Assembly: GCA_041664465.1 (NCBI GenBank)
Contig: JBAYKP010000002.1
Span: 21,190-85,189 of the forward strand
Direction of reading: 5' to 3'
DNA: 64,000 nucleotides
Source of the DNA: Minisyncoccota bacterium
Lineage (GTDB): Bacteria > Patescibacteriota > Minisyncoccia > Phycocordibacterales > UBA9973
Part shown: in pieces, positions 1-64,000 of the stretch
Layout of the letters: the number at the start of each line of letters is the position of its first letter
How positions within the stretch are numbered: the stretch's first letter is position 1
The notes under the pieces: model-generated
What the model saw: only the letters and a program-made list of their open reading frames with translations
Told to the model about the DNA's origin: nothing
Database searches by the model: none
Made by a program: the position numbers and the translations under genes

Positions 1-33
1 GCTTGTAGAAATAATCGGCTAATTAATGACCAC

Positions 34-68
34 ATGTCTGACATAGGGGAATCCCCCATGTCAGACAT
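34..68 (+). promoter_or_regulatory. Intercistronic perfect hairpin (11-bp stem atgtctgacat/atgtcagacat enclosing gggg-aat-cccc) between a presumed upstream gene stop (taa 20-22) and the rplD start
   Basis: Reverse-complement arms read directly from the sequence. The ATG at 34 lies inside the stem. Confidence 0.4.
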
Positions 69-81
69 GTGGACAAACTTT

Positions 82-750
82 ATGGAAACACAAATATACA
101 ACCAAAAAGGTAAGTCTGTTGGTAAGTTTGAACTCCCAGAATCAATCTTTGGTGTGCCTTGGAATGGTGACTTAGTTCACCAAGTAGTGACTGCCATGCA
201 AGCTAATGCTCGCACACCAGTCGCTCATACCAAGGACAGATCTGAAGTTCGTGGAGGAGGTAGAAAGCCTTGGAAGCAGAAAGGTACAGGGCGCGCCAGA
301 CATGGATCATCTCGTTCCCCAATCTGGGTAGGTGGAGGAGTGGCTCACGGACCTAGAAATGAAAAGAGTTATGAACAAAAGATAAACAAAAAGATGAAAG
401 CCAAAGCTCTCTTTACAGTTCTCTCTGAGAAATTCCGAAAAGGGCAAATTATCTTCCTCGAAGAATTAAATCTTAAGAATATCAAAACGAAAGATGCTGT
501 CGCTGTAATAAAAGATTTAAGTTCTTTGAAAGGATTTGAAAAGATGATTGGTGGCAAAAAGCCAAATACATTTATTTCAGTTCCTGCAAAGGGAGATATA
601 GTTAAGAAGAGTTTTGCAAATATACAAACCGTCGAAGTCGATGAAGTTCGCAATATGAATCCAGTAGATTTGCTTGCTTATCGTTATATTATTATCTCAC
701 AGCCTACAGAGAGTATTGCTTTCTTAGGTGGTAAGATAGAAAAAAAGTAA
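82..750 (+). CDS. rplD: 50S ribosomal protein L4
   Basis: Translation carries L4 hallmarks (KPWKQKGTGRARHGS..., GGGVAHGP). An internal ATG at 82 is preferred over the ORF-track start at 34, which lies in the hairpin. Confidence 0.88.
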   Translation: METQIYNQKGKSVGKFELPESIFGVPWNGDLVHQVVTAMQANARTPVAHTKDRSEVRGGGRKPWKQKGTGRARHGSSRSPIWVGGGVAHGPRNEKSYEQKINKKMKAKALFTVLSEKFRKGQIIFLEELNLKNIKTKDAVAVIKDLSSLKGFEKMIGGKKPNTFISVPAKGDIVKKSFANIQTVEVDEVRNMNPVDLLAYRYIIISQPTESIAFLGGKIEKK

Positions 751-751
751 T

Positions 752-1084
752 ATGACTACAACAAAAACAAAAAAGAATAAAGAAGAAGTAGTAGATGACA
801 CAAAGAAATTAAAAACTCATCCTCTAATCAAAGGAGTTCGTGTAACTGAGAAGGCTGCACTTGCAGCTGAGAAGGGAGCATACACTTTCAATGTAGAAGA
901 TAATGCAAACAAGAATGAAATAAAAAAAGCTATTAAATTAATTTATGGAGTAAACCCAGAACGCGTAGCCATAATTCAGATTAAAGAGAAGAAAGTTGTT
1001 CGTCGTGGAAAGATTGGCACAAAAAAGGGAGGCAAGAAAGCGGTCGTATTTTTAAAAAAGGGTGATAAAATAACTATTGCATAA
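752..1084 (+). CDS. rplW: 50S ribosomal protein L23
   Basis: 110 aa, with L23-like motifs and the conserved position after L4. Confidence 0.88.
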   Translation: MTTTKTKKNKEEVVDDTKKLKTHPLIKGVRVTEKAALAAEKGAYTFNVEDNANKNEIKKAIKLIYGVNPERVAIIQIKEKKVVRRGKIGTKKGGKKAVVFLKKGDKITIA

Positions 1085-1937
1085 TATGAAAAAATACAAA
1101 CCAACAACGCCTTCAAAAAGGCACCAAACCACAGTTACTTACAGAAATATTCTAACCAAGAGTGAGCCACTTAAATCTTTAACTCATGGTTTCAAGAGAT
1201 CTGTCGGACGCAACAATCAGGGACGTATTACTGTTCGCCACAAAGGTGGAGGACACAAGAGACTTTATCGTGAAGTGGACTTTATGTACAACAAGCATGA
1301 TATTCCTGCCAAGATAGCTTCTATTGAATATGATCCAAATCGTAATGCATTTATAGGCTTGGCCGTTTATGCAGATGGCGAGAAGCGTTATGTCGTTCTT
1401 CCAAAGTCAGTAAAGGTTGGAGACAAATTTATGGTAAGTGAAAAGGCACCATTAACTGTCGGAAACCGCTTACCACTTAAATATATTCCAGTTGGTACTT
1501 TTGTTTACTGCGTTGAAATCAAGGCAGGGAACGGAGGAAAATTAGCACGTAGTGCAGGAGTGTTCGGACAAGTAGTAGCAAACGACCTAGGATATACAAA
1601 CATCAAAATGCCATCAACAGAAGTCCGCAAAGTTTCTGAGAATGCTTGGGCAAGTATTGGCGAAGTTTCAAACTCTGAATACATACTTCAAAATATAGGT
1701 AAAGCAGGACGTTCTCGCTGGCTCGGAATTCGCCCTACAGTTCGTGGAACTGCTATGAACCCAGTAGACCATCCACACGGTGGAGGGGAAGGACGCCAAG
1801 GACGTGGTCTCCGCAGAGCAAAAACTATGTGGGGTAAGCCATCAGGAAAAGGCCAGAAGACTCGTACTCCAAAGAAATATTCAAATATGTGGGTTGTTTC
1901 AAGAAGAAAAGTTGGAAAGGCAAAGAGTTCAAAATAG
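1077..1937 (+). CDS. rplB: 50S ribosomal protein L2
   Basis: 286 aa. Motifs VRHKGGGHKRLYR and PHGGGEGRQGRG are characteristic of L2. Confidence 0.95.
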   Translation: MHNMKKYKPTTPSKRHQTTVTYRNILTKSEPLKSLTHGFKRSVGRNNQGRITVRHKGGGHKRLYREVDFMYNKHDIPAKIASIEYDPNRNAFIGLAVYADGEKRYVVLPKSVKVGDKFMVSEKAPLTVGNRLPLKYIPVGTFVYCVEIKAGNGGKLARSAGVFGQVVANDLGYTNIKMPSTEVRKVSENAWASIGEVSNSEYILQNIGKAGRSRWLGIRPTVRGTAMNPVDHPHGGGEGRQGRGLRRAKTMWGKPSGKGQKTRTPKKYSNMWVVSRRKVGKAKSSK

Positions 1938-2150
1938 AGACCCCTCAGTCCTACGGACAGCTCCTTACAGGAGCAGTACACCTTTCACATTTTGATTACA
2001 AAACGTTCAAGGTCTTGCGTTTGGGTCCCCTCCCAAACTCACCCCTTAGCAGGGGAGCAAAAACACACCCTAGAGTTAGGGTGTGTTTTGAATTTTCCTC
2101 CCCTGTGAAGGGGAGGTGGCTCTTAGCCGGAGGGGTGTTATAATAAGAAA
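1938..2150. other. GC-rich cluster of short hairpins in an AT-rich genome (ctcct-tac-aggag; acacaccc-tagagtta-gggtgtgt followed by a T-run at 2063-2096; cctcccc-tgtgaa-ggggagg at 2097-2116). Possible terminator or structured RNA after rplB.
   Basis: Inverted repeats read directly. The ORF-track ORFs here (1688-1981, 1780-1995, 1889-2143, 2116-2310) look spurious. Confidence 0.35.
2136..2144 (+). promoter_or_regulatory. Extended -10 (tgttataat) 6 nt upstream of the dgkA ATG; candidate leaderless promoter
   Basis: TGnTATAAT match with short spacing to the ATG at 2151 and no SD. Confidence 0.4.
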
Positions 2151-2528
2151 ATGGAAAAAATTAATGAAAAGAAAAGATTTTCAATTGTGGCGAGGGCGAA
2201 AAGTTTCACTCATGCAATTCGGGGGATTGGGGTATTGGTCAAAAGTACTCACAACTTTTGGATTCATATACTTGCAGCTATCATGGTTACTATTTTGGGT
2301 TATGTTTTAAAAATTTCTAATACAGAATGGATATTACTCGTATTTGCTATTGGTTTCGTAATGGTGACTGAGGCTATCAATACTGCGATAGAGATAGATA
2401 TAGACCTCACAAGTCCTACATACCATCCTTATGCTCGCGATACCAAGGATGTCGCTGCGGGTGCAGTTCTTATATCTGCCATTGTAGCAGTGATTGTAGG
2501 ATTGATAATATTTTTACCAAAAATATAA
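2151..2528 (+). CDS. dgkA: Diacylglycerol kinase / undecaprenol kinase (DgkA family)
   Basis: 125 aa with 3 TM segments. The EAINTAIE ... AAGAVLISAIVAVI block matches the prokaryotic DAGK signature. Confidence 0.8.
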   Translation: MEKINEKKRFSIVARAKSFTHAIRGIGVLVKSTHNFWIHILAAIMVTILGYVLKISNTEWILLVFAIGFVMVTEAINTAIEIDIDLTSPTYHPYARDTKDVAAGAVLISAIVAVIVGLIIFLPKI

Positions 2529-2530
2529 AT

Positions 2531-3337
2531 TTACCTATATTTATTTATTTCATCACGGAGTTTTCTCGCTTCTTCTTTAGGATTATCACTCCATATAATT
2601 GCTCGGGCGGAATTTATTATTAGACCAAGTCCTTCTTTATTCACTCCTTTGGTTATAATATTTTTTACTTCTCCTCCTTGAGCGCCAATACCTGGGACTA
2701 AGAATGTCATATCTTTTGCAATTGCGCGAGCTTCTATGAGATCATCTGGATTGGTGCCTCCCATCACAATCATTAAATTATTATTTGTATTCCATTCATT
2801 GCTAATTTTTTTAACAATGTATTTCCAAAGAGTTTCTTTATTTTCTAAAACGCAATCTTGGAATTCTCCTGCTCCAATGTTTGAAGTTCTAGCAAGAATT
2901 ATGGAGCATTTATCTTTTCTTTCTAGAAAAGGTTTTAAGGCCTCACTTCCTAGATATGGGTTCACTGTCACGGCATCAAATAGAAGCCAATCAAAGATAG
3001 AAGTGGCATAACCATTATTTGTATTTCCTATATCGGCTCTTTTAGCATCAAGAATAGTGAAAGCATCCCCATATTTTGAATTGATATAGTCCACTGTTTT
3101 TTTAAGGGCTTCCATTCCCTCTGTCCCGCGAGCTTCATAGAAAGCTACGTTAGGTTTGAAAGCCGCTGCATATTCATAAGTATTATCAATAATATATTTA
3201 TTGAATTGGAATTGTGCTTCGCTCCCTCCGAGGCTTTTGTATTTCTCAGGCAATTTATCAAAGTCAGCATCAAGGCCAACACATACGAGTGAATTTATTT
3301 TTCTAGCTCTTTCATTATATTTTTCTATAGGATTCAT
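2531..3337 (-). CDS. pyrF: Orotidine 5'-phosphate decarboxylase (type 2)
   Basis: The DAKRADIGNT motif (DxKxxDIxxT) and GLDADF. 268 aa. Confidence 0.82.
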   Translation of the reverse strand: MNPIEKYNERARKINSLVCVGLDADFDKLPEKYKSLGGSEAQFQFNKYIIDNTYEYAAAFKPNVAFYEARGTEGMEALKKTVDYINSKYGDAFTILDAKRADIGNTNNGYATSIFDWLLFDAVTVNPYLGSEALKPFLERKDKCSIILARTSNIGAGEFQDCVLENKETLWKYIVKKISNEWNTNNNLMIVMGGTNPDDLIEARAIAKDMTFLVPGIGAQGGEVKNIITKGVNKEGLGLIINSARAIIWSDNPKEEARKLRDEINKYR

Positions 3338-3364
3338 CCCGTGTGAAATTTATCTATTAATTAT

Positions 3365-4003
3365 TTATTGAAAACCATATTTCTTAGCCCAATTATGTGG
3401 ATTCCCATACCATTTTTTTACCATTACGCCGTCCATTTCTCCAATTACTCCCGAAGAAATTGCTTCACCAAAAATAATAGGGAAAGATGTCGTAGGATAA
3501 AGCTTCACCTTGGCTTTTTTGAAAGCCTCTTTTGCTTCATTAAAATCATAGCTTACAATTACTAAGCAGTCATTTACTATGCCTCCTTCATTGCGGATAG
3601 ATTCAATCCCTGCCAAGCTACTTCCACCAGTAGAAATCAAGTCCTCAATAAGTAAGACTTTTTTACCAGAAACATTACCTCCTTCAATCATACTTTTTGT
3701 CCCGTGCTCTTTGGCCTTTTTCCTGACGAAGATAGAAGGTTTATCCAACAAGAATCCCAAGGCTGCGCTGTGAGGTATACCACCTGATTCAACACCTGCG
3801 ATAATATCAAAATCAATTTTATTTTTCTCTATAATTTCTTTAAAACCATTTAGAACTATTTTCCATTCTTTGGGATGGAATGGAAGCTTCCTATTATCTA
3901 CATAGACTGGCGACTTGATGCCTGACTTGAAAGTTATCGGATTATCAATAGTAAAGCCGACAGCTTTTATTTTTATGAGGGCTTGAGCAATTTCTTTCTC
4001 CAT
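3365..4003 (-). CDS. pyrE: Orotate phosphoribosyltransferase
   Basis: PRPP-binding motif VLLIEDLISTGGS. 212 aa. Confidence 0.88.
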   Translation of the reverse strand: MEKEIAQALIKIKAVGFTIDNPITFKSGIKSPVYVDNRKLPFHPKEWKIVLNGFKEIIEKNKIDFDIIAGVESGGIPHSAALGFLLDKPSIFVRKKAKEHGTKSMIEGGNVSGKKVLLIEDLISTGGSSLAGIESIRNEGGIVNDCLVIVSYDFNEAKEAFKKAKVKLYPTTSFPIIFGEAISSGVIGEMDGVMVKKWYGNPHNWAKKYGFQ

Positions 4004-4012
4004 CAGTTCATA

Positions 4013-5077
4013 TTATAAGTTTTTAATCTCTTCTGCAAGGTAAGGGTTCCACATTGCACCAGTTGCCGACATCACGATATCGGCTCCAGCTTTGCGATAT
4101 TCTTTGAAATCTTCTTTCTTGGTGACTCCGCCCACTCCGATAATAGTGTATTTATAATGGAGTTCTTGGCGAATCTTTCTTAATCTTCTAACCATTTGAA
4201 GTCCTGCCCACTTGATAGAATATCCGCATACTCCACATCGTAGTCTATTCTCCCCGGGCAATGCTTGCTTGCCGTTTCGGTCTACTATACTAGATGCGAT
4301 TGTATTGATCGCTGAGATGCCATCTACAATTTTCCCAACTTGTTTTACAAAATCTTTCAAAAGAGTATTGTCTTCAAAATAGGCAATTTTTATAATAAGA
4401 GGTAATTTGCCGATTTCTTGTTTAATTGCACGGGCTACAGCCACACTACGATCCGTATCAAAGCATAGAAGATTAGTCGTTCCTTCATTGGGGCAACTTA
4501 GATTCACTTCAAAAACTTTTACGCCAGATTCTTTCAGAAGTTTAGCTGTTTTACGAAAATCATTTATGTAAGATTCTACATCACCATCTTCATTTTTAAT
4601 TCCTTGAAATGCTCCGACGACAATCTGTCCCTTCTTGGTATTTTTTATAACATTAGCGATGTCTTTTTGCCAAAACTTTGGATTTAAAGAAGGAACTCCG
4701 AATGAATTTGTTATAGAAAGTGGTTCGTGAAAATTATGATTAGCGATGAGTTTACCCTTTGCTTTTTCTAATGTTAGATCTCCCTTTATGTCGACTGATA
4801 GGATGTTGGGCCACTTATGGCAAGGGAATTCCTTACTACGGACGGTCTTGTAAGTTACAATATCGAAGCCTTTATTTAAAGCTCCTTTTACAAATTTCCC
4901 ATTGATGAGAGGGCCGGCTGGAATACCGAAAGGTGAATACACCTTGTGTCCGAAAAAGTTATATTGTGGTTCACTTTTTTGCTCTACTACTTTTTTATCA
5001 GCAAAATATCCAAACGGCCCATCTTTTAGATTTTCCTCATAAGTTTTTTCTGGATCGTAAAAAGGTTTTTGAAGCAT
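4013..5077 (-). CDS. pyrD: Dihydroorotate dehydrogenase-family flavoprotein
   Basis: NLSCPN motif, glycine-rich FMN-binding C-terminus (IGVGGV), and pyr gene neighbourhood. Confidence 0.72.
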   Translation of the reverse strand: MLQKPFYDPEKTYEENLKDGPFGYFADKKVVEQKSEPQYNFFGHKVYSPFGIPAGPLINGKFVKGALNKGFDIVTYKTVRSKEFPCHKWPNILSVDIKGDLTLEKAKGKLIANHNFHEPLSITNSFGVPSLNPKFWQKDIANVIKNTKKGQIVVGAFQGIKNEDGDVESYINDFRKTAKLLKESGVKVFEVNLSCPNEGTTNLLCFDTDRSVAVARAIKQEIGKLPLIIKIAYFEDNTLLKDFVKQVGKIVDGISAINTIASSIVDRNGKQALPGENRLRCGVCGYSIKWAGLQMVRRLRKIRQELHYKYTIIGVGGVTKKEDFKEYRKAGADIVMSATGAMWNPYLAEEIKNL

Positions 5078-5081
5078 AAAT

Positions 5082-6146
5082 TTATTTATTATTAATTATC
5101 ACACCATTTTCTAAAATTTTCTCTCCATTTATCACGACTGTTTGTGGTTTGCCGTAGAGAGTCATTCCTTCAAAGGGGGACCAGCCGCATTTACTTTCAT
5201 ATCCATTCTTTCCTGCGATATATGAAAGCTTTGGGTCAAGTTCTATATAAGTATCATTCTGATCTGGAATATTGAAAATCTTTTTAGGATTGGTATATAG
5301 AAATTTTATGACTTCCTCATTCGTGATACGTCCATCTTGCACAGCCTTATACATAAGCCCTAACGTCGTCTCAAGTCCGGGGACTCCAAAGGCGGGAGAT
5401 TTGCCGTCTGTCCCTATCTGTTTTTCTTCTTTGGTATGTGGAGCATGATCTGACTCTACTATATCAATAGTGCCATCTTTTAATCCTTCCCACAACGCTT
5501 CTATATCTTCACGATCTCCTAGCGGTGGTTTCATCATAGCGTAGCCCTTTAAATCTTCCAGAGCTTCCTTTGTAAAATATAAATGATGAGGAGTTACTCC
5601 GGCAGTTACTTCCTGCCCTCTTCTCTTTGCTTCTCTTACCATCTCTACTTCGCTTTTTTGTGAAATATGACATACGTGAAGTCTTCTCTTGTATTTGTCT
5701 CCTAGCGAAAGGACTCTCGCAAGTTGCTCTCCTTCAGCGTGGACGAGTATTGGCTTTGGAGAATTCCAATTAGAAAAAACATCTTCAAGTAATTTAGAAT
5801 CTTCAATTAGCATTTCACCTGTTGTATGGTTGCAATAAACTTTTAAGCCAAAGACATTTGGGGATTCTATCGCATAGATAAATTCTTCAATATTTTTTCC
5901 ATTAGTTCCGAAATGAAATCCAATATTACACAAAGCCTTTTCTTTTGATAAGTTAACTTTTTCTTCTAGTCTGATGCGGGATATCGTAGGGGTAGGGTTG
6001 TTCGGCATATCAACGATAAAAGTGAATCCTCCAGCGATAGCAGCTCGACTTCCGGTATAGAAATCTTCTTTATGGGTGCTCCCTGGTTCGCGTAGATGAA
6101 CGTGGATATCAATTAATCCCGGAATCTTTTGTAATGACATAGACAC
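5082..6146 (-). CDS. pyrC: Dihydroorotase
   Basis: N-terminal metal-binding motif DIHVHLREPG and an amidohydrolase-fold pattern. 354 aa. Confidence 0.82.
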   Translation of the reverse strand: MSMSLQKIPGLIDIHVHLREPGSTHKEDFYTGSRAAIAGGFTFIVDMPNNPTPTISRIRLEEKVNLSKEKALCNIGFHFGTNGKNIEEFIYAIESPNVFGLKVYCNHTTGEMLIEDSKLLEDVFSNWNSPKPILVHAEGEQLARVLSLGDKYKRRLHVCHISQKSEVEMVREAKRRGQEVTAGVTPHHLYFTKEALEDLKGYAMMKPPLGDREDIEALWEGLKDGTIDIVESDHAPHTKEEKQIGTDGKSPAFGVPGLETTLGLMYKAVQDGRITNEEVIKFLYTNPKKIFNIPDQNDTYIELDPKLSYIAGKNGYESKCGWSPFEGMTLYGKPQTVVINGEKILENGVIINNK

Positions 6147-6196
6147 ATATTACCATTTTTGCTAAAAAAGCAAAAAACCATGGGGATATAAGTGGG

Positions 6197-6225
6197 TTGA
6201 CTTTTATTTTAGATTTGATAGTATG
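6197..6225 (+). promoter_or_regulatory. Candidate sigma-70 promoter (ttgact - 16/17 nt - tagtat) restarting transcription of rpsS..rplE after the convergent pyr block
   Basis: Motif match only. Confidence 0.35.
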
Positions 6226-6273
6226 AATCAACAGCTCGTTTGAGCTTATTTATATTGCAAAACATTAAAACAA

Positions 6274-6618
6274 ATGACAAGATCACTAAAGAAAGGACCA
6301 TATGTAGATGAAAGGCTTTTGAAAAAGATTGCCGGAAAGAAACCACTTGAAACTGGCGTTATTAAGACTTGGTCTCGTGCCTGCGTCATCTCACCAGAGA
6401 TGGTTGGTTTCGTATTTGGAGTCCATAATGGTAAGGTTCATGTAGAAGTACTCGTCAGTGAAGATATGGTAGGTCACCGACTTGGTGAATTCTCTCTCAC
6501 TCGTAAGTTCGTCCGACACGGAGGTAAGATGCAGAAAGAACTTGAAGCAAAGAAGAAAGAATCAGAGATAACCGCAGCAAAGTCAGCTAAAGCCGCAACA
6601 GATACTAAGAAAAAATAA
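6274..6618 (+). CDS. rpsS: 30S ribosomal protein S19
   Basis: [12 protein letters not shown] ... HNGK motifs. Confidence 0.95.
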
Positions 6619-6628
6619 TTAATCTAAT

Positions 6629-7051
6629 ATGAAAGCATTTTTAAAAAATTACAGACAGTCTCCTCGCAAGGTTCGCCTTGTAGCAGACTTAATCAAAGGG
6701 AAAAGGGTTTCCGAGGCTTTTACGCAATTAGAGAACTTGCCTAAGAGAGCTTCTTTACCTGTAAAGAAGCTCTTGGCTTCAGCTGTCGCTAATGCCAAAA
6801 GTGCAGGAATAAATGAAGCTGATCTATACATAGCCAATGTCACAGTCAATGAAGGTATAGTTATGAAGCGTTCAATGCCTCGTGCACGTGGATCGGCTTC
6901 TCGAATCAACAAGAGAACTAGCCATATAATGCTTACTCTTATCGAGAAAAATGAAGCGAAAGTTAAAAAAGTTGTCAAAGAAGTTAAAGTAGAGAAGAAA
7001 GTGGCAGTTAAGAAGTCGAAAACAGTTAAAAAGCTAGAACCTAAAAACTAG
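6629..7051 (+). CDS. rplV: 50S ribosomal protein L22 (Lys-rich C-terminal extension)
   Basis: L22 motifs (SPRKVRLVADLIKGK). Confidence 0.9.
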   Translation: MKAFLKNYRQSPRKVRLVADLIKGKRVSEAFTQLENLPKRASLPVKKLLASAVANAKSAGINEADLYIANVTVNEGIVMKRSMPRARGSASRINKRTSHIMLTLIEKNEAKVKKVVKEVKVEKKVAVKKSKTVKKLEPKN

Positions 7052-7073
7052 AACCTATAACCTATTTAAATAT

Positions 7074-7757
7074 ATGTCAAAAGTTGTCCATCCATACGCA
7101 CATAGATTAGTAACCTTAAGAGATTGGAAGTCTCGCTGGTTTGCCGATAAGAAATACAAAGATTTGCTCAAGAGTGATGTTGTTATTCGTGAATTTCTTA
7201 TGAAGAAGTTGCGTGGTTTTTATATTTCTAGAATTGAAATAGACAGAAGTGCTAAGGCCACGAAAGTTATGGTTTTCACATCTCGCCCTGGTATGATCAT
7301 TGGCCGTTCTGGTGAAGGTGTCTCTAAACTTAAAGGAGAATTAACTGCTGTTATGAAGAAGCACAATGTCATCATCCCTGAAGATTTCAAATTTGATATA
7401 GTAGAAGTTACCAATCCAGATGCTGATGCTGCAATTGTAGCTTGTATGATTGCCGAAGGTCTTGAGAAGCGTCTTCCTTTCCGCCGTGTTATGAAGCAAA
7501 CAATTGAGAAAGTAATGACTGCCCGTGGAGTGAAAGGAGCTCGTATATATCTAGGAGGACGATTGGGAGGTGCCGAGATTGCTCGTAGTGAGCAGATCAA
7601 ACGTGGTTCTATTCCTCTTCAGACTTTCCGTGCTGATGTAGATTTCGCTCGCGAGAAAGCTCATATGAGTTATGGAGATATTGGTATTAAAGTTTGGATT
7701 TATCGTGGAGAAATTTTTAATAGTAATGAGAAAAACCCTCCAAAAGTGGGCCGATAA
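7074..7757 (+). CDS. rpsC: 30S ribosomal protein S3
   Basis: KH and S3-C domain motifs (IGRSGEGVSKLK). Confidence 0.95.
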   Translation: MSKVVHPYAHRLVTLRDWKSRWFADKKYKDLLKSDVVIREFLMKKLRGFYISRIEIDRSAKATKVMVFTSRPGMIIGRSGEGVSKLKGELTAVMKKHNVIIPEDFKFDIVEVTNPDADAAIVACMIAEGLEKRLPFRRVMKQTIEKVMTARGVKGARIYLGGRLGGAEIARSEQIKRGSIPLQTFRADVDFAREKAHMSYGDIGIKVWIYRGEIFNSNEKNPPKVGR

Positions 7758-7763
7758 AATTTT

Positions 7764-8180
7764 ATGTTAACACCGAAAAAAGTAAAATATAGAAAATGGC
7801 AAACAAGTAGAACTGATATGACGAAAGTCACTCCAGACACTCGTGGTATTACTGTGGCTTTTGGAGCTTATGGACTTAAGGCTATCTCAGGTGGACGTGT
7901 TCGTGCAAATCAGATAGAATCAGCTCGTAAAGCAGGGCACAGAGCTCTCGGTAAGACTGGACGTATGTGGACTCGCATATTCCCTGACAGACCTTTCACC
8001 GCAAAGCCTGCTGAAGTAGGAATGGGAAAAGGAAAAGGAGATCCACAAGGTTATTGTTTGGATGTTCGTCCAGGTAGAATACTTTTTGAAGTAGATGGAA
8101 TAGGCGAAGTTATGGCCAAAGAAGCTCTTCGCAAAGCAGGGACCAAATTACCAGTGAAAACTCGCATCGTAGCAAGATAA
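7764..8180 (+). CDS. rplP: 50S ribosomal protein L16
   Basis: [11 protein letters not shown] ... typical L16. Confidence 0.95.
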
Positions 8181-8184
8181 TAAT

Positions 8185-8427
8185 ATGGAAACAAAAATCA
8201 AAAAAACAAATAAAATTTTAAAAGGAGTCGTCGTTTCAGACAAGATGGACAAGACTGTTGTTGTGGAGGTGACTCGCTTTGTGGAGCACAAGAAATATGG
8301 CAAGAGAATTAAGAAGACCAAGAACTACAAAGCTCATGATGAAAATAATGTAAAGAAAGTAGGAGATATAGTCGAAATAGAAGAGACAAAGCCAATGTCT
8401 AAAGATAAGCATTTTAAAATAATCTAA
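8185..8427 (+). CDS. rpsQ: 30S ribosomal protein S17
   Basis: [16 protein letters not shown] ... [11 protein letters not shown]. Only 4 nt separate it from the rplP stop, so there is no room for rpmC. Confidence 0.9.
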
Positions 8428-8434
8428 AAAACAT

Positions 8435-8806
8435 ATGATTCAAGACGGAACAGTAGTAGTAATAACAGATAATGCCGGCGGTAAAGTCGGAAAGGTTTTC
8501 AAAGTACTTGGTTCTTCCAAGAAGCGTTATGCTGCAATAGGTGAGAAGGTTATGATCTCAGTTAAGATTGCTGATCCTCGTAAGGCCGTCAAGAAGAAAG
8601 ATGTCCACCAAGCTGTTGTTGTCCGTACTGTCAAAGCTTATAGACGTAAGGATGGCTCATATATTCGTTTCGATGATAATGCTGTCGTGATTCTTGAAAA
8701 GGATAAGCTTGATCCAAAGGGAGGTCGCGTATTTGGTCCTATTCCACGTGAGCTTGCTGAAAAGGGTTACCAGAAAATTATTTCATTAGCACAGGAAGTT
8801 ATTTAA
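8435..8806 (+). CDS. rplN: 50S ribosomal protein L14
   Basis: [16 protein letters not shown] ... typical L14. Confidence 0.95.
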
Positions 8807-8810
8807 ATAT

Positions 8811-9029
8811 ATGAAAATCAAAAAAGGAGACAATGTAATAGTTATCGCAGGCGCAAGTAAAGGCAAGAAAGGTAAAGTCTTAAAGGCAGTTCCATCTTTA
8901 AATAAAGTTGTAGTGGAGGGGGTCAATACTCGCAAGAAAGCTCACAAGTCAAAGAACAAAGGAGACCCAAGTCAGATATTAGAAATTTCTATGCCAGTTC
9001 ATGTATCTAATGTTAAGAAAATAGATTAA
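8811..9029 (+). CDS. rplX: 50S ribosomal protein L24 (short, 72 aa)
   Basis: KOW-like [21 protein letters not shown]. Confidence 0.85.
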
Positions 9030-9036
9030 AAATATT

Positions 9037-9576
9037 ATGGAAACAGTAAAACAAAAAGAGAAGAAAGCGTTTAAAGAACTTAAGGCCAAGTATGGTTACA
9101 AGAATGTTATGGCTGCACCTCACCTTGTAAAGGTAGTGGTAGCTTCAGGCACTGGCTCAGGTTTAAAGCGCAACAAAGATCACAACAAACTAGTCCTTGA
9201 AAGACTTGCCAAGATTACAGGTCAGAAGCCAGCTACCAAGAGTGCCAAGAAGTCCATTGCATCATTTAAGATTCGTCTTGGTGACCCAGTAGGAGTAATG
9301 GTAACTCTAAGAGGAGCTCGTATGTATGGATTCCTAGACAAGCTTATAAACGTAGCCATCCCTCGTACGAAGGACTTCCGTGGAATCGACCGCAAAATCG
9401 TGGACAATATCGGCAACCTTACTATGAGTATCAAAGAGCATACCATCTTTCCTGAAACAGGAGATGAAGAATTGAAAGACGTCTTTGGACTTGCCGTTAC
9501 TCTAGTCACCACAGCCAAGACCAAAGCCGAAGCCACAGAATTCTTTGAACTTATCGGTGTACCATTTAAGAAATAA
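9037..9576 (+). CDS. rplE: 50S ribosomal protein L5
   Basis: 179 aa with L5 motifs. Confidence 0.95.
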   Translation: METVKQKEKKAFKELKAKYGYKNVMAAPHLVKVVVASGTGSGLKRNKDHNKLVLERLAKITGQKPATKSAKKSIASFKIRLGDPVGVMVTLRGARMYGFLDKLINVAIPRTKDFRGIDRKIVDNIGNLTMSIKEHTIFPETGDEELKDVFGLAVTLVTTAKTKAEATEFFELIGVPFKK

Positions 9577-9592
9577 TTTAGATTACTTTAAA

Positions 9593-9617
9593 ATACCCCC
9601 AAACGGGGGTATTTTTG
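9593..9617 (+). terminator. Rho-independent terminator (taccccc-aaac-gggggta + T-run)
   Basis: Hairpin plus T-tract directly after rplE. Confidence 0.7.
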
Positions 9618-9677
9618 TAGATAAGCTTATATCATAATGGTTTACCGAAGCAAGGCTTCGGTGGGGTATAAATATTT

Positions 9678-9899
9678 TTATATTTCTTTCATTATATTTT
9701 TAATTTTTAGCGATTCGTACATCTTTTTACTGAAAACCTCTTTTAAGAAAGCTGTAGTTTTCTTCTTCCCTTTATACCAGATGAAACCTAAAATGATAAG
9801 GAATGTAGTACCTGGCACAGGAGTGAAATAAAACACTATACCCACTATTATAAATATGATTCCAAGTATTTTGTGTATTTTTATTGACCTTTCTTTCAT
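9678..9899 (-). CDS. Small 2-TM membrane protein, hypothetical
   Basis: Hydrophobic ORF. The overlapping plus-strand ORF 9637-9831 is less protein-like. Confidence 0.35.
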   Translation of the reverse strand: MKERSIKIHKILGIIFIIVGIVFYFTPVPGTTFLIILGFIWYKGKKKTTAFLKEVFSKKMYESLKIKNIMKEI

Positions 9900-9931
9900 A
9901 ATGATTTGATTATAACACTATTTATAGTAAC

Positions 9932-10624
9932 TTAGTCTATATTTGAAATCCAATTTTTAAAATTATCTATAAATATACCCTCTTTAAGCATTTCTAGTTG
10001 GTGTGGTAGATGGGTCCATGAGATATGAGTTTTAATATTTTGTTCTTTTAGTAGCTTTATAAGTTTTCTGCCATTTGAAACGGGAATCACAACATCATTT
10101 TTAGACAAGATTATGTTGAATTCAGTATTGTGACTTTTCCTTTTAAAATAATGATCGGGAGATATCTCAGCCCAAACTTTTTTAAGTTTAGAAAGAGTAG
10201 TTTTGTAATCTTGTATCATTTTATTTTTTAATTTCTGAGTACTTGCACCTTTCCAGAACGCTTCAGCCAAGTTATACCCTGGGACGATAAGCATAACTTT
10301 CTCCATTTTTATTTTATCTGAGACTATCATACAGAATAATCCTCCCAAACTTTGTCCATACATATAGAAATAGCGGGGCTTTTTATTTTTAAGACCACTC
10401 AAATCTTTTATTATTGTATTTATTAAATGCTCGAAATTGTCTTTTGTTTTAAGTGGATCAGGGCAAAGTATTTTGTCTGGATAGGCATACTGGATGTACC
10501 CATAATCCTTTGGTATAGATTTCCTCATAAGAAAATACAAAGATTCATATGAAGACCATCCATCCAATAATATTATGATTTTCTCTTGGTGTAGTCTGTC
10601 TTTTATCTTTGTAATTTTATACAT
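9932..10624 (-). CDS. Alpha/beta-fold hydrolase (esterase-like)
   Basis: GQSLGG nucleophile elbow (GxSxG). 230 aa. Confidence 0.55.
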   Translation of the reverse strand: MYKITKIKDRLHQEKIIILLDGWSSYESLYFLMRKSIPKDYGYIQYAYPDKILCPDPLKTKDNFEHLINTIIKDLSGLKNKKPRYFYMYGQSLGGLFCMIVSDKIKMEKVMLIVPGYNLAEAFWKGASTQKLKNKMIQDYKTTLSKLKKVWAEISPDHYFKRKSHNTEFNIILSKNDVVIPVSNGRKLIKLLKEQNIKTHISWTHLPHQLEMLKEGIFIDNFKNWISNID

Positions 10625-10783
10625 ATGTTTATTATATATATTCTTAGCTATTTCTACAAATAAAATTATATACTAGCCCTAAGCCACGCTTATGACTGGT
10701 ATTTTTTGTTGACAAATTTTCAAGGGGGGTGTATACCTCGGGTATAAGGCTCATTTCAATATATTTCATTTAATTTTTTTAAA

Positions 10784-11017
10784 ATGAAAACCAAAAAGTT
10801 TTTCTTTTATGTTTTTTTTGGAGCCCAACTAATCGGGCTCGGTGGTTTTTTGGGGAAAATCATTTACGATGGGGTGCAAAATTTTCAAAGTGCCTCAATC
10901 GGAGGTAATGTCTCCAAAGAAACCATTACAACTCTGGGCGTTCTGTTTTTTGTTGGCTTTGCAGGTTTTCTTGCAAGCAACAAGCTTGTAGACCAGTTGA
11001 ATAAACTGGAAAACTAA
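10784..11017 (+). CDS. Small membrane protein, hypothetical
   Basis: 77 aa with two hydrophobic segments. Confidence 0.35.
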   Translation: MKTKKFFFYVFFGAQLIGLGGFLGKIIYDGVQNFQSASIGGNVSKETITTLGVLFFVGFAGFLASNKLVDQLNKLEN

Positions 11018-11233
11018 AATAGGAAGCCTAAATGGGAAAAAGCGGGTGGATGAAATATTTCACCTGCTTTTTTAATTATAGGATGGATGGGTACAGAAAT
11101 TTGACATAAATACGTTCATTTGCTAGTATAAGGGAATTCGGTATTGAGCTGATCTGTGTTTCTCCTTAAGACATTTGTTGATGTTTTAAGAAATGACACA
11201 TGATATCGCCTTATCGGGTAAAGCATTTTATTT

Positions 11234-11419
11234 ATGGCAAAAACATCAGTAACAGCTAGACATTTAAAGAAGTCAAAGTTTAGTACACGAGAAACAAATC
11301 GTTGTTTTCGCTGTTCCCGCGGGCATGCATATATGCGAGACTTCGGTCTCTGTCGTATTTGCTTCCGTGAATTAGCAAACGAAGGGATGCTTCCGGGGGT
11401 CAGAAAATCAAGTTGGTAA
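11234..11419 (+). CDS. rpsZ: 30S ribosomal protein S14, zinc-binding type Z
   Basis: 61 aa with CxxC...CxxC (CFRCSRG ... CRIC). Confidence 0.9.
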
Positions 11420-11470
11420 TTTTAATAGCAATTAGGCCATAGGCCTTAGGCACCTAGCAAAAAGCTAAAT

Positions 11471-11497
11471 TCCTAGAGCCTAGAGCCTAAAGCCTAA
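11471..11497 (+). repeat. Tandem heptamer repeat (agcctag/agcctaa x4) immediately upstream of rpsH
   Basis: Read directly from sequence. Confidence 0.6.
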
Positions 11498-11505
11498 ACA
11501 AAACA

Positions 11506-11892
11506 ATGGATCAAATAGCAAACATGGTGAATATGATAAAGAATGCAGGTCGTGCTGGGCACGAGTCTGTTACTGTATCATTTTCTAAAATCAAACAGGC
11601 AATCGCTGAATGCTTACTTAAGGAAGGCTACATCTCATCTCTCAACAAGAAAATGCAGAAAGGTTTCCCTGTCCTTGAAATAGGTATACTTTATGTAGAC
11701 GGAGCTCCGAAAGTAGGAGGAGTAGAAAGAATATCTAAATCATCATGCCGTGTATATAAAGGAGTTAAAGATATCAGATATGCAAAAGGTAGCTCTATCA
11801 TCACAGTCTTTTCGACACCGAAAGGAGTTTTGACAGATAAAGAGGCACGCAAGCAAATGGTCGGAGGAGAAGTATTGTTTAAAATTTGGTAG
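11506..11892 (+). CDS. rpsH: 30S ribosomal protein S8
   Basis: 128 aa, typical S8. Confidence 0.95.
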   Translation: MDQIANMVNMIKNAGRAGHESVTVSFSKIKQAIAECLLKEGYISSLNKKMQKGFPVLEIGILYVDGAPKVGGVERISKSSCRVYKGVKDIRYAKGSSIITVFSTPKGVLTDKEARKQMVGGEVLFKIW

Positions 11893-11911
11893 GTAATCAC
11901 CCAAAAAATAT

Positions 11912-12448
11912 ATGTCACGTATTGGAAAACAAACAGTTATAATCCCCACAGGTACAGAAGTCAAACTTTCTGGTACGACTCTTACCGTGAAAGGACCGAA
12001 AGGGACTCTCACAAGAGATTTCCCTGGTCTAGTCACTATACATATCAATGGCAATGAAATTACTTTCACTCCCAATAAAATTGGAGACAAGACTATCAAT
12101 GCACTTTGGGGTACATATGCTTCACATGTGAAGAATATGGTCTTAGGTGTAAATGAAGGTTATACGAAAAAGCTCGTACTAGAAGGAGTCGGATTCAAGT
12201 CAGAAGTAGCTGGTAAAGTTCTCAATCTTGCTCTTGGTTTCTCACATCCTGTAAAGATTAATATTCCAGAAGGTCTTACTGTTACAGCCGAGAAGAATAA
12301 CATCACGATTAGTGGTATAGATAAAGAGCTTGTAGGCTCTTTCACCGCCGGAGTTCGTTCACAGAAAAAGCCAGAGCCTTATAAGGGTAAAGGTTTCCAT
12401 TACAATGATGAAGTTATTCGTCGTAAGCAAGGTAAGAAAGCGGCATAA
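11912..12448 (+). CDS. rplF: 50S ribosomal protein L6
   Basis: Two L6 repeats (KGPKGTL ...). Confidence 0.95.
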
Positions 12449-12453
12449 AATAT

Positions 12454-12795
12454 ATGAATAAAAAATTAGAAAAAAGAATAAGATTAAAGAAGAAGATTCG
12501 TACAAAGATTTTCGGTACTTCCGACACACCTCGTCTTTCTGTTTTCCGTTCCAACAATTACGTCTATGCTCAGATGATTGATGATGCTAAAAGTGTCACT
12601 ATCGCTTCCGCTTCTGATATGGATGTGAAGACAGGGACAAAGACAGAACGTGCTATCGCAGTAGGAGCAAACATTGCAAAAATTTCAAATACAAAAGGCA
12701 TAAAAGCTTGCGTCTTTGATCGTAATGGATTCAAATATACCGGTCGCGTGAAAGCTCTTGCGGACAGCGCACGTAAGGCAGGGCTTAAGTTTTAA
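12454..12795 (+). CDS. rplR: 50S ribosomal protein L18
   Basis: [18 protein letters not shown] motif. Confidence 0.9.
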
Positions 12796-12804
12796 TATAA
12801 ATAT

Positions 12805-13470
12805 ATGGATACAACAAAACCAAAACAACATACAACAAATAGTGGAAGCCCACGTGGAAATACAAGTGGAGGATATCGTGGCAACCCGAACAACAAACGT
12901 GAAGGGGGAGAACGTAAGCCTAGAACATTTTTCGAAAAGCCAAAACCAGAATTTGACCAGAAGATGGTTTCTATTCGTCGCGTGACTCGTGTGGTGGCTG
13001 GTGGACGTCGTATGACCTTCGCAGTTGCACTTGCTATCGGAGATAAAAAGGGCTCTATTGGTCTTGGTACTGGAAAGGGAGGAGATACAGCTATGGCTAT
13101 TGCGAAAGCTCTTCGCCAAGCTAAGAAGAATATGTTTAAGATTAAGACAACCAAAGATATGTCCATTACTCATGAGGTCTCATCCAAGTTCTCAAGTTCT
13201 AAGCTTACAATGATGCCAAACAGAGGTAAGGGATTAGTAGCAGGAAGTACCGTTCGTGATATGCTTATACTTGCAGGATTAAAGAATATCACTGCCAAGC
13301 TTCATTCAGGAAGTAAGAATAAATTAAACAATGCCAGAGTTGCTTATAAGACTTTGTATCAACTTAAAGCCTTAAATACTCTACCCAAAGTAGCCGCATT
13401 TATCGTGGAATCAGAAGCTGAGGTCAAAGAAGAAGTGGCTGGAAAAGTAATTATAGAGGAAGTTAAATAA
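12805..13470 (+). CDS. rpsE: 30S ribosomal protein S5 (N- and C-terminal extensions)
   Basis: VSIRRVTRVVAGGRRMTF ... S5 core. Followed directly by rplO, so no rpmD. Confidence 0.93.
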   Translation: MDTTKPKQHTTNSGSPRGNTSGGYRGNPNNKREGGERKPRTFFEKPKPEFDQKMVSIRRVTRVVAGGRRMTFAVALAIGDKKGSIGLGTGKGGDTAMAIAKALRQAKKNMFKIKTTKDMSITHEVSSKFSSSKLTMMPNRGKGLVAGSTVRDMLILAGLKNITAKLHSGSKNKLNNARVAYKTLYQLKALNTLPKVAAFIVESEAEVKEEVAGKVIIEEVK

Positions 13471-13478
13471 TAAATTAT

Positions 13479-13907
13479 ATGGAATTACACACATTAAAAA
13501 GAGAACATCCAAATAAGAAGAAAAGACTCGTCGGTCGTGGAGGTACACGTGGTAAGACTTCAGGCCGTGGAGGCAAGGGTCAGACTGCTCGTGCTGGTAA
13601 CAAGCGTCGCCCAGAAATGCGTGATATAATCAAGAAGATTCCGAAGCTTCGTGGTTACCGTTTTCACTCTGCATCTACCAAGCCCACTCCTGTAAATGTC
13701 GGAGCCTTGAATATATTCAAAGCAGGAGAAATCGTAAATCCAAAGTCACTTTTTGAAAAGAATTTGATTCGTAATGTCGGTGGCAAGCTTCCAGCTGTGA
13801 AGATTCTAGGTACAGGCGAGATAACTGTTAAGCTAACAGTATCAGGATGTGTATTATCTAAAACAGCAAAAGAGAAAATAGAGAAAGCCGGAGGAAGTAT
13901 AAAATAA
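13479..13907 (+). CDS. rplO: 50S ribosomal protein L15
   Basis: GRGGTRGKTSGRGGKGQ motif. Confidence 0.9.
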   Translation: MELHTLKREHPNKKKRLVGRGGTRGKTSGRGGKGQTARAGNKRRPEMRDIIKKIPKLRGYRFHSASTKPTPVNVGALNIFKAGEIVNPKSLFEKNLIRNVGGKLPAVKILGTGEITVKLTVSGCVLSKTAKEKIEKAGGSIK

Positions 13908-13908
13908 A

Positions 13909-15180
13909 ATGGAAACAGTTTTCAACAAACTAAGAATGATATTTACAGACAAGACTCTAAGGTCTCGTGTCTTATTTGTGCTCGGAGCATTTATTTTATT
14001 TAGACTTCTTTCTGCAATTCCAATTCCTGGTATTGATGCTACCAAGCTACAAATTTTCATAAACAATAATCAATTTCTCGGAGTCTTAAATATGTTTTCA
14101 GGTGGAGGACTTTCTACTCTTTCTATAATGATGCTTGGAGTAGGTCCGTACATTACTTCTTCTATCATAATGCAGTTGCTTACTATTATGTCTCCTCGCT
14201 TGAAAGCGATGTATCAAGAAGATGGAGAAGCTGGACGCAAGAAATTTACTCAGTTTAGTAGAATGATTACAGTTCCTCTTGCTATCGTTCAAGGATTTGC
14301 TCTTTTGTTTTTATTGAAAAAGCAAGGAATACTTGGAGATCTTTCAATGTTTAATATGTTTGCGAACCTTTCTGTCATAGTCGCTGGCTCTATGCTTATA
14401 ATGTGGATTGGTGAATTGATGTCTGAGTTTGGTATTGGGAATGGAATATCACTTATAATCTTCGCTGGTATCGTGGCTAGAATTCCACAAGAGATTACTC
14501 AATTCCTCTTTACTTTCAATATTGCTAATCTTCCACTTTATATATTATTCCTAGCTGTAGGGATCTTGATTGTTGCCGGAGTTGTAATTATGACTGAAGC
14601 CGAGAGGCCTATTCCTGTGACTTATGCCAAGCAAGTGCGTGGCGATCATATCGCGGGAGGGACTCAGACTTATCTACCACTTCGCGTGAATCAAGCTGGA
14701 GTCATACCTATCATCTTTGCACTTTCTATTTTGCTTTTCCCTCAGCTTATCGGCAATGCTTTGGCAGGAATGAGTAATCACATCCTTCTATCTATTTCAA
14801 GAGGCTTACTCTGGTTCGTTTCTAATACTTGGCTTTATTCATTGGCTTACTTTATTTTTGTATTCTTATTTACTTACTTCTATACAGCTGTTACCTTTGA
14901 TCCCAATCAAATTTCTGAAAATTTACAGAAGAATGGAGCTTTCGTGCCAGGGATTCGTCCAGGACCTGCCACTCGTGACTACATAGAGAAGATTCTCAAT
15001 CGCATTACAACGATCGGTGCAGTCTTCCTAGGATTCATTGCGGTGCTACCTCTCGTTATGAAAGCAATTACAGGTATTACGGCTTTCGCTATCGGAGGTA
15101 CAGCTCTCCTCATTGTCGTCTCTGTCGTTTTGGATTTGATTAAAAAGATTGAAGCGCAACTCTCTATGAGAGAGTATTAA
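13909..15180 (+). CDS. secY: Preprotein translocase subunit SecY
   Basis: 423 aa, 10 TM segments, SecY motifs. Confidence 0.95.
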   Translation: METVFNKLRMIFTDKTLRSRVLFVLGAFILFRLLSAIPIPGIDATKLQIFINNNQFLGVLNMFSGGGLSTLSIMMLGVGPYITSSIIMQLLTIMSPRLKAMYQEDGEAGRKKFTQFSRMITVPLAIVQGFALLFLLKKQGILGDLSMFNMFANLSVIVAGSMLIMWIGELMSEFGIGNGISLIIFAGIVARIPQEITQFLFTFNIANLPLYILFLAVGILIVAGVVIMTEAERPIPVTYAKQVRGDHIAGGTQTYLPLRVNQAGVIPIIFALSILLFPQLIGNALAGMSNHILLSISRGLLWFVSNTWLYSLAYFIFVFLFTYFYTAVTFDPNQISENLQKNGAFVPGIRPGPATRDYIEKILNRITTIGAVFLGFIAVLPLVMKAITGITAFAIGGTALLIVVSVVLDLIKKIEAQLSMREY

Positions 15181-15182
15181 AA

Positions 15183-15208
15183 AAGACCTATTATTTAGGT
15201 CTTTTTTA
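15183..15208 (+). terminator. Rho-independent terminator after secY
   Basis: aagaccta ... taggtctt hairpin followed by a T-run. Confidence 0.6.
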
Positions 15209-15239
15209 ATATATTAGAATTTTAGTATATAATAGAAAG

Positions 15240-15836
15240 ATGATAAACAAACCACAAACATTTATATTTTATGGGATAGCAGGTTCGGGTAAGGGTACCC
15301 AAGTAAAACTTTTACAAAATGTTTTGAAAGCCAAAGATGGTATGGATACGGTATATGGAGCACCCGGCAATGAATTTAGAAAACTTGTTGAAAGTGGCAA
15401 TCTTACAGGGTCTACTCTGAAAGATGCTATGGAAGCGGGTCTTCTTTTGCCAGATTTTTTACCTAATACTGTTTTTGCTGATATTTTAATTTCTGAATTA
15501 ACAACAGATAAACATTTAATTGCAGATGGTTTCCCTCGTACAGTGGTTCAATCTGAAAATTTTGAGGAGATGATGAAATTTTATAATCGTGAGAATATAA
15601 AAGTTATTTATATAGAACTTAGCAAAGAAGAAGCAATAAAGAGAATGAAGATTCGTGCTAGACCAGATGATACTGATGAAGGAATTGCAAAAAGATTTGA
15701 TGAATATGTAAAAAATATTATTCCTTCTATGAATTATTTCAAAGATAAAGAGAATTATAAAATGTATATGATAAATGGAGAACAATCCATAGAAGATGTC
15801 CATAAAGAAATTATTACTAAATTAAACTTAATCTAA
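15240..15836 (+). CDS. adk: Adenylate kinase (short form)
   Basis: P-loop GIAGSGKGTQ. 198 aa. Confidence 0.85.
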   Translation: MINKPQTFIFYGIAGSGKGTQVKLLQNVLKAKDGMDTVYGAPGNEFRKLVESGNLTGSTLKDAMEAGLLLPDFLPNTVFADILISELTTDKHLIADGFPRTVVQSENFEEMMKFYNRENIKVIYIELSKEEAIKRMKIRARPDDTDEGIAKRFDEYVKNIIPSMNYFKDKENYKMYMINGEQSIEDVHKEIITKLNLI

Positions 15837-15840
15837 TTCA

Positions 15841-16539
15841 ATGCCAGAAACAAAAACAGAGAAAGAAACAATCGTGATATCGCTTGGGGGGTCTATTGTA
15901 GTACCGGATTTACCGAATGGAGAATTTGTAAAAGCTTTCAAAGAAATAATTTTACATTTTGTAGAAAAGGGTAAAAAGTTTGTAATAATCGTAGGTGGAG
16001 GCAAGACTTGCAGACGTTATAATGAAGCCTTAAGTAATGCCACAGAAGTTATCAATGAAGATCTGGATTGGCTTGGTATATATACTACTCGCCTCAATGC
16101 AGAACTTGTCAGACTTTCTTTTGGTAAAAAGGCGGCGGATAGAATTCTGATAGATCCAAGTATAATAAAAGATTTCAATGACGACGTCGTTATTGGTGCT
16201 GGGTGGAAGCCTGGGAATTCTACAGATGCAGTTGGGATTATGATTGCGAAGGAACTTGGTACAAAAAAGGTAGTTAATATTTCAAATATTGATTATATTT
16301 ATGATAGTGATCCGAAAATAAATGAGGATGCCAAGAAGTTTGAGAATATTTCATGGGCAGAATATCGTTCTTTTATATCTTCCGTTTGGAAGCCAGGTAT
16401 GAACACTCCTTTTGACCCTATTGCTTCAGAGAAAGCAGAGGAGGGAGGCATAGAAGTTGCTTTCATGTCAGGGCACAATCTAGAAAGTCTTGAGAATTAT
16501 CTAAAAGGAGAGCATTTTGTAGGAACAATCATAAAGTAA
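15841..16539 (+). CDS. pyrH: Amino-acid-kinase-fold protein, likely archaeal-type UMP kinase
   Basis: ISLGGSIV ... IIVGGGK pattern and 232 aa length. Function assigned by family resemblance only. Confidence 0.5.
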   Translation: MPETKTEKETIVISLGGSIVVPDLPNGEFVKAFKEIILHFVEKGKKFVIIVGGGKTCRRYNEALSNATEVINEDLDWLGIYTTRLNAELVRLSFGKKAADRILIDPSIIKDFNDDVVIGAGWKPGNSTDAVGIMIAKELGTKKVVNISNIDYIYDSDPKINEDAKKFENISWAEYRSFISSVWKPGMNTPFDPIASEKAEEGGIEVAFMSGHNLESLENYLKGEHFVGTIIK

Positions 16540-16547
16540 TTAGGAAT

Positions 16548-16586
16548 CACTGCCCCCAAGCAAGGCTTGGGGGCAGTGTGTATTTT
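16548..16586 (+). terminator. Strong terminator hairpin (13-bp stem cactgcccccaag/cttgggggcagtg + T-run)
   Basis: Read directly. Confidence 0.75.
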
Positions 16587-16601
16587 AGAGCTGTATTCTA
16601 G

Positions 16602-16607
16602 TATAAT
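16602..16607 (+). promoter_or_regulatory. -10 box (tataat) 6 nt before the ATG of Cys-rich paralog 1; leaderless candidate
   Basis: Motif and spacing. Confidence 0.4.
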
Positions 16608-16613
16608 GAATTA

Positions 16614-18362
16614 ATGGAATCACAAACTAAAGTGTGTCAAAATTGTAAGCTTAATTTCACAATTGAGCCAGATGATTTTTCATTTTACGAAAAGATAAAA
16701 GTCCCTCCACCAACTTGGTGCCCTTATTGTAGGTTTATACGTAAAATGACATTTATTAACGAGCGTTCTCTTTATAAAAGAGTTTGTGATAATTGTAGTC
16801 AGTCTATGATATCTATGTATAGCCCTGATATACCACTTCCTGTTTGGTGCAATAAATGTCATATAAGTGATACTTGGGACGGAACTATATATAGTAGAGA
16901 TTATGATTTCTCTAGAAATTTTTTTGAACAATATAAAAAATTAAAATATGATGTTCCTCATAGGGCGCTTGATCAAAACGAGCGAAATGGCGAAGGGTGT
17001 GAGTATTCCAATCTATGTTACACCAGTAAAAACATATATTTATCTTTTAATATTATTGGTTCTGAAAATCTTAAGTATTCGGCACATGCTTTTAAGAATA
17101 ATAAAAATTGTTTAGATTCACTTATTTTTAAAAATAATGATAGGGGGTATGAGCTTGTTCAGGCTATTTCTAATTACAACTCATCTTTTTTAATTGAAAG
17201 TGACCAATGTGTAGATTCACATTTCCTTTATGATTGTTCTAATTGTGTTAATTGTTGTTTATCTTCAAATCTTCGAAATAAAAGTTATTTTTTTCAAAAT
17301 CAACAGTTATCGCGTGAAGAATATAAAAAGGCAGTTATGGCGCTTAGACTTGAGACATATTCTGGGCAATTAAATACTAAGAATATTTTTATGCAAATAG
17401 CAAAAGATGCAATTCATAAATACGCGCATATAAAGAATTCAGTAGATGTTATTGGAGATTTTATTGAAAATTCAAAAAATATTTACCATTGCTATGGTCT
17501 TGTAGATGCTATAAATACTAAATATGTATTTTTTGCAGTAAATACAATTGTAGATTCTCAAGATGTAATATTTGCAGGAAAAGTAGAGGAGTGCTATGAG
17601 TTTACTCTTGGTGGTAGGGGAGCTAGTCGTGTAATTTTATCTTTTAGTTGTTCTGGGGGGTGCAAGGATCTATTCTATTGTGATTCGTGTATGAGTTGTT
17701 CAGATTGTTTTGGCTGTGTAGGGTTAAAAAAGAAACAGTATTATATTTTTAATAAACAATATAAGAAGGAAGAGTATTTTGAAATGGTTAAGAAAATTAA
17801 ACAACACATGAATGATATGCCTTATATAGATAAGATTGGTAGAATATATAGCTTTGGGGAATGTTTCCCTACAGAACTTTCTCCTTTTGCTTACAATGAA
17901 ACTCTTGCTTTTAAAGAGAATTTTATCTCAAAAGAAGAAGTAATCTCTTTGGGATATAAATGGAAAGAAATGGAATCAAAGTTATATACTCCAACACTTA
18001 AAACAGATTCTGTGCCAGAGAGTATTAATGATGCTCTAGACACTATTTGTAATGAGATTATTGAGTGTCCCAATCAAGGCAAAGTAGATACACAATGCAC
18101 TTCAGCTTATAAAATATTACCAGATGAGTTAGCATTTTATAGACAAATGAATCTTCCAATACCTAGGTATTGTCCGAATTGTAGATATCACAATCGTTTA
18201 ATTTGGAAGAATCTTTTTCACTTTTACAAACGACAATGTATGTGTAATTCATCAAATCATAATCATAAAGGAAAATGTCAGAATGAATTTGAGACATTGT
18301 ATGCTCCCGACAGAGAAGAATTAATTTATTGTAAAGAATGTTATCAACAGGAAGTGTATTAA
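16614..18362 (+). CDS. Cysteine-rich paralog 1 (582 aa, about 37 Cys), unknown family. Has N- and C-terminal CPxCR zinc-ribbon-like modules and internal CxxCxxC clusters.
   Basis: Shares an N-terminal CQNCKxxFTIEPDDFSFYEKIKVPPPTWCPxCR block, a central KHMNDMPYIDKxGRIYxxGExFPxELSPFAYNET block and a C-terminal CQNEFETxYAPDRxExxYCxxCYQ block with the ORFs at 18401 and 29308. Confidence 0.7.
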   Translation: MESQTKVCQNCKLNFTIEPDDFSFYEKIKVPPPTWCPYCRFIRKMTFINERSLYKRVCDNCSQSMISMYSPDIPLPVWCNKCHISDTWDGTIYSRDYDFSRNFFEQYKKLKYDVPHRALDQNERNGEGCEYSNLCYTSKNIYLSFNIIGSENLKYSAHAFKNNKNCLDSLIFKNNDRGYELVQAISNYNSSFLIESDQCVDSHFLYDCSNCVNCCLSSNLRNKSYFFQNQQLSREEYKKAVMALRLETYSGQLNTKNIFMQIAKDAIHKYAHIKNSVDVIGDFIENSKNIYHCYGLVDAINTKYVFFAVNTIVDSQDVIFAGKVEECYEFTLGGRGASRVILSFSCSGGCKDLFYCDSCMSCSDCFGCVGLKKKQYYIFNKQYKKEEYFEMVKKIKQHMNDMPYIDKIGRIYSFGECFPTELSPFAYNETLAFKENFISKEEVISLGYKWKEMESKLYTPTLKTDSVPESINDALDTICNEIIECPNQGKVDTQCTSAYKILPDELAFYRQMNLPIPRYCPNCRYHNRLIWKNLFHFYKRQCMCNSSNHNHKGKCQNEFETLYAPDREELIYCKECYQQEVY

Positions 18363-18367
18363 TAGTC

Positions 18368-18390
18368 AGATAGGGGTTAAACCCCTATCT
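18368..18390 (+). terminator. Hairpin agataggggtt-aa-acccctatct (same 23-nt core recurs at 47713-47735); weak or no T-tract
   Basis: Read directly. Confidence 0.4.
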
Positions 18391-18400
18391 AGAGAATAGT

Positions 18401-20170
18401 ATGGATTATAAACCAGAAAATAGAATATGTCAGAATTGTAAGAAAGACTTCACTATTGAGCCAGACGATTTTTCATTTTATGAGAAGATGAAAGTCCCTC
18501 CGCCAACTTGGTGTCCTGAATGTCGTTTTCAAAGAAGGTGTCTTTTCCGTAACGAAAGAAAACTTTTCCGAAATATAGATGGAGTTACTGGTAAGCCAAT
18601 ATTTTCACTTTTTCCATTGGAGGCACATTTTCCAATTTATGAAGATAGTTATTGGGCAAGTGATAATTGGGACCCATTTTCTTATGGGATGGACTTTGAT
18701 AGGTCACGACCATTTTTAGCCCAACTCTTAGAGTTGAATTCAAAGGTACCACGTCCTCGCTCTGATGCTATAAATATGGTAAGAAGTGAATATTCTGCAA
18801 ATGCTGCAGACTTAAAAGATTGTTATTTGATTTTTAATTCAAGCTATACAGAAGATTCAGCATATGGAAATGCCAATGATTATTGCAAAAATTGCTTTGA
18901 TAATTCTCATATTCAAAATTCAGAGAAATGTTATGAATCATTTTGGCTTACTAAATGTTATGATACACATTTTTCTTCACAATGCGAGGATTGTGTTTCA
19001 GTTTGGTTTAGTAAAAATTGTCGTGGATGTACGGATTGTTTTGGCTGTGTAAACTTAACAAATAAATCTCATTGCTTTTTCAATCAATCTTTATCAAAAG
19101 AAGAATACAAAGAAAAGATAAAATCACTTGATTTTTCAAAATGGTCAAATCTCGAAAGAATAAAAAAACAAGTTGGAAAAATATGGTTGAATTTTCCTGT
19201 TAGATATCTTCAAGGTATTAAAAATTATTTATCTGATGGCGAATATGTTGCTTATTCAAAAAATGTTCGTCATAGCTACTTAGTTCGAGGGGGAGAAAAT
19301 CTTGCCTATGTGCAATATGTTCAAGTTCCATCATTAAAAGATTCTATGGATGTTATTGTGGGTGGTTGTAATAGTGAGTTAGTATATGAATCTTCAGCTT
19401 GTGGTTGGGATTCTTCACAAATTCGTTTTAGTATTGAGTGTTGGGACGGGGGAATGGATTTTGAATACAGTATGTTTTGTGGAAAGAAAGCCAGTCATAC
19501 ATTTGGTAGTATTAGTATTTGTAGTGGGGAATATGTTATTTTAAATAAAAGATATTCCAAAGAAGAATTTTATAAACTTAGAGATGAAATACGTAAGCAT
19601 ATGGATGAAATGCCATATATAGATAAAAATGGACGTATTTATAAATATGGCGAATTTCTTCCACCTGAGTTTTCCCCTTTTGCATACAACGATACGATAA
19701 CTCCGGAACATTTTCCTTTATCAAAAGAAGAAATAATCTCCTATGGTGCCAATTGGTATGAGATACCAAAAGTTGATTATGAAACAACAATGAAAGCCAA
19801 AGATATACAGGATGATATAAATGATGTATCGGAAGGTATTTTAAAAGAGATTATTTCTTGTGATAAATGTAATCGTGCTTATAGAATAATTCCTTCCGAA
19901 TTACAATTTTTAAAACAAAACCATATTCCAGTTCCTCGTAGTTGTGTGAATTGTCGTCATGATTTACGTATTTCACAAAGAAATAAAAGTAAACTGTATA
20001 AAAGAAAATGTAATTGTAATGGGAACAATTCAACAAATAATAAATATAAAAATGAAATCAGACATTCCCATGACACCGAAGCTTGCCAAAACGAATTTGA
20101 AACATCTTACTCCCCAGATAGACCAGAGATAGTGTATTGCGAAAAGTGCTATCAGCAAGAAATTTATTGA
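18401..20170 (+). CDS. Cysteine-rich paralog 2 (589 aa), same unknown family
   Basis: Conserved N-terminal, central and C-terminal blocks with 16614 and 29308. Confidence 0.7.
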   Translation: MDYKPENRICQNCKKDFTIEPDDFSFYEKMKVPPPTWCPECRFQRRCLFRNERKLFRNIDGVTGKPIFSLFPLEAHFPIYEDSYWASDNWDPFSYGMDFDRSRPFLAQLLELNSKVPRPRSDAINMVRSEYSANAADLKDCYLIFNSSYTEDSAYGNANDYCKNCFDNSHIQNSEKCYESFWLTKCYDTHFSSQCEDCVSVWFSKNCRGCTDCFGCVNLTNKSHCFFNQSLSKEEYKEKIKSLDFSKWSNLERIKKQVGKIWLNFPVRYLQGIKNYLSDGEYVAYSKNVRHSYLVRGGENLAYVQYVQVPSLKDSMDVIVGGCNSELVYESSACGWDSSQIRFSIECWDGGMDFEYSMFCGKKASHTFGSISICSGEYVILNKRYSKEEFYKLRDEIRKHMDEMPYIDKNGRIYKYGEFLPPEFSPFAYNDTITPEHFPLSKEEIISYGANWYEIPKVDYETTMKAKDIQDDINDVSEGILKEIISCDKCNRAYRIIPSELQFLKQNHIPVPRSCVNCRHDLRISQRNKSKLYKRKCNCNGNNSTNNKYKNEIRHSHDTEACQNEFETSYSPDRPEIVYCEKCYQQEIY

Positions 20171-20259
20171 TTGTTTGATTATATTGAGGTTTTGGGCTAG
20201 TATTGAAATATATGGCACCCCGAAGGAAAGATTACTTCCTACGGGGCAAGGTTATAAAT

Positions 20260-21024
20260 ATGAATATCATTATAAAGACAAAAGAACAAATAGAGATTAT
20301 ACGAGAAGGGGGGAAGATTTTGGCGGAGGTATTGAAGAAGGTGGCTAAAAAAGTATCTCCGGGGATTTCGACATACGAACTTGATAAATATGCGTACGAT
20401 TTGATAAAAGAGAAGAGTGGAATCCCAGCATTTTTGAATTACAGGCCAGAAGGTGCACCGAAAGCTTTTCCTGCTTCTATATGTATATCAGTGAATAATG
20501 AAGTTGTTCATGGTATTCCTAGTAAGAATAAAATTTTGAAAGAAGGAGATATTGTCTCTCTTGATTTAGGACTCAAATACAAAGGGCTCTTCACTGACCA
20601 TGCTGTGACTGTGCCCGTGGGGAAGATTTCAAAGAAGGACCAGGATTTGCTCGATAAGACGAAGAAAGCCCTAGAAATAGGCATTTGGGCAGCTCGTGGA
20701 GGGGCTACAGTGGGTGACGTTGGTCACGCCATAGAATCATTTGTGAATAGGAAATATGGCATAGTTCGCGAGCTTTCAGGGCATGGTGTAGGGGTGAAAA
20801 TTCACGAAGATCCATATGTGCCGAACTATGGTAAAGCTGGTAAAGGGCAGAAATTAATTCCAGGAATGATTATAGCCATTGAGCCAATGCTAAATATTGG
20901 AAAGGACAATATAACTGTTGCCAATGATGATTGGACTATTAAAACAGCCGATGGCTCTCATTCTGCTCATTTTGAGCATACGATTCTCATTACCGAAGGT
21001 GACGCGGAAATATTAACTAAGTAA
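20260..21024 (+). CDS. map: Methionine aminopeptidase type I
   Basis: Metal-ligand pattern (D..D..H..E..E) and typical MAP-I sequence. The ORF-track start at 20203 adds 19 non-conserved residues. Confidence 0.88.
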   Translation: MNIIIKTKEQIEIIREGGKILAEVLKKVAKKVSPGISTYELDKYAYDLIKEKSGIPAFLNYRPEGAPKAFPASICISVNNEVVHGIPSKNKILKEGDIVSLDLGLKYKGLFTDHAVTVPVGKISKKDQDLLDKTKKALEIGIWAARGGATVGDVGHAIESFVNRKYGIVRELSGHGVGVKIHEDPYVPNYGKAGKGQKLIPGMIIAIEPMLNIGKDNITVANDDWTIKTADGSHSAHFEHTILITEGDAEILTK

Positions 21025-21146
21025 AAACACTCCATAAAAACATTCTCAGACTCACCACACAATAAAATTCTGCTGAATTTTTTGCTCGCACTCGGCCCGT
21101 CGGCCTGCGTGAGGGTTCGCTTGAGAACATTTTTTATTTCGTGTTT
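21023..21146 (+). repeat. Palindromic repeat element copy A (about 124 bp, starts inside the map stop codon)
   Basis: About 97% identical to 61522-61644. The core matches 31957-32040 and 48461-48542. Terminal arms aaaaacattctcagactcacc / ggttcgcttgagaacattttt are inverted repeats. Confidence 0.8.
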
Positions 21147-21180
21147 AATTAGCCCATATAGATTTTTTAGAATAGTCTCT

Positions 21181-21260
21181 GAGAAGGGGCCGGCGCAGGC
21201 TGTCGAGCCGAGCAATGAGCAAATTTCTAGCAAGAAATTATGTGATTCACCAGAATCACC
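21181..21260 (-). repeat. Diverged inverted copy A' of the same repeat core (head-to-head with copy A)
   Basis: The reverse complement contains tgctcggctcgacagcctg, identical to the copy C core, and a homologous cacataatttcttgctagaaattt segment. Confidence 0.6.
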
Positions 21261-21337
21261 TAAGGGCAGAAATATTCAGGAGAGCTATTCAAAAAATCTA
21301 GATACCAACATTTATAGATCATTTTTTCTTTTTCTTG

Positions 21338-21346
21338 TGGTATAAT
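21338..21346 (+). promoter_or_regulatory. Extended -10 (tggtataat) 6 nt upstream of the ATG at 21353
   Basis: Motif and spacing. Confidence 0.45.
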
Positions 21347-21352
21347 AAAACT

Positions 21353-24085
21353 ATGGAAGGATTAAATCTAAACAATGCTCCTAAATTTAAAACCCCAGAA
21401 GAAGAGTTGGTATTTTTGCGTGCTCACTTGGCTGAACATGAGAAGAAACTCAATGAAAAAGGGCAAGAAGTAAACAAAGAAGATATTGCTCACAATTTAA
21501 TCTCTGAATATAGAAAGCTTGAGCCGACAGATGTAATGCATAAAAGTGCCGTGATAAATAAAAATGAAGCTGAAGGCTTAGTCTTGCGATTAAAGCCTGA
21601 GAATCACGACAGTAAAATGGAAGAGCTTCTCGGTATTCTCTTGGATAAAGGTATTTCCAATACTCTTTCCATTGTGGCGAAGATGAATAATCCTCACCTA
21701 GATGATGACTTTCACCGTTTCCTTGTCCAGTATTTATACAGTACTCATAAAGTGCCGGGGCTTAAAGAAGGCACTCCTCTTTTCAAATCTCTTGATATGA
21801 AACTTTTCGAAATTACTCTGCCTGATGTCAGCGAAGATGATAAAGACAAGAAAGGTTTGAAAGAATTACTCTCTGCCATGGAGCAATTCTATGCTGGTAT
21901 GCATTCAGTCGGAGAAGGAAGAGAGAATTATAATAGAAATCATTTTACTTTAGAGATTGCCCTCGCTGAAGGGACGGACAGCTTCATCTTTTATGTCGCA
22001 GTACCTACTCACAAGGCAGAATTATTTGAAAAGCAATTACTTGGAGTTCATTTAAATGCGAAAATTACAGAAGTTCCTGATGATTATAATATTTTCTCTC
22101 CCAATGCATTTATCAGTGCCTCTTATGCAACCTTGGCTCATCACGAAGTCTATCCGATAAAGCTCTATGATACGATTGATCATGATCCACTCAATATAAT
22201 TCTAAATGTTTTCACTAAATTAAAAAAGCATGGAGAAGGTGCTTCTATTCAGTTCACTATTTGTCCGGAAGATGAAGATATTATCAGGAAGTTTCATATT
22301 ATCCATTCGGATGTGAAAAGTGGTATGTCTGTACGTACCGCTTCGAGTATGACTCGCCAAGTGACCAAGGAATTGAAAAATATAGCCAGCGAATTATTCT
22401 TCGGAGCTTCTAAAAAGAAAGAAGAGAAGCAAGTGAATGATAAAGCTGTGGAATATATTGGAGAGAAGTTGAAGAGTACCATAATGGCTACCAATATTCG
22501 TATCATCGCTTCAGCTGAATCGCAATTACGCTCAGAGCAAATATTATCTGAAATAGAATCTTCTTTCAATCAATTCACCGAAGCCGATCGCAATGGGTTT
22601 AACTTTAATCATCCTAAGGGGGGCTCACTTATGAATCTCATTCACGATTTTTCTTATAGAACATTTTCAGATGATTATTCTATGCCACTTAATCTTAAGG
22701 AGCTTGCTACTATTTTCCACTTTCCGAATAGCATTGTATCTTCACAGCTCAAGCAGGCTAAGGCCGGCTTTGCCCCAGCCCCACTTGAAATGGGCAATGA
22801 AGGAATTCTACTTGGTATCAATAGTTTCAGGGGCAAAGATACAGAGGTACGAATGAGTCGCGAAGACAGACTCCGTCATATGTATGTCATTGGTCAGACG
22901 GGTACAGGTAAGACGACAATATTGAAAAATATGATTGCCCAAGATATCAAGAATGGCGATGGCTGTTGCTTTATCGATCCACACGGTAGTGATATCCAGG
23001 ATATACTTTCTTATGTGCCCAAAGAAAGAATTGACGATGTCATTTACTTTGACCCTGCTTATACTGCTCGTCCGATGGGGCTTAATATGCTCGAGTATGA
23101 TCCGAAATATCCCGAGCAGAAGACTTTCGTCGTGAACGAATTGATGAGTATTTTCAATAAACTTTTTACGAAAGAATCTATGGGCCCTATGTTTGAGCAA
23201 TATTTTAAGAATAGTGCCTTCCTGGCAATGGATGATCCGAACAATCATGCCACTCTTCTAGACATCACTCGCATCTTAGGCAATAAAGAGTATAGAGATT
23301 CACTTTGTGAAAAATGTAAGAATCCTATTATCAAAGAATTTTGGGTTAATGCTGAGAAAACAACAGGGGACCAATCCATCGCCAACTTTGTACCATATAT
23401 TTCATCCAAATTTGATAACTTTATTTCCAACGATATAATGCGCCCTGTTGTTCTCCAAGAAAAATCTTCATTTAACTTCCGTGAAATAATGGACAATAAA
23501 AAGATTCTTCTGATAAACCTTTCAAAGGGAAGACTTGGAGATATCAATGCTAATCTCATTGGGCTTCTACTTGTGGGGAAGATTCAGATGGCAGCACTTT
23601 CTCGTGTAGATATGTATGGGCAAAAGATGAATGACTTCTATCTTTATATTGATGAATTCCAGAATGTGACGACTGATTCTATTGCCTCTATTCTTTCTGA
23701 GGCACGTAAGTATCGCTTGTCCTTAACTGTTGCTCACCAATATATTTCTCAGCTAGAAGAAAAAATAAAGGATGCTGTCTTCGGCAACGTCGGCTCGATG
23801 GCTGTCTATCGTATCAGCTCTGAAGATGCAGTCGCCGTAGAACCGAAATTCAAACCAACTTTCACCGCAGCGGATATTATGAAGCTTGATAATTTCAATT
23901 CATATGTGAGTATGCTTATAGGTGGAGTACCGACGAAGCCTTTCAGTATGACTTCCCATTGGAGTCTCACTCCCAAAGGCAACACTGAGATAGTAGATAA
24001 AATAAAAGAATTATCATATCTCAAATACGGCCGTCTCCGCGAAGAGGTAGAAGAGGAAATAATGAATAAATACAGAAAAGAATAA
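21353..24085 (+). CDS. VirB4/VirD4-superfamily (type IV secretion-type) P-loop ATPase with a roughly 480 aa N-terminal domain of unknown function
   Basis: Walker A GQTGTGKTT followed by IDPHGS, Walker B LYIDEF and a C-terminal AHQYISQL motif, all typical of TraC/VirB4/TraG-like ATPases. No N-terminal TM segment. The ORF-track TTG start at 21335 is replaced by the ATG at 21353. Confidence 0.55.
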   Translation: MEGLNLNNAPKFKTPEEELVFLRAHLAEHEKKLNEKGQEVNKEDIAHNLISEYRKLEPTDVMHKSAVINKNEAEGLVLRLKPENHDSKMEELLGILLDKGISNTLSIVAKMNNPHLDDDFHRFLVQYLYSTHKVPGLKEGTPLFKSLDMKLFEITLPDVSEDDKDKKGLKELLSAMEQFYAGMHSVGEGRENYNRNHFTLEIALAEGTDSFIFYVAVPTHKAELFEKQLLGVHLNAKITEVPDDYNIFSPNAFISASYATLAHHEVYPIKLYDTIDHDPLNIILNVFTKLKKHGEGASIQFTICPEDEDIIRKFHIIHSDVKSGMSVRTASSMTRQVTKELKNIASELFFGASKKKEEKQVNDKAVEYIGEKLKSTIMATNIRIIASAESQLRSEQILSEIESSFNQFTEADRNGFNFNHPKGGSLMNLIHDFSYRTFSDDYSMPLNLKELATIFHFPNSIVSSQLKQAKAGFAPAPLEMGNEGILLGINSFRGKDTEVRMSREDRLRHMYVIGQTGTGKTTILKNMIAQDIKNGDGCCFIDPHGSDIQDILSYVPKERIDDVIYFDPAYTARPMGLNMLEYDPKYPEQKTFVVNELMSIFNKLFTKESMGPMFEQYFKNSAFLAMDDPNNHATLLDITRILGNKEYRDSLCEKCKNPIIKEFWVNAEKTTGDQSIANFVPYISSKFDNFISNDIMRPVVLQEKSSFNFREIMDNKKILLINLSKGRLGDINANLIGLLLVGKIQMAALSRVDMYGQKMNDFYLYIDEFQNVTTDSIASILSEARKYRLSLTVAHQYISQLEEKIKDAVFGNVGSMAVYRISSEDAVAVEPKFKPTFTAADIMKLDNFNSYVSMLIGGVPTKPFSMTSHWSLTPKGNTEIVDKIKELSYLKYGRLREEVEEEIMNKYRKE

Positions 24086-24155
24086 AATTTTGCATTTGTT
24101 TTATTAGATTAAATCTGCTATTATGCTAGTAATTTATTAGATTATTTTTTTATAT

Positions 24156-24740
24156 ATGAAACATCCAAAAGAAGAAAGAACATACGTGATGATTAAGCCT
24201 GATGGGGTCAGAAAGGGTTTAATTGGAGAGGTTATTAAGCGTTTTGAGCAACGTGATTTGAAAATTGTGGCTCTTGAAATGTCTCAACCATTATACGACC
24301 AAATGGATAATCACTATCCTAAAAAAGAAGAATGGGTTACTCGTTTGGGAGAAAAAACTAAAAATACATACGAAAAATATGGATATGATTTATTTGCAGA
24401 TTTTGGGACAGATGATACTTCAAAGATTGGACCAGAAGTTCGCAAATGGGTTATTGATTTTATGATGAGTGCTCCCGTTGTGAAGATGATTGTTCAAGGG
24501 ATACACGCTGTTGACGTAGTTCGTAAAATTGCCGGTGATACAATGCCTTACAAAGCCGATATGGGTACGCTTCGTGGAGATTTCTCAATAGACTCTCCTG
24601 CACTTGCAAACAAAGAAAAAAGAGCAGTTATGAATATAGTTCATTGTTCTGAGACACCAGAAGAAGCCGAGCACGAGATAAAGCACTGGTTTGGGGATTC
24701 TGTGATTTATAATTATAAACGTTTTGGAGTAGACGAATAG
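24156..24740 (+). CDS. ndk: Nucleoside diphosphate kinase (long form with about 50 aa insertion)
   Basis: TYVMIKPDGV ... RGDF ... NIVHCSE, with an active-site His. Confidence 0.8.
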   Translation: MKHPKEERTYVMIKPDGVRKGLIGEVIKRFEQRDLKIVALEMSQPLYDQMDNHYPKKEEWVTRLGEKTKNTYEKYGYDLFADFGTDDTSKIGPEVRKWVIDFMMSAPVVKMIVQGIHAVDVVRKIAGDTMPYKADMGTLRGDFSIDSPALANKEKRAVMNIVHCSETPEEAEHEIKHWFGDSVIYNYKRFGVDE

Positions 24741-24747
24741 TTTCCTA

Positions 24748-24775
24748 ATAAAATCCCTTAAAAAGGGATTTTATG
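24748..24775 (+). terminator. Terminator (aaatccctt-aaaa-agggattt + T-run)
   Basis: Read directly. Confidence 0.6.
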
Positions 24776-24794
24776 TTATATTGAAAACATCAGT

Positions 24795-25445
24795 ATGAAA
24801 AATATTATAGATATATACAAAGAATATAAAATAATGCCGAATTTAGCGGTACATCAGTTTCGAGTAGCGGCTGTGGCTTGGCAAATTTGCGAATCTTTCA
24901 ACATAGATGTAGATAAGGATAGTATTGTCAAAGCCTGTCTTCTTCATGATATGGGTAATATCATTAAGTTTAATTTAATTCAGACACAAGCACTTTTTGG
25001 ATTATCCGATTTAGAAATACAAGATGCAATTATAGTACAAAATGAATTTATTCAAAAATATGGTAAGAGCGAACATGAAGCCACTGTGCTTATAGGCAGA
25101 GAGCTTGGTGTTTCTTCATATGTTTTAGAACTTATAGATTGTGTTGATTCATCTAACTTGGAAATTTTAGCAATGAAAGATGATTTTAATAAGAAAATTT
25201 GTATGTATGCAGATGGCAGGGTGACTCCACACGGAGTAGTCTCTATAAATGAGAGAAGTAGAGAAGCCAAAGAAAGATATCAGAATCATCCTAATAAATT
25301 TGATGAAGAAAGTAGATTACATTTCAACAAAAATTTAGGCAGAATGGAGCAGCAGATCTTTTCTCATTCAAAAATTAAACCCGAAGACATAAATGATGAA
25401 TCTATAAAAAATTATTTAGAAAAATTGCAAAATTATTCAATTTAG
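24795..25445 (+). CDS. HD-domain phosphohydrolase
   Basis: H ... LLHDMGN metal-binding motifs. Confidence 0.55.
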   Translation: MKNIIDIYKEYKIMPNLAVHQFRVAAVAWQICESFNIDVDKDSIVKACLLHDMGNIIKFNLIQTQALFGLSDLEIQDAIIVQNEFIQKYGKSEHEATVLIGRELGVSSYVLELIDCVDSSNLEILAMKDDFNKKICMYADGRVTPHGVVSINERSREAKERYQNHPNKFDEESRLHFNKNLGRMEQQIFSHSKIKPEDINDESIKNYLEKLQNYSI

Positions 25446-25726
25446 ATTAAGTATCTTTATTGAAATACTGTCAAAAGTGTGTTTTATTGGGAAAGTTGCT
25501 TGCTTTGGCCTCACTAACGCGTATACTTTAAGTAGGGTTATTTGAATTGTGTTACCTAGAACAATTTTTTAGGGGATTAAATAGTTTTGATATAGTGCTG
25601 TATACGTATTATGTTAACAAATCTCTATCATCCTTAATCCCACTTAGCGTTATGCTATGGTAATATACTTCGGATAGTCCTAATAAGAGATTCTTTCATA
25701 CTTTTGAAAGGATTTTTTGTTTTGAA

Positions 25727-25817
25727 TTCCTCCCCTCCTTACTAAGGAGGGGAATGAGGGGAGGTTCTTAATTAATTTACCTCTCCCCAGCCCTCCCCTT
25801 AGTAAGGGGAGGGGGAA
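25727..25817. other. GC-rich nested hairpins (cctcccctcc-ttactaa-ggagggg ...; ccctcccc-ttagtaa-ggggaggg) in an AT-rich spacer
   Basis: Read directly. Similar CCTCCCC/GGGGAGG hairpins occur at 2097-2116. Confidence 0.35.
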
Positions 25818-25859
25818 AATTCCATTTTAGTTTTTTATTATGTTATAATAAAAATATAT

Positions 25860-27230
25860 ATGGAGAATGATACGAAACTGAAAGTTACATTTTGTTCTGG
25901 CGCTGGGACTGTTACAGGTGCCAACTTTTTAATAGAGGGTAATGGCAAGAAATTCTTAGTAGATTGCGGGCTTATCCAAGGAGAAAAAGTGGCAGATGAT
26001 ATCAACTGGGAGAAATTTCCTTATGAAGCATCTTCCATAGATATTCTATTTATCACTCACGGGCATATAGATCATATTGGCAGAATCCCGAAGCTTATCG
26101 CTGAAGGTTTCAATGGCAAGATTATATCTACCATTCCCACGAAAGAGATTACAGAAGTAATGCTTGCGGACACAGCGCATTTACTTTCTCGTGATACGGA
26201 TCACAATTTGGCAGAGATTTATTCAGAAGAGAATATTAATAAAGCAATCGGTCTATGGGAGACTCTTGAATATGGGCAGAAGCTCAATGTGGATCACGGC
26301 TTTCAATTTTCTTATAAAGATTCAGGCCACATATTAGGGTCTGGGATGCTTGAGATTATCTATAATAACAAGAAAATTATTTTCACTGGTGACTTGGGGA
26401 ATTCACCTTCACCACTTCTTCGTGATACAGAGAAGATAGCCAATGTGGATTATCTTTTTATGGAATCTTGCTATGGAGATAGGAATCATGAAGATCGTGA
26501 TACAAGGAAAAATAAATTACAAGAAATTATTAAAGAAAATTATGAAAGAAAGGGTACTCTTATTATCCCGACTTTTTCTTTGGAACGTACACAAGAATTA
26601 CTTTATGAGATAGATACTTTGATTGAGAATAAATTAATTCCACAGATGCCCATATTCCTTGACTCACCACTCGCCATAAAGCTCACGGCCATTTATCGCA
26701 AATATGAGAAATATTTCAATCCGACAGCTTTGAAAATTATAAAAGGTGGAGATGACATTTTTAATTTCCTTGGACTTAGGATGACGAATGAGACCGAAGA
26801 ATCGAAAGCAATATTAAATGTCCCAGATCCCAAGATTATTATGGCAGGTAGCGGGATGAGTAATGGAGGCAGAATCCTTCATCATGAGAAGAATTATCTT
26901 CCACATGCCAATAATACTATTCTACTTATTGGATATCAGTCCGTGGGGACATTGGGTCGCTCTATAGAGAATGGAGTGAAAGATGTCCGTATTATGGGAG
27001 AGGATATACATATTAAAGCTCATTTAGAAATGATAAGTGGCTATTCTGGGCATAAAGATTCCGACCATCTTGTGGAATTCGTAGAAGAGACTGCCAATAC
27101 GGTCAAAAAGGTATTTTTACTTATGGGAGAACCCAAGGCTTCAATGTTCTTGGCTCAGAAGCTAACAGATAATTTAGGTATAGATGCTTATACACCAACA
27201 AGTGGGGAATCTGTCGAAATAGAGTGCTAA
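25860..27230 (+). CDS. Metallo-beta-lactamase / beta-CASP family ribonuclease (RNase J-like)
   Basis: HGHIDHIG (HxHxDH) motif, 456 aa, beta-CASP-like C-terminus. Confidence 0.6.
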   Translation: MENDTKLKVTFCSGAGTVTGANFLIEGNGKKFLVDCGLIQGEKVADDINWEKFPYEASSIDILFITHGHIDHIGRIPKLIAEGFNGKIISTIPTKEITEVMLADTAHLLSRDTDHNLAEIYSEENINKAIGLWETLEYGQKLNVDHGFQFSYKDSGHILGSGMLEIIYNNKKIIFTGDLGNSPSPLLRDTEKIANVDYLFMESCYGDRNHEDRDTRKNKLQEIIKENYERKGTLIIPTFSLERTQELLYEIDTLIENKLIPQMPIFLDSPLAIKLTAIYRKYEKYFNPTALKIIKGGDDIFNFLGLRMTNETEESKAILNVPDPKIIMAGSGMSNGGRILHHEKNYLPHANNTILLIGYQSVGTLGRSIENGVKDVRIMGEDIHIKAHLEMISGYSGHKDSDHLVEFVEETANTVKKVFLLMGEPKASMFLAQKLTDNLGIDAYTPTSGESVEIEC

Positions 27231-27234
27231 ATAA

Positions 27235-27262
27235 AAAACCTTCACAATTGTGAAGGTTTTTT
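27235..27262. terminator. Bidirectional terminator (aaccttcacaa-ttgtgaaggtt flanked by A and T runs) between convergent genes
   Basis: Read directly. Confidence 0.7.
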
Positions 27263-27264
27263 AT

Positions 27265-27606
27265 TTATATGCTTTTTACGATTCTTGCGAATGTCTCAGG
27301 ATTATTTTGGGCGATATCTGATAGAATTTTGCGGTCTATATCAATCTTCTTTTTCTTAAGACCATCTATGAATCTACTGTATGATAATTCAAATGGTCTA
27401 ATAGCAGCATTGATACGTGTAGTCCAAAGGCTTCTTGCATCTGCCTTCTTATCCTTTCTGTGAGCGAATGAATATGCTCCTGCATGGCGTAATGCATCTT
27501 TAGCTTGGGCTTTCTTTGTACTACGACCAAAACGGAATCCTTTAGCTTGGGCTAGGATATTCTTTCTGTGTTTATTCTTTATTGTTCCTCTTTTAACTCT
27601 TGTCAT
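27265..27606 (-). CDS. rplT: 50S ribosomal protein L20
   Basis: MTRVKRGTIKNKHRKNIL ... typical L20. Confidence 0.95.
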   Translation of the reverse strand: MTRVKRGTIKNKHRKNILAQAKGFRFGRSTKKAQAKDALRHAGAYSFAHRKDKKADARSLWTTRINAAIRPFELSYSRFIDGLKKKKIDIDRKILSDIAQNNPETFARIVKSI

Positions 27607-27650
27607 ATATGTTTGTCCATAGGTCGGACCTATGGTCGATAATTTATAAT

Positions 27651-27842
27651 TTATGCGTTTGCTAAATAAGTTCGTCTATTTTTATTTGAAATTTTGAAAT
27701 TATTTGTTTTCTTACCAGCTAATTGCTTTGTACGTGATTGCTTGGCATTGAAGTGGTTGAATCCTGGTGCACGAGATAAGATTTTACCATTCTTTGTAAC
27801 CTTTAAACGCTTTGTTAATGATTTGTTTGTTTTTATACTCAT
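27651..27842 (-). CDS. rpmI: 50S ribosomal protein L35
   Basis: 63 aa, basic, typical L35. Confidence 0.88.
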   Translation of the reverse strand: MSIKTNKSLTKRLKVTKNGKILSRAPGFNHFNAKQSRTKQLAGKKTNNFKISNKNRRTYLANA

Positions 27843-27847
27843 AAAAT

Positions 27848-28354
27848 TTACTTTTCTTTTTCTATTGTAATAGTTGGACCTTTGGGACCTTTTCTATAAT
27901 CTTCTGCTACTTTATAATTCTCAGTTATAAGGTGAAGTATTCGGTCGAGTCTTTCTCTCAAGAATGCATCGGCCATATATTTAGAACGTCCCGAAAGGAA
28001 AAGCTCTATCTTAATACGGTGACCTTCTTTGAGCCACTCTGAAGCTTTTCTGGCTTTCAAAGCGAGGTCATTCTCTCCAGTACCAATCTTTATTTGCACA
28101 GATTTGGTTTCTGTAGTTTTAGCTCCTGCTTTCGCCTTCTTCAACTTCTTATTTTGCTCATATTGATACTTACCAAAATTTGCTATTTTAACTATTGGGG
28201 GATTTGCATTGGGAGTGATTTCAATCAAATCAAAGCCTTGTTGATTGGCCATTGCGAATGCATCTTTAAAACTTAAAATACCAAGGTTTACACCTTCGTT
28301 TGAGATTACGCGAACCTCAGATGCTCGTATTTGATTGTTTATTCTTTCTCTCAA
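27848..28354 (-). CDS. infC: Translation initiation factor IF-3
   Basis: IF3 N- and C-domain motifs, and infC-rpmI-rplT order. Confidence 0.9.
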   Translation of the reverse strand: MRERINNQIRASEVRVISNEGVNLGILSFKDAFAMANQQGFDLIEITPNANPPIVKIANFGKYQYEQNKKLKKAKAGAKTTETKSVQIKIGTGENDLALKARKASEWLKEGHRIKIELFLSGRSKYMADAFLRERLDRILHLITENYKVAEDYRKGPKGPTITIEKEK

Positions 28355-28430
28355 TTTGTTTGCCGATAGAAATAAATAGATTACCTACCTAAATAGAATA
28401 CTAGCATATTTGTGTTATTATGGCAATACG

Positions 28431-29231
28431 ATGGATAACGTTATAAAAGTATATAAAAAGGTAGGTGAGACGCCTCTAGATTGCATTCAAAATCTCAAAA
28501 AAGATAGGCCAGAACTGGGCCTTTTACCTATGACTTATGCAGGACGGCTTGATCCGTTAGCAGAAGGGGTGCTTTTACTCCTTGTAGGTGAGGAATGTAA
28601 GAAGAAAGATGAATATCTTAATCTACACAAAGAGTATGAGGTAGAAGTTCTCTTTGGTTTCGCGACGGATACATATGATGTATTGGGAAAAGTCACTCCG
28701 TCGGAAATACTATTTAAAAGGTCCAGGGACCTGGGGGACGGGAGCCGGTGCCAGACCATTTCAAATCGCTCATCCTTTGACTTCGTTTTGCCTCTAAAGA
28801 AGATCCTTCCAAATTTTATTGGCAAGATAAAACAATCATATCCACCGTATTCTTCTCGTCCAGTAAATGGCAAGCCGTTGTTTATGTGGGCGAGGGAAGG
28901 GAAGCTAGGTGAGATAGAGATACCTACGCACAATGTGCAAATAGATAATATAGAAATAATGGGGCAAGATTTTATAAAAGGAAATGAACTTTTGGAAAAT
29001 ATTAAAGATAAAATTTCAAAAGTGAAAGGTGATTTTAGACAAGAAGAAATATTAAAAACTTGGGAGAAAGAATTGAAAGACAAAAAAGAAGAAAAATATC
29101 CTATAATTAAATTAAGAATTTCTTGTGGCAGTGGGGCCTATATGCGAAGTATTGCCAATGACATAGGGGAGAAGCTAAGCATCCCCGCTCTTGCCCTCAA
29201 AATAGTCCGCACAAAAGTAGGAGATTACTAA
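28431..29231 (+). CDS. truB: tRNA pseudouridine synthase (TruB family) with an internal GC-rich insertion
   Basis: YAGRLDPLAEGVLLLLVGE motif. The ATG at 28431 is preferred. Confidence 0.65.
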   Translation: MDNVIKVYKKVGETPLDCIQNLKKDRPELGLLPMTYAGRLDPLAEGVLLLLVGEECKKKDEYLNLHKEYEVEVLFGFATDTYDVLGKVTPSEILFKRSRDLGDGSRCQTISNRSSFDFVLPLKKILPNFIGKIKQSYPPYSSRPVNGKPLFMWAREGKLGEIEIPTHNVQIDNIEIMGQDFIKGNELLENIKDKISKVKGDFRQEEILKTWEKELKDKKEEKYPIIKLRISCGSGAYMRSIANDIGEKLSIPALALKIVRTKVGDY

Positions 29232-29234
29232 ATT

Positions 29235-29279
29235 CCCCAGAACTTACGCTATAGCGTAAGTTCTGGGGAATTTGTTTTT
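29235..29279 (+). terminator. Terminator (15-bp stem ccccagaacttacgc-tata-gcgtaagttctgggg + T-run)
   Basis: Read directly. Confidence 0.8.
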
Positions 29280-29293
29280 AGGGGTATTTAATA

Positions 29294-29299
29294 TATAAT
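29294..29299 (+). promoter_or_regulatory. -10 box (tataat) 8 nt before the ATG of paralog 3
   Basis: Motif and spacing. Confidence 0.35.
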
Positions 29300-29307
29300 T
29301 TAATCAT

Positions 29308-31029
29308 ATGAAAAGTGAGACGAAAAACTGCCAGAATTGCAAAAAAGACTTTACTATTGAGCCAGATGATTTTTCTTTTTATGAGAAAATAAAAGTCCCT
29401 CCGCCAACCTTTTGCTCGGAATGTAGAATGATACGAAGGATGATTTGGAGAAATGAGAGGTCTTTTTATCATCGTAATTGTGATTTGTGTGGAGAAAAGA
29501 TAATTTCAGTTTTTGATGATAAAAATTTGAAAATTTATTGCCAGAATTGTTGGCTTAGTGATAAATGGGAATCTTTGGAATATGGAGTAAATTATGATTT
29601 CTCCGCATCATTTTTTTCTCAGTATTCAGGTTTATATAAAAATATACCACTAATAAATTTAAATGGGCATATTTCAAATAAAAACTCACCGTATGTAAAT
29701 TATATTGTTCAGGCTAATAATTGCTATTTTTGTTTTGGTGGAGGATATATAGAAAATGTTATGTTTTCTAATGTTGGGGTAAGAATAAAAGATTCAATGG
29801 AAATATTTTTCTCAATGGATTGTGAATTTTGTTATGAAATATTAAATTGTCAGAAATGTTATCGTATTTATTATGGAAATAATTTGAAAGACTGCATGGA
29901 TAGTTATTTTTTGCAGGACTGCGTGAATTGTAAGGACTGTATCATGTCCTGTAATTTAAGGAATAAATCTTATTGTTTTAAAAATCAACAATTAACTAAA
30001 GAAAAGTTTTTGGTCAAAAAAGAAGAATTTTTAAATAAACTACAGAAAAATATTTATTCTCTTAAAAATGAATTTAAGGAAGTATTGATTAAAAGTCCTA
30101 AAAAATTTGCCAATATTTTGAAATCAGAATTTTCTACAGGTGATAATATCTCTGAAAGTTCACGAGTGGTAAATAGTTTTAATATTTCTAAGAGTGAAAA
30201 TTGTAAAAATTCACAAGATATAGTTGGAGTTGCTCGTGATATCTACGATACAACAAGTGCTGGGTTAGGACTGGAAAATATGTATGAATCAATGTCTGTA
30301 AGTATGAATATTTTGAATTCATTTTTTTCTTTATCAATAAGAAATGATTCTTTTAATATAAATTATTCTTTTGGGTTAACTTCATGTTCCAACTGCTTCG
30401 CCTGCATCGGTCTCCGCTCCAAACAATACTGCATCCTCAACCGCCAATACACCAAAGAAGAATACGAGAGCCTTGTCCCCAAAATCATAAAGCATATGAA
30501 CGACATGCCCTATATAGATAGTAAAGGTAGAATCTACAAATACGGTGAATTCTTCCCAAGTGAACTCTCACCCTTTGCCTACAACGAAACCATAGCCCAA
30601 GAATACTTCCCATTAACAAAGGATGAAGCTCTACAACAAGGCTACAAATGGAAAGACAAGGAAGAACGTAACTACAGTATAGATATACATACAGAAAACA
30701 TCCCAGATTCCATTAAAGACATACCTGATACAGATATCCTAAACAAAGTCATAGAATGTAACCATAAAGGAACCTGTAATCAACAATGTACAGAAGCCTA
30801 TAAGATTATACCCGAAGAACTATCCTTCTACAGACGTATGAATTTACCTCTACCTCGTCTCTGTCCTAACTGTAGACACTATGAACGTCTTTCTCAACGA
30901 AACCCTATGAAATTATGGCATAGAGCCTGTATGAAGCCTGGATGTACCAATGAATTTGAGACATCTTATGCTCCAGAGAGACCGGAGATTGTTTATTGTG
31001 AGAAGTGTTATCAGGGGGAGGTGTATTAA
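29308..31029 (+). CDS. Cysteine-rich paralog 3 (573 aa), same unknown family as 16614 and 18401
   Basis: Same N-terminal, central and C-terminal conserved blocks. Confidence 0.7.
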   Translation: MKSETKNCQNCKKDFTIEPDDFSFYEKIKVPPPTFCSECRMIRRMIWRNERSFYHRNCDLCGEKIISVFDDKNLKIYCQNCWLSDKWESLEYGVNYDFSASFFSQYSGLYKNIPLINLNGHISNKNSPYVNYIVQANNCYFCFGGGYIENVMFSNVGVRIKDSMEIFFSMDCEFCYEILNCQKCYRIYYGNNLKDCMDSYFLQDCVNCKDCIMSCNLRNKSYCFKNQQLTKEKFLVKKEEFLNKLQKNIYSLKNEFKEVLIKSPKKFANILKSEFSTGDNISESSRVVNSFNISKSENCKNSQDIVGVARDIYDTTSAGLGLENMYESMSVSMNILNSFFSLSIRNDSFNINYSFGLTSCSNCFACIGLRSKQYCILNRQYTKEEYESLVPKIIKHMNDMPYIDSKGRIYKYGEFFPSELSPFAYNETIAQEYFPLTKDEALQQGYKWKDKEERNYSIDIHTENIPDSIKDIPDTDILNKVIECNHKGTCNQQCTEAYKIIPEELSFYRRMNLPLPRLCPNCRHYERLSQRNPMKLWHRACMKPGCTNEFETSYAPERPEIVYCEKCYQGEVY

Positions 31030-32489
31030 AATATTACTTTCTTTGCTTCCTCAAATAATTCATCTATTCTTTCTTGAGTTTTTGCTTCACCGAAGAGTTT
31101 AATTATTGGTTCTGTATTTGAAGGACGAAGGTGGAGCCAAGAACTATCCGGTAAGTCTAGGCGTAGGCCATCTTGTTCATCATATGTAGCATCTTTAAAA
31201 TGCTCTTTCAATTTAATGTACATTTGTTTTAGGTCAGAGCCCAATGGCCATTTATCTTTCTTTATTATATATTTTGGCAATTCTTCCATCAGTTCACTTA
31301 TAGTTTTATTTCTCTCTGCCATAAGTTCAAGGATTAAAGCAAGTCCCGTAAAACTATCACGGACTGTATTTATAATAGGGTAGATTATTCCACCATTTCC
31401 TTCACCTCCAACTATTGCATTATGAGCTAGTATTCCTTCTACGACGAATCCTTCGCCAATTTTAGTTCGGAATGTTTCACTTCCATATTTTTTAGCTACA
31501 TCAGCTCCTCTTTGTGAAGTAGAAAGATTAAGCACTATAGGCTTACCTGGATGTTTTGATATCACATTTTCTATTACCAATGCTATAGAATTTTCTTCTG
31601 ACTCCACAATTCCTTTATCACTTACCAATACCAGCCTATCAGCATCAGGATCATGGACGAAGCCTACATCTACTTTTTTTTCAACAACTAATTTTTCTAT
31701 ATCGCCTAGATTCTCACGAAGAGGCTCTGGTCTGTGCCCGAATTTACCATTAGGGATATTGTTTAAGGGATATACTTCTACTCCTAGTTGTTCAAATAAA
31801 TAAGGATCCATCACACAAGCTGAAGCATTGATCATATCAACAGCTACTTTGAATTTCTTAGCACGGATTACTTCTACATTTATATTTTCTAATATTTTAT
31901 CAGCATGTTCTTTGAGAAAGTTTGGTGTAATGTTAGATGGATTTTCGCTCGACTCATTATTCCCGTCAGCACGCGATAAAATTCTACTGAATTTTTCGCT
32001 AGTGCTCGGCTCGACAGCCTGTGCAATGCTTCCTGGAACAATGAGTTCTCGCTCAAATCCATCCCGTTCGAATTTCTTAATTTCTTCTTCATAATATTTA
32101 TTTATCCTTTCTACTTCTTCATTTACAGTGAAAAGAGCTTTATCATTTACAAATTTGAGGCCGTTATATTCTATTGGGTTATGACTTGCGGTAATTATTA
32201 TAGCTCCATCATATCCGTGTTTACGAACAGAGAATAGAACTGTCGGCGTTGGAAGTATATCTCCATATACTGCTTCTACTCCCAGATTTTTTAATTCATT
32301 TAGAATTATTTCTCTTATCTCAGGTCCAGACTCACGACCATCTCTGCCAATTAAAATAGTAGGATGTTCCTTTTTTTCTTTTAAAAATGAAACGAAAGCA
32401 CGCGTATATAAAATAACCACCTCTTTACTAAGTGATTCACCCCAGATACCTCTATATCCAGAGACATTAATTCTTTGTTTAAATTCCAT
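31026..32489 (-). CDS. Phosphohexomutase (phosphoglucosamine mutase / phosphomannomutase family) carrying an in-frame repeat-element insertion
   Basis: GAIIITASHNP (active Ser), DPDADR, GGEGNGG and RPSNTEP motifs. The inserted peptide GSIAQAVEPSTSEKFSRILSRADGN is encoded by the repeat at 31951-32047. The ATG at 32489 is preferred over 32546. Confidence 0.8.
   Translation of the reverse strand: MEFKQRINVSGYRGIWGESLSKEVVILYTRAFVSFLKEKKEHPTILIGRDGRESGPEIREIILNELKNLGVEAVYGDILPTPTVLFSVRKHGYDGAIIITASHNPIEYNGLKFVNDKALFTVNEEVERINKYYEEEIKKFERDGFERELIVPGSIAQAVEPSTSEKFSRILSRADGNNESSENPSNITPNFLKEHADKILENINVEVIRAKKFKVAVDMINASACVMDPYLFEQLGVEVYPLNNIPNGKFGHRPEPLRENLGDIEKLVVEKKVDVGFVHDPDADRLVLVSDKGIVESEENSIALVIENVISKHPGKPIVLNLSTSQRGADVAKKYGSETFRTKIGEGFVVEGILAHNAIVGGEGNGGIIYPIINTVRDSFTGLALILELMAERNKTISELMEELPKYIIKKDKWPLGSDLKQMYIKLKEHFKDATYDEQDGLRLDLPDSSWLHLRPSNTEPIIKLFGEAKTQERIDELFEEAKKVIF
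31951..32047 (+). repeat. Palindromic repeat element copy C, in-frame inside the phosphohexomutase gene
   Basis: The core attcccgtcagcacgcgataaaattct..ctgaatttttcgctagt..ctcgg...gcttcctggaaca is shared with 48461-48542. Flanked by inverted gactcatt / aatgagt. Confidence 0.8.
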
Positions 32490-32526
32490 TCCTTTATAAT
32501 ACCAGTTTTTGAGGAATGAGGGAATA

Positions 32527-32952
32527 TTATTGAAAACTAATTTCAAATGGATACATTCCCATACCGCAGGAGCCGTTTAGGGTGCCGGCTGGTTGTGTAC
32601 TGAGGTCTATATCTGTACTTCCTGATTGTGGGAGACTTTTAAAGATATTCATAGAAGGAATTCTGACAGAAGAAGAGCAATCAAAAGTTCCATTTGTGTT
32701 AAATCTTAAAATTGTAGGAATTCCTGCCTTTGCAATACTTTTCCTTGGTTGGTAACCACCTTTAGCATTTATCTCTATAATTTGTTTACCATCTACTACC
32801 GAAACATTCTTTATAGAAGTTTCTTGTGTTGTTCCAGTACTATTATTACTAGAATCATTTGATTGATTACTTGTTTTTCCACTCGTAAGAACAATAGCAA
32901 ATATAATTAATGCCGCTGATACTACTATTGAGATGATTGTGTTTTTTGTCAT
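32527..32952 (-). CDS. Cupredoxin-like domain membrane-anchored protein
   Basis: C-terminal GSCGMGMYPFEI resembles the cupredoxin-like Y-x-C-x3-H/x-x2-M motif. Paralog of 44140-44499. Confidence 0.45.
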   Translation of the reverse strand: MTKNTIISIVVSAALIIFAIVLTSGKTSNQSNDSSNNSTGTTQETSIKNVSVVDGKQIIEINAKGGYQPRKSIAKAGIPTILRFNTNGTFDCSSSVRIPSMNIFKSLPQSGSTDIDLSTQPAGTLNGSCGMGMYPFEISFQ

Positions 32953-32953
32953 T

Positions 32954-34015
32954 TTAAAAATTAAATATTGGCTTTATTAATCCGATTACGACCAAACTAT
33001 TCAATACATTCATTATAGCAAAAAGTATGACGATAAGCCCAGCTGACTTGAAGAAGATGCCAGAGTTTTTATTATTCTTTATACTAAAAGAACTGAAGCT
33101 TATCAAAGCAAGTACAGGAAGAGTCCCTAAAGCAAAAGCAAACATTGTAAGAGCTCCATTCATGAAACTTCCAGTAGAAAGAGTGTATATCTGCATTGAT
33201 TGAGTAAATCCACATGGAAGAAAGAATGTAGCTATGCCAACTAAAATTGGAGTGAGAGAGTGGTTTAATTTGGAAATATTGAAAGCTCTTTTTGATATAA
33301 ACTTTGGCATGCTTAATTGCAGTTTTTTAGTAGAGTGGAATACATCAAGCAAGTTTATACCCATGATAAGCATAACTATGCCTATAAATATTCCTAAGCC
33401 AAACGCTGCTCCAGTATTTAAAGTGAATACACTTCCAAGAGCACCGATAACTCCACCTAATATAAAAAATGAGACGAGCCTACCGAGATGGAAAAGTATT
33501 TGAGGCTTCACCTTATCGCCTTCTTGGGCGAAAGTTGCCGACATTGAGAGGACAAGTCCTCCGACGACGGCCATACAAGTAGAGAGGGAAGCGATAATCC
33601 CGACCACAAAAGCAGTCCCATAAGTAATTTTTGATGTATTTATTAGATTTACCAGTCCAATCTTTTGCAAGATTATAAATAAAGCAATAAATAATAAAGC
33701 CACAGGTATCGCGATTTTAAAATCTGACCAATTTTTGTCTCTTTTTTGTTTTTCAAGTGAGAGAGTATATCCGTGAGGTTTTAAAACAGTTGTTAATTCT
33801 TCTGCTATCTGTTCTATTGTCTTATCTCCGAAATCCCCCTCTATTTCTACGGAAGTATTCTTGAGGCTTGATCTCACGTGTGTTATATAAGGTAATTCCT
33901 TTAATTCACTTTCAGTTAAGAGTACACAAGAATTGCAGTGCATACCATTTACATGAAATTTATATTTTGTTGTTTGATTTTGATTGTTCATATAGTTAGA
34001 TATACAATTTACCAT
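32954..34015 (-). CDS. HMA (heavy-metal-associated) domain fused to a CcdA/DsbD-like polytopic membrane domain
   Basis: N-terminal GMHCNSC motif. TM Cys motifs STC and LPCGFT resemble the CcdA SPC/TPC pattern. Confidence 0.55.
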   Translation of the reverse strand: MVNCISNYMNNQNQTTKYKFHVNGMHCNSCVLLTESELKELPYITHVRSSLKNTSVEIEGDFGDKTIEQIAEELTTVLKPHGYTLSLEKQKRDKNWSDFKIAIPVALLFIALFIILQKIGLVNLINTSKITYGTAFVVGIIASLSTCMAVVGGLVLSMSATFAQEGDKVKPQILFHLGRLVSFFILGGVIGALGSVFTLNTGAAFGLGIFIGIVMLIMGINLLDVFHSTKKLQLSMPKFISKRAFNISKLNHSLTPILVGIATFFLPCGFTQSMQIYTLSTGSFMNGALTMFAFALGTLPVLALISFSSFSIKNNKNSGIFFKSAGLIVILFAIMNVLNSLVVIGLIKPIFNF

Positions 34016-34061
34016 AAAAAAATACCTTTTACAATTAAGTATTTATCTACATAAAATATTA

Positions 34062-34086
34062 TATACCCCCTAGGGGTATATGTCAA
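34062..34086 (-). promoter_or_regulatory. CsoR-type operator palindrome (tatacccc-cta-ggggtata) lying between ttgaca (-35) and an AT-rich -10 on the minus strand
   Basis: Near-identical palindromes at 34782-34806 and 44792-44818. Resembles the published Bacillus CsoR operator (TACCC...GGGGTA). Confidence 0.6.
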
Positions 34087-34088
34087 TA

Positions 34089-34472
34089 TTATTTTACATT
34101 ATTAATAATGTTTTGAATAATTTGGTCAATTTCTTTTGGCCTCTCACCTAAATCTGCTTGTGGGAAGAATTGTGACAGAATAATTGGTCGCATACCAGAA
34201 ATAAAAGTTTGTCCGTCTTTGTTATAAACATTTATTTTGCACGGCAAGCAGAGTCCGATTTTAATGTCTTTTTCTAAAAATTCATTAGCAAACTTGGCAC
34301 TACAAAATTCAATAATTTTAAATGATTCTCGTTCAAATCCTTTTTCGCCTAAAGTTTTTTGTACGTCATGAATATACAAAACACGCATGAGAGCTTTGGC
34401 GATTTCATCCTCCACACTTTTGACTACGTCATCAAAAGTTTTAGTTGTAGTTACTGTATAATCAAATTCCAT
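34089..34472 (-). CDS. DUF302-family protein
   Basis: Conserved GLCLPCKINVY segment typical of DUF302. Confidence 0.55.
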   Translation of the reverse strand: MEFDYTVTTTKTFDDVVKSVEDEIAKALMRVLYIHDVQKTLGEKGFERESFKIIEFCSAKFANEFLEKDIKIGLCLPCKINVYNKDGQTFISGMRPIILSQFFPQADLGERPKEIDQIIQNIINNVK

Positions 34473-34497
34473 AAATTTTTATATATTAAACTAATAA

Positions 34498-34722
34498 TTA
34501 AGCACTTAAATCCTTTTTCTTTTCTTCAAATTCTTTTTTATCTATTTCACCTTTAGCGTATCTTTCTTCTAAGGTATGAAGAGATTTCTTGCTATCCATT
34601 ACATTTGTTTTATTGTTGCTGATAAGCCAAATAATAAAATAAATAATTGCTCCCCAAAACAAAATCATCATAATTCCACCTCCAAACCAACCACCCCATC
34701 CATTATATATTCCATACATCAT
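34498..34722 (-). CDS. SHOCT-domain small membrane protein
   Basis: Gly-rich TM N-terminus plus C-terminal [22 protein letters not shown] (SHOCT-like). Confidence 0.5.
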
Positions 34723-34781
34723 ATAATTTACTTTTGTTTATTTTTATAATAAATACAGTCCGACAAACTTATATAATATTA

Positions 34782-34806
34782 TATACCCCTAGGGGGTATG
34801 TGTCAA
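34782..34806 (-). promoter_or_regulatory. CsoR-type operator palindrome (tatacccc-ta-gggggtat) + ttgaca -35 upstream of the SHOCT/DUF302 pair
   Basis: As for 34062. Confidence 0.6.
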
Positions 34807-34869
34807 CGATATCAATAAACAAGAAAACTACTTCATATGAAGTAGTTTTCTTGTTTATGAATCTCTCTA

Positions 34870-35568
34870 TTATAATTTTTCTATTTTTTGTATAAGCATA
34901 TCATTTGCTATGGCCATATTGGGGTCATCAAATACATATCTGACTATTCCTTCTTTATCTATAACTATATAGGTATGCCCTGGAAGAGAACCTCTATGCA
35001 TTGAAGAAGCAGTAGTTAAGAGACCTAATTGTTTAGATGTGTTTGCATTGATATCAAACATCGTCATTGTTTTTGCGAGTTCTGGCATTTGGTCTATTGC
35101 TTTCTGCCAATCTTTGGCAGGGTCAACTACGACAGAAATAGCTTGAGTTTTATCGTTATTGAATCTCGCATCACTTCCAAAGGCTGACATTTGATTCCAG
35201 CAAGCTGGATAGCACATAAGTCCTTCATTGAAGAACAAGACTATATTTTTACCTTTTAAATCAGCAGGTGTATATATTTTTCCATCTTTATCAGATAATG
35301 AGATTGCAGGCATAGTTTTCCCCACAAGAGAATTTAATAATGTATTGTCCGTCGCTATCGATGCACCACCATGATCGTGTGGATTAGGAGTTGTGTTACT
35401 ATTGTTAACACTAGTTTGAGGATTAGTTTTTGGTCCTTGGGAAGGGTTTTTTATTAGGAAGTATCCTAAAAATAATATTACAATTGAAAGTATTACAATT
35501 GAAAATACAAGTGGTTTATTATTTTGATTATTCATGTTTTTTGTTTTTATTTTGATTAATGAACACAT
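34870..35568 (-). CDS. Membrane-anchored thioredoxin-fold thiol:disulfide oxidoreductase (TlpA/redoxin-like)
   Basis: Active-site-like CYPAC within IVLFFNEGLMCYPACWNQ. Confidence 0.55.
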   Translation of the reverse strand: MCSLIKIKTKNMNNQNNKPLVFSIVILSIVILFLGYFLIKNPSQGPKTNPQTSVNNSNTTPNPHDHGGASIATDNTLLNSLVGKTMPAISLSDKDGKIYTPADLKGKNIVLFFNEGLMCYPACWNQMSAFGSDARFNNDKTQAISVVVDPAKDWQKAIDQMPELAKTMTMFDINANTSKQLGLLTTASSMHRGSLPGHTYIVIDKEGIVRYVFDDPNMAIANDMLIQKIEKL

Positions 35569-36388
35569 ACGATATGAGTATTATTATTCCGACGAATAAT
35601 AATGCCCATATGTATTCAGGGATTACTTTTATAAATCCACTGATAGATTTTAAGAATTTAGCATTGTATAAATTCATATCTAATTGATAATCTGAGTGAA
35701 CAAACAATTTATCTTTAAAAGCTAAATATGTAATATAGCTTCCCATTAAGAAAAATATAAGTCCAGAGATTAATTCAGAAACAGAAATTTTCCAGCTGAA
35801 ACTACCAATTCTCATACCAATACTTCTCTTAGCATTAGTAAACTTTTCTGCTAGGTTTACTTTATCCAAGAAGGCTGCAATGATGAATAACGGCAAGGTC
35901 ATCCCTAGGACATATGCGAGTGTATATAAGACACCCCAGACTATTGTACCGCTTGTTAGTGATAGAGTTAGAACTCCTGCTAAAACTGGAGCACAACAAG
36001 TAGTTGCAATCGCTGAGAAAATACCGAGAACATAGATAGAAGAGACGTGCCTTCTCATTCCATCTCGAAGAGAAACTGGTCGAGCAAACTTTTTACCCAA
36101 AAGCATTATTATTCCTAATATTATTAAGAATATTCCACCTACAGTAAAGATTACATTATGATATTTACTGAAAAGTTGTGCTAAGGCAGAGAATCCTAAA
36201 CCGATTGGAACAAAGACAGTTGCTACTCCTAGGAAAAATATAAAAGTCATAAAAAAGATTTTATATTTTTCTCTAAAGATATTTCCCAAATAAGAGGGGA
36301 GTAGAACTGTAATGCAACAGGGAGCAAAGAGTGCTGCGACTCCAGCCACAAAGGCTGCTACTAACGATATTCCGACTAATGATTCCAT
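35528..36388 (-). CDS. CcdA/DsbD-like polytopic membrane protein with paired Cys motifs
   Basis: FAPCCITVLLP and ATTCCAPVLAGV in TM segments. Confidence 0.5.
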   Translation of the reverse strand: MESLVGISLVAAFVAGVAALFAPCCITVLLPSYLGNIFREKYKIFFMTFIFFLGVATVFVPIGLGFSALAQLFSKYHNVIFTVGGIFLIILGIIMLLGKKFARPVSLRDGMRRHVSSIYVLGIFSAIATTCCAPVLAGVLTLSLTSGTIVWGVLYTLAYVLGMTLPLFIIAAFLDKVNLAEKFTNAKRSIGMRIGSFSWKISVSELISGLIFFLMGSYITYLAFKDKLFVHSDYQLDMNLYNAKFLKSISGFIKVIPEYIWALLFVGIIILISYVFINQNKNKKHE

Positions 36389-37026
36389 ATATTTTTTTCT
36401 TTAAAATTAGGAATAAATGCAGGGACTTTTTCTTTGTATTTTATATATTCTTCACCAAATTCTTTTTCCATCTCCCTTTCTTCTTTATAAGAAAGACGTG
36501 TATACATAAAAACTAAAATAGGGAACATTGCTAATGTTAGTATTGTTGGCCATTGCAAAAGAAATCCAACCATTATCATTATAAAACCAACATACTGAGG
36601 ATGTCGGGTATATTTGTATATTCCATTTACAGCGAGAGTATGCTCTTTTTGTGCTTTATATAAAACTTGCCAAGCCTTGGCTATAATTATAAAACCAATA
36701 ATAATAAATACACTACTTAAAGTATGTATTATATTAAAATGCGGATCTCCTTTTAATCCCAATAGAGTTTCCCATAAATGTCCATTATTATGGCTAAGCC
36801 AATCTACATTAGGAAAATATTTTATTAATGTTCCAGAGAAAAAATAAATAGTTAGAGGGAATCCGTACATTTCTGTGAAAAGAGCTACTATGAAAGCAGA
36901 AAACGCTCCAAATGATCGCCAGTCTCTTTTTGTTTTAGGATGAGTAAAACTAAAAGCAAAGACAATAAATATTGTTGTTTCTAATAATACTAATCCCCAT
37001 AATCCATAACCTGATGTTGTTGTCAT
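36376..37026 (-). CDS. Isoprenylcysteine carboxyl methyltransferase-family (ICMT/PEMT-like) membrane methyltransferase
   Basis: RHPQYVG motif. 216 aa, polytopic. Confidence 0.6.
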   Translation of the reverse strand: MTTTSGYGLWGLVLLETTIFIVFAFSFTHPKTKRDWRSFGAFSAFIVALFTEMYGFPLTIYFFSGTLIKYFPNVDWLSHNNGHLWETLLGLKGDPHFNIIHTLSSVFIIIGFIIIAKAWQVLYKAQKEHTLAVNGIYKYTRHPQYVGFIMIMVGFLLQWPTILTLAMFPILVFMYTRLSYKEEREMEKEFGEEYIKYKEKVPAFIPNFKEKNIWNH

Positions 37027-37041
37027 AATGTTTTTATATTA

Positions 37042-37518
37042 TTAATTAAGTTGCCAAATAAAACTCCTTACGGTCTCTTTAATTCCAGAAATTTTTAATT
37101 CAATAGATTTAGGATTAGGATTTATCGCCTCAAACACTAAAACCCCTTCTCTATGGTGTCCACCGGCTTCTGCCCCTTCCCAACGTAATGGTGTATAAAC
37201 TTTTCCTTGATTATCTACTAAAACAGTATTTTTTATTAAATCTTGATCAAGCTCGATTTCGTGATTATTCATTACTATCTCAAATCTCCATTCTTTTGAT
37301 TGTGAAGAGACATCTACTGGGGTGATAGTGACAGTCACAGCCAATTGTTCGTCGGTTTTAGATTCCAATGTTATCTTTGGGGAATTATTTGTATTTACGA
37401 AGGAGTCATTTTTTAAGACTGGATGATTTATTTTTTTATTATCAAAAACAACAAACATCAAGATTCCTGTAATTATAAATAATATTATTAGAATTATAGT
37501 TAGTTTTTTAGATTTCAT
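37042..37518 (-). CDS. Membrane-anchored hypothetical protein
   Basis: N-terminal TM segment. No recognised domain. Confidence 0.4.
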   Translation of the reverse strand: MKSKKLTIILIILFIITGILMFVVFDNKKINHPVLKNDSFVNTNNSPKITLESKTDEQLAVTVTITPVDVSSQSKEWRFEIVMNNHEIELDQDLIKNTVLVDNQGKVYTPLRWEGAEAGGHHREGVLVFEAINPNPKSIELKISGIKETVRSFIWQLN

Positions 37519-37964
37519 ATGTTTGTTTTTTTAATTTTAATTATTTTATTACTTATAAATATAATACCGAATATATTAAATAGAATTCCTACCCAAAAGA
37601 TTTCAGTTTGATATTTTGTGATGAACATAAGGGAACCCGAGATGCCGAGAATCGGTATTATATTGGTCAAGTAATGAGCACAACACGAAACCATTGCTAA
37701 AGTAGAAGTCGTACCTGTCACAGCCACAGCCTTGCCATCTATAGTAATATGTTTATTCTTAACAAGTTCTTTTAGATAAGAATATAATCCTATCTGAATT
37801 CCAAAACCTACCGTTAAGCTGACAATAAAATACCAATAACTTGCAAACTGCTTTTCTGCAAAAACCCAACCTGACACAAACGTTAATACTGCAAAATAAA
37901 CTCCAAGCAAAATTATGCTTGCAAGTGTTCCATATAGAATTGATTTTTTAATACTACGAGCCAT
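37515..37964 (-). CDS. Polytopic membrane hypothetical protein (contains CC pair)
   Basis: Hydrophobicity. VSCCAHY segment. Confidence 0.4.
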   Translation of the reverse strand: MARSIKKSILYGTLASIILLGVYFAVLTFVSGWVFAEKQFASYWYFIVSLTVGFGIQIGLYSYLKELVKNKHITIDGKAVAVTGTTSTLAMVSCCAHYLTNIIPILGISGSLMFITKYQTEIFWVGILFNIFGIIFISNKIIKIKKTNI

Positions 37965-37998
37965 ACTTATTTAATGACAACTATTACTTGAATTATTT

Positions 37999-38256
37999 TT
38001 AACTTTTTTCTTTATCTCCCTCTCTTCCTTTTAATACCTCAGTTTCTTCACTGGAATTTTTATGAGATTTTCTCATCATAAATAGATGAAATATAACCAT
38101 TACTCCTATCCCAATAAAAATAATCCATTTTGAATTTCCAGAATTACCAGCACTACTTCCTACTCCAAAAATTAAAAGAAGAACAATAGGTAGGGCACAG
38201 CAAATCATCATCATCCACATCATTCCTTTTCCATTTTTATCGTCGTGATTATGCAT
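37999..38256 (-). CDS. Small Met/His/Cys-rich membrane protein (possible metal-binding)
   Basis: MHNHDD ... MMWMMMICC composition. Confidence 0.4.
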   Translation of the reverse strand: MHNHDDKNGKGMMWMMMICCALPIVLLLIFGVGSSAGNSGNSKWIIFIGIGVMVIFHLFMMRKSHKNSSEETEVLKGREGDKEKS

Positions 38257-38294
38257 ATTATTTTTTTTATTTAATTTTTAATTTTCAACCTCTT

Positions 38295-38462
38295 TTAATG
38301 ACAACAACTTCCAGAATGTTCTGGTTTCGATGCTTCCTGTTTTTTATATTCTTCTTTGCAATTTTCTGAACAAAACTTTTTACTAGATTCTTCAGGATAG
38401 ACTTTTTCTTTTTGTAATTCCATTTTACAAACGGGGCATTTTTCTTTAAATAGATTGAACAT
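38295..38462 (-). CDS. Small TRASH/YHS-like zinc-ribbon metal-binding protein ending in SCCH
   Basis: CPVC-x18-CSENC spacing close to the TRASH pattern C-x2-C-x19-22-C-x3-C. The ORF-track N-terminal extension to 38582 overlaps the neighbouring gene and is rejected. Confidence 0.4.
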   Translation of the reverse strand: MFNLFKEKCPVCKMELQKEKVYPEESSKKFCSENCKEEYKKQEASKPEHSGSCCH

Positions 38463-38515
38463 AAAATTTAATAAATTATTTTTTAATATCGACCAATCAT
38501 TAATTATATAAGACT

Positions 38516-39547
38516 TTATACCCCGCACCCTTGTTGTTTTTGTTGTTGCGGAGCTTGAGCAGGTGCTCCTCCGACATCGCATCCACCTCCTTTTTGTTGC
38601 GTACTTTCAGGCTGTGTAACTTGTGTTTTTATATTTGCAAATCCTTGGCTACTTGAATAATCTGCCCCAAGTATTTCTTGTGCATTTATATTTTTCCATT
38701 CTACCCCCTTACTCTTCATGTAAGTTGCTATTGTTACATATGTATCAGGGAACCAGTATGAATTGACAGTTAAGGCTGTGCTCCACATCTCTTGTTCACT
38801 TGCACCTTGTGAAGCCATTAATTCTAATAGTCCAAGCATTGCCATTCCGTGGTTGCAATCAGGAAAATGAACTGAGTTTCCACAGCAAGGTCTATATATA
38901 CCACGAGATACTTTGTCTACAAGAGCTTGTTGCTCTGGTGTTAAGTTAAAGAATACGTGTTTACTGTAGTGATCCATTGCTCCACCTTTGGCAATAGTCC
39001 AACCTCCAGTTGAAGCAAAGTTTCCTGCTCCACCATATTTAGGATCCATCATTTCTCCTTTCTCTAATATTTCATTCTTATTAGCCAAGCCAAGTGCCCA
39101 GAATAGATTGAGTAAATATCCCGAATTTTCATTGGTTATTTTTATTTTACCGTTACCTATTCCTTCAAGTAATCTTTTATCTTCATCTGTTAATTGACCT
39201 CTATCTTTATAGAGAGCTTTGAATTTGTCTGCATCGATTGCTCCAGATTCAGTCAACTTTACTCCAAGGTCTCCCCATTTAACATTTAGTGTTACTCCTT
39301 TAGCAGGAATTACTTTTTGTTCTAGGGCGGATACTTGGACTTCTTCTTTGGTTGATGAAGGGGTGCCTTTATTTGTTGCATAGACTAAAGATCCCCCGAT
39401 AATAATGGCCGCTAATAATATACTCCCAGGTAGTATATAATTTTTTTCTTTTTTATCAGAAATTATTTCTTCTTTTGGAAGTTCTTCTAATATTATTATT
39501 TCTTCTTCTTTCAATTCTTCAACTTCATTATTTTCTTCGTTTTTCAT
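38516..39547 (-). CDS. Membrane-anchored hypothetical protein with a Cys/His cluster (RPCCGNSVHFPDCNHGMAM)
   Basis: TM anchor after an acidic N-terminus. No family recognised. Confidence 0.4.
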   Translation of the reverse strand: MKNEENNEVEELKEEEIIILEELPKEEIISDKKEKNYILPGSILLAAIIIGGSLVYATNKGTPSSTKEEVQVSALEQKVIPAKGVTLNVKWGDLGVKLTESGAIDADKFKALYKDRGQLTDEDKRLLEGIGNGKIKITNENSGYLLNLFWALGLANKNEILEKGEMMDPKYGGAGNFASTGGWTIAKGGAMDHYSKHVFFNLTPEQQALVDKVSRGIYRPCCGNSVHFPDCNHGMAMLGLLELMASQGASEQEMWSTALTVNSYWFPDTYVTIATYMKSKGVEWKNINAQEILGADYSSSQGFANIKTQVTQPESTQQKGGGCDVGGAPAQAPQQQKQQGCGV

Positions 39548-39549
39548 AA

Positions 39550-40044
39550 TTATTCATTACAGCAATTAGCGAGTTTACTAATGATATCTTCTAGGTTTGA
39601 ACTCGTTTTTGCGGTATCTTTTATTAATTGACCATCTATTAATTTTAACTTTAGAGCCCAAAAGATTGAATATACTTTATAAGCTCTTTCAAACATCTTC
39701 TTTGCTTCATCTTTTTTATTTTCAGATTGAAACTTATTTCCGACCTCTATAAGCCTCATTGTGGAGGAAAGTAAATGTTTTGATATGCACCATGTTTCCC
39801 CTTCGTGATTTGGCATTAATTCTTTCAGTAATTCTTTTCTTAAGCTTCTTATTTCTTCTGCTGTGTCAAAATATTCATCTTTTTTAATTTTTACCCCTGT
39901 GAAGAAGAAGTGTTCTTCTAGACTGATTAAATTCATAACTGCTAAACTTAAATCCTCCGTGGTAGAAAGATCTACCCCTGCTTTATCTTTAAGCGATTCT
40001 ATTTTCTCAAGGAATTCATTTAGTGTTGGTATTGTTTTTTCCAT
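39550..40044 (-). CDS. Hypothetical cytoplasmic protein
   Basis: ORF with protein-like composition in an operon context. Confidence 0.35.
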   Translation of the reverse strand: MEKTIPTLNEFLEKIESLKDKAGVDLSTTEDLSLAVMNLISLEEHFFFTGVKIKKDEYFDTAEEIRSLRKELLKELMPNHEGETWCISKHLLSSTMRLIEVGNKFQSENKKDEAKKMFERAYKVYSIFWALKLKLIDGQLIKDTAKTSSNLEDIISKLANCCNE

Positions 40045-40048
40045 AAAT

Positions 40049-40828
40049 TTATATAAAGAAGATTAAGATACCGATAATAATCATTGCGAGACCAGCCCAG
40101 AATTTAAACCCTTTCATATTTGTCTTTTTCCATTCCGAAACCTTATCCACCATAGTTCTATTAGCTGTTACAAAGAGAACGGCAACTAAAGGCACAATAA
40201 GAATTAGATTGTAAAGCATTAAATAGCTTGAACCCATTAAGTATGTTACTTGATCTTTTAGAAGCCCTATGACCATCAAGTACGGGCCACCCATACAAGG
40301 GAACTGGCATATACCTACTAAGAGCCCAAGACCGAATGCTGCAGGAAATGAAGCCTTTTCCATTAGGCGACCCATAGCCGTATGAGAGATAGACGGAATT
40401 TTAAACTTGATAGGAAACTTCGGAAACAACTGACTTAAAATATTTATTAATCCAAATATAATAAGTAGTGATGCTCCAAGTTTACCCATGAAGTGGGGAG
40501 TGTTGAAGAGGTGTAGGACTTTTAGAATCCCTAAGCCAATCAGTAAATAAGCGACAAAGATTCCGGCGATATATGTGCCACCTATTTGAAGAATTTTCTT
40601 TCTAGTTAATTGCATCCCAAATAGGAAAGCGATTGTAATTAGAAGAATTGAGAACGAGCAAGGGTGCACACTATCAAGCAATGCCGCGACTAATACAAGT
40701 GGTAGAAGCCAAGTACCACTATTGCTTAAATTCCATATGAATGCAGCCGTACCCGTGCTCTGTTTCAAGAACACTATTCCTAAAATAGCGATGATTAAAA
40801 CAATTGATATTATTATTATTTTTTTCAT
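40049..40828 (-). CDS. CcdA/DsbD-family thiol:disulfide transporter
   Basis: SVHPCSF and QFPCMGGPY motifs (CcdA-like xPC ... xPCxGP). Confidence 0.6.
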   Translation of the reverse strand: MKKIIIISIVLIIAILGIVFLKQSTGTAAFIWNLSNSGTWLLPLVLVAALLDSVHPCSFSILLITIAFLFGMQLTRKKILQIGGTYIAGIFVAYLLIGLGILKVLHLFNTPHFMGKLGASLLIIFGLINILSQLFPKFPIKFKIPSISHTAMGRLMEKASFPAAFGLGLLVGICQFPCMGGPYLMVIGLLKDQVTYLMGSSYLMLYNLILIVPLVAVLFVTANRTMVDKVSEWKKTNMKGFKFWAGLAMIIIGILIFFI

Positions 40829-40834
40829 AAGTAT

Positions 40835-41359
40835 TTAAGGTGTTACTGTTGCTTTAATTTCAATACTAATATCTTTACCATTTTCATCAACCAGTGTGAT
40901 AAACCTATCTATAAATCCTACACCAGCGGGGCCATGAGCATTAGGATCATAAACAACTTCTAGATTGCTAGTACCCCTTGCTTTTATAGTTTCATTGGCA
41001 GGAGGGAGATATCCATGACCTGACATTCCAAATGGTCCTTTTTTAGTACCATCAGGGCTAATAATGAATGCATTAGTACACATACAAGAAGTAGAGACAG
41101 AAGAAAGAAGAATATCTTTATCTGTAGGGTTTGTAATGGTGAAATTTTTAGTTACATTTCCATCTTTCATAGAAATCGTACCAAAATTATAAACACTTTC
41201 TGATGTCGTTAGAGCACTTTGTTCCCCTGTACTTTGTACTGGAGCTTTTTGATTTTTACTACCCCACCATATAAGGCCTATGATGGCTAAAATAATAAGG
41301 AGGGTAATTGTAATAGTTTTTTTCATTTTATTTAAGTTTAATTTAATTAATAAAAACAC
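40835..41359 (-). CDS. DUF1573-like secreted or membrane-anchored protein
   Basis: STSCMCT resembles the DUF1573 SCGCT signature. N-terminal TM anchor. Confidence 0.4.
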   Translation of the reverse strand: MFLLIKLNLNKMKKTITITLLIILAIIGLIWWGSKNQKAPVQSTGEQSALTTSESVYNFGTISMKDGNVTKNFTITNPTDKDILLSSVSTSCMCTNAFIISPDGTKKGPFGMSGHGYLPPANETIKARGTSNLEVVYDPNAHGPAGVGFIDRFITLVDENGKDISIEIKATVTP

Positions 41360-41425
41360 AAGAAAAAAGCCTTGCGGTTTTTATTTATCAAAAATGACCA
41401 AACTGAAATTGATAAACCCGCAAAA

Positions 41426-41869
41426 CTATATATTTGCTAGTTTGTATTTTTTTGTATTAAGAATTCCACTAGAGAAAATTTCTCCTAGATAATTGAAAAG
41501 ATTTATTTGTGGATGTTCTTTTATATAAAGTTTAAATTTAAGATAAATTTGCCGAGAATATAGAGATAAATAATTTCTTGCAAAAACAAATATTACAAAT
41601 AGTAATACAAATGATACAAGGGAGCTTGTTGTGTTAAGAATATTTTGGGGCATTAAAGTGAACATTTCGTTCCAAACAGTGACATGCTCAGAGAAGTTCA
41701 TAGCACACCCATTATTTTCACTACCCAAAAGACAACTATTTTTAGCTCCTTCAAATTTCATTCCATTCATATGATAAACAAGCCCCAAAGTACTAATCCA
41801 CAATAAAGAAACTATGCTTATTATAAGCATTATTTTCCCGAATTTTTTATTGTTTAATGTGGAATTCAT
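41426..41869 (-). CDS. Hypothetical membrane protein
   Basis: Hydrophobic segments only. Confidence 0.35.
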   Translation of the reverse strand: MNSTLNNKKFGKIMLIISIVSLLWISTLGLVYHMNGMKFEGAKNSCLLGSENNGCAMNFSEHVTVWNEMFTLMPQNILNTTSSLVSFVLLFVIFVFARNYLSLYSRQIYLKFKLYIKEHPQINLFNYLGEIFSSGILNTKKYKLANI

Positions 41870-41900
41870 ATATATTACTATATTAACACAATTTTTATTG

Positions 41901-44135
41901 TTAAACTATATTTTTTTTCTTAAGCCAAAGTGAATTTCCGACGACGGAAATAGAACTCGTTGCCATCGCTACTGATGCGAAAATAGGATTGAGGAGGATG
42001 TGGAAAAGAGGGTAGAGAGCTCCCATAGCTACGGGGATTAATATAACATTATATCCGAATGCCCAGAAAAGATTTTGGCGGATAGTTCGCATAGTTTTCT
42101 TGGATAAGACAATCGCTGCCGCAACGGACCTCAAATCTTTATTGATAAGAGTAATATCAGCGGCTTCTATCGCTACATCAGTTCCACTCCCCATTGCAAT
42201 CCCTACGTCAGCAGCAGCGAGAGCAGGGGCGTCATTGATACCATCTCCTACCATTGCTACAACTTTACCTTCTGCTTGTATTTTTCGTACCTCTTTTTCT
42301 TTTTGATCAGGGAGAACTTCTGCAAGGATTCTAGCAATGCCTAACTTTTGACCTATTGCATTGGCAGTTCTTTGATTATCTCCTGTGATCATTACAGTCT
42401 CAATGCCAAGCTTTTGCAATGCTATTAATCCTTCACGAGCACTTTCTTTTATGATATCAGCAACAGCAATGAATCCAATAAGTTTATTTTCTCGCCCTAT
42501 CATCATCACAGTCTTACCATTGTTTTCCATTTCGGTTATTCCACTAAGAGCACTACTTATATCAATGCCTTCTTTGTCCATCAATCTCTTATTACCGAAA
42601 ACAATTCTTTTACCATCTATAAAGCCTTCAACTCCGTGTCCAGGAATTGCTTGGAATTTTTCTACTTTTATTAGTATGAGTTTTTCTTCTTCTGCTTTTT
42701 TTACAATTGCTTCTGCAAGAGAATGCTCGGAACCTTTCTCTATAGAACCCGCAAGTTTTAATAGCTCGTCACTAGATATTGTTTTATCTATTGAAACAAT
42801 GTCTGTAACTTCTGGTTCTCCTTTTGTGAGAGTTCCTGTCTTATCAAAAATAATTGTATTGATTTTATGAGCTATTTCTAGACTCTCAGCATCTTTTATA
42901 AGGATACCGTGCTCTGCACCTTTACCTGTACCTACCATAATTGCCGTCGGAGTAGCGAGGCCCATAGCGCAAGGACAAGCAATTATAAGAACAGCAACAG
43001 TGTTTAATATTGCAAATAATAAAGTAGGTGCAGGCCCAAATATATACCAGATTGCGAAAGTAAGTATAGCAAGCATTATTACAACTGGTACGAAATATGA
43101 AGATACTAAATCAGCCAAGCGCTGGATAGGTGCTTTACTTCCTTGGGCTTCTTGAACCAGTTTTATGATCTGAGCGAGCATTGTCTCGCCTCCTATTTTT
43201 GTAGCTTTGAAAGTGAAAGTGCCGGTTTTGTTCATTGTTGCGCCTACGACTACGTCGCCTTTTGTCTTATCTGTGGGGATACTTTCCCCCGTAATCATAG
43301 ATTCATCGATAGAAGATTCTCCTTCTATAATAATTCCATCTACAGGAATTTTCTCGCCTGGTCTTACTCGTATAATATCTCCAATGATTACTTCACTTAT
43401 AGGTAAGTCTATCTCTTTCCCGTCGCGCATTACACGAGCAGTCTTGGCTTGAAGTCCGATAAGCTTTTTAATAGCTTCCGAAGTTCCAGCTTTAGCCTTT
43501 GCTTCAAAATAGCGCCCTAATAATATAAGACCAATGATAATTACTGTCGTATCAAAATAAGGCATTGGCTCAATGCCTATCTTTTGTACAAGATGAGGGA
43601 ACAAAATTACAAAAACAGAATACGCATATGCGACAGTTGTACCTATGACTACGAGTGTATCCATGTTTGCAGTCCTGTGCTTGATAGCTGAGAGAGCAGC
43701 ACGGTAGAAAGTAAAGCCAGCCCAGAATTGTACGGGAGTAGCGAGGATGAATTGAACCCAGAAATTTCTCAAAATCATAGGTGAAGTTTCCATAAGTCCT
43801 GGGAAAGCTCCCCATAAAATCAAAGCTCCTAGACCAAGACTTATTATAACTTTAGTGCGTAAACTACGAAGATCTTTTAATTTTTCTTTTTGTTCCTCAT
43901 CTTCTGTTTTTACTTCTTCGTCTAAAAGGGCAATGTATCCGACGTTAGAAATAGCACTAGATAGCTTTTCATCTGTTACTTTACTTGGATCGTATGTTAC
44001 TGTCGCTTTCTCTGTCGCTAAGTTTACTATGGCACTAGAAATACCATCTACTTTTTTAAGTGAGCCTTCTATTATTGCCACGCATGAAGCGCAATGTATT
44101 CCTTTTATTGCAAATGTTTTTTTATTTTGTTCCAT
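41901..44135 (-). CDS. copA: Copper-translocating P1B-type ATPase
   Basis: N-terminal HMA GIHCASC, TM CPC motif ([10 protein letters not shown]), DKTGTLT phosphorylation site and [10 protein letters not shown]. Confidence 0.92.
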
Positions 44136-44139
44136 ATAA

Positions 44140-44499
44140 TTATTTTACTATTATTTTCCCGTGATACATGCCCATACCACAAGTGTATGTAAATTCACCA
44201 CTCTTAACAGGGGATAGGTCTATCTCGACTTTCTGATTAAGTGGTAGTTGTTTGCGAATTTTAAAATCTCCTAGAACTATTTCTTCTAGACATGCAGTTG
44301 GATCCTTGCGAATAAAAGTAAGCTTGGTTGTTTTGCCTTTTGGTATTGATATAACTTCTGGGGTATATCCACCATCCACAATGATATCTACAGAGCCTGA
44401 GACTTCTACTTCCTTATCTTTCTTACCAAGAAAAAACCAATAGGTGAAACCTATTCCCAAAATACTTATTACTATAACCATTATTTGATCTATATTCAT
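44140..44499 (-). CDS. Cupredoxin-like domain protein
   Basis: [16 protein letters not shown] matches the cupredoxin-like Y-x-C-x3-H-x2-M-x-G-K-I-V signature. Sits immediately upstream of copA. Confidence 0.55.
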
Positions 44500-44517
44500 A
44501 TATTTTTATTAAATTAA

Positions 44518-44781
44518 TTATTTTCTCTTAAGCCCATAAACTTTTAATATTTCCTCCGTGGCCTTTTTGGTTTGCCCTTTTTGTATTTGGTGTACTAGAC
44601 AGGTACCTAGGTGACCTTCCATTAGGGCATCTTCCACTCCTGAGAGAGCTTGCTTCACGGCGGAGGTCTGGGTGATGATATCAATGCAGTAAATTCCTTT
44701 CTCGACCATCTCTTGTAAGCCTCGTACTTGCCCTTCAATAATTTTCAAACGCTTTATTAGTTTTTGATTATTTGTATTCAT
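44518..44781 (-). CDS. csoR: CsoR/RcnR-family metal-sensing transcriptional repressor
   Basis: RLKIIEGQVRGLQEMVE...C.D ... H...C pattern. 87 aa from the ATG at 44781. The 179-aa ORF-track version has a non-conserved extension overlapping smpB. Confidence 0.8.
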   Translation of the reverse strand: MNTNNQKLIKRLKIIEGQVRGLQEMVEKGIYCIDIITQTSAVKQALSGVEDALMEGHLGTCLVHQIQKGQTKKATEEILKVYGLKRK

Positions 44782-44791
44782 ATAAAACATC

Positions 44792-44818
44792 TTATACCCT
44801 AGGGGGGTATAAGTCAAG
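44792..44818 (-). promoter_or_regulatory. CsoR-type operator palindrome (ttataccc-ta-ggggggtataa) + ttgac on the gene strand, 11 nt upstream of the csoR ATG
   Basis: Same palindrome as at 34062 and 34782. Sits in the -35/-10 spacer position. Confidence 0.65.
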
Positions 44819-44880
44819 AGGGAGGGTAGGAAGATGGTGAGTAAAGGAAATTCAAATATTTTGTGGTAATATATGAGTAT

Positions 44881-45327
44881 ATGGCAACATATATAGACAA
44901 CAGAAAAGCACACTTTAACTATGCAGTGGAGGAAACTTTCGAAGCCGGGATAGAACTCCAAGGTTTTGAAGTGAAATCTATCAAGAATGGACATGGAACT
45001 ATCAATTCTAGTTTCGTCATAGTGCGAGGTGGTGAAGCATACATCGTAGGTATGCATATTCCTCCGTACCAGCCTAACAATACAGACCCTGGCTATGATC
45101 CAGACAGGACGAGACGCCTTCTTTTGTCTAAAAAGGAGATAAAGAAGCTAGCAGATAAAGACAGTACCAAAGGATTGACTCTCATCCCCCTCTCGTTGTA
45201 TAGTAAGGGTCGCTACATAAAAGTATCTATTGCGGTAGCTCGTGGAAAGAGAGTTTTCGACAAAAGAGAAACTATCAAGAAACGAGAAACGGATAGAGAA
45301 ATAAGTAGAGAGTATAAAGTTCGTTGA
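44881..45327 (+). CDS. smpB: SsrA-binding protein
   Basis: HFNYAVEETFEAGIELQGFEVKS ... typical SmpB. Confidence 0.9.
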   Translation: MATYIDNRKAHFNYAVEETFEAGIELQGFEVKSIKNGHGTINSSFVIVRGGEAYIVGMHIPPYQPNNTDPGYDPDRTRRLLLSKKEIKKLADKDSTKGLTLIPLSLYSKGRYIKVSIAVARGKRVFDKRETIKKRETDREISREYKVR

Positions 45328-45331
45328 AAAT

Positions 45332-45729
45332 GGGGATGATCGGCTTCGACAAGAGGACTCATCTTATATATGCATGTAAAGTACTCAGGAATCTTTTAAA
45401 ACTTCTTGGAAAAGACTAAGTGCAAACAAAGTCGCCAAAGCGGTAGTTTCACCTTACACTTTTGTGTTTGGTAACTCACCTGCTTTCGCCCTCGCCTAAT
45501 TTAGGTCTGGACGATGTCTGCTCTCTCTACATCCGATACAGAGGTTGGGCATAATTTATCGGGTTACGATTTTACAACAGCTTGATGTAAAGTCCGACAA
45601 TTTAAAGCTCGTTATTTATCTTTCTTGTGTGCTCTCTAGGATAAATGGTTAAAACAAAATGAACATACTAAACATGTAGATTTCTATAAGATCTCCCTTT
45701 GCACGCGGGTTCGATTCCCGCCATCTCCA
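45332..45729 (+). ncRNA. ssrA: tmRNA (SsrA)
   Basis: 5' ggggatgatcggcttcgacaagagg and a 3' tRNA-like domain gcgggttcgattcccgccatctcc pairing with the 5' end. The internal tag ORF ends ...GNSPAFALA-taa. Lies directly after smpB. Confidence 0.8.
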
Positions 45730-45742
45730 CACTCAAATAAAA

Positions 45743-45770
45743 AACACTCTAAATAAATGAGTGTTTTTTA
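45743..45770 (+). terminator. Terminator after ssrA (aacactc-taaataaat-gagtgtt + T-run)
   Basis: Read directly. Confidence 0.65.
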
Positions 45771-45814
45771 TTTACCTTTATTTTTATCCATTCTGCGTGT
45801 ATAATGCACTAACT

Positions 45815-47701
45815 ATGAAGCCCAACACAACAAACAAGCCAAATCAACCCAAAATACCCAATATTATGAATCAGATAATTATTGCAGTATTTATTTTTAT
45901 TAGTATTACCCTTATCTATACCCTTGTCGCCAAGAAGCCAGAAGATGTCAGAAAGATGGCGATTTCTGATGTGGCTAAAAGTGTCCAAGATGGCACAGTG
46001 GAGAAGATTGTAGTTTCTGGGGGAGATGTCAATATTGCTTTCAAAGACAAGACTAATGGCGTAGCAAAGAAAGAATTAGAAAGTTCACTGTCTACCACTT
46101 TATATAATTACGGAGTGACTCCGGCACAATTGTCTGGAACTCCGATTGAGATTAAAACTGAGTCAGGTTTCTGGTATACCATTTTGAATTTATTGCCATT
46201 TTTATTGCCAGTCTTTTTAATTGTATTTTTTATTTGGATGCTTACTCGCCAAGTCAAAGGGCAGGGAATGCAAGCTTTCACTTTCGGACAATCCAAAGCC
46301 CGTATTACCGATCCAGATGACAAGAATAATAAAGTGACGTTCAAGGATGTCGCCGGTGCAAAAGAAGCGAAAGAAGAATTGAAAGAAATTGTAGACTTCT
46401 TGAAAAATCCTAAAAAGTTTTTAGATATTGGAGCAAGAATTCCTAAGGGAGTGCTTCTGACTGGGGCACCTGGAACAGGCAAGACTTTGCTTGCCAGAGC
46501 TGTCGCTGGAGAAGCGGCGGTGCCATTCTTTCATCTTTCAGGAAGTGAATTCGTAGAAATGTTCGTAGGTGTCGGAGCTTCTCGCGTGCGTGACTTATTC
46601 AAAATGGCGAAAAAGGCTGCCCCTTCAATAGTCTTTATCGATGAGATAGATGCTGTGGGGCGTGTGCGTGGTACAGGAGTGGGAGGGGGCAATGATGAAC
46701 GCGAACAAACTCTAAATCAAATACTTGTGGAGATGGACGGCTTTGAACCAAATGAAAAAGTGATAGTCATGGCTGCTACCAATAGAGGTGACGTGCTTGA
46801 CCCCGCACTCCTCCGTCCAGGAAGATTCGATAGACGAGTTCTTCTTGATCTACCAGATAGGAAAGATCGTGAAGAGATTTTGAAAATTCACTCGATTAAA
46901 AAACCTTTTGCTGAAGATGTGAATCTCAAAGTTATCGCTGAGCGTACGCCTGGATTCTCTGGTGCTGATTTATTCTCTATTATGAATGAAGGAGCAATAT
47001 TGGCAGCGAGAGAAGACAGGAAGAAGATTGCCCAATTTGACCTTGTTCGTTCTATTGAGAAAGTAATGATGGGTCCGGAGAGGAAGAGTCATTTGCTTTC
47101 CAAGAAAGAAAAAGAAATTACCGCTTACCACGAAGCAGGCCATGCTCTCATAGCATCAATGCTCCCTTATGCCGACCCAGTTCACAAAGTCTCTATTGTT
47201 TCTCGTGGAAGTGCTGGAGGATATACTTTGAAATTACCACTTGAAGAGAGAAGAATGCAAAGCAAAAAAGAATTCCTCGATGACATAGCTATGTCCTTGG
47301 GTGGTTATGTTGCAGAAGAAATGGTCTTTGGAGATATTACTACTGGACCGTCGAACGATTTACAAGTAGCGACAAGCTTGGCTCGTGCAATGGTCACACG
47401 CTTTGGAATGAGTACAGAGATAGGTCCGATAGCTCTTGAAAGTGATGGTGGGAGAACAATGTTCGGTAGAGGTGTGAACGACCAAGAATACTCTGAACGT
47501 GTCAGTGCTCTTATAGATAGTGAGGTTTCTAAAATAATGAATAATGCTTTTGCTGTCGCTCGCGATGTCCTGACAGATAAAAGAAAAGTATTAGATGCAA
47601 TAGCGCATAAACTTATAGAAGTAGAAACCCTAGAGCAAGCTGAATACAATGAACTCATAACAGCGAATGGAATAATACCTAAAAAGAAAATTAGTGAATA
47701 G
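45815..47701 (+). CDS. ftsH: ATP-dependent zinc metalloprotease FtsH
   Basis: AAA Walker [12 protein letters not shown], and zinc-binding HEAGHAL. The ATG at 45815 is preferred over the GTG at 45761, which overlaps the ssrA terminator. Confidence 0.92.
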
Positions 47702-47706
47702 TAAAA

Positions 47707-47742
47707 CTGCCCAGATAGGGGTTAAACCCCTATCTGGGCAGT
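47707..47742 (+). terminator. Long hairpin ctgcccagataggggtt-aa-acccctatctgggcag after ftsH
   Basis: Read directly. Core identical to the hairpin at 18368-18390. Confidence 0.5.
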
Positions 47743-47785
47743 TGCTTATTAGACACTTTTTCGGTAATATATGAGTGTTGGATAT

Positions 47786-47858
47786 CCGCACTTAGCTCAG
47801 TTGGTAGAGCAATCCGCTTATACCGGATCGGTCCTAGGTTCAAGTCCTAGAGTGCGGA
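47786..47858 (+). tRNA. tRNA, anticodon TAT by manual fold (tRNA-Ile UAU)
   Basis: Manual cloverleaf: acceptor ccgcact/agtgcgg, D arm agctcagttggtagagc, anticodon stem atccg/cggat with loop cttatac, T arm ctagg-ttcaagt-cctag, discriminator A. No encoded CCA. Confidence 0.65.
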
Positions 47859-47863
47859 CAATT

Positions 47864-50167
47864 TTATTCAAAATGCAATTTTAGGTTTTTGTCGGTGAGA
47901 GTTTTCGAGAGGAGAGGGGAGGATTTGAGATATACATCAGAAGTGATCATTTTGATGGCTTCGGTACGGGCGGCTTCCACCATTTTTATATTCTTTATAG
48001 CTTCCATTCCGAGGTCGGTGATGCCCCATTGTTTATCGCCAGAGAGAAGTCCTGCTCCGCGGAGTGTTAGATCAAGCTCTGCCAATTCAAATCCATTAGC
48101 TGCTTTGGTTAAGGCTTTTAATCTGTCTATTGTTTTGTCACTCTTAGCATCGGCAAACAAATAACAATATGACTGGTATGTGGAGCGGATAACTCGTCCA
48201 CGAAGCTGATGAAGCTGTGCGAGGCCAAATCTCTCTGCTCCTTCTATTATGATGACTGTGGCATTAGGGACGTTTACCCCTACTTCTATTACAGAAGTAG
48301 AAACGAGAATATCTATTTTCTTTTCAGCGAAATCTTTCATCACTTTCTCTTTCTTCTCTTTGCTCATTTTACTGTGCATGATATCTATATTGTAATTTGG
48401 GAAGATATCTTTTTTCAGTCTTTTTGCTTCTGAGGTAACGGCTCGTAGGTCGGACAGAGTATTCCCGTCAGCACGCGATAAAATTCTGCTGAATTTTTCG
48501 CTAGTACTCGGCCCGTCGGCCTCCGTAATGCTTCCTGGAACACTCTGTCCGACCTCCTCGCCTTTCCCTAAAACACTTTCTCCGAGCTCCTCTCCGATTT
48601 TCGGACAAATTACATAAAGCTGTCTACCAGCTTCTAATTCCTTTTTAATTTTCTCATAAGAACTTTCTCTTTTATTCTCTGGCACAATTTCTGTAATGAC
48701 TTGTTTACGTCCCGCGGGCATCTCATCAATGATGCTTAAGTCCAAGTCTCCGTATATAGTGAGAGCGAGAGTACGGGGAATGGGAGTAGCAGTCATAGAG
48801 AGGTAGTGCGGTGCGTGGCCGTGCTTCTTCACTAGTTTCATTCTTTGATTCGTGCCAAAGCGGTGCTGTTCATCTATTATGACTAATCCTAAATCTTTGA
48901 ATTCTACAGATTTTGATATGAGTGCATGAGTGCCTATCACTATCGGTATCTCACCATTTTTAATCCATTTCAAAAGTTGATTTTTAGATATAGTGGTCCA
49001 AGTTTTCACTTGTGTACCTTTCTCCCACGGAGCCGATTTACTTGGGAATTTACGGCATCCAGAGCCTGTCATAAGAGCGATAGAGATACCAGTGTGTTCA
49101 AAATACTGGATAAAATTCTCATAAAGTTGCGTTGCAAGTACTTCCGTCGGAGCCATATAAGCTACCTGTAAATTTCCATATTCTCCATACTGAGAAGTTC
49201 CGGTTGTGTTCTTGATTACAGCATAAGCGACAGTTGCTGCCACGAAAGTTTTCCCACTTCCTACGTCTCCTTCAATAAGACGAGACATTGGCTTATCTTT
49301 TATAAAGTCTTCTAGTATCGTATCTATCGCACTTGTTTGGGCCTTGGTCGGAGTAAAAGGGAAACGTCCAACGAAGTCAGTAATATCTTTGTGTGGAATT
49401 TTAAGTTTGTATGAAAAGTTTTCTTGATATTTCTTTTTTTCTTGTTGGCGAGAAAGTTGAATGAAAAACACTTCCTCAAAGGCAAATCTTTTGCGTGCTA
49501 TTTCGGCATGCTCTTTCTTAGCTGGCATGTGGACCCAGATCAAAGCTGTGTGTAAAGCGGGTAATTTGTAAGTATTTAATATTTCACTTGGGATATAATC
49601 TACTATATCTTTCACACAACCTTGCTTCAATATCTTCTGTATAGCATGATAGAACCATTTAGAAGTGATGCCACGACTTTCTCGATAAACAGGGAAGCCG
49701 AATTGCGTTTCCACTCCTTTATTACTCCAAAGTGAATCGTGAATATCTATCGGCAGGATATCTTCTTTATTTATTTCTGGATTTGTGAGAGTAGGGCCGT
49801 AAGTTTTACTATTTGTAACTTTTCCTGTCACTCGCACAGTTGAGCCTTCTTTAAGCATCTTTGCAAGGTATGGCTGATGGAACCAGATGATATTGATAGA
49901 GCCAGTCAAATCAGAAAGTACAGCCTGCCCCATTGGGATTTTACTTTTGAATCCCTTTTTAGTTTTAAGTCCTGTGAGTTTCCCTAAGATGGTGATGTTC
50001 TCACCTTCTGTTAGAGTATTGATATTTCTAACTTCACTTATATCACTATAACGAGAGGGGAAATGATAAAGTAGGTCTCTCAAAGTTTTGAGTCCAAGCA
50101 CTGATAACGCCTTTTTCTGATTTACATCAAGGCGAAAATGATTTTCAATTTTATCGGTTAGATTCAT
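47864..50167 (-). CDS. recG: ATP-dependent DNA helicase RecG carrying an in-frame repeat-element insertion
   Basis: GDVGSGKT, DEQHRFG, and wedge and helicase motifs. The inserted peptide VPGSITEADGPSTSEKFSRILSRADGN is encoded at 48447-48555. Confidence 0.9.
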   Translation of the reverse strand: MNLTDKIENHFRLDVNQKKALSVLGLKTLRDLLYHFPSRYSDISEVRNINTLTEGENITILGKLTGLKTKKGFKSKIPMGQAVLSDLTGSINIIWFHQPYLAKMLKEGSTVRVTGKVTNSKTYGPTLTNPEINKEDILPIDIHDSLWSNKGVETQFGFPVYRESRGITSKWFYHAIQKILKQGCVKDIVDYIPSEILNTYKLPALHTALIWVHMPAKKEHAEIARKRFAFEEVFFIQLSRQQEKKKYQENFSYKLKIPHKDITDFVGRFPFTPTKAQTSAIDTILEDFIKDKPMSRLIEGDVGSGKTFVAATVAYAVIKNTTGTSQYGEYGNLQVAYMAPTEVLATQLYENFIQYFEHTGISIALMTGSGCRKFPSKSAPWEKGTQVKTWTTISKNQLLKWIKNGEIPIVIGTHALISKSVEFKDLGLVIIDEQHRFGTNQRMKLVKKHGHAPHYLSMTATPIPRTLALTIYGDLDLSIIDEMPAGRKQVITEIVPENKRESSYEKIKKELEAGRQLYVICPKIGEELGESVLGKGEEVGQSVPGSITEADGPSTSEKFSRILSRADGNTLSDLRAVTSEAKRLKKDIFPNYNIDIMHSKMSKEKKEKVMKDFAEKKIDILVSTSVIEVGVNVPNATVIIIEGAERFGLAQLHQLRGRVIRSTYQSYCYLFADAKSDKTIDRLKALTKAANGFELAELDLTLRGAGLLSGDKQWGITDLGMEAIKNIKMVEAARTEAIKMITSDVYLKSSPLLSKTLTDKNLKLHFE
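48447..48555 (+). repeat. Palindromic repeat element copy D, in-frame inside recG, flanked by a perfect 14-bp inverted repeat (aggtcggacagagt / actctgtccgacct)
   Basis: The core at 48461-48542 matches copy C and the cores of copies A and B. Confidence 0.85.
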
Positions 50168-50184
50168 TGTATAATAGACTTTAT

Positions 50185-50565
50185 TTACTTTTTGGGAGTG
50201 GTATTTAATGAATTTATCTTACCGACATCCATTTTCCCGATTTTCTCTTGGTCCATTTTGAATAATCTGACCCCCACATAAATGACGATAGCGATTACAA
50301 TAAAATCTATTCCATTATTTATGAAAACACCATAATGAATTGTCGCTTTATTCAAATGAACAACTTTTGAATTCAAATCATCAACTCCACCTAGTAACCC
50401 ATTTAAAACAGGATTGATAATATCAACGACAAGAGATGAGACAAATTTAGAGATAGCTCCCCCCAGTATGAAACCTATCGCTAAAGTAATTATTCCTTGA
50501 TTCTCCAAGAAATCTTTAAACCCCGCGAATCCTCTAATCTTTTTTAAATTTTGTAATCTTTTCAT
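50185..50565 (-). CDS. mscL: Large-conductance mechanosensitive channel
   Basis: FKDFLENQGIITLAIGFILGGA ... typical MscL. 126 aa. Confidence 0.85.
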   Translation of the reverse strand: MKRLQNLKKIRGFAGFKDFLENQGIITLAIGFILGGAISKFVSSLVVDIINPVLNGLLGGVDDLNSKVVHLNKATIHYGVFINNGIDFIVIAIVIYVGVRLFKMDQEKIGKMDVGKINSLNTTPKK

Positions 50566-50596
50566 AATATTAGTATAGCAAAAAATTACAATTTTG

Positions 50597-50683
50597 CGGA
50601 GCCGGCTGGATTCGAACCAGCGGGGGAATTTACTCCCCGCCTCTTTAGCAAAGAGGTAGATTAAACCACTCTCCCACGGCTCC
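50597..50683 (-). tRNA. tRNA-Ser (anticodon GCT), class II with long variable arm
   Basis: Reverse complement folds as ggagccg ... cctct-ttgctaa-agagg ... long variable arm ... gctgg-ttcgaat-ccagc ... cggctcc-g. Confidence 0.75.
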
Positions 50684-50774
50684 CTAAATACATTTATACC
50701 TTATCATATTTAACATTATTACTCAAAAATTTGGATTTTATATTTCAAGATAAATATGCTAATATGAGAAAACT

Positions 50775-50864
50775 GGATGAGTGGCCGAGAGGCTTAAGGC
50801 AGCGGTTTACTAAACCGCCGTTCTGTAAAAAGAACCGTGAGTTCGAATCTCACCTCATCCGCCA
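50775..50864 (+). tRNA. Class II (long-variable-arm) tRNA with encoded CCA and an atypical anticodon loop (ttactaa; canonical reading gives anticodon ACT)
   Basis: Acceptor ggatgag/ctcatcc, discriminator G, CCA encoded, T arm gtgag-ttcgaat-ctcac, anticodon stem gcggt/accgc. Identity unresolved. Confidence 0.5.
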
Positions 50865-50896
50865 AGGTTTTCGCGAAGCAAAAAGCTTGGCGGATG
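50857..50896 (+). other. Perfect 11-bp hairpin (catccgccaag ... cttggcggatg) overlapping the tRNA 3' end and CCA
   Basis: Read directly. Confidence 0.5.
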
Positions 50897-51001
50897 GGAG
50901 CAAAGTATCTGCATACTTTGCGTGTGAGATGAGAAGACCTTGAATAAATTTTTTGAAATTTAATAATTTAAAAAAATATGAAAGGTGTACAGAATCTGTA
51001 A

Positions 51002-51063
51002 GATTCGAAAAGCGTATTCGCGGTCTCACCTCATCCGCAAAAGTTTTAAAAATTTGGTATAAT
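51002..51063 (+). promoter_or_regulatory. Degenerate copy of the tRNA 3' half (agattcgaa ... ggtctcacctcatccgc) followed by the ccgcaaaagtttt motif and extended -10 tggtataat; promoter of the aldo-keto reductase
   Basis: Sequence comparison with 50840-50864 and with 58619-58652. Confidence 0.4.
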
Positions 51064-51069
51064 CAATTT

Positions 51070-52062
51070 ATGAAATTAAAAGAAACAAACCTTATCTTAA
51101 ATACAGGGGCATCAATGCCCATATTAGGGCTTGGAACATGGAAGTCTCTGCCAAACAAAGTTAAAGAAGCAGTTCTTCATGCTCTTTCAGAATGTGATTA
51201 TCATCATATAGATTGTGCGGCGGTGTATCGTAATGAAAAAGAAATCGGGGAAGCTTTTAAAGAAGTATTTGAAAATAATACAATAAAAAGAGAAGATATT
51301 TTTATTACAAGTAAGCTTTGGAATTCTGAACATAAAAAAGAATATGTAAGAAAAGCATGTGAAGCTACATTGTCTAATTTGAATCTTGAATATTTAGATT
51401 TATATCTTATGCATTGGGGCATTGCTATCCCTCATAAGGAGAATTTAGAAGCCGGATGGACTGTAGAGCTAGGTGATGATGGAGTGATGATAACAGATAA
51501 AGTTTCTATAAGAGAAACGTGGGAAGCCATAGAAGAATTGGTAGAATTGGGACTTGTAAAAGCCATAGGTGTTGCAAACTTTACTACTATGATGCTTATT
51601 GATTTACTTTCTTATGCTAAGATTAAACCCGCAGTGAATCAAATTGAATTACATCCATATTTACAGCAAACAGAATTATTAGAATTTTGTAAGCGTAATG
51701 ATATAATTGTGACAGCTTATTCTCCACTTGGTTCTCCTGGTAACAGGAGTGGTGTAGTTATCAACGGTCATCCTTCTCCAGATAATAAAGATAAGGTATT
51801 ACCTTCCATTTTAGAAGACGATACTATACTTGCGATAGCTTCTTCTCACAATAAAACTCCTGCTCAGATATTAATCCGATGGGGAATACAAAGAGGAACA
51901 ATTGTTATTCCCAAGAGTGTCACCCCTGAGAGAATAAAAGAAAACATAGATGTTTTTGATTTTGGATTATCTGCAGAAGAAATGAATAAAATCGCAGAAT
52001 TAAACAAAAATCTTCGCTTTGTAAATCCACAATCTTTTTGGAAGATACCTTATTTTAAATAA
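51070..52062 (+). CDS. Aldo-keto reductase
   Basis: ILGLGTWKS ... AKR catalytic-tetrad context. The ATG at 51070, 6 nt after the -10, is preferred over the ORF-track start at 50953, which runs through the tRNA-derived sequence. Confidence 0.78.
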   Translation: MKLKETNLILNTGASMPILGLGTWKSLPNKVKEAVLHALSECDYHHIDCAAVYRNEKEIGEAFKEVFENNTIKREDIFITSKLWNSEHKKEYVRKACEATLSNLNLEYLDLYLMHWGIAIPHKENLEAGWTVELGDDGVMITDKVSIRETWEAIEELVELGLVKAIGVANFTTMMLIDLLSYAKIKPAVNQIELHPYLQQTELLEFCKRNDIIVTAYSPLGSPGNRSGVVINGHPSPDNKDKVLPSILEDDTILAIASSHNKTPAQILIRWGIQRGTIVIPKSVTPERIKENIDVFDFGLSAEEMNKIAELNKNLRFVNPQSFWKIPYFK

Positions 52063-52066
52063 ATTT

Positions 52067-52666
52067 ATGAGAAAAATTGGACAAGGGTGGCAATACACAA
52101 CGTATGATTTAGAAAATGGAAGAGTTTTAAAGAAATTTCATTCTTGGATAAAAGCATATTTTGTAATACTAAGAGATATCTTTCCTTTTGATAATGATTC
52201 GTTATTTGAAATTCCAAGTTTTATTAAAGATGTAAAAGGAAAGGCGGATGAATCATTTGAAGTATTGAAAAGAGTTAATATCCCACAAGAATGGATGGCA
52301 AATCCAAGATTTATAAATAAGTATGATTTTGAGCAAGATAAGGTAAAACCACTGCATGAAGTATTCGAAAATTTAGATGCCATTGAAATTAAAAAAATTA
52401 TAGATAAATTTATTGAATTTAATTTAAAATTATTGAACCTTGGTGTTATAGATAAAGGTTTTAATATTACAAAAAATTATGGAATAAATAATGATGGAGA
52501 AATCGTGCTTATTGATATAGGAGAACTCTTTGATGACAAAGAATTAATAAATAAACAACTCAAAGATCGTGGATGGACCCATAGTTATGTAGGAGGATGT
52601 ATAAAAAACAAAGAAGCTCGAGAATATTTTATTAATGAGATGGATAGAAATTTTAGTTTGAATTAA
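52067..52666 (+). CDS. Hypothetical protein (possible small kinase-like fold)
   Basis: No firm motif. Confidence 0.35.
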   Translation: MRKIGQGWQYTTYDLENGRVLKKFHSWIKAYFVILRDIFPFDNDSLFEIPSFIKDVKGKADESFEVLKRVNIPQEWMANPRFINKYDFEQDKVKPLHEVFENLDAIEIKKIIDKFIEFNLKLLNLGVIDKGFNITKNYGINNDGEIVLIDIGELFDDKELINKQLKDRGWTHSYVGGCIKNKEAREYFINEMDRNFSLN

Positions 52667-52669
52667 TCT

Positions 52670-53899
52670 ATGAATAAAAGAAACATATTTCTATGGGCAC
52701 TATATGATTTTGCTAACTCAATCGTAATGATTGTTTTTATGCTATATTTTTCTCAATGGCTTGTAATAGATAAGGGGGTATCAGACTTTTGGTATAACGC
52801 TTCATTTATTTTTTCAACAATATTATTGATTTTAACTGGACCAGTTGTTTCAGTATTAGCTGATAAAAAAGGAAGGTGCTTCTCATTCTTTTATAAAAAT
52901 ACAGTTATTTTATATATATTATATATATTACTGACTTTTATTATTCTCTTTTTCCCCGAACAAAGGATTTTAGCTATCGTTTTATTCATTTTAGGGAATT
53001 TTGCTTATCAATCATCATTTATTTTTTATAATTCTTTTTTAAATGAGATTTCTCAACCAGAAAAAAGAGGTTTTACTTCAGGTATAGGGAATGCTGCTAA
53101 TTGGCTTGGGCAAATTGCTGGTTTATTATTAGTACTTCCATTTGTAAGTGGTAGTCTATATTTATTTGGAGAAACGGGTAGGGCACAAGTTTTCTTACCG
53201 GCCGTAGTATTTTTTATTATTTTATCTCTTCCCATGCTTCTTTTTTACAAGAAACAAAAAATTATAGAACAAACATCAGTTAGTTTCTCTCACATAAAAG
53301 AAGAATATAAAAATGTATTTGTACAAGCTAAAGCATTATTTATAATTCCAGGCGTCTCAATGTTTTTATTAGCTTATTTTTTCTTTAATGATGCAGTTCT
53401 AACTCTTTCAAATAACTTCCCAATTGTTGTTGATAAGGTATTTAACGCTCCTGATATTCAAAAGACATTTTTGCTTATTCTTATTTTAGTAACTTCTGTA
53501 ATTGGTTCGCTTATATGTGGGTCTTTGGGGGATCATTTTGGCTTAAAACGTGTCTTACTTTGGATTTTATTTGGGTGGATAATAATTATTCCTCTTATGG
53601 GAATTAGCCCAAATATTACAATATTAGGAATTCTTGTAACTTTTATGGGTATTTTATTTGGTGGAGTATGGGCTGTTTCTAGAGCATTGCTTTCAAAACT
53701 TATCCCTCTAGATAAATTAAATTATGGTTTTAGTTTTTACACTATTTCAGAACGTTTTGCGTCATTTTTAGGTCCACTTACTTGGTCGGGGATAGTTGTC
53801 TTCACTTCAAAAACAAACGGCTTAAACTACCGTTTTGCAATAATTTCAATGACAATATTTATTATTGTTGGGTTTTTATTTATGAGAAAAGTAAAATGA
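52670..53899 (+). CDS. MFS transporter, Atg22/UMF1-like family
   Basis: WALYDFANS N-terminal signature and 12 predicted TM segments. Confidence 0.65.
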   Translation: MNKRNIFLWALYDFANSIVMIVFMLYFSQWLVIDKGVSDFWYNASFIFSTILLILTGPVVSVLADKKGRCFSFFYKNTVILYILYILLTFIILFFPEQRILAIVLFILGNFAYQSSFIFYNSFLNEISQPEKRGFTSGIGNAANWLGQIAGLLLVLPFVSGSLYLFGETGRAQVFLPAVVFFIILSLPMLLFYKKQKIIEQTSVSFSHIKEEYKNVFVQAKALFIIPGVSMFLLAYFFFNDAVLTLSNNFPIVVDKVFNAPDIQKTFLLILILVTSVIGSLICGSLGDHFGLKRVLLWILFGWIIIIPLMGISPNITILGILVTFMGILFGGVWAVSRALLSKLIPLDKLNYGFSFYTISERFASFLGPLTWSGIVVFTSKTNGLNYRFAIISMTIFIIVGFLFMRKVK

Positions 53900-53940
53900 G
53901 TTACAAGAATTATTCTCTTGAATCATGATATAATAAAACT

Positions 53941-54552
53941 ATGAATCTAAAAGAAAAAATTGACCCAAAATATACAGTCTTGCTTGTAATAGATATACAA
54001 AATGATTTCGCATCTCCAAATGGCTTGCGTGCTAAAAAAGGAGGAGATCTTTCTCTTGTAGAACCTCTTATCGAAAAGTTGTCAAAAATAATTGATATAA
54101 CTAAGAAGGCAGGCGTTCTCACTCTATACACTCAACAAATATATGACCGCTCAAAATTGAATGATTTACAAAAAGAACAATATGATCTTGATGGACGATT
54201 TGTAATGGCAGATATAAATACTGATGGATATAAATTTTACAAAATAAACCCTCCATCTAATTTAGTTTTCCCAAAATATAACTATAATGCTTTTTCAAAC
54301 CCTGATTTACTAAAAACTCTACAAGATCATAATATTAAGACCTTAGTTATTACTGGTATGGATACTTTTTATTGTGTAGAAACTGCAATTCGTAATGGAT
54401 TTGATTTAGGATATAAAATTGTTGTTCCAGAAGATTTAGTTGCTTGTAATGCTAAACACATAGGTTTACATAACAGAACGCTTGAATTAGTAAAAAAGAG
54501 TTATGGAGTTCTTACAAGTTCTTTAGAGTTAGGACAAATTTGGGATAGATAG
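53941..54552 (+). CDS. Isochorismatase-family cysteine hydrolase
   Basis: LLVIDIQNDF, K, and catalytic Cys in ITGMDTFYCVETA. Confidence 0.72.
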   Translation: MNLKEKIDPKYTVLLVIDIQNDFASPNGLRAKKGGDLSLVEPLIEKLSKIIDITKKAGVLTLYTQQIYDRSKLNDLQKEQYDLDGRFVMADINTDGYKFYKINPPSNLVFPKYNYNAFSNPDLLKTLQDHNIKTLVITGMDTFYCVETAIRNGFDLGYKIVVPEDLVACNAKHIGLHNRTLELVKKSYGVLTSSLELGQIWDR

Positions 54553-54605
54553 AAAAGTTGTTATATTTTGAGTTGTTTTGATATAGTTTTAATTATAAAA
54601 ATAAA

Positions 54606-54640
54606 AAGAGAGCAGATATGTTCTGCTCCCTTTTTTAAGT
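54606..54640. terminator. Bidirectional terminator (gagagcaga-tatg-ttctgctc + flanking A and T runs) between convergent genes
   Basis: Read directly. Confidence 0.6.
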
Positions 54641-56479
54641 TAAAGATCTTGCGGATCTATTTATAGGATTTTCCAGAATTGCTGGTATTTGCCAAATTCT
54701 GGAATTTAAATTACTAGTACCAAGTATAATCTTACTTTTTAAATTACGATTTGCCATTCTTACAAATGGCTCTACTTCAATACTGTAAGGCATAGCTCGC
54801 CTCGGGTCTTTTTTAACAATGGCAGAATAAACTTGTAAGACATAATTACCAAGTCCTTCATCTAAAGTCATTTTTAATATTAACTCTAGTGAATCAATAG
54901 AAAGTGGTTTCTTATTATCATACATATTCAACAATCTTGTAATTTCATTATTTTTATACAATGTAATAGCAAAATCATTTGTTTTATCTGACTCCTCATT
55001 TACCCTAGGGATGGAAGACCTAAGACGATAGCATTTACTAATTATTTCTTTTAGTTCCATGCGTGTCTCAGGATTTTGCTCGGCGTGATTTTTGTAGATG
55101 TTGATTATTTGCAAAATTAGATTTGCGTCCATTCTTGTCATAAACTTAGCCCTTCCCCTGATTATTTCAAATAAACTTATCGATTGATTTAAAGTAAATT
55201 TGGTATTCAGAAAATTCAATCTGTTCATTACTAAATTCATACCCTCATCAGACTTTAGAAGTATACAAGTTTTAATAATGTATAAGATGGAAGAACAATG
55301 CATGATTTTTGATACGCTAAACTTAAATAAATCCAAAGCTTCACCATCAAACTTTCTAGTATATGCATTTAATAGTGTAGACAGGATGTTGTGATTAAAT
55401 GGCTGAATGGTATACAACTTTTTTATTTCACTGATGTCTTTAAAAGTTATATTCGGATCTAATTCTTTCTTATCACAAAAAGTAATACCATCGTTTATAA
55501 TCCTTTCTCTTTCCTCGGGAGTTTTTGTTACTAATTCAAGCGGTATTAATTGACCCGTCAATTCAGACAATCGATCTAAAAATACCACGCTGTTACTTTT
55601 TTGAAAAATATTCCAAAGAATAAGACTTTCTGTAGCGACATCATGCTGACTTTTTGCATATAAGCAAATAGGAATCAAAGATTGAATACCTCTTGCAAAA
55701 AGTTCTCTTCGTTTCTGATAGTTTTTCCCCGGAATGTGTAATTTCTCATAGTTCTTTTTAATAAACTCGAGTGGAAAATCTGGCCATGAGAACTTTTCAA
55801 ACGTAGAAAGACTAAAAGATTTTTTGCTGAGTTTTAATTCTGGAATTACTTCAAATATTATACTAGTGATATCATTATCTTTAAGATAAGAATGATACCA
55901 ATATAATGAAATGAGTATTATTTCAGATTTTATTTCAGCTAACTTATTTGCAATTAATCTTAAACTTGATTCTTGAATATTGCCCTTATTCAAGTCACTT
56001 ATGATTCTAAATGATTTAAAAAATAATTCATCCACGTTATGTACTTTCGTGTAGAAATTAAATAATTCATCAATAAGCTTATTTTTCTCCAAGTTATTAG
56101 CTTGATATAAAAATAAAGCTGTAACAGTTTGTACTCCAAGAGGTCGAATAACAAGTAGCATTATTACATTCTTATAAAGTGATAAATAATCTTGATTTTT
56201 TAGAAAATCACTTATAAATTCATTGCTCTTATTCCATCTGGTTTTCATTGCTTCTTCATAATTTAAATTAACATTTGTAATTCCACTTATAATTTCAGCA
56301 ATTTCATCAGACCAATCATCAGCATCTAAACTTGCCACTGCAAGTAATAAAGCCTTTGAATTCTCTTCTTGTTCTAAGTACTTTTTTATTTGGTTAATAA
56401 CTAGGGGAACCTCCATGTCGTGGAGATTTAAGTCGAGAAACTTCTCAACTTGTTCAGTAAAATTGGTAGCTTTTTTCAT
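54635..56479 (-). CDS. Large hypothetical protein (614 aa), no recognised domain
   Basis: Long intact ORF with protein-like composition. Confidence 0.4.
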   Translation of the reverse strand: MKKATNFTEQVEKFLDLNLHDMEVPLVINQIKKYLEQEENSKALLLAVASLDADDWSDEIAEIISGITNVNLNYEEAMKTRWNKSNEFISDFLKNQDYLSLYKNVIMLLVIRPLGVQTVTALFLYQANNLEKNKLIDELFNFYTKVHNVDELFFKSFRIISDLNKGNIQESSLRLIANKLAEIKSEIILISLYWYHSYLKDNDITSIIFEVIPELKLSKKSFSLSTFEKFSWPDFPLEFIKKNYEKLHIPGKNYQKRRELFARGIQSLIPICLYAKSQHDVATESLILWNIFQKSNSVVFLDRLSELTGQLIPLELVTKTPEERERIINDGITFCDKKELDPNITFKDISEIKKLYTIQPFNHNILSTLLNAYTRKFDGEALDLFKFSVSKIMHCSSILYIIKTCILLKSDEGMNLVMNRLNFLNTKFTLNQSISLFEIIRGRAKFMTRMDANLILQIINIYKNHAEQNPETRMELKEIISKCYRLRSSIPRVNEESDKTNDFAITLYKNNEITRLLNMYDNKKPLSIDSLELILKMTLDEGLGNYVLQVYSAIVKKDPRRAMPYSIEVEPFVRMANRNLKSKIILGTSNLNSRIWQIPAILENPINRSARSLT

Positions 56480-56582
56480 AATTTATTTTTTTGTAAGTGA
56501 ACAAAATGTTTTCAATACAATAACATAATTATCCCTATTAGTCAAAATCTGATTATTTTTGAAAATTTGATATAATCTAATT

Positions 56583-57167
56583 GTGATAGAAATTGAAAAA
56601 ATAAAACAAAAATTCGGAGAAAATTTTGAAACAGACGAACAAACTTTTGTAATGGGTATTCATAAAGATTTTGCTAATAAAATTGCCAAAAGATTTTCTA
56701 GGTGTAAAAAAGTTTTGGATTCATGTGCTGGAGCTGGATTTATGTCTATTGTTTTAGCTCAATATGTGGAAGAAGTGATTGCTGTAGATATTGATTCATC
56801 ACATTTAGAGATGGCAAAACACAATGCTTTGATTGCTGGAGTACAAGATAAAATACGTTTTATTCACGGAGATATATTAAATAAAAAGATTTTAGACCAA
56901 ATTGAAAATATTGATGGAGCATTTTTAGATCCAGATTGGTCAATAGAACAGAATAAACGAATTCATGTAACCTCTTTAAAATCTATGATTCCTCAAGCGG
57001 ATTTACTTTTCAAAGAAATATCATTAAAAACAAATAATATAGCTCTTCGTTTGCCAAAGGAATTAAACTTGTCTGAATTAGCTGATTTACCAAAACATGA
57101 AGTAGAAGAAGAAATTATGGAGAATAAGTTGAAATTCTATTCAATATATTTTGGGAATTTAATATAA
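56583..57167 (+). CDS. Class I SAM-dependent methyltransferase, Tgs1/RNA-guanine-N2-methyltransferase-like
   Basis: Motif I VLDSCAGAGF, acidic VIAVDID, and FLDPDWS (a DPPW-like motif). Confidence 0.5.
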   Translation: MIEIEKIKQKFGENFETDEQTFVMGIHKDFANKIAKRFSRCKKVLDSCAGAGFMSIVLAQYVEEVIAVDIDSSHLEMAKHNALIAGVQDKIRFIHGDILNKKILDQIENIDGAFLDPDWSIEQNKRIHVTSLKSMIPQADLLFKEISLKTNNIALRLPKELNLSELADLPKHEVEEEIMENKLKFYSIYFGNLI

Positions 57168-57174
57168 TAAATTT

Positions 57175-58578
57175 ATGGAAATAAAATTTTATGAAAATAA
57201 TTTATATACAGGATTAGATTTAGAAAACGATAATACGGGTAGTTCAATAGAAGCTACCGCTATTTTAGAAGGATTTAAAAAACAAAATAAAAGACACATT
57301 ACTATTTTATATTACCCAGCAGATAAAATCTTTGAAAACATTCCTAATAATTCACCTGTTGAAGTAAAAGAAAAGATAATTAAAGAAATTAATGAGCTTT
57401 TAAAAAGTTTTGAATGGAAATTTAAACCAACAGAAATTTATAAAATAGAAAAACAAGGATATTTTAGGGATTCTTCTATTTTGGAACATAGAGAATCCTA
57501 TATTAATTTAGTGGAAATGCCAGATATTGAAATTTTTTATAAAAAGCTTAATTTATTACTTAAATCTAATTTGCCTGTTCAGTTTACTCATATAACCTTA
57601 TTTACAAAAGGTGAAAGAAAGGATGCTAGCTTTTATGGTATACCAATTCCATATGTTGAAGAATTTAATAATCTTAATCCTAGAAAAATTTCTAAATTAG
57701 AATCGAATGAAAGGTTTAAGGAAATTAAAAAAATTCTTATTGGTAGTTTAAAAGAATCATATCAAACTCACGAACAATTGGCTGAAAAAGGAGAAAAATA
57801 TACACACACGATAAATAGTTCAGGAGATAGAACTTTGGTTATAGATTATGAAATTGAAGAAACAATTATTAATTTCTTTAAAAAATTAAATTTTCCAATA
57901 AAAATAATATCAGAAGAACATGGTGAAGTTAATAATATTAATAGAAATCCTAAGTATCTGGGAGTGCTTGATGGATTAGATGGATCAAGAGTATATAAAA
58001 CAGAAAGAGGTATAGGTAGGTATGGAACTATGTTCGGAATATTTGATACTTTAAATCCAAAATATAATGATTATCTTGCTAGTGGAATTATGGAACACTC
58101 AACTAATAAATTATACTTTTCTATTAAAAATAATGGTTCTTTTGTAATTGAGAAAGATAAAGAACCTGTTCAAATAAAAAGTTCAGGTCAAACAAAATTA
58201 AGTAAATCAAATAAAATTTGGATAGATGAAGAATTAATGAAGGAACCTTTTAATAACAAAGATTTAGAAAAGACAAGAGATATTTTAAAATCACATGGAT
58301 TTGAAATTAATATATCTAAAGGATCCTCGGCAATAGATTATGTTGATTTGGCCATTGGAGAAAAAGACATAGTTTTAGAATGTACCAGAAAAAATAATCT
58401 TGAAATAGCAGTAGCTTATGGGTTGGTTAAAGAATCTGGTGGTGTTATAGTTGATTTGAATGGAGATGATTTAGGAGATAAGAAATATAAAGAATTCGGA
58501 CAAAAAGATCATGTTATGGTTATAACAGCCTCAACCCCCGAACTAGTATCTGAAATGATTAATTTGCTAAAAAAATAA
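57175..58578 (+). CDS. Hypothetical protein with a C-terminal inositol-monophosphatase/FBPase-fold domain
   Basis: GVLDGLDGS (DPxDGT-like) and AVAYGLVKESGGVIVDLNG (WDxAAG..EAGG..TD.-like). Confidence 0.4.
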   Translation: MEIKFYENNLYTGLDLENDNTGSSIEATAILEGFKKQNKRHITILYYPADKIFENIPNNSPVEVKEKIIKEINELLKSFEWKFKPTEIYKIEKQGYFRDSSILEHRESYINLVEMPDIEIFYKKLNLLLKSNLPVQFTHITLFTKGERKDASFYGIPIPYVEEFNNLNPRKISKLESNERFKEIKKILIGSLKESYQTHEQLAEKGEKYTHTINSSGDRTLVIDYEIEETIINFFKKLNFPIKIISEEHGEVNNINRNPKYLGVLDGLDGSRVYKTERGIGRYGTMFGIFDTLNPKYNDYLASGIMEHSTNKLYFSIKNNGSFVIEKDKEPVQIKSSGQTKLSKSNKIWIDEELMKEPFNNKDLEKTRDILKSHGFEINISKGSSAIDYVDLAIGEKDIVLECTRKNNLEIAVAYGLVKESGGVIVDLNGDDLGDKKYKEFGQKDHVMVITASTPELVSEMINLLKK

Positions 58579-58618
58579 AGTTAATTTCTTCATCAAAAAG
58601 GTTTCAACAGCATACCAA

Positions 58619-58652
58619 ACCACCCGCAAAAGTTTTAAATATTTGCTATAAT
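58619..58652 (+). promoter_or_regulatory. Promoter: ccgcaaaagtttt motif + extended -10 tgctataat, 6 nt upstream of the HAD hydrolase ATG
   Basis: Near-identical to 51035-51063. Confidence 0.45.
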
Positions 58653-58658
58653 ATAACC

Positions 58659-59258
58659 ATGATAAAAGTTCTAATTTTTGATGCTGATGGGGTCCTTATA
58701 AATGGGGATATTTTTAGTAAAAGATTTTCAAAAGAATACAATATTGATATAAATAAAATAAATCCATTCTTTGATGGGCCATTTAAAGATTGCCTCGTAG
58801 GCCAGGCTGATTTGAAGGAAGTTATAGCTCCATATCTAGAAGAATGGGGCTGGAAAGACGGAGTTGATAACTTTCTAGAATACTGGTTTACCTCTGAACA
58901 TTCAATAGACCAAGAACTTATAAATTACGTACAAGAGCATAGAAAAAATGGCATTAAATGCGTAATGGCCACCAATCAAGAAAAATATAGAGCCGAATAT
59001 ATTTTCAATAAGATTGGTTTTGTAAATAGTTTTGATAAGATGTATGTTTCCGCCCATTTAGGGCACAATAAAACGAATAAAGAATTTTTTGAGAAGTTAG
59101 TGAATGATTTAGGTAGTATTGAGAAAGACGAAATTCTTTTTTGGGATGATGATATAAAGAATATAAATACTGCAAAAGAATTTGGAATAAATGCTGAATT
59201 ATATACTACTTTTGAAAATTTTAAACAAAAAATGAAAGATTATTCATTTAATAAATAA
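58659..59258 (+). CDS. HAD-superfamily hydrolase
   Basis: Motif I LIFDADGVL; motif IV-like FWDDD. Confidence 0.68.
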   Translation: MIKVLIFDADGVLINGDIFSKRFSKEYNIDINKINPFFDGPFKDCLVGQADLKEVIAPYLEEWGWKDGVDNFLEYWFTSEHSIDQELINYVQEHRKNGIKCVMATNQEKYRAEYIFNKIGFVNSFDKMYVSAHLGHNKTNKEFFEKLVNDLGSIEKDEILFWDDDIKNINTAKEFGINAELYTTFENFKQKMKDYSFNK

Positions 59259-59268
59259 AATTATAAAC

Positions 59269-59300
59269 AATCGTGAGGCAAGACCTCACGATTTCTCACG
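59269..59300 (+). terminator. Terminator (aatcgtgagg-caag-acctcacgatt ...)
   Basis: Read directly. Confidence 0.55.
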
Positions 59301-59357
59301 GTTGCTGGTTTTTTTATAAATTAGCTTTTTTGTGCTAAAATAGCCTTATAACATTAA

Positions 59358-60626
<1,269 letters not shown>

Positions 60627-60639
60627 TATAATATAAAGT

Positions 60640-60816
60640 ATGGAAACAATACAAAATTTTTTACAAGTTATATGGGCTTCAATTCTTTTATTAGGGTGGG
60701 TGAAAGTTATTATTATTGTAGTTGCTATCGCTTTCCTGTCTAAATATCAGTACATATTAGGAATGCTCGCAGCCTTACTCTTCGTCGCATTTCTTGCACA
60801 TTGGATAGCATTTTAA
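60640..60816 (+). CDS. Small hydrophobic protein (58 aa), hypothetical
   Basis: Not in the ORF track (under 60 aa). Extended -10 tgatataat 7 nt upstream. Two TM-like segments. Confidence 0.3.
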   Translation: METIQNFLQVIWASILLLGWVKVIIIVVAIAFLSKYQYILGMLAALLFVAFLAHWIAF

Positions 60817-60831
60817 TTAAAAATTAAATAT

Positions 60832-60978
60832 ATGAAACCTCAGTTCAATACAACTTGGTTGTGGATAGCTGTTATCATCATTGGTAATATTTTCATTTTC
60901 TATTTTGTATCTCAAAAATTGGAAAGTTTTGTTTTAACCAATACAGCCAAGAAGATGATCGCTGAAGGTTTATTGTAA
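60832..60978 (+). CDS. Small hydrophobic protein (48 aa), hypothetical
   Basis: Not in the ORF track. One TM-like segment. Confidence 0.25.
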   Translation: MKPQFNTTWLWIAVIIIGNIFIFYFVSQKLESFVLTNTAKKMIAEGLL

Positions 60979-60983
60979 AAATA

Positions 60984-61523
60984 ATGAAAAAAGATAAGTT
61001 AACAATAGGGCAAATTATTAAAAGAGATATCTGGCGACATTTATATCGTGTTTTTCCTTGGGTCCAAAAGCATTTCTTAAAGTGGCACCTAGTCTGGCAT
61101 GAGAAAGGACGTCAGCCTTATCATATCGGGTGGCTTGCCCCAGGGAAGACATTAGAAGAACTTGAAAAGCACTTGCATACTGAATGGGGCTTCGGGAACC
61201 ATTTCGTGGCATGGCATGATAGAGGTCAAGTTCTTTCTTGGCGTAAGCTTGAAGATTTTGATAATCAGTATCATATAAGAGTTTTCAAAGATGGGGAGAT
61301 ACGAGGGCATCATGAATTCACTCCTGAAAGTAAACCATTTGATCATTTCGTAGAAATAAATGAAGAATCTCGCATGGATCAATTTAAAAAGTTTCTCGGA
61401 GATTATATCGTCCAAAGGAAATATATTTCACATTTGAAAGTAGACAAGAAAACTGCTCCAGATTCAGAAATAACTATAGACAATAGACTTGATAAAAATG
61501 GAAGAATCAAACATAAAATTTAA
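60984..61523 (+). CDS. Hypothetical protein (His/Trp-rich), no recognised domain
   Basis: Intact 179-aa ORF. Confidence 0.4.
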   Translation: MKKDKLTIGQIIKRDIWRHLYRVFPWVQKHFLKWHLVWHEKGRQPYHIGWLAPGKTLEELEKHLHTEWGFGNHFVAWHDRGQVLSWRKLEDFDNQYHIRVFKDGEIRGHHEFTPESKPFDHFVEINEESRMDQFKKFLGDYIVQRKYISHLKVDKKTAPDSEITIDNRLDKNGRIKHKI

Positions 61524-61644
61524 AAACACTCCATAAAAAAATTCTCGGACTCACCACACAATAAAATTCTGCTGAATTTTTTGCTCACACTCGGCCCGTC
61601 GGCCTGCGTGAGGGTTCGCTCGAGAACATTTTTATTTTGTGTTT
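61522..61644 (+). repeat. Palindromic repeat element copy B, wedged between the stop codons of two convergent genes
   Basis: About 97% identical to 21023-21146. Confidence 0.8.
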
Positions 61645-62841
61645 TTATATTTTAGATTCAGGATAAATTATATCCCAGAGAGCACCGGCGACGTTGTGGG
61701 GTTTCCCTACGAGAGGGAAATGGTGAAGGTCTATAAACGGGGCGGAGTTACATTCTATGACTCCACTTCTTGGCTGGTCACGCCATGAGATGGAGACATC
61801 ATCCATTATAAAGTCTACTCCGATGAGAGGATCATTTAGAACTTTTCCAATTTTCTCAAGCATTTCTTTATTATCAGGATGGACTACATCTGTCATATCT
61901 GTGATACCACCTCCCACAGCACGGCTCGTCTTCTGGCCGAGAGTGATTATTTCTTTATCTTTCGGAATTGTATCTGCAGTCTTACCCCAGTGTGTAAGTT
62001 CTTTTATGGCTTCTTCATCTAAAGAAAGTTGGTGGAAAATTGGTCCAGCACGTAGTGGATTTTTATTTTCTATTTCAATTAAATCTTTTACATTGTGTAC
62101 TCCATCGCCTATCACGTAAGCAGGCTCACGACGAAGCACTGCGATAAGCTTGCCTCCTATTACTGTTCCTCTGAATACATATCCAGAAAGTTCTTCTTCT
62201 ATCATAACGTAAGGGGAAAGTTGGTGGGCCTTGTGGAAAGCTACCATAAACTCTTTTTCATTTTCAATATGAGTTGTCGTGTGCCTGCTTCTTGATCCTA
62301 TATTGGGCTTGGTGATGACTGGTTTACTTAAAGAATTAAATATTTTAAGAGCTTCTTTATTGCTACTCGTTATTCCACCCTTAGCTACGGGGATGCCCTC
62401 TTTCTCAAAATGCTTTTTCATTTCATTCTTATTATCCATCCATTCCAATCCTTTCGGATCATAATTCTTTGTACGAGGAAGAACATCAAAGAATCTCATT
62501 TCACCTTTATATCTTGAAATGAAAAGATCTTGACCAATTCCAAACAAATGAAATTCTTTCATATCTATGCCTCGCTTCATTGCTTCTTCCCAGAGGACTT
62601 TGGCTCTGCCACTATCCTTTTCATTCGGAGCGGTTGTGACATTCCCTAAATGCAATAGGCATAAAATTTTCACTATGATTGGACCTAGCCATTCCAGACT
62701 ATCTTCTGGAATTAATTTCGCCATCCAGTTCGTCCAAGGTTCTATAAGATTTCCTAAGAGTACAGATATATAAGCGACCCGGTGATTCACTTGCGCCCCT
62801 CCACAATCCACACAATAATTTTTCTTTTTTTGTTCTGACAT
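61645..62841 (-). CDS. ATP-grasp family ligase (cyanophycin-synthetase / RimK-like fold)
   Basis: ATP-grasp-like glycine-rich and EEELSGYVFRGTVIGGK segments. N-terminal CVDCGG. Confidence 0.5.
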   Translation of the reverse strand: MSEQKKKNYCVDCGGAQVNHRVAYISVLLGNLIEPWTNWMAKLIPEDSLEWLGPIIVKILCLLHLGNVTTAPNEKDSGRAKVLWEEAMKRGIDMKEFHLFGIGQDLFISRYKGEMRFFDVLPRTKNYDPKGLEWMDNKNEMKKHFEKEGIPVAKGGITSSNKEALKIFNSLSKPVITKPNIGSRSRHTTTHIENEKEFMVAFHKAHQLSPYVMIEEELSGYVFRGTVIGGKLIAVLRREPAYVIGDGVHNVKDLIEIENKNPLRAGPIFHQLSLDEEAIKELTHWGKTADTIPKDKEIITLGQKTSRAVGGGITDMTDVVHPDNKEMLEKIGKVLNDPLIGVDFIMDDVSISWRDQPRSGVIECNSAPFIDLHHFPLVGKPHNVAGALWDIIYPESKI

Positions 62842-62877
62842 AAAAATATAATAACATATTTATTTTTAATATTAAAA

Positions 62878-62965
62878 ACTCTTCCGTCCTTCGGACACTT
62901 TCCCTTCGCAGGGAAGGAAGAATTCCTCGCCCCCTGCGAAGGGGGAGATGCCGGAGGCAGAGGGG
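62878..62965 (-). other. GC-rich hairpin cluster (including a 6-bp stem ccccct capped by GCGA, agggg) between the comFC stop and the ATP-grasp start; candidate terminator or 5' leader structure
   Basis: Read directly. The ORF-track ORF 62699-62986 here is rejected. Confidence 0.35.
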
Positions 62966-62969
62966 GTGT

Positions 62970-63644
62970 TTAGTGTGCCACGGCAAATCCCAAGACTTTC
63001 TTGGCGCCGGCTTTTCTAAGAATTTTCATTATTTCTGTGATTGTGCCACCCGTCGTCGTGACGTCATCTATTATGATTATTGTTTTCCCACGTACAAGTT
63101 CTTTATTTTTAATTTCAAATGCACCTTTTATATTTTGCAAACGTTTATTCCTATTTGTTAATCTGGCTTGGGGAATTGTATTTAATTTCTTAAACACAAT
63201 ATTACTTTTAATTTGAAATATATTTCTCTCTGCCATTTTGCAAAAGTTTCTCGCAATGATTTCCGATTGATTATACCCTCTTAATTTTCTTTTATTACGA
63301 GATACTGGCACAGGTATAATGAGAATAGGAGAACCGAGAGAGAACATTTGTAAAAGATTTATTTCTTCTAAAAATGATTCATAAAGCAGTTCACCTAGTT
63401 TCTTCCCTAGGTGAGGGTGATGATAATATTTTAATTTCCAGATGGCCTTTTTCACCACCGGGTCTCTATAATCATAGACTGCCATAATATTCTCCTCTGT
63501 TGGTCGTTCGGCTAGCTGTAGCCTATCTACGCAGTTAGGGCATAATATTTCGTCTTTTATATTGCATCCTATACATCTAGAAGGGAACAATATTTCCAAA
63601 AATAAAGCCATCCATCCCCTTATGATAAATTTGGTCTTTTTCAC
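62970..63644 (-). CDS. comFC: ComF/GntX-family phosphoribosyltransferase-domain protein (competence)
   Basis: N-terminal CxxC...CxxC zinc finger (CIGCN...CPNC) and PRT motif IIIDDVTTTGGT. Confidence 0.75.
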   Translation of the reverse strand: MKKTKFIIRGWMALFLEILFPSRCIGCNIKDEILCPNCVDRLQLAERPTEENIMAVYDYRDPVVKKAIWKLKYYHHPHLGKKLGELLYESFLEEINLLQMFSLGSPILIIPVPVSRNKRKLRGYNQSEIIARNFCKMAERNIFQIKSNIVFKKLNTIPQARLTNRNKRLQNIKGAFEIKNKELVRGKTIIIIDDVTTTGGTITEIMKILRKAGAKKVLGFAVAH

Positions 63645-63687
63645 TTCTTAATTTTACTATATATGTGTTATACTAGGAAGTATAAAT

Positions 63688-64000
63688 ATGGATAATTCAT
63701 TTCAGAATATAATATCATCTGGGGTAGCTAGCTTATCTCAAATTTTTTCTTCGGATAAGTCCACAAAAAGTGTCTTAGGTATAGATATAGGATCTTCCGC
63801 TATCAAAGTTGTTCAATTAAAGAAGAAAGGGGGTAAAGCTGTATTAGAAACTTACGGAGCCATTGCTCTTGGACCTTATGGTAATACCGACATTGGTGCC
63901 ATTACCAATTTGCAGACAGATGACGTCGTTAAAGCATTGCTTGATGTGATCAAAGAATCCAACGTCACAGTTCGCTCGGGTGTTATCGCTATCCCGTCTT
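63688..64000 (+). CDS. pilM: Type IV pilus assembly ATPase-fold protein PilM (5' partial; runs off the window)
   Basis: LGIDIGSSAIKVVQL actin-like N-terminus, typical of PilM. Confidence 0.65.
   Translation, partial: MDNSFQNIISSGVASLSQIFSSDKSTKSVLGIDIGSSAIKVVQLKKKGGKAVLETYGAIALGPYGNTDIGAITNLQTDDVVKALLDVIKESNVTVRSGVIAIPS

Follow-up and report, generated by a model that had tools for sequence, protein, structure and literature searches.

A cysteine-rich gene of a Paceibacterota genome belongs to a multi-copy family recurrently encoded beside orphan VirD4-like ATPases

Introduction

What does a cysteine-rich protein do that is encoded in several copies by a bacterium with a very small genome, and do the copies belong to a local gene family that is rapidly diversifying? 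The Paceibacteria (Parcubacteria), with genomes of only ~600-1,000 genes, count among the CPR bacteria with the greatest diversity and abundance. The window analyzed here, a stretch of 64,000 nucleotides of a Candidatus Paceibacterota MAG, contains on the forward strand at 29308..31029 a gene that we named gene A (MFA6392661.1, hypothetical protein WCW54_01045), which is a member of the family designated 'FAM'. Re-derivation of the open reading frame gave an ATG start and a product of 573 amino acids with 34 Cys residues (5.9%), in agreement with the original prediction. The latter had regarded gene A as the third paralog of an expanded family that shares its promoter and terminator architecture and is under diversifying evolution.

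Gene A is an old paralog under purifying selection

Exactly two paralogs of gene A were found in the window using tblastn, at 16614-18359 (E 1.8e-139) and 18410-20167 (E 5.9e-125). Paralog B (16614..18362, forward strand, 582 aa) is part of the spc ribosomal operon, where it follows SecY-Adk-AA kinase. Paralog C (18401..20170, forward strand, 589 aa), in which zinc module 2 is degenerate, is separated from B by 38 nt, and Map follows 32 nt further downstream. The global identities are 45% for A-B, and 40% each for A-C and B-C. Since the longest nucleotide word common to the copies has a length of only 17-20 nt, neither an assembly duplication nor a recent gene conversion can explain them, and gene A is thus a true third paralog. 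The best relatives in other genomes share 86% (A), 65% (B), and 53% (C) identity with the respective copy, compared to 40-45% within the own genome. As each copy is therefore nearer to relatives of other genomes than to its paralogs, the duplications are old, and A, B, and C are ancient, separately conserved paralogs of a multi-copy family that is present throughout the Paceibacteria.

The termini and the core motif KHMNDMPYID are conserved and the center is variable, as had been predicted. Identity among the three paralogs is 0.39 in the N-terminal zinc modules, 0.05-0.21 in the center, 0.40 in the core, and 0.41 in the C-terminal zinc modules. In the orthologs the column entropy is 1.8-2.3 in the center versus 0.45-0.54 in the C-terminal third. 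KHMNDMPYID (aa 395-404 of gene A, nt 30490-30519) reads QHMNDMPYID in B and KHMDEMPYID in C. Diversifying evolution, however, found no support: the orthologs are nearer than the paralogs and are under purifying selection with a dN/dS of about 0.07-0.15; it is 0.078 for gene A against its ortholog at locus L003, 0.072 for the variable center alone, and 0.15 for paralog B against its ortholog at locus L007. Between the paralogs dN/dS is uninformative owing to the saturation of synonymous sites (pS 0.63-0.76).

The expansion of the family is even stronger than the window suggests, as other Paceibacteria carry tandem arrays of up to 10 copies in 21 kb. A single copy is present in 38 of 83 sources centered on a family gene. 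With the number of candidates capped at 8,000, more than 7,028 matches were scored. The family forms 4,569 clusters at 50% identity, and relatives are encoded in at least 586 stretches of species-representative genomes. Every named source belongs to the Paceibacteria lineage, and the annotation is always "hypothetical protein." A simple positional orthology, with type A always after dnaJ and types B and C always after the long ATPase described below, was rejected, as the pattern is not clean and many subfamilies exist.

The flanking elements are not a family trait

Gene A is preceded by a gene for a TruB-like pseudouridine synthase (28410..29231, forward strand) and is convergent with a gene for a PGM/PMM phosphohexomutase (31026..32546, reverse strand), whose product contains four PGM/PMM domains. 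The convergent orientation noted previously is even so tight that the two stop codons overlap in a TTAA, with no terminator separating the genes. The strong hairpin upstream of gene A is also present: an intrinsic-terminator-like structure at 29229..29279 (forward strand), of which the hairpin itself (29229-29274) has 20-21 bp and a folding energy of -34.8 kcal/mol (z = -8.7) and is followed by a U-run. It is located just after the TruB stop codon (29231) and terminates the TruB gene. A TATAAT -10 box is found, as described, 8 nt before the ATG (29294..29299, forward strand), with no SD sequence, which corresponds to a leaderless-type start. Paralog B likewise has a hairpin (16548-16578) and a TATAAT (16602-16607) upstream. 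Nevertheless, the idea that this promoter and terminator architecture characterizes the family did not hold: an exact TATAAT precedes the start codon by 6-10 nt in 12 of 75 ORFs of the window, and paralog C has neither a U-run terminator nor a TATAAT. An SD-like 4-mer is present in just four of the 75 ORFs. The hairpins before A and B terminate the genes in front of them (TruB and the AA-kinase gene, respectively), and the TATAAT layout is a genome-wide feature, namely the general leaderless-type start of an SD-poor genome for the first gene after an upstream terminator.

No RNA element was detected inside gene A using Rfam, and the window otherwise contains one tmRNA and two tRNAs. The codon usage of gene A shifts in the 3' third of the gene. 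Recent horizontal transfer was rejected as the reason, as no match of >80% nucleotide identity is confined to that third.

Predicted architecture of the protein

A first AF2 model of the gene A product reached a pLDDT of 73, and a second one, based on a diverse alignment of 140 sequences, a pLDDT of 93.0 and a pTM of 0.93 (both monomers). According to the model, the protein is confidently predicted to consist of 2+2 terminal zinc modules around a Cys-rich beta region with a ~12-residue repeat, a helical hairpin, a second beta region, and an acidic core. The putative zinc module 1 (29308..29457, aa 1-50, ligands C8, C11, C36, and C39) carries the hallmark FY-x4-V-P-x-P-x2-C-x2-C-R, to which an Arg-rich helix is joined, and its Cys residues are conserved to 94-97% across the family. 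Module 2 (29458..29571, aa 51-88) is a zf_Tbcl-like finger with the spacing C58-x2-C61-x16-C78-x2-C81, which is present in only about half of the family members and has been lost in paralog C. Beta region 1 (29698..29997, aa 131-230) is variable in sequence and contains ~12 Cys residues in CxxC rungs. Here, Cys and hydropathy show a periodicity of 3/12 residues that is absent from a control region: Cys-Cys distances peak at 3, 9, 12, 15, 21, 24, and 27, and the hydropathy autocorrelation has its maximum at 12. The helical hairpin insert (29998..30096, aa 231-263) is the most variable segment. It is followed by beta region 2 (30097..30453, aa 264-382), a run of short strands whose conserved end, FGCIGLRxKQYCILNxQY, repeats the end of region 1. 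A long helix and the conserved acidic core (30454..30747, aa 383-480), which includes KHMNDMPYID, have a mean net charge of -6.4 and the lowest entropy in the protein. Module 3 (30748..30903, aa 481-532, ligands C484/C490/C494 and C519, C522) repeats module 1 at the C-terminal end (FYRRMNLPLPRLCPNCR), is basic (+4.9), and has an invariant R523. Module 4 (30904..31026, aa 533-573) is predicted as a zf_Tbcl_2/LIM-like treble-clef finger with the spacing C541-x4-C546-x17-C564-x2-C567. All these features are on the forward strand.

Across 2.4 Mb of loci, 468 occurrences of the terminal motif FY-x4-[VLI]-P-x-P-x2-C-x2-C-R were counted, all of them in family genes; no other protein architecture containing it was found in these loci. 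Among the occurrences, 243 are located at N-ends and 195 at C-ends, and the other 30 are found in shorter or contig-cut ORFs, which are taken to be truncated family genes. The gene A product is soluble and has neither a signal peptide nor a TM segment (maximum Kyte-Doolittle(19) ≤1.12).

Comparison with known proteins

Searches with A, B, and C against Pfam, NCBIfam, PHROGs, and PADLOC gave only noise. This includes the anti-phage defense models of PADLOC, of which the neighboring ATPase matches only generic mad8/HerA P-loop models. Single-protein and profile searches against the PDB gave only a weak LIM-like match, and Foldseek searches of both models against PDB and BFVD gave nothing at E ≤1e-3. 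Furthermore, no description of the family, of DUF8128, or of PF23477 was found in the full-text literature. The family has no characterized relative and no Pfam or NCBIfam model, and its newness is that of an uncharacterized family.

The nearest models are zf_Tbcl_2 (PF23477), zf_Tbcl (PF13451), and TIGR04272 ("CxxC-x17-CxxC"), which modules 2 and 4 resemble in their CxxC-x16/17-CxxC pattern with ...VYCxxCY. Out of 79 family members, 38 match PF23477 (best E 1.1e-6) and 27 match PF13451 (best ~1e-6) at E ≤1. In the window, zf_Tbcl_2 scores 12 bits in B and 13.6 bits in C and has no match at E ≤1 in gene A, and TIGR04272 scores 11.3 bits in B; the curated cut-offs are 27 bits for PF23477 and 36 bits for TIGR04272. 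These models, themselves uncharacterized, cover ~35 of 573 residues, leaving ~500 residues without any model. The profile of aa 531-569 aligns with the second zinc finger of LIM proteins (CRP1/CRP2/MLP; PDB 1ctl, 1b8t) in the pattern WHxxC..C...(x17)..YCxxCY. The match has an E of only 0.044 and comprises half a LIM domain, which indicates likeness at the level of the treble clef but no family membership. Matches to Med15_N/KIX in 14 of the 79 members were discarded, as in B, the only case with coordinates, they cover only one (aa 377-402) of the three helices that make up the domain.

The only Foldseek neighbors of either model are beta-solenoids (Tenebrio antifreeze; GlmU, LpxA/D, gamma-carbonic anhydrase), but all matches are non-significant (E ≥0.03, TM ≤0.18). 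A hexapeptide-repeat left-handed beta-helix enzyme was rejected, as the best match has an E of 0.032 with TM 0.07-0.18 and an rmsd >12 Å, which is no significant superposition, hexapeptide motifs are absent, and no Hexapep Pfam match exists in A, B, C, or 79 relatives. The Cys-rich beta-helix of the Tenebrio antifreeze protein shares the 12-residue Cys periodicity with the central region of the family. Whereas that protein is secreted, the family protein appears cytoplasmic, is flanked by zinc ribbons, and has neither a signal peptide nor TCT repeats; with a Foldseek E of 5.3, a secreted, disulfide-bonded beta-helix of this type was also dismissed.

Neighborhood of orphan VirD4-like ATPases

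Behind B and C, the window contains Map and next a gene for a 916-aa protein (21335..24085, forward strand), which starts 1.2 kb past the end of C and ends 5.2 kb ahead of A. Its C-terminal half is a homolog of VirD4/TrwB-type coupling ATPases (T4CPs; hhalign probability 100%, E 6.5e-65), and its N-terminal half weakly resembles a membrane-protein partner (cluster c6) that is encoded by a separate gene in other genomes.

This proximity recurs elsewhere. T4CP-like genes are the top neighbor in the 83 family-centered sources, being found in 27 loci and directly beside the family gene in 23, while CutA, DnaJ, and PaaX as the next commonest neighbors are adjacent in only 7-8 of them. Reciprocally, a family gene is adjacent in 50 of 80 independent ATPase-centered metagenome loci, and of the 28 loci of at least 15 kb, 26 contain a family gene and 20 have it in the adjacent position. 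The typical order, found in dozens of loci of two independent collections, is DnaK, a long T4CP, zero to four family genes, a short T4CP, DnaJ, and sometimes another family gene. In a second type of synteny without chaperones, SecDF is followed by a HARE-HTH protein, a membrane protein, the T4CP, and the family. The tail of the long ATPase carries a zf_Tbcl_2 match (E 1e-14), and the family profile aligns module 2 to this finger. We also observed that the long ATPase has a C-terminal EVPEDVLRKILE peptide in addition to its zf_Tbcl_2 finger.

Partners of T4CPs are usually encoded next to the coupling-protein gene. Similarly, one or more copies of the family lie beside VirD4/TrwB-type ATPase genes, as do known partners such as TraM-type relaxosome proteins, IcmS-IcmW-LvgA adaptors, and T4SS effectors. 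However, the family resembles none of these in sequence or fold, and a relaxase, TraM-like, IcmS/W-like adaptor, or effector domain was not found in A, B, C, and the 79 members using Pfam, NCBIfam, and PDB. The ATPases differ from T4SS coupling proteins as well, as they are orphans located away from virB4 (PMC12102498), are highly conserved, and lie in dnaK-dnaJ or SecDF neighborhoods; moreover, reading their sequences by eye, the N-terminal TM anchor seems to be missing. About two T4CP genes are present per Patescibacteria genome, and only 148 of 5,713 are located near virB4 (PMC12102498). The authors of that study raised an exaptation of orphan T4CPs and acknowledged the role of the ATPases as an open point.

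Possible functions of the family

Based on this genomic context, we tentatively favor that the family acts as partner, either substrate-recognition adaptor or cargo, of the orphan VirD4-like T4CP ATPases. As best guess, the gene A product would be a cytoplasmic multi-zinc partner of such an ATPase. The family would then work together with the hexameric ATPases that are encoded by Patescibacteria at a distance from any T4SS. A constant docking part may be formed by the terminal zinc modules and the conserved C-terminal third, in line with one module being of the same Pfam finger type (zf_Tbcl_2) as the tail of the long ATPase, and the variable beta region could determine which target a given paralog recognizes. 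With regard to the Arg-rich helices that follow zinc modules 1 and 3, the target or co-ligand might be a nucleic acid. As dnaK and dnaJ flank the cassette of ATPase and family genes in many genomes, the machine probably serves a constitutive housekeeping role, co-regulated with the chaperones, rather than conjugation.

Several findings speak against a partnership. Gene A itself is 5.2 kb away from the ATPase gene and not adjacent, its closest orthologs (loci L001 and L003) follow MnmA with no T4CP within 8 kb, and the 83 family-centered sources include 38 with only one family copy as well as 56 in which no T4CP was called within the available sequence, many of the latter being short contigs. 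Tight co-evolution is not evident either, given that the conservation of the short ATPase (72-96% identity) by far exceeds that of the family (35-55%). The finger common to both is a small, generic CxxC-x17-CxxC motif, for which gene A itself scores below the reporting level of Pfam, and the synteny could be a conserved gene order among housekeeping genes without functional tie.

If the ATPase neighborhood were incidental, the family could be a free-standing nucleic-acid-binding factor of translation, RNA, or DNA metabolism with an own conserved target for each paralog, which we consider unlikely. It would account for the conserved basic helix positions after the zinc ribbons (R40, R44, N49, invariant R523, R527, and R539), the positive charge of module 3, the location of B and C within the spc operon, where SecY/Adk and Map flank them, and of A after TruB, and orthologs after MnmA or beside AlaRS or CysRS; old paralogs under purifying selection fit fixed targets as well. 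But the translation neighborhood says little, because CPR genomes are dense in translation genes. Furthermore, the protein is acidic overall (mean net charge -6.5), no known RNA- or DNA-binding domain was detected in A, B, C, and the 79 members, and arrays of up to 10 copies as well as the reciprocal ATPase linkage would be left unexplained.

Still less probable is a role in proteostasis, as a zinc-dependent holdase, co-chaperone, or dedicated client set co-transcribed with DnaK/DnaJ. It would agree with the recurrent DnaK-ATPase-family-ATPase-DnaJ order and with family genes often directly following dnaJ, such as at locus L002, in which a family gene begins 2 nt after dnaJ. In addition, the CxxC rungs recall the zinc-finger region of DnaJ, where CxxC units are also repeated ~10-12 residues apart. 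However, the GxG signature of the CxxCxGxG region is missing from the family consensus, PF00684 (DnaJ_CXXCXGXG) or another chaperone domain is found in none of the 79 members, the SecDF-type synteny contains no chaperones, and neither dnaK nor dnaJ is present near A, B, or C among the window ORFs scanned.

A metal or redox protein, in which the Cys residues themselves are the function for zinc storage and buffering or as Fe-S carrier, is very improbable. The 31-36 Cys residues per protein could give up to ~9 Cys4 sites, CutA1 is adjacent in eight loci, and MgtC and HMA-domain genes are nearby. Gene A also contains C205-x2-C208-x2-C211-x3-C215, but a reading of this CxxCxxCxxxC as 4Fe-4S ferredoxin was rejected, as it lacks the ferredoxin Pro, no Fer4 or other Fe-S Pfam match exists, and the family consensus is C-x2-C-x2-C-x2-C. 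Moreover, many Cys positions of beta region 2 are Ser in gene A, and a buffer would need neither a conserved acidic core nor old, individually conserved paralogs. Finally, a locally expanding family under positive selection, e.g., for host interaction, is hardly credible despite the copy number and the variable center, given the low dN/dS even in that center, orthologs nearer than paralogs, the absence of a signal peptide or TM segment, and the location of the genes in housekeeping operons and not in islands.

Returning to the partnership with the ATPases, an extended version, which is more doubtful, would be a new Paceibacteria-wide machine in the dnaK-dnaJ/SecDF neighborhoods, formed by the family, the long and the short orphan VirD4-like ATPase, and the c6 membrane protein. 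The paralogs would then be interchangeable specificity subunits or cargoes of an exapted coupling ATPase, with the center as a new zinc- or Cys-stapled solenoid fold of 12-residue repeats.

Significance

Many of the small Paceibacteria genomes keep several copies of this 1.7-kb gene, each under purifying selection, which implies an important function. The family is a candidate partner for the approximately two orphan VirD4-like ATPases per Patescibacteria genome (PMC12102498), and the confident model without a PDB neighbor, together with the 12-residue CxxC periodicity, makes the protein a candidate for a new metal-stapled repeat fold. With its tandem arrays beside orphan ATPases inside the dnaK-dnaJ operon of other genomes, the family of gene A points to a so far undescribed cellular machine rather than to a local expansion of rapidly evolving genes.

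Gene A and its paralogs

Gene A (29308-31029, plus strand) is an ORF of 573 aa with 34 Cys residues. Exactly two further copies are found in the window by tblastn, paralog B (16614-18362, plus strand, 582 aa, E 1.8e-139) and paralog C (18401-20170, plus strand, 589 aa, E 5.9e-125). With global identities of 45% (A-B) and 40% (A-C and B-C), A is a real third paralog, as had been predicted. The longest nucleotide word that any two copies share does not exceed 20 nt, and therefore assembly duplication as well as recent gene conversion is excluded. Both termini and the KHMNDMPYID block (aa 395-404 of A) are kept in all three copies, unlike the center of the protein, which agrees with the original prediction. 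All three are deposited in public databases from a Candidatus Paceibacterota MAG, each as “hypothetical protein” (WCW54_01045, WCW54_00990, and WCW54_00995 for A, B, and C, respectively).

Directly 3′ of the TruB stop codon and upstream of A lies a strong hairpin (29229-29274, -34.8 kcal/mol, z -8.7) followed by a U-run, and a TATAAT (29294-29299) is located 8 nt 5′ of the ATG. The gene 3′ of A is on the minus strand and encodes a PGM/PMM with four domains, and the stop codons of these convergent genes overlap within TTAA (31026-31029) without a terminator between them, the downstream 64 nt folding with only -3.4 kcal/mol (z -0.8). Hairpin, TATAAT, and convergent phosphohexomutase had thus been recognized correctly. 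The claim that the paralogs have the same promoter and terminator architecture holds for B (upstream hairpin of -28.9 kcal/mol, TATAAT 6 nt 5′ of the ATG), but not for C, which has a hairpin without U-run and no TATAAT. Moreover, an exact TATAAT ending 6-10 nt 5′ of the start codon precedes 12 of the 75 window ORFs, and therefore this layout is not a family property; rather, first genes after a preceding terminator generally start leaderless-like. As an SD-like 4-mer is found in only 4 of the 75 ORFs, leaderless or SD-independent initiation is suggested to be widespread in this Paceibacterota genome.

The codon usage of A jumps in its 3′ third (30360-31029). Third-position C amounts to 0.04-0.14 over codons 1-350, but reaches 0.50 in codons 351-400 and 0.36 in codons 401-450. 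The respective C-ending shares of two-fold Y and four-fold codons are 0.48 and 0.37 for the 3′ part, 0.13 and 0.07 for the 5′ part, and 0.35 and 0.17 for the ribosomal-protein block. B and C have no such shift, A-type orthologs of other genomes show a weaker form of it, and recent transfer was not detected by blastn; candidate origins are accuracy selection, mosaic origin, or a nucleotide-level constraint. Elsewhere in the window, ARAGORN finds a tRNA-Ile with anticodon TAT (47786-47859) and two tRNA-Ser genes separated by about 90 nt and located on different strands (50596-50864), one of which has the unusual anticodon ACT; Rfam supports the plus strand tRNA genes, but not the minus strand tRNA-Ser(GCT). 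Two minus strand ORFs of 614 aa (54635-56479) and 343 aa (38516-39547) have no Pfam match at E <= 1e-5.

Size and distribution of the family

A word-indexed search limited to 8,000 candidates gave more than 7,028 scored matches, of which the best 120 are nearly all full-length (at least 93% query coverage, 532-599 aa), essentially without Pfam domain and named only “hypothetical protein.” The three-paralog profile is matched by 4,569 clusters at 50% identity (1,985 at E <= 1e-30), and relatives are encoded in at least 586 stretches of species-representative genomes. Wherever a name is informative, it belongs to Paceibacteria (Nomura-, Giovannoni-, Staskawicz-, Jorgensen-, Wolfe-, Lipton-, and Sungiibacteria, Minisyncoccia), and the discordant labels, generic “uncultured Saccharibacteria” TPA ones and one “Burkholderiales” MAG, are presumably labeling or binning noise. 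JAMPXW010000002.1 (L009), a 268-kb contig labeled as “Burkholderiales bacterium” MAG, carries four family genes and the Paceibacteria-typical synteny of type IV coupling protein (T4CP), DnaJ, and CysRS, and is probably mis-binned or mislabeled. In the loci retrieved, the family is usually multi-copy, in tandem and on one strand. At least two copies lie within about 21 kb in 45 of the 83 sources, so that the predicted expansion is borne out, with arrays of seven (L024), eight (L037, 98-15306), and up to ten genes (L044, 124-20668); in the last, about 79% of the 21.8-kb stretch is family coding sequence as computed from ORF lengths.

Protein architecture

A first AF2 model, for which only close orthologs were used, had a mediocre pLDDT of 73.5, whereas a second one from a diverse 140-sequence alignment reached a pLDDT of 93.0 and a pTM of 0.93 and gave the segment layout. 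Zinc module 1 (aa 1-50; C8, C11, C36, C39) and zinc module 2 (aa 51-88; CxxC-x16-CxxC) are followed by helices (aa 89-112), beta region 1 (aa 131-230), a helical hairpin (aa 231-262), beta region 2 (aa 264-376), a long helix (aa 383-399), a loop-rich core up to aa ~480 (net charge -6.4), and zinc modules 3 (aa 481-532, net charge +4.9) and 4 (aa 533-573). Module 3 (C-end, LSFYRRMNLPLPRLCPNCR) is a copy of module 1 (N-end, FSFYEKIKVPPPTFCSECR). In 2.4 Mb of loci, 468 occurrences of the motif FY-x4-[VLI]-P-x-P-x2-C-x2-C-R were counted, none of them in any other architecture: 243 are N-terminal and 195 C-terminal in long ORFs, and the remaining 30 fall in shorter or contig-cut ORFs, which are taken to be truncated family genes. 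Both beta regions end in the block (N/G)LRxKxYCxxNxQxxKEEY, and the center is therefore an internal duplication in its own right. In beta region 1, Cys-Cys spacings are almost solely multiples of 3 (peaks at 3, 9/12/15, and 21/24/27) and hydropathy autocorrelation is maximal at 12, a periodicity absent from the C-terminal control region. This region is therefore made up of rungs of about 12 residues with one CxxC each, the Cys residues of which may be arranged as a Cys ladder or as stacked Cys4 zinc sites. Neither a signal peptide nor a TM segment was found in the gene A protein, and the family protein is cytoplasmic.

Pfam, NCBIfam, PHROGs, and PADLOC gave nothing above noise for A, B, and C. 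When 79 diverse members were scanned singly, the small “probable treble clef” fingers zf_Tbcl_2 and zf_Tbcl matched 38 (best E 1.1e-6) and 27 of them, respectively. The only other recurrent Pfam match, Med15 KIX (14/79), was rejected, since it spans one helix where coordinates were inspected. The sole PDB-sequence profile match aligns module 4 with a LIM finger (E 0.044). Foldseek found no PDB match of the confident model at E <= 1e-3; its weak matches are all left-handed beta-helix enzymes (E 0.03-1.5, TM <= 0.18), and the best match of the first model was the 12-residue Cys-rich beta-helix of beetle antifreeze protein (E 5). BFVD gave zinc-ribbon noise only, and no published description of the family was found in the literature. 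The protein is therefore made of recognizable elements, treble-clef fingers and a solenoid-like repeat, yet belongs to no characterized family.

Linkage to orphan VirD4-like ATPases

B and C are part of the spc ribosomal operon (L18, S5, L15, SecY, Adk, AA-kinase, B, C, Map), which is followed by a 916-aa protein (21335-24085, plus strand), a soluble domain fused to a VirD4-like ATPase. Its C-half is a VirD4/TrwB/TraG-type coupling-ATPase homolog (Pfam TrwB_AAD_bind, T4SS-DNA_transf, DUF87, and TraG-D_C; hhalign E 6.5e-65 against the ATPase profile), with 38% identity of the ATPase part to the profile of the short orphan ATPase. The soluble domain weakly resembles a separately encoded two-TM protein (cluster c6, DUF8128-like; 22% over 332 aa, E 4e-4), and no N-terminal TM segment was noticed by eye.

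When the genes around 183 family members from 83 sources were clustered, the ATPase was by far the commonest neighbor, being present in 27 and adjacent in 23 of the 83 loci, followed by CutA1, DnaJ, and a PaaX-like regulator (adjacent in 7-8 of 83). Two gene orders recur. The first consists of DnaK, a long ATPase (~700-800 aa, zf_Tbcl_2 finger with E 1e-14, disordered tail), one to four family genes, a short ATPase (~490 aa), DnaJ, a family gene, and a membrane protein, with agmatinase and CysRS following on the other strand. The second comprises SecD, SecF, a Sigma70_r4+HARE-HTH protein, the c6 membrane protein, a small protein (c18), an ATPase, one to five family genes, sometimes CutA, and a second ATPase. 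The linkage is reciprocal: of 80 metagenome loci that center on the short ATPase, 50 have a family gene adjoining an ATPase, and of the 28 loci of at least 15 kb, 20 have one directly next to an ATPase, 3 within three genes, and 3 at a greater distance, and 2 lack it. The order DnaK ... DnaJ recurs there as well. In a 2025 survey of 2,918 Patescibacteria genomes, only 148 of the 5,713 VirD4-like T4CP homologs counted were near virB4, and exaptation, in the words of its authors, “cannot be ruled out” (PMC12102498).

The low-complexity tail of the long ATPase, about 250-300 aa after the finger, ends in the conserved peptide ..(R)EVPEDVLRKILE (L002 1314-3458, L007 2130-4394, L042 6126-8285, L055 4560-6746, and similar others), which looks like a putative docking motif. 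The short ATPase is 72-88% identical across Paceibacteria within the alignment and 80-96% to the metagenome loci (L083-L162), far above the expectation for a conjugation protein, which implies an essential core role.

Possible function and selection

We tentatively propose that the family proteins are partners of the orphan coupling-type ATPases, as adaptors or cargo, although this reading is somewhat less than an even bet. The terminal zinc modules, one of them seemingly sharing its Pfam type with the long-ATPase finger, would form a constant docking part together with the conserved C-terminal third, and the variable repeat region would provide each paralog's own specificity. The Arg-rich helices that follow modules 1 and 3 are conserved (R40, R44, R523, R527, R539) and suggest a nucleic-acid ligand. 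Against this model, A is 5.2 kb away from the ATPase of the window, its closest orthologs (L001, L003) follow MnmA and lack an ATPase within 8 kb, and the ATPases are 72-96% identical vs. 35-55% for the family; also, a housekeeping gene order, though conserved, is no proof of interaction. A free-standing nucleic-acid-binding role, for which the same helices could speak, is unlikely beside the reciprocal linkage. A DnaK/DnaJ-linked proteostasis role would draw on the dnaK-dnaJ gene order and is slightly less likely still. A metal or redox role of the family is improbable.

Diversifying selection, which the original prediction had read from the three paralogs, is the least credible, as dN/dS (Nei-Gojobori) is 0.078 for A vs. 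its L003 ortholog (0.072 in the variable center) and 0.15 for B vs. its L007 ortholog, values that are rough at an ortholog dS of 1.5-1.9, near saturation, yet far below 1. The orthologs are thus under purifying selection. Between the paralogs synonymous sites are saturated (pS 0.63-0.76), and therefore the dN/dS comparison of paralogs proposed before is not feasible. Since the best relatives in other genomes are closer (86, 65, and 53% identity for A, B, and C, respectively) than the copies of the same genome (40-45%), the duplications are old.

The family is new as an uncharacterized, uncurated, very large, and Paceibacteria-specific one, with a confidently predicted architecture without structural match, and its link to orphan VirD4-like ATPases and the dnaK-dnaJ operon is strong and previously unreported.

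Follow-up and report, generated by a model that had tools for sequence, protein, structure and literature searches.

A dispersed family of covarying hairpin repeats located between genes and in frame within housekeeping genes of candidate phyla radiation bacteria

The described repeats closest to the element reported here are short palindromes. The Rickettsia palindromic elements (RPEs; Ogata et al. 2000), as outlined in PMC10969869, are multicopy palindromes of ~100-150 bp with a stable hairpin, present between genes and also in frame in unrelated housekeeping genes, where they occupy permissive sites and their peptide is a by-product. The REP and REPIN sequences, tagged by GTAG or CGTC, are palindromes mostly located just downstream of ORFs, often as oppositely oriented pairs, and roles in termination and mRNA stabilization have been proposed for REPs (PMC3733652). 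Occurrences within genes, notably repair genes, are documented for both REPs and RPEs (PMC3733652, PMC10969869). The SPRITE, BOX, RUP, and Correia repeats of Firmicutes and Neisseria are small, non-autonomous, and strongly structured, are similar to rho-independent terminators or function as such, are found inserted in each other, and cluster (PMC10969869). In addition to these families, template switching between inverted-repeat arms is a mutational process that homogenizes the arms and inverts the spacer (PMC8604942, PMC7202029).

Examination of the 64,000-nucleotide stretch of contig analyzed here (the window) revealed five copies of one hairpin-forming element of roughly 130 bases, which is dispersed in the genomes of candidate phyla radiation (CPR) bacteria. 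Each copy contains a conserved core of 55-60 nt, made of two hairpins joined by an invariant GAG: P3, a G/C-rich hairpin of 4 bp with a GACG loop, and P2, an A/U-rich hairpin of 7-10 bp with a bulged A and an AGCA loop. Below the core lies a long stem, P1, whose pairing is kept while its sequence is locus-specific, so that the single strand folds into a Y, with a three-way-junction head (P3, P2, and GAG) on P1 (RNAalifold). The fold z-scores of the copies range from -3.3 to -9, no chance occurrence of the 78-nt core pattern is expected, and a covariance model returned 52 matches in 342 kb of related loci.

Two of the copies are in frame, in a GlmM-type mutase and in RecG, and three are intergenic. 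The mutase copy, c2 (31935..32064, minus strand), is a full hairpin inserted between PGM_PMM domains I and II (Pfam). The flanks that the earlier note had reported here are indeed present, gactcatt at 31951-31958 and aatgagt at 32040-32046, around a core encoding VPGSIAQAVEPSTSEKFSRILSRADGN in the minus-strand ORF 31026-32546; the element is thus real, but its extent had been underestimated, since the outer stem continues past two GA/GA internal loops to GGATGGATTT/AAATCCATCT. The direct repeat GAGCGA in c2 was considered as a target-site duplication and discarded, as it corresponds to this pair of internal loops. On the minus strand, P3 (32008..32019) reads GGCU-GUCG-AGCC, followed by the invariant GAG, and P2 (31973..31999) reads GCGAAAAAUUC-AGUA-GAAUUUU-A-UCGC, its AGUA loop replacing the AGCA of nearly all other copies. 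The covariance model scores c2 at 90.9 bits (31955-32043), and its minus strand folds with -60.9 kcal/mol versus -47.7 for the plus strand. The RecG copy, c3 (48439..48562, minus strand), lies between the two helicase lobes within the ORF 47864..50167 (minus strand), bordered by aggtcggacagagt and actctgtccgacct as previously noted, and complementary codons in its P1 stem encode EVGQS and TLSDL. Two intergenic sites, at about 21026-21145 and 61524-61644, had also been recognized before: c1 (21026..21145, minus strand) begins 2 nt past the TAA stop of a gene encoding an M24 methionine aminopeptidase, and c4 (61524..61644, minus strand), located between two convergent genes, is 95% identical to c1, both being of type A. 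Only part of the flanks proposed for these intergenic copies pairs with the opposite flank, actcacc and ggttcgc not being complementary. The fifth copy, c5 (21160..21299, plus strand), detected by a profile and the covariance model, is diverged and oppositely oriented, with a P2 altered to AAUUUCU-AGCA-AGAAAUU and an additional hairpin, and is orthologous to a copy in locus L026.

The mutase ORF encodes a phosphoglucosamine/phosphohexose mutase (Pfam) identical to database protein P0001 (100% over the 96% of the query covered), whose start is an internal Met (487 aa). Across the family, in-frame copies are hosted by genes encoding this mutase, RecG, MnmA, and TsaD (Pfam), at sites that correspond to permissive inter-domain loops. 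Three of the six reading frames are open through the core, and copies within genes leave the host frame open in differing frames and in both orientations; many orthologues have these RecG and mutase loops filled, either in one of two sense frames or in the reverse orientation. The element carries no independent ORF and adds ~30 aa to the protein, a peptide that may be a tolerated by-product. A 45-column alignment of this peptide found no match in a set of 5.8 billion proteins, a result that is uninformative since the mutase of the window itself belongs to this set.

The earlier note had described the outer stem as conserved in structure and not in sequence, and the alignment of many copies supports this description, the covariation being strong. 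Indeed, structure covaries in every helix. In 34 copies from many genomes, compensatory double changes occur at 13/13 modelled pairs of P1 and 91.3% of the paired cells are complementary, versus 61-69% after shuffling and 35-49% with slid partners, none of 500 shuffles reaching the observed pairing. The RNAalifold consensus has 18 of 29 pairs with compensatory changes. Furthermore, in a second set of copies chosen without reference to the P2 sequence, 28 of the 29 pairs show double changes and P2 is 99.5% paired, with the AGCA loop retained in all but a few copies. At one stem position of orthologous RecG copies, the pairs GTC/GAC, ATC/GAT, TTC/GAA, and CTC/GAG are found, a clean natural example of a protein sequence imposed by nucleic-acid structure: V, I, F, and L to one side of the insert vary in concert with D, D, E, and E to the other. 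Wobble pairs are tolerated almost exclusively on one strand, the one set by the core: the stem mismatches comprise 29 A.C/C.A versus 3 T.G (~20 versus 3 once related copies are collapsed), and the better-folding strand is core-sense in 71 of 77 copies.

Selection for a hairpin, which the earlier note had put forward, agrees with the maintained pairing but is only one of two explanations, the other being DNA-level template switching between the inverted-repeat arms. The latter would equally preserve complementarity and flip the spacer, and it accounts for complementary arms that diverge between orthologues and for the flipped core seen at the same MnmA and mutase sites (PMC8604942; quasipalindrome mutagenesis, PMC7202029). 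On the other hand, template switching describes how mutations arise and does not define a family of elements, and it leaves the conserved loops and the strand-specific wobble bias unexplained. Arm complementarity may be maintained by intrastrand template switching, by selection on the folded strand, or by both.

Comparison with the known families indicates a likeness of kind. As in the RPE class, the element is a multicopy, stable-hairpin palindrome of ~100-150 bp inserted in frame in unrelated genes with a related peptide; the host phylum is different. In contrast to RPEs, conservation is concentrated in a small three-way-junction head, the long stem varying from locus to locus with covariation of its arms; a given site may hold copies in several frames and in either orientation, and cores are exchanged between loci. 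The element also resembles REPs in its position, in its frequent pairs of opposite orientation, and in its presence inside genes, among which are DNA repair genes (PMC3733652). However, REP units are single hairpins of 20-40 bp with an unpaired terminal tetranucleotide, arranged as head-to-head dimers of like units (PMC3733652), which is not the case here: CGTC is no terminal tag but the complementary-strand reading of the P3 loop, GTAG occurs only in the canonical sub-family and is absent from types A and B, and a head-to-head dimer was rejected because P2 (A/U-rich, AGCA) and P3 (G/C-rich, GACG) are unrelated. No RAYT was seen among the 21 ORFs scanned against Pfam. The element is small, non-autonomous, strongly structured, and found nested and clustered like the SPRITE, BOX, RUP, and Correia repeats, but those families are known for conserved terminal inverted repeats and, for several of them, TA target duplications and a known parent IS (PMC10969869). 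In the CPR family, type A copies in five genomes share TAAAACAC…GTGTTTTA ends, whereas most other copies have locus-specific stems; these type A copies start and finish with TA, which is part of the palindrome and common in AT-rich DNA. A homing element of intein or intron type was also discarded: there is no ORF proper to the element, the frame is open in all orthologues, and the ~30-aa insert is far shorter than an intein or a homing-endonuclease domain.

The core pattern was found at 35 loci, 34 of which lie in genomes whose titles give a CPR lineage or an unclassified bacterium, and one in a genome titled Saccharibacteria. The hosts are Patescibacteria/CPR (Nomura-, Yanofsky-, and Taylor-bacteria, Paceibacterota); the viral contigs, phage records, and plasmids searched gave no match, and our search of the literature on palindromic or MITE-type elements in CPR/Patescibacteria returned nothing relevant. 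Within this dispersed family, copies are gained, lost, flipped, and nested. Presence is patchy among orthologues: filled and empty RecG genes share up to 97% amino-acid identity, with at least five types of deletion remnants (nearest-neighbour identities were used here, the RecG neighbour-joining tree being too comb-like for placing gains and losses), and the c1/c5 site of the window is an 8-nt spacer in locus L121. Cores do not follow host-gene relationships, and core variants move between loci. Mutases with a DNA identity of 50-75% carry elements that match at 97%, cores at orthologous mutase sites agree at 74% against up to 94% for cores from non-orthologous loci, and a P2 variant is common to copies within one genome.

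Altogether, we consider it probable that these sequences form a new family of REP/RPE-like palindromic repeats whose hairpin is actively maintained, terminator-like between genes and carried as a translated passenger within them. Against this reading, no transposase was detected among the 21 Pfam-scanned ORFs, nor was any other mobilizing gene identified, and no clear case of target-site duplication was found. The family would have spread as DNA, copied and pasted between loci and between orthologous sites by gene conversion or homologous recombination, possibly with the help of an enzyme acting on the folded strand. CPR genomes are tiny and are thought to be poor in repetitive DNA, yet this structured repeat is abundant in them and extends even into essential genes. 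The element may supply many of the terminators of CPR bacteria and account for much of their protein length variation, and it is a marker of recombination between lineages. Annotation is also affected, since the inserts add to protein length and give rise to spurious "signature" peptides that seem specific to a family.

Regarding the terminator-like behavior, intergenic copies lie 10-60 nt past stop codons or directly behind tRNA-Ile and tmRNA genes, with which they are co-oriented, and their stem ends carry A5 tracts in 51% and T5 tracts in 38% of cases, versus a background of 14%. The ordinary terminators of the window are perfect hairpins of 18-20 bp with A/T tracts; many copies of the element have no U tract, and the consensus promoter/terminator scanner is unable to score branched hairpins. 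Between genes, the element may serve as, or mimic, a bidirectional terminator or a 3'-end structure, a candidate activity that it cannot have where it lies within an ORF.

Also against the favored reading, conservation of the loops and junction across deep lineages, together with the persistence of the structure in dozens of RecG orthologues, looks more like purifying selection acting on a function than plain selfish DNA. A tentative alternative is that the Y core is a genuine, previously undescribed functional nucleic-acid motif of CPR bacteria. A lineage-specific factor might recognize its AGCA and GACG loops, in RNA or in one folded DNA strand, and the motif would maintain itself in essential genes and spread between orthologous sites in a homing-like manner without an endonuclease of its own. 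If so, the codons flanking the insert would be forced into mutual reverse complements. The element is a candidate for a new type of recognition motif, in RNA or in single-stranded DNA.

It is rather doubtful that the element is, instead, a functional structured RNA under host-level selection, duplicated around the genome and dual-coded in mRNAs, with mobility being secondary; a protein-binding signal, an RNase-processing signal, and a 3'-end stabilizer or terminator are the candidates. The AGCA loop, GAG junction, and bulged A are conserved while all helices covary, and one strand carries the G.U wobbles, the unpaired purine-rich bases, and tandem G.A internal loops. In the same direction, RecG copies are all mRNA-sense, their fold being kept across orthologues of 71-91% identity, and a sub-family is located 25-70 nt downstream of tRNA-Ile(UAU) and tmRNA, co-oriented with them, in several genomes. 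However, intergenic copies are oriented at random with respect to the neighboring protein genes (20 versus 23), which is hard to reconcile with a strand-specific RNA role, although the wobble asymmetry does follow core orientation. Furthermore, the MnmA copies and some mutase copies are antisense to the mRNA and yet retain the core-sense asymmetry, presence is patchy among close orthologues with frequent core deletion, and there is no match to an Rfam family: in the window, only tmRNA and tRNAs pass the gathering thresholds of Rfam 15, and permissive scans of c1/c5, c3, and a tRNA-linked copy gave at most 21 bits for the element, with no ribozyme match.

Insertion into pre-existing palindromes, also raised by the earlier note, would imply a mobile unit restricted to the core and a short inner stem, entering the loops of existing hairpins such as terminators, the outer stems being target DNA. 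This appears improbable. The inner stem next to the core is semi-conserved and the outer stem locus-specific in the copies examined, other elements are nested in the P3 loop, and three loci of one genome (L003, L013, and L022) have the same core variant with different stems; at intergenic copies such an insertion is conceivable given the 18-20 bp perfect hairpins of the ordinary terminators. At in-gene sites, on the contrary, the empty orthologous sites are not palindromic, whether in the mutase (a 79%-identical orthologue, P0012, compared at the DNA level, MFE -4.9 kcal/mol) or in RecG (empty type …DDEEKIKLDVKSV…), and between genes, the c1/c5 site corresponds to the 8-nt spacer of L121. Palindromic "empty" RecG sites in P0141 and P0138 were considered as pre-insertion targets and rejected; they are deletion remnants, as inner-stem bases specific to the element persist in them and their genes cluster with filled ones. 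Moreover, the same P1 is found at different loci in type A and in the L008/L018/L030 copies, so that the stem travels with the core there, and orthologous stems diverge in place through compensated substitutions.

Removal of the element from the mRNA as an intervening sequence (bulge-helix-bulge or IRE1/RtcB-type), leaving a protein without the insert, is very improbable and was rejected as an mRNA intron because every orthologue can be read straight through the element, which occurs in several frames and in either orientation; the CAGCAG formed by the P2 loop and its closing pair and a weak match to the Rfam bZIP Hac1/Xbp1 intron model (19.4 bits, E 0.31) are set against a gathering threshold of 41, the match being judged a chance one, a second loop that is off consensus, and the intergenic location of most copies.

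Finally, c3 is bordered by a partial duplicate (48563..48595, minus strand), a diverged tandem copy of its 5' stem arm that is identical at 24 of 33 bases and stands without a partner arm.

The Y element, a palindromic repeat in which a long outer stem (P1) bears a head of two hairpins (P2 and P3), has five copies in the window. The bases that the earlier note quoted for the phosphohexomutase copy (31951-32047) are present, and the palindrome that it described there is real but larger than stated. Indeed, single-strand pairing spans 31935-32064, as outward of actcatt/aatgagt the stem runs via two GA/GA internal loops into GGATGGATTT/AAATCCATCT. The host is a minus-strand ORF (31026-32546) encoding a four-domain phosphohexomutase (Pfam PGM_PMM I-IV) with 100% identity to a protein from a Candidatus Paceibacterota MAG, and the insert, VPGSIAQAVEPSTSEKFSRILSRADGN, is located between domains I and II. 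The RecG copy (48433-48569) is likewise in frame, between the DEAD and Helicase_C lobes, and has the same orientation as the mutase copy, as do two intergenic copies (21022-21145 and 61521-61644) sharing the DNA core; the chance expectation for this 78-nt core pattern is 0 matches. A diverged copy in the opposite orientation (~21160-21299) was found by profile and covariance model. The two intergenic copies (type A) are 95% identical over 118 nt and the two coding copies (type B) 88% over 90 nt. RecG also holds a diverged tandem duplicate of the 5' stem arm (48563-48595, minus strand; 24/33 bases, no partner arm), which resembles the arm variant of a related locus, L038, and may have been left by recombination between two alleles of the element.

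The Y shape is predicted for every copy, with a P3 hairpin of about 4 bp (GGCY-GACG-RGCC) and an A/U-rich P2 hairpin of 7-10 bp that contains a bulged A and is capped by an AGCA loop. Among 39 copies, core conservation is ~85-90%, and P1, typically 10-29 bp, differs in sequence at almost every locus yet contains 0-5 mismatches. Covariation was assessed in 34 pattern-selected copies and in 20 copies chosen without regard to P2 sequence, which came from metagenome loci ascertained by RecG and from loci of mutase orthologues. Double changes were seen at 18 and 28, respectively, of 29 predicted pairs, and 91.3% and 90.6% of cells formed standard pairs, against 69% and 61% in column shuffles (0/500 as high in the first set) and 35-49% with partners slid in the first set; the covariation scores were 0.554 (shuffled, 0.152) and 0.637 (0.187). 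In the second set, P2 is 99.5% paired through eight stem sequences (AAAUCUC, AAAAUUC, AAAACCU, AAAAUCC, AAAUUUC, AUUUUUC, AAUUUUC, and CUCCGCG), most copies keep the AGCA loop and a few have a single-base variant of it, and the GAG following P3 is nearly constant. Structure is thus clearly kept while stem sequence varies, and the covariation by which the earlier note proposed to judge this appears in the larger collections, since both show double changes and pairing above shuffles.

The fold is also strand-specific. In all four full window copies, the fold of the minus strand, the strand that codes for both the mutase and RecG, is 7-14 kcal/mol more stable than that of the plus strand, as positions that mismatch on one strand form G.U pairs on the other. 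Stem mismatches in the orientation of the core pattern are A.C/C.A in 29 cases and T.G/G.T in 3 (~20 and 3 after collapsing copies of shared ancestry), which indicates tolerance of mismatches that form G.U wobbles on the complementary, "core-sense" strand. In 71 of 77 copies this strand has the more stable fold, with a mean advantage of 7.4 kcal/mol. The bias tracks core orientation, not that of neighboring genes, and is also present in intergenic copies antisense to both neighbors and in the reversed mutase copy of locus L122.

Comparison of 120 orthologous RecG proteins (70-91% identical) distinguished some 65 filled with a Y element at exactly the window site, about 45 empty ones reading …DDEEKIKLDVKSV…, others with a GC-rich palindrome at that site, and a group with short remnants. 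The 12 filled orthologues with DNA all retain the fold, with P1 stems of 19-24 bp and the mRNA sense as the more stable strand. The two arms of their stems are read as complementary codons, one position being GTC/GAC, ATC/GAT, TTC/GAA, or CTC/GAG, so that the protein itself covaries (E-V/I/F/L-G on one side with S-D/D/E/E-L on the other). Two sense frames, …GSITEADGPSTSEKFSRILSRADGN… and …EGLLSSTERKLSKFSAENLRTRESN…, are used in different RecG lineages, and three of the six frames are open through the core. Furthermore, the element is reversed in some mutases (P0022, confirmed in L122, and P0055, by matching peptide), occupies one common inter-domain linker of MnmA in either orientation (antisense in L001 and L011, sense in L028), and is found in TsaD (L015 and L017). 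Host frames stay open through the in-frame copies in these four enzymes. As frames and orientations differ while the fold and the open frame persist, the latter two are what is conserved and the encoded peptide is probably a by-product.

Set against host divergence, the element is patchily distributed: filled and empty RecG proteins can be as much as 97% identical outside the loop (P0137 and P0158; DNA, 88%). RecG remnants of several types (GEGEEVGDLK, EGEEVGDLK, EEIGQNIGTLSDLK, SLSELR, and EDGDEISDLK) each occur beside filled relatives. Insertion into pre-existing palindromes, which the earlier note had considered, is not supported for the coding sites: the palindromic RecG sites of P0141 (GAGATCGGACAG-AATATTGGTA-CTGTCCGATCTC) and P0138 (GAGGTC-GGC-GACCTC) are stems without a core and are deletion products rather than virgin targets, given that P0141 keeps element-specific inner-stem bases, and the truly empty mutase site of P0012 (~80% DNA identity) has no palindrome (MFE -4.9 kcal/mol). 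Such insertion may apply to the intergenic copies. The window and P0012 mutase alleles differ across a stretch of ~150 nt rather than by a clean insertion. The L121 mutase is 65% identical to that of the window, with DNA 50-75% identical and the element 97%. Core variants do not track the host gene: the core in the window mutase matches both a TsaD core and that of the L121 mutase at 94% identity and the orthologous L123 core at only 74%, and the L123 core is itself 94% identical to RecG cores of other genomes. Copies within a genome tend to share a common P2 variant (4/5 in the window, 2/2 in L040). Taken together, the near-identical elements in diverged mutases, the host-independent cores, and the common P2 variants suggest that the element probably moves by copy-and-paste or gene conversion, both among loci and among orthologous sites. 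No mobilizing enzyme was found among 21 ORFs scanned.

Between genes, where 45 of 52 covariance-model hits in the first locus set lie, copies typically stand 10-60 nt past a stop codon, frequently as adjacent, oppositely oriented pairs, and in that set their orientation is unbiased with respect to the flanking protein genes. An A5 tract flanks 51% of intergenic copies at the 5' end, and a T5 tract flanks 38% at the 3' end (background, 14%), which gives them the look of bidirectional terminators, a putative activity. In the ordinary terminator-like hairpins of the window (29229-29275 and 47707-47745), the perfectly paired stems are unusually long (18-20 bp) and framed by A and T tracts. A longer-P2 sub-family (GGGGUCGCGAG…) is found 25-70 nt downstream of both tRNA-Ile(UAU) and tmRNA genes, co-oriented with them in several genomes (L051:12187-12375; L052:12467-12654; L060:12230-12421 and 15676-16213; L067:18666-19200; L071:6097-6611; L074:12290-12470 and 14919-15451). 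In this sub-family, the 5' stem arm shares bases with the 3' arm of the terminator hairpin before it, making the two pairings mutually exclusive.

A degenerate core pattern retrieved 35 loci from a species-representative genome set, titled Nomurabacteria, Yanofskybacteria, Taylorbacteria, Paceibacterota, Minisyncoccia, Parcubacteria and Patescibacteria groups, several unclassified bacteria and, in one case, Saccharibacteria. The element had no match in the viral contigs, phage records, and plasmids searched, nor in Rfam 15, where tmRNA and tRNAs alone reach gathering thresholds in the window, the tmRNA gene confirming a bacterial source; a eukaryotic bZIP intron model in a permissive Rfam scan (19.4 bits; threshold, 41) is regarded as chance. 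No description of such an element was found in the literature searched on these CPR lineages. The element is best classified as a new palindromic repeat family of the REP/RPE type. With RPEs it shares in-frame entry into unrelated housekeeping genes (PMC10969869), and with REPs a location mainly downstream of ORFs, in inverted pairs, and in repair genes (PMC3733652). However, it lacks the terminal GTAG or CGTC tag of REPs and is not a dimer of like units. Compared with known families, its conserved part is a small head, a three-way junction whose loops are conserved too, its long stem is locus-specific and covarying, and its fold is kept for long periods within coding sequence.

Either of two processes could maintain the stem. 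One is DNA-level template switching between inverted-repeat arms, a process known to homogenize arms and invert spacers (PMC8604942, PMC7202029), which would account for the flipped cores of MnmA and the mutase as well. The other, in line with the earlier note's proposal of selection for a hairpin, is selection acting on one folded strand, presumably RNA or DNA; the wobble bias, tandem G.A loops, purine-rich unpaired bases, conserved loops, and tRNA/tmRNA-linked copies favor it. Any benefit to the host is presumptive.

Other repeats were noted. An unrelated GC-rich palindromic family (CCCCTCC…GGAGGGG) is intergenic at ~2026-2136, 25726-25830, and 62880-62960 and, in other lineages, occupies exactly the loops used by the Y element in RecG (L053, L061) and mutases (P0031, P0046, P0048, P0056), where it is translated as DPLRPSGTSPLAGGG or SPLL..EEG.GGG…GTPPLKGG. 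Two different genes, RecG P0136 (L120:1501-3867) and mutase P0021, carry a third element of ~100 nt (peptide QVRKR..ARPFE..QKVYCSCK) nested in the P3 hairpin loop of their Y element. Three paralogous CxxC-rich ORFs of ~580 aa (16614-18362, 18401-20170, and 29308-31029) have conserved C-termini; the first and third were scanned and had no Pfam match. A TrwB/TraG-like (type IV coupling protein-type) ATPase of 916 aa (21335-24085) lies directly downstream of the intergenic pair at 21022-21145 and ~21160-21299, and in L121 the corresponding M24 peptidase and TrwB/TraG-like ATPase genes are only 8 nt apart. Finally, a 36-nt repeat with a central palindrome, ATAAAATATTATATACCCCCTAGGGGTATATGTCAA, at 34051-34086, 34771-34806, and 44782-44817, stands upstream of several genes on the minus strand and may represent an operator or a site associated with promoters.

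Follow-up and report, generated by a model that had tools for sequence, protein, structure and literature searches.

The window, a stretch of 64,000 nucleotides (64 kb) from a MAG of the Paceibacterota (Patescibacteria), carries on its minus strand three groups of genes that are each preceded by a promoter with a palindromic box (P1, P2, and P3). The first gene behind P1 is csoR (44518-44781), which encodes an 87-aa repressor of the CsoR/RcnR family (PF02583, Trns_repr_metal; E = 2e-25, 89.4 bits against a cutoff of 22.8). It is contiguous on the same strand with a gene for a membrane-anchored Cupredoxin_1 protein with a CGMGMY motif (44140-44499; PF13473 at 4.8e-22) and with copA (41901-44135; PF00122, PF00702, and PF00403), a P1B-type ATPase with an N-terminal HMA domain, the product of which is named heavy metal translocating P-type ATPase by NCBI. 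The regulator shows the x-C-H-C fingerprint (Tyr31-Cys32, His57, and Cys61), and Cys32, His57, and Cys61 align with the Cys/His/Cys ligand positions of the CsoR structures 4M1P, 4ADZ, and 2HH7. With its PF02583 domain, this fingerprint including the allosteric Y-position His, and its linkage to copA, it probably falls among the CsoR proteins proper. Its alpha-1 motif reads R11-L12-K13-I14 and thus lacks the second Arg of the RLXR DNA-contact motif, which is essential in the CsoR of S. lividans (PMC3902906); RLKI or RLKIL is also found in class A relatives that retain the operator.

The group behind P2 consists of two genes. The first encodes a small SHOCT membrane protein of 74 aa (34498-34722; PF09851, 31.6 bits against a cutoff of 27) that has an N-terminus rich in Gly and Trp, a single transmembrane segment, and the SHOCT domain at its C-terminus, and the second a DUF302 protein of 127 aa (34089-34472; PF03625 at 6.3e-17, 61.7 bits against a cutoff of 23). 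The latter carries an invariant Cys57 and the motif Cys75-Leu-Pro-Cys78, cysteines that are unchanged in 64-65 of 65 close homologues, and is related to PDB entries 1Q9U (5e-10) and 1J3M, both uncharacterised. The group behind P3 begins with a membrane protein in which an HMA domain is fused to DsbD_2 (32954-34015; PF13386 at 6.5e-34 and PF00403 at 6.2e-9); judging from the start codons of relatives, its translation probably begins at the second ATG (33991). It is followed by the gene for a second membrane-anchored Cupredoxin_1 protein with a CGMGMY motif (32527-32952; PF13473 at 6.2e-8), which in relatives always comes after HMA-DsbD_2. These Pfam assignments bear out the gene content that the initial annotation had proposed behind P2 and P3. 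Next comes a PGM/PMM-family mutase, recognized by domain search (31026-32546, minus strand), the place of which in the P3 unit is uncertain: there is no terminator in the ~38-nt gap before it, and relatives have no mutase at the position after the cupredoxin. It is possibly co-transcribed from P3.

Between copA and P2, 13 further genes lie on the minus strand (34870-41869). They include p147, DUF1573, the p259 permease, p164, p343, a small zinc-finger-like protein, p85, p149, a DUF5643-like protein, ICMT/PEMT, DsbD_TM, and a redoxin, and by synteny they recur in the copper clusters of relatives (L125, L137, L139, L170, and others). No CsoR box precedes these genes in the 64-kb window; the DUF1573-p259 group is preceded by a box of its own in L120, L154, and L197. 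In NCBIfam, neither DUF302 and SHOCT nor the cupredoxins and the unnamed genes of the cluster carry a functional name. The idea that the region from 31 to 45 kb is a horizontally acquired island was not supported, its GC content (0.31-0.39) resembling that of the rest of the window.

All three promoters lie on the minus strand. P1 (44789-44817) reads TTGACT-TATACCCCCCTAGGGTA-TAAGAT, with the -35 hexamer TTGACT at 44817-44812, the operator ATACCCCCCTAGGGTAT at 44810-44794, and the -10 hexamer TAAGAT at 44794-44789. P2 (34778-34806) reads TTGACA-CATACCCCCTAGGGGTA-TATAAT with the operator ATACCCCCTAGGGGTAT (34799-34783) within its N17 spacer, and P3 (34058-34086) reads TTGACA-TATACCCCTAGGGGGTA-TATAAT with the operator ATACCCCTAGGGGGTAT (34079-34063) placed likewise. 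In each case the operator occupies the 17-bp spacer and overlaps the -10 hexamer by a single base, its final T. ATACCC-N5-GGGTAT, and with it TAC-N9-GTA, is kept at all three sites, and uninterrupted long C/G tracts flank a central CTAG that shifts by one base among the boxes (C6/G3, C5/G4, and C4/G5). The sites that the initial annotation had reported at 34062-34086 and 34782-34806 were recovered at these positions and on this strand, within P3 and P2. Their near-identity to the csoR site holds but falls short of identity, the csoR site having TTGACT instead of TTGACA and a weaker -10 hexamer (9/12 promoter matches).

Chance can be excluded as an explanation for these boxes, since the 64-kb window contains three matches to ATACCCCNNNGGGGTAT at up to two mismatches (0.07 expected), three to TTGACNNATACCCNNNNNGGGTATA (0.01 expected), and two perfect TTGACA-N17-TATAAT promoters (0.04 expected), which are exactly P2 and P3. 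The latter are also the sole 12/12 promoters in the 15 kb scanned, P1 scoring 9/12. Relaxed scans of the 64-kb window revealed no fourth box and no second regulator, and the 10 kb of contig upstream of the window held neither a box nor a PF02583 gene. The boxes of P2 and P3 are nearly identical, and a long duplicated cassette was considered as the cause and rejected: the identity ends ~3 nt outside the 29-bp core promoter, and the likeness is therefore one of function and not of a long repeat. Since the csoR ATG lies only 7 nt past the -10 hexamer of P1, a -10-to-start distance equal to that in class A relatives, the csoR mRNA is probably leaderless.

Palindromes of this kind might also act as RNA hairpins, i.e., as intrinsic terminators, instead of as protein operators. 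A permissive scan marks those of P1 and P3 as terminator-like, P3 begins only 3 nt past the DUF302 stop codon, and the palindrome at 9593-9612, whose arms are the same, is a genuine terminator, which follows the rplE stop codon and has a 4-nt loop, a fold energy of -16.4 kcal/mol, and a subsequent T5 run. We nevertheless regard this reading as very improbable. The boxes fit exactly into the 17-bp spacers of promoters of consensus type, a real U-run is lacking in all of them, their fold energies are modest (-9.4 to -11.9 kcal/mol), and a stop codon comes before only the one at P3. Upstream of P1 there is no gene in the same direction, smpB being divergent, and P2 lies just past a separate and far stronger terminator hairpin (-23.5 vs. 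-9.4 kcal/mol), located after the redoxin gene (34812-34856, minus strand; 18-bp stem, T-rich tail), which is predicted to shield P2 from upstream read-through. Moreover, most of the corresponding boxes in other genomes precede csoR or copA (see below). For P1 and P2 the terminator reading was rejected on fold energy, tails, and gene context. Conversely, the 9593-9612 hairpin was rejected as a fourth operator in view of its TAC-N12-GTA spacing, its T-run, its place after rplE, and its lack of -35 and -10 hexamers, in agreement with its earlier description as a plain terminator.

At P3 a second role in addition to CsoR binding is conceivable, and we mention it with some reserve: the operator DNA could double as a weak terminator, or the bound repressor as a roadblock, for read-through from P2, so that the SHOCT-DUF302 and HMA-DsbD_2 units would be separate under repression and linked in part upon induction. 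The position of the box 3 nt past the DUF302 stop codon, a hairpin of -11.8 kcal/mol followed by AAUAUUUUAU, and the placement after DUF302 that is kept in L167, L170, and L173 are consistent with such a role; on the other hand, the hairpin is less stable than the terminators of the window (-16.4 and -23.5 kcal/mol), and no U-run follows it.

The boxes correspond to the published type-2 CsoR operator, which has the consensus ATATACCCCTNAGGGGTATAT with a TAC-N9-GTA dyad (PMC3902906). This dyad surrounds the G/C tracts at all three sites, with ATACCC/GGGTAT conserved around N5, and the operator overlaps the core promoter at P1, P2, and P3. In the published study, two CsoR tetramers are reported to bind each operator, and binding is reported to be abolished by Cu(I) loading of the protein or by mutation of the TAC/GTA dyad (PMC3902906). 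The CsoR regulon of S. lividans (PMC3902906) resembles the situation described here in comprising three type-2 operators, one of them autoregulatory, with a TAC-N9-GTA dyad, G/C tracts, and an x-C-H-C sensor; the 15-mer of its copZA1/copZA2 sites, TACCCCCTAGGGGTA, is even identical to the core of P2. It differs in its targets, which are copZA duplicates in S. lividans and SHOCT-DUF302 and HMA-DsbD_2-cupredoxin in the window, and, unlike in S. lividans, the operator in the window takes up the spacer within perfect consensus promoters, csoR appears to be leaderless, the alpha-1 motif is RLKI instead of RLXR, and the host is a member of the Patescibacteria known from a MAG.

We also scanned contigs of other genomes for TTGACNNATACCCNNNNNGGGTATA, i.e., the -35 hexamer plus palindrome, which yielded at least 120 loci; the matches listed span the Clostridia, Actinomycetota, Pseudomonadota, and Patescibacteria. 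Among the matches listed, 108/120 have the start of a CsoR or CopA homologue at most 700 nt downstream. A -10 hexamer with four or more of six bases matching stands at spacer 17 in 109/120 of the matches listed, the consensus of these 120 sites is CTTGACAaATACCCC..gGGGGTATATaAT, and the remaining boxes among them mostly precede genes for DUF4396, ArsP_1, DUF6153, DUF1573, or DUF302. In related loci the class A boxes, read from the regions upstream of csoR, are in many cases 18-nt boxes with a C5TAG5 centre. In the csoR-copZA loci of Bacillota (B. subtilis, L. monocytogenes, S. aureus, and loci of Clostridia), the arrangement -35/ATACCC-N5-GGGTAT/-10 stands before csoR-copA as it does here. The CsoR regulons of Bacillota usually comprise one operon. 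Among the matches listed, the ~100 Bacillota loci revealed, at E<1e-4, no downstream homologue of DUF302 or SHOCT.

The genes behind P2 and P3 are linked to csoR and copA in relatives as well. HMA-DsbD_2 homologues follow csoR-copA in L015 and L056, and in L015 the box is followed by CsoR-CopA-HMA_DsbD2 (5e-139)-cupredoxin; in L167, L170, and L173, DUF302 is followed by the box TTGACTTATACCCCATAGGGGTATATAAT and then by HMA_DsbD2 (7e-189), as at P3. SHOCT homologues adjoin DUF302 in 27/66 related loci. A CsoR-family gene or CopA lies on the same strand within 5 kb of close DUF302 homologues in 41 of the 66 non-redundant loci, and nearby in 15/19 of the DUF302 loci that are flanked by 3 kb or more on each side. 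The order behind the box is CsoR-CopA-SHOCT in L007, CsoR-DUF302-CopA in L187 and L189, CsoR-CopA-SHOCT-DUF302 in L140 and L163, and SHOCT-regulator-DUF302-DsbD-redoxin-CopA in L146, where the regulator has an x-C-H-H fingerprint. With the exception of L146, no relative was found to have a class A box directly before a separate SHOCT-DUF302 unit.

Taken together, we consider it likely that P1, P2, and P3 are gated by one CsoR, encoded at 44518-44781, and that copper switches on the three units. Co-regulation, as the initial annotation had proposed, is supported by the match to the type-2 operator together with the 108/120 boxes before csoR or copA among the matches listed; by the fact that the sole CsoR-family gene in the window plus 10 kb of additional contig has the Cu(I) ligands and heads the copA operon; and by the relatives, in which the P2 and P3 genes belong to csoR-copA operons or lie downstream of this box. 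Points against it are the RLKI motif, the sharing of the operator core with other members of the family, and the scarcity among relatives of a class A box before a separate SHOCT-DUF302 unit. A further paralogue may be encoded in another part of the genome. If P2, and possibly P3, were read by such an off-window CsoR-family protein, either a CstR-like persulfide sensor or one of the x-C-H-H type, SHOCT-DUF302 would respond to reactive sulfur or another metal.

This second explanation deserves consideration, since the operator sequence is not specific to the Cu(I) sensor. CstR operators carry the ATACCC-N5-GGGTAT core (PMC8643695), the cst operator of S. mitis reads ATATACCCTTATGGGGTATAT with a similar box in L205, and the core is also present at L078 and is used by the x-C-H-H paralogues of L194, L174, and L159. 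The DNA alone therefore names no sensor. SHOCT-DUF302 itself occurs in such company: on a Secundilactobacillus plasmid (NZ_CP042372.1), SHOCT-SHOCT-DUF302 lies, as an accessory module like that at P2, on the same strand downstream of a CstR-type (x-C-N-C) regulator with an insert in between, and rhodanese/CoA-persulfide-reductase-like genes lie upstream of the module. In Uhrbacteria (L078), DUF302 and a C..C regulator come after the box, and in eight CPR relatives SHOCT-DUF302 is immediately preceded by an x-C-H-H paralogue dedicated to it. Further DUF302 loci have rhodanese-, DsrE-, or ArsR-type neighbours.

Several observations nonetheless make an off-window sensor unlikely. P3 is near-identical to P2 and drives HMA/cupredoxin genes that are found in csoR-copA operons elsewhere. 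The C/G tracts of the window boxes resemble the CsoR sites of S. lividans; the cst-type boxes of S. mitis and L205 have an AT-rich centre, which the CstR-like L078 box does not. The cst-like operons of S. aureus, E. faecalis, and S. mitis (PMC8643695) share the repressor fold and the operator core with the window, but CstR lacks the Y-position His, whereas the regulator of the window keeps His57 and has copA in its operon, which sets it apart from the cst-like type. No rhodanese, persulfide (MBL-fold) dioxygenase, or CoA-persulfide reductase domains were detected between 31 and 45 kb. The box of the class B paralogue, the x-C-H-H protein that controls SHOCT-DUF302 in CPR relatives, differs as well; it reads TTGACA(A/T)ATAGGG..T.GGGGTATA, and this form (ATAGGG...GGGGTAT) is absent from the 64-kb window. 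The 'type 1' operator of RcnR has a single G-tract within an AT-rich inverted repeat. The class B box resembles this type, which is likewise absent from the window, and the class B protein has no counterpart of the N-terminal His3 of RcnR. Finally, no second PF02583 gene was found in the ~74 kb of the genome covered by the window and the 10 kb of extra contig.

Under control by the single CsoR, P2 and P3 would be strong sigma-70-type promoters that are repressed by CsoR, which would also autoregulate P1. Since the operator fills the 17-bp spacer and overlaps the first base of the -10 hexamer, the bound repressor, by analogy with characterised CsoRs presumably two tetramers per operator, would keep RNA polymerase off both hexamers. 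Cu(I) bound to Cys32, His57, and Cys61 would release it, leading to induction of csoR-cupredoxin-copA, possibly with downstream genes, of SHOCT-DUF302, and of HMA-DsbD_2-cupredoxin, possibly with the mutase. P1, a weak promoter (9/12), would produce a leaderless csoR mRNA, and P2 and P3 (12/12) would be expected to give a large on/off ratio.

A switch in which a CsoR operator lies inside the core promoter is already well known; what is new is the presence of DUF302 and SHOCT among its targets. In our literature search we encountered no paper linking DUF302 or SHOCT to Cu(I)-CsoR control, none discussing CsoR in Patescibacteria, and nothing on SHOCT with DUF302 or with copper that bears directly on the regulon of the window; one plasmid survey lists a CsoR-family regulator together with a DUF302 gene in one sulfur module (PMC6305408). 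The proposal that the two proteins are copper-stress effectors finds support in their predicted copper-type regulation, but "copper effector" may be too narrow a term given their CstR-like, x-C-H-H, and sulfur-related partners elsewhere. Because of these pairings, SHOCT-DUF302 probably acts as a module for thiol or soft-metal stress and not for copper specifically. One could speculate, with due caution, that it is a portable pair of genes that joins whichever CsoR-family sensor is present, and that here a single Cu(I)-CsoR has captured both this module and HMA-DsbD_2/cupredoxin by means of two perfect promoter-operator cassettes, fusing the defences against copper and reactive sulfur. If so, DUF302, with its invariant Cys57 and clade-specific CLPC motif, would be a cytosolic protein that handles Cu(I) or persulfide. 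The sensors paired with SHOCT-DUF302 are of three types, i.e., the Cu(I) type here, the x-C-H-H paralogue of sister lineages, whose box is not a palindrome, and the CstR-like type in Uhrbacteria and Lactobacillales, which offers a lead on its function. The regulon would thus provide a regulatory context for DUF302 and SHOCT, two families that are widespread but functionally uncharacterised, and also for the pair HMA-DsbD_2/Cupredoxin_1, and it would mean that an ultra-small groundwater Patescibacteria genome with few regulators devotes ~14 kb and three CsoR-gated promoters to copper/thiol stress.

Three sites on the minus strand of the window share one promoter-operator layout, in which a -35 hexamer is followed by a palindrome with the constant frame ATACCC-N5-GGGTAT, a candidate CsoR operator (hereafter, the box), lying in the promoter spacer. 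P3 (34086 to 34058) reads TTGACA-TATACCCCTAGGGGGTA-TATAAT and starts 3 nt past the stop codon of a DUF302 gene, P2 (34806 to 34778) reads TTGACA-CATACCCCCTAGGGGTA-TATAAT, and P1 (44817 to 44789) reads TTGACT-TATACCCCCCTAGGGTA-TAAGAT and precedes a CsoR-family gene. The initial annotation had placed and read the sites at 34062-34086 and 34782-34806 correctly; the identical -35 it ascribed to all three holds for the TTGACA of P2 and P3 but not for the csoR site with its TTGACT. In a consensus scan of 30.5-45.5 kb, only P2 and P3 were perfect (12/12) sigma-70-type promoters; P1, scoring 9/12, is a weak one. Over the whole window TTGACA-N17-TATAAT matched twice, at P2 and P3 only, against 0.04 matches expected from shuffles. 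ATACCCCNNNGGGGTAT with up to two mismatches gave three sites (0.07 expected), and TTGACNNATACCCNNNNNGGGTATA matched exactly at P1, P2 and P3 alone (0.01 expected), while the CTAG at the palindrome centre shifts by one base among the three (C6/G3, C5/G4, C4/G5). A hairpin at 9593-9612, ATACCCCC-AAAC-GGGGGTAT followed by T5, has the arms of the box at a spacing of N12. With rplE ending on one side and a minus-strand gene converging from the other, it serves as a bidirectional terminator; its T5 tail, its position at the end of rplE and its N12 spacing bear out the earlier reading of it as a plain terminator. Separately, the ribosomal-protein gene string is broken twice, at 2151-6110 (a diacylglycerol kinase gene and four minus-strand pyrimidine-synthesis genes between rplB and rpsS) and at 9678-11500 (two minus-strand genes and a small membrane ORF between rplE and rpsH).

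At the sequence level, the window palindrome agrees with the type-2 CsoR operator as published. In streptomycetes the consensus is ATATACCCCTNAGGGGTATAT, most conserved at positions 3-8 and 14-19, and a TAC-N9-GTA dyad is common to the sites of S. lividans, S. aureus, L. monocytogenes and B. subtilis; the type-2 operator is occupied by two tetramers, and Cu(I) or mutation of the dyad abolishes binding (PMC3902906). The core of the S. lividans copZA1/copZA2 operator, TACCCCCTAGGGGTA, is identical to that of P2, and the CsoR regulon of that species likewise has three operators. Scanning 185,579 species genomes for TTGACNNATACCCNNNNNGGGTATA returned at least 120 loci, those listed being mostly from Clostridia but also from Actinomycetota, Pseudomonadota and several Patescibacteria. 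The window proteins were compared with all ORFs of these loci, counting genes that start within 700 nt downstream in the direction of the promoter. Among the matches listed, 108 of 120 sites have a homologue of CsoR or CopA starting that close, and a -10 hexamer matching in at least four of six positions stands at spacer 17 in 109/120. Several of the remaining 12 listed sites lie upstream of DUF4396, ArsP_1, DUF6153, DUF1573 or DUF302 genes, and about three look unrelated. Among the loci listed, the palindrome is therefore not scattered over many unrelated places, the outcome that the initial annotation had named as counting against a copper regulon.

The regulator itself is of the x-C-H-C type, as judged from its alignment with the structures 4M1P, 4ADZ and 2HH7, in which Cys32 (directly preceded by Tyr31), His57 and Cys61 coincide with their Cu(I) ligands. 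The histidine of the allosteric response is kept in this type and absent from CstR (PMC8643695). The alpha-1 motif is RLKI, where S. lividans has RLXR. No second CsoR-family gene was found in the window or called in the 10 kb upstream of it, nor was a box found in those 10 kb. By the sequence-level tests run, the window holds a predicted CsoR/type-2-operator system. In the mechanism we propose, apo-CsoR, as two tetramers per operator by analogy with characterised CsoRs, would occupy the box across the spacer and into the -10, thereby blocking RNA polymerase, and Cu(I) bound at Cys32/His57/Cys61 would release it. The weak P1 would yield a leaderless csoR message, and the perfect P2 and P3 would be silent if repressed and very active once released. 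More speculatively, P3, whose hairpin (-11.8 kcal/mol) has the tail AAUAUUUUAU, may in addition hinder transcripts from P2, either as a weak terminator or as a roadblock.

The window derives from a 110-kb contig of a 'Candidatus Paceibacterota' MAG deposited with generic names only, and all gene assignments are from Pfam. The P1 unit comprises csoR (44518-44781; PF02583, 2e-25), a membrane Cupredoxin_1 protein (44140-44499) and copA (41901-44135), all on the minus strand like the genes that follow. The csoR mRNA is probably leaderless: its ATG lies 7 nt from the -10 without a Shine-Dalgarno sequence (44779-44794), and a distance of 6-7 nt is kept in relatives with the same regulator class (L132, L137, L139, L140, L157, L163 and L187). 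Elsewhere in the window, ARAGORN called a tRNA-Ser with anticodon ACT beside a tRNA-Ser(GCT) on the opposite strand (50775-50864) and a tRNA-Ile with anticodon TAT (47786-47859). Behind copA a run of ~7 kb (34870-41869) encodes p147, DUF1573, the permease-like p259, p164, p343, small proteins, p149, a DUF5643-like protein, ICMT/PEMT, DsbD_TM and a redoxin, i.e., mostly uncharacterised membrane and thiol-redox genes that accompany csoR/copA in many CPR contigs, and a strong terminator hairpin (34812-34856; -23.5 kcal/mol) closes it. P2 precedes a 74-aa SHOCT membrane protein (34498-34722) and the 127-aa DUF302 protein (34089-34472). P3 precedes HMA-DsbD_2 (32954-34015) and a second Cupredoxin_1 protein (32527-32952). 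The listed ATG of HMA-DsbD_2 at 34015 is probably wrong and the true start 33991, the equivalent of which is the start in close relatives, none of which has an ATG matching 34015; the 5' UTR of about 60 nt behind P3 is partly conserved. A PGM/PMM mutase gene (31026-32546) possibly belongs to the P3 unit; no terminator was found between it and the cupredoxin gene, and in none of the relatives compared does a mutase follow the HMA-DsbD_2/cupredoxin pair. This mutase gene also carries one of four minus-strand copies of a structured repeat of ~70-95 nt (31950-32045, 48453-48548, 21030-21135 and 61528-61634), two of which are intergenic and two in frame within unrelated genes, encoding the same peptide (...PSTSEKFSRILSRADGN...) in the mutase and in a RecG-like helicase. 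For the two copies inside genes the fold energies are -39.7 and -43.1 kcal/mol (z = -6.2 and -6.8), and the stems of different copies vary by paired changes. The repeat had no Rfam match and no copy among the 206 loci retrieved; it is reminiscent of the RPE-like palindromic elements of Rickettsia, which insert in frame, or of a MITE.

Homologues of the P2 and P3 genes keep the company of copper genes in other genomes. The box precedes CsoR-CopA-HMA_DsbD2 (5e-139)-cupredoxin in a Parcubacteria locus (L015), CopA-CsoR-HMA_DsbD2 in an Erysipelotrichaceae locus (L056), CsoR-CopA-SHOCT with DUF1573-p259-p343 further downstream in a Zambryskibacteria locus (L007), and DUF1573-p259 in L120. Searching metagenomes with the DUF302 protein yielded 335 relatives; the 80 best, largely from groundwater, were examined, and the protein is unusually conserved among them (76-88% identity over many distinct contigs). 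Of the 66 non-redundant loci within these best 80, 41 have CopA or a CsoR-family gene no more than 5 kb from DUF302 and in the same orientation (15/19 if only loci with 3 kb or more to either side are counted), and 27/66 have a SHOCT gene within 1.5 kb. Arrangements behind the box include CsoR-DUF302-CopA (L187, L189), CsoR-CopA-SHOCT-DUF302 (L140, L163) and SHOCT-regulator-DUF302-DsbD-redoxin-CopA (L146). The closest relatives among the loci listed (L167, L170 and L173; HMA_DsbD2 at 7e-189) have a P3 orthologue, TTGACTTATACCCCATAGGGGTATATAAT, between DUF302 and HMA-DsbD_2, with conserved arms and a different centre. In these, DUF302 is the final gene of a long copA-led run, whereas in the window p343 and DUF302 are separated by extra genes, and a separate promoter precedes SHOCT-DUF302. 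A box dedicated to the DUF1573-p259-p343 group is present in L120, L154 and L197 but not in the window.

The operator core also serves other CsoR-family members, as in the cst (CstR) operator of S. mitis, ATATACCCTTATGGGGTATAT (PMC8643695), and three regulator classes occur among the related loci. Class A is x-C-H-C, as in the window. Class C is x-C-H-H on the same palindrome as class A, ATACCCCCTAGGGGTAT (L194/L195 at 4692 and 8497, L174, L159, L146); in L194 identical boxes precede a regulator-SHOCT-DUF302 unit and copA, which suggests that a copper-type regulon can operate with a non-canonical ligand set, His replacing the second Cys. In class B, an x-C-H-H paralogue with the N-terminus MVDQ... 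lies directly 5' of SHOCT-DUF302 in eight loci (L122, L154, L171, L178, L179, L191, L193, L197). Its box, also in the promoter spacer, is non-palindromic, TTGACA(A/T)ATAGGG..T.GGGGTATA, resembling RcnR 'type 1' sites; a scan of the window found none. In an Uhrbacteria locus (L078), DUF302 and a regulator of the C..C (CstR-like) kind come after the box. Sulfur genes are a further company of DUF302. A box-like site on a Secundilactobacillus plasmid precedes rhodanese, FAD oxidoreductase, rhodanese and an x-C-N-C regulator, then an insert and SHOCT-SHOCT-DUF302, and a Cytobacillus plasmid has DUF302 among ArsR/SmtB, MBL-fold, rhodanese, TusA, DsrE and TauE genes. Arthrobacter plasmids reportedly combine a CsoR-family regulator with a DUF302 gene in sulfur modules (PMC6305408). 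About one third of the close CPR DUF302 loci (best 80 of 335 relatives) lack copper genes nearby, and some of these have rhodanese-, DsrE- or ArsR-like genes in front.

The co-regulation by CsoR proposed in the initial annotation is thus supported by the match to the published operator, the 108 of 120 listed sites and the copper-gene synteny, and copper regulation of the P2 and P3 genes in the window genome is well supported. Its further proposal, that DUF302 and SHOCT proteins are copper-stress effectors, stands as far as this regulation goes; given the sulfur company and the CstR-like and x-C-H-H regulators, a copper-specific role is less likely, and general thiol or soft-metal chemistry is the more likely biochemical role of SHOCT-DUF302. 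The induction by silver of a SHOCT membrane protein in Haloferax (PMC10694973) is in line with this. Cys57 and Cys78 of DUF302 are present in 65/65 close homologues and Cys75 in 64; the Cys75-Leu-Pro-Cys78 (CLPC) motif is clade-specific, because Cys75 is absent from both solved DUF302 structures (1Q9U and 1J3M). Our literature search found no paper on a Patescibacteria CsoR regulon of the window type, none combining SHOCT with DUF302 or CsoR with Patescibacteria, and few matches for CsoR plus DUF302 or for DUF302 or SHOCT plus copper, which mention the terms only in passing; the nearest match is a plasmid survey listing, within a single sulfur module, a DUF302 gene together with a regulator of the CsoR family (PMC6305408). 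A CsoR regulon of three operators is already known from S. lividans; the novelty here lies in the targets and in the phylum of the host.
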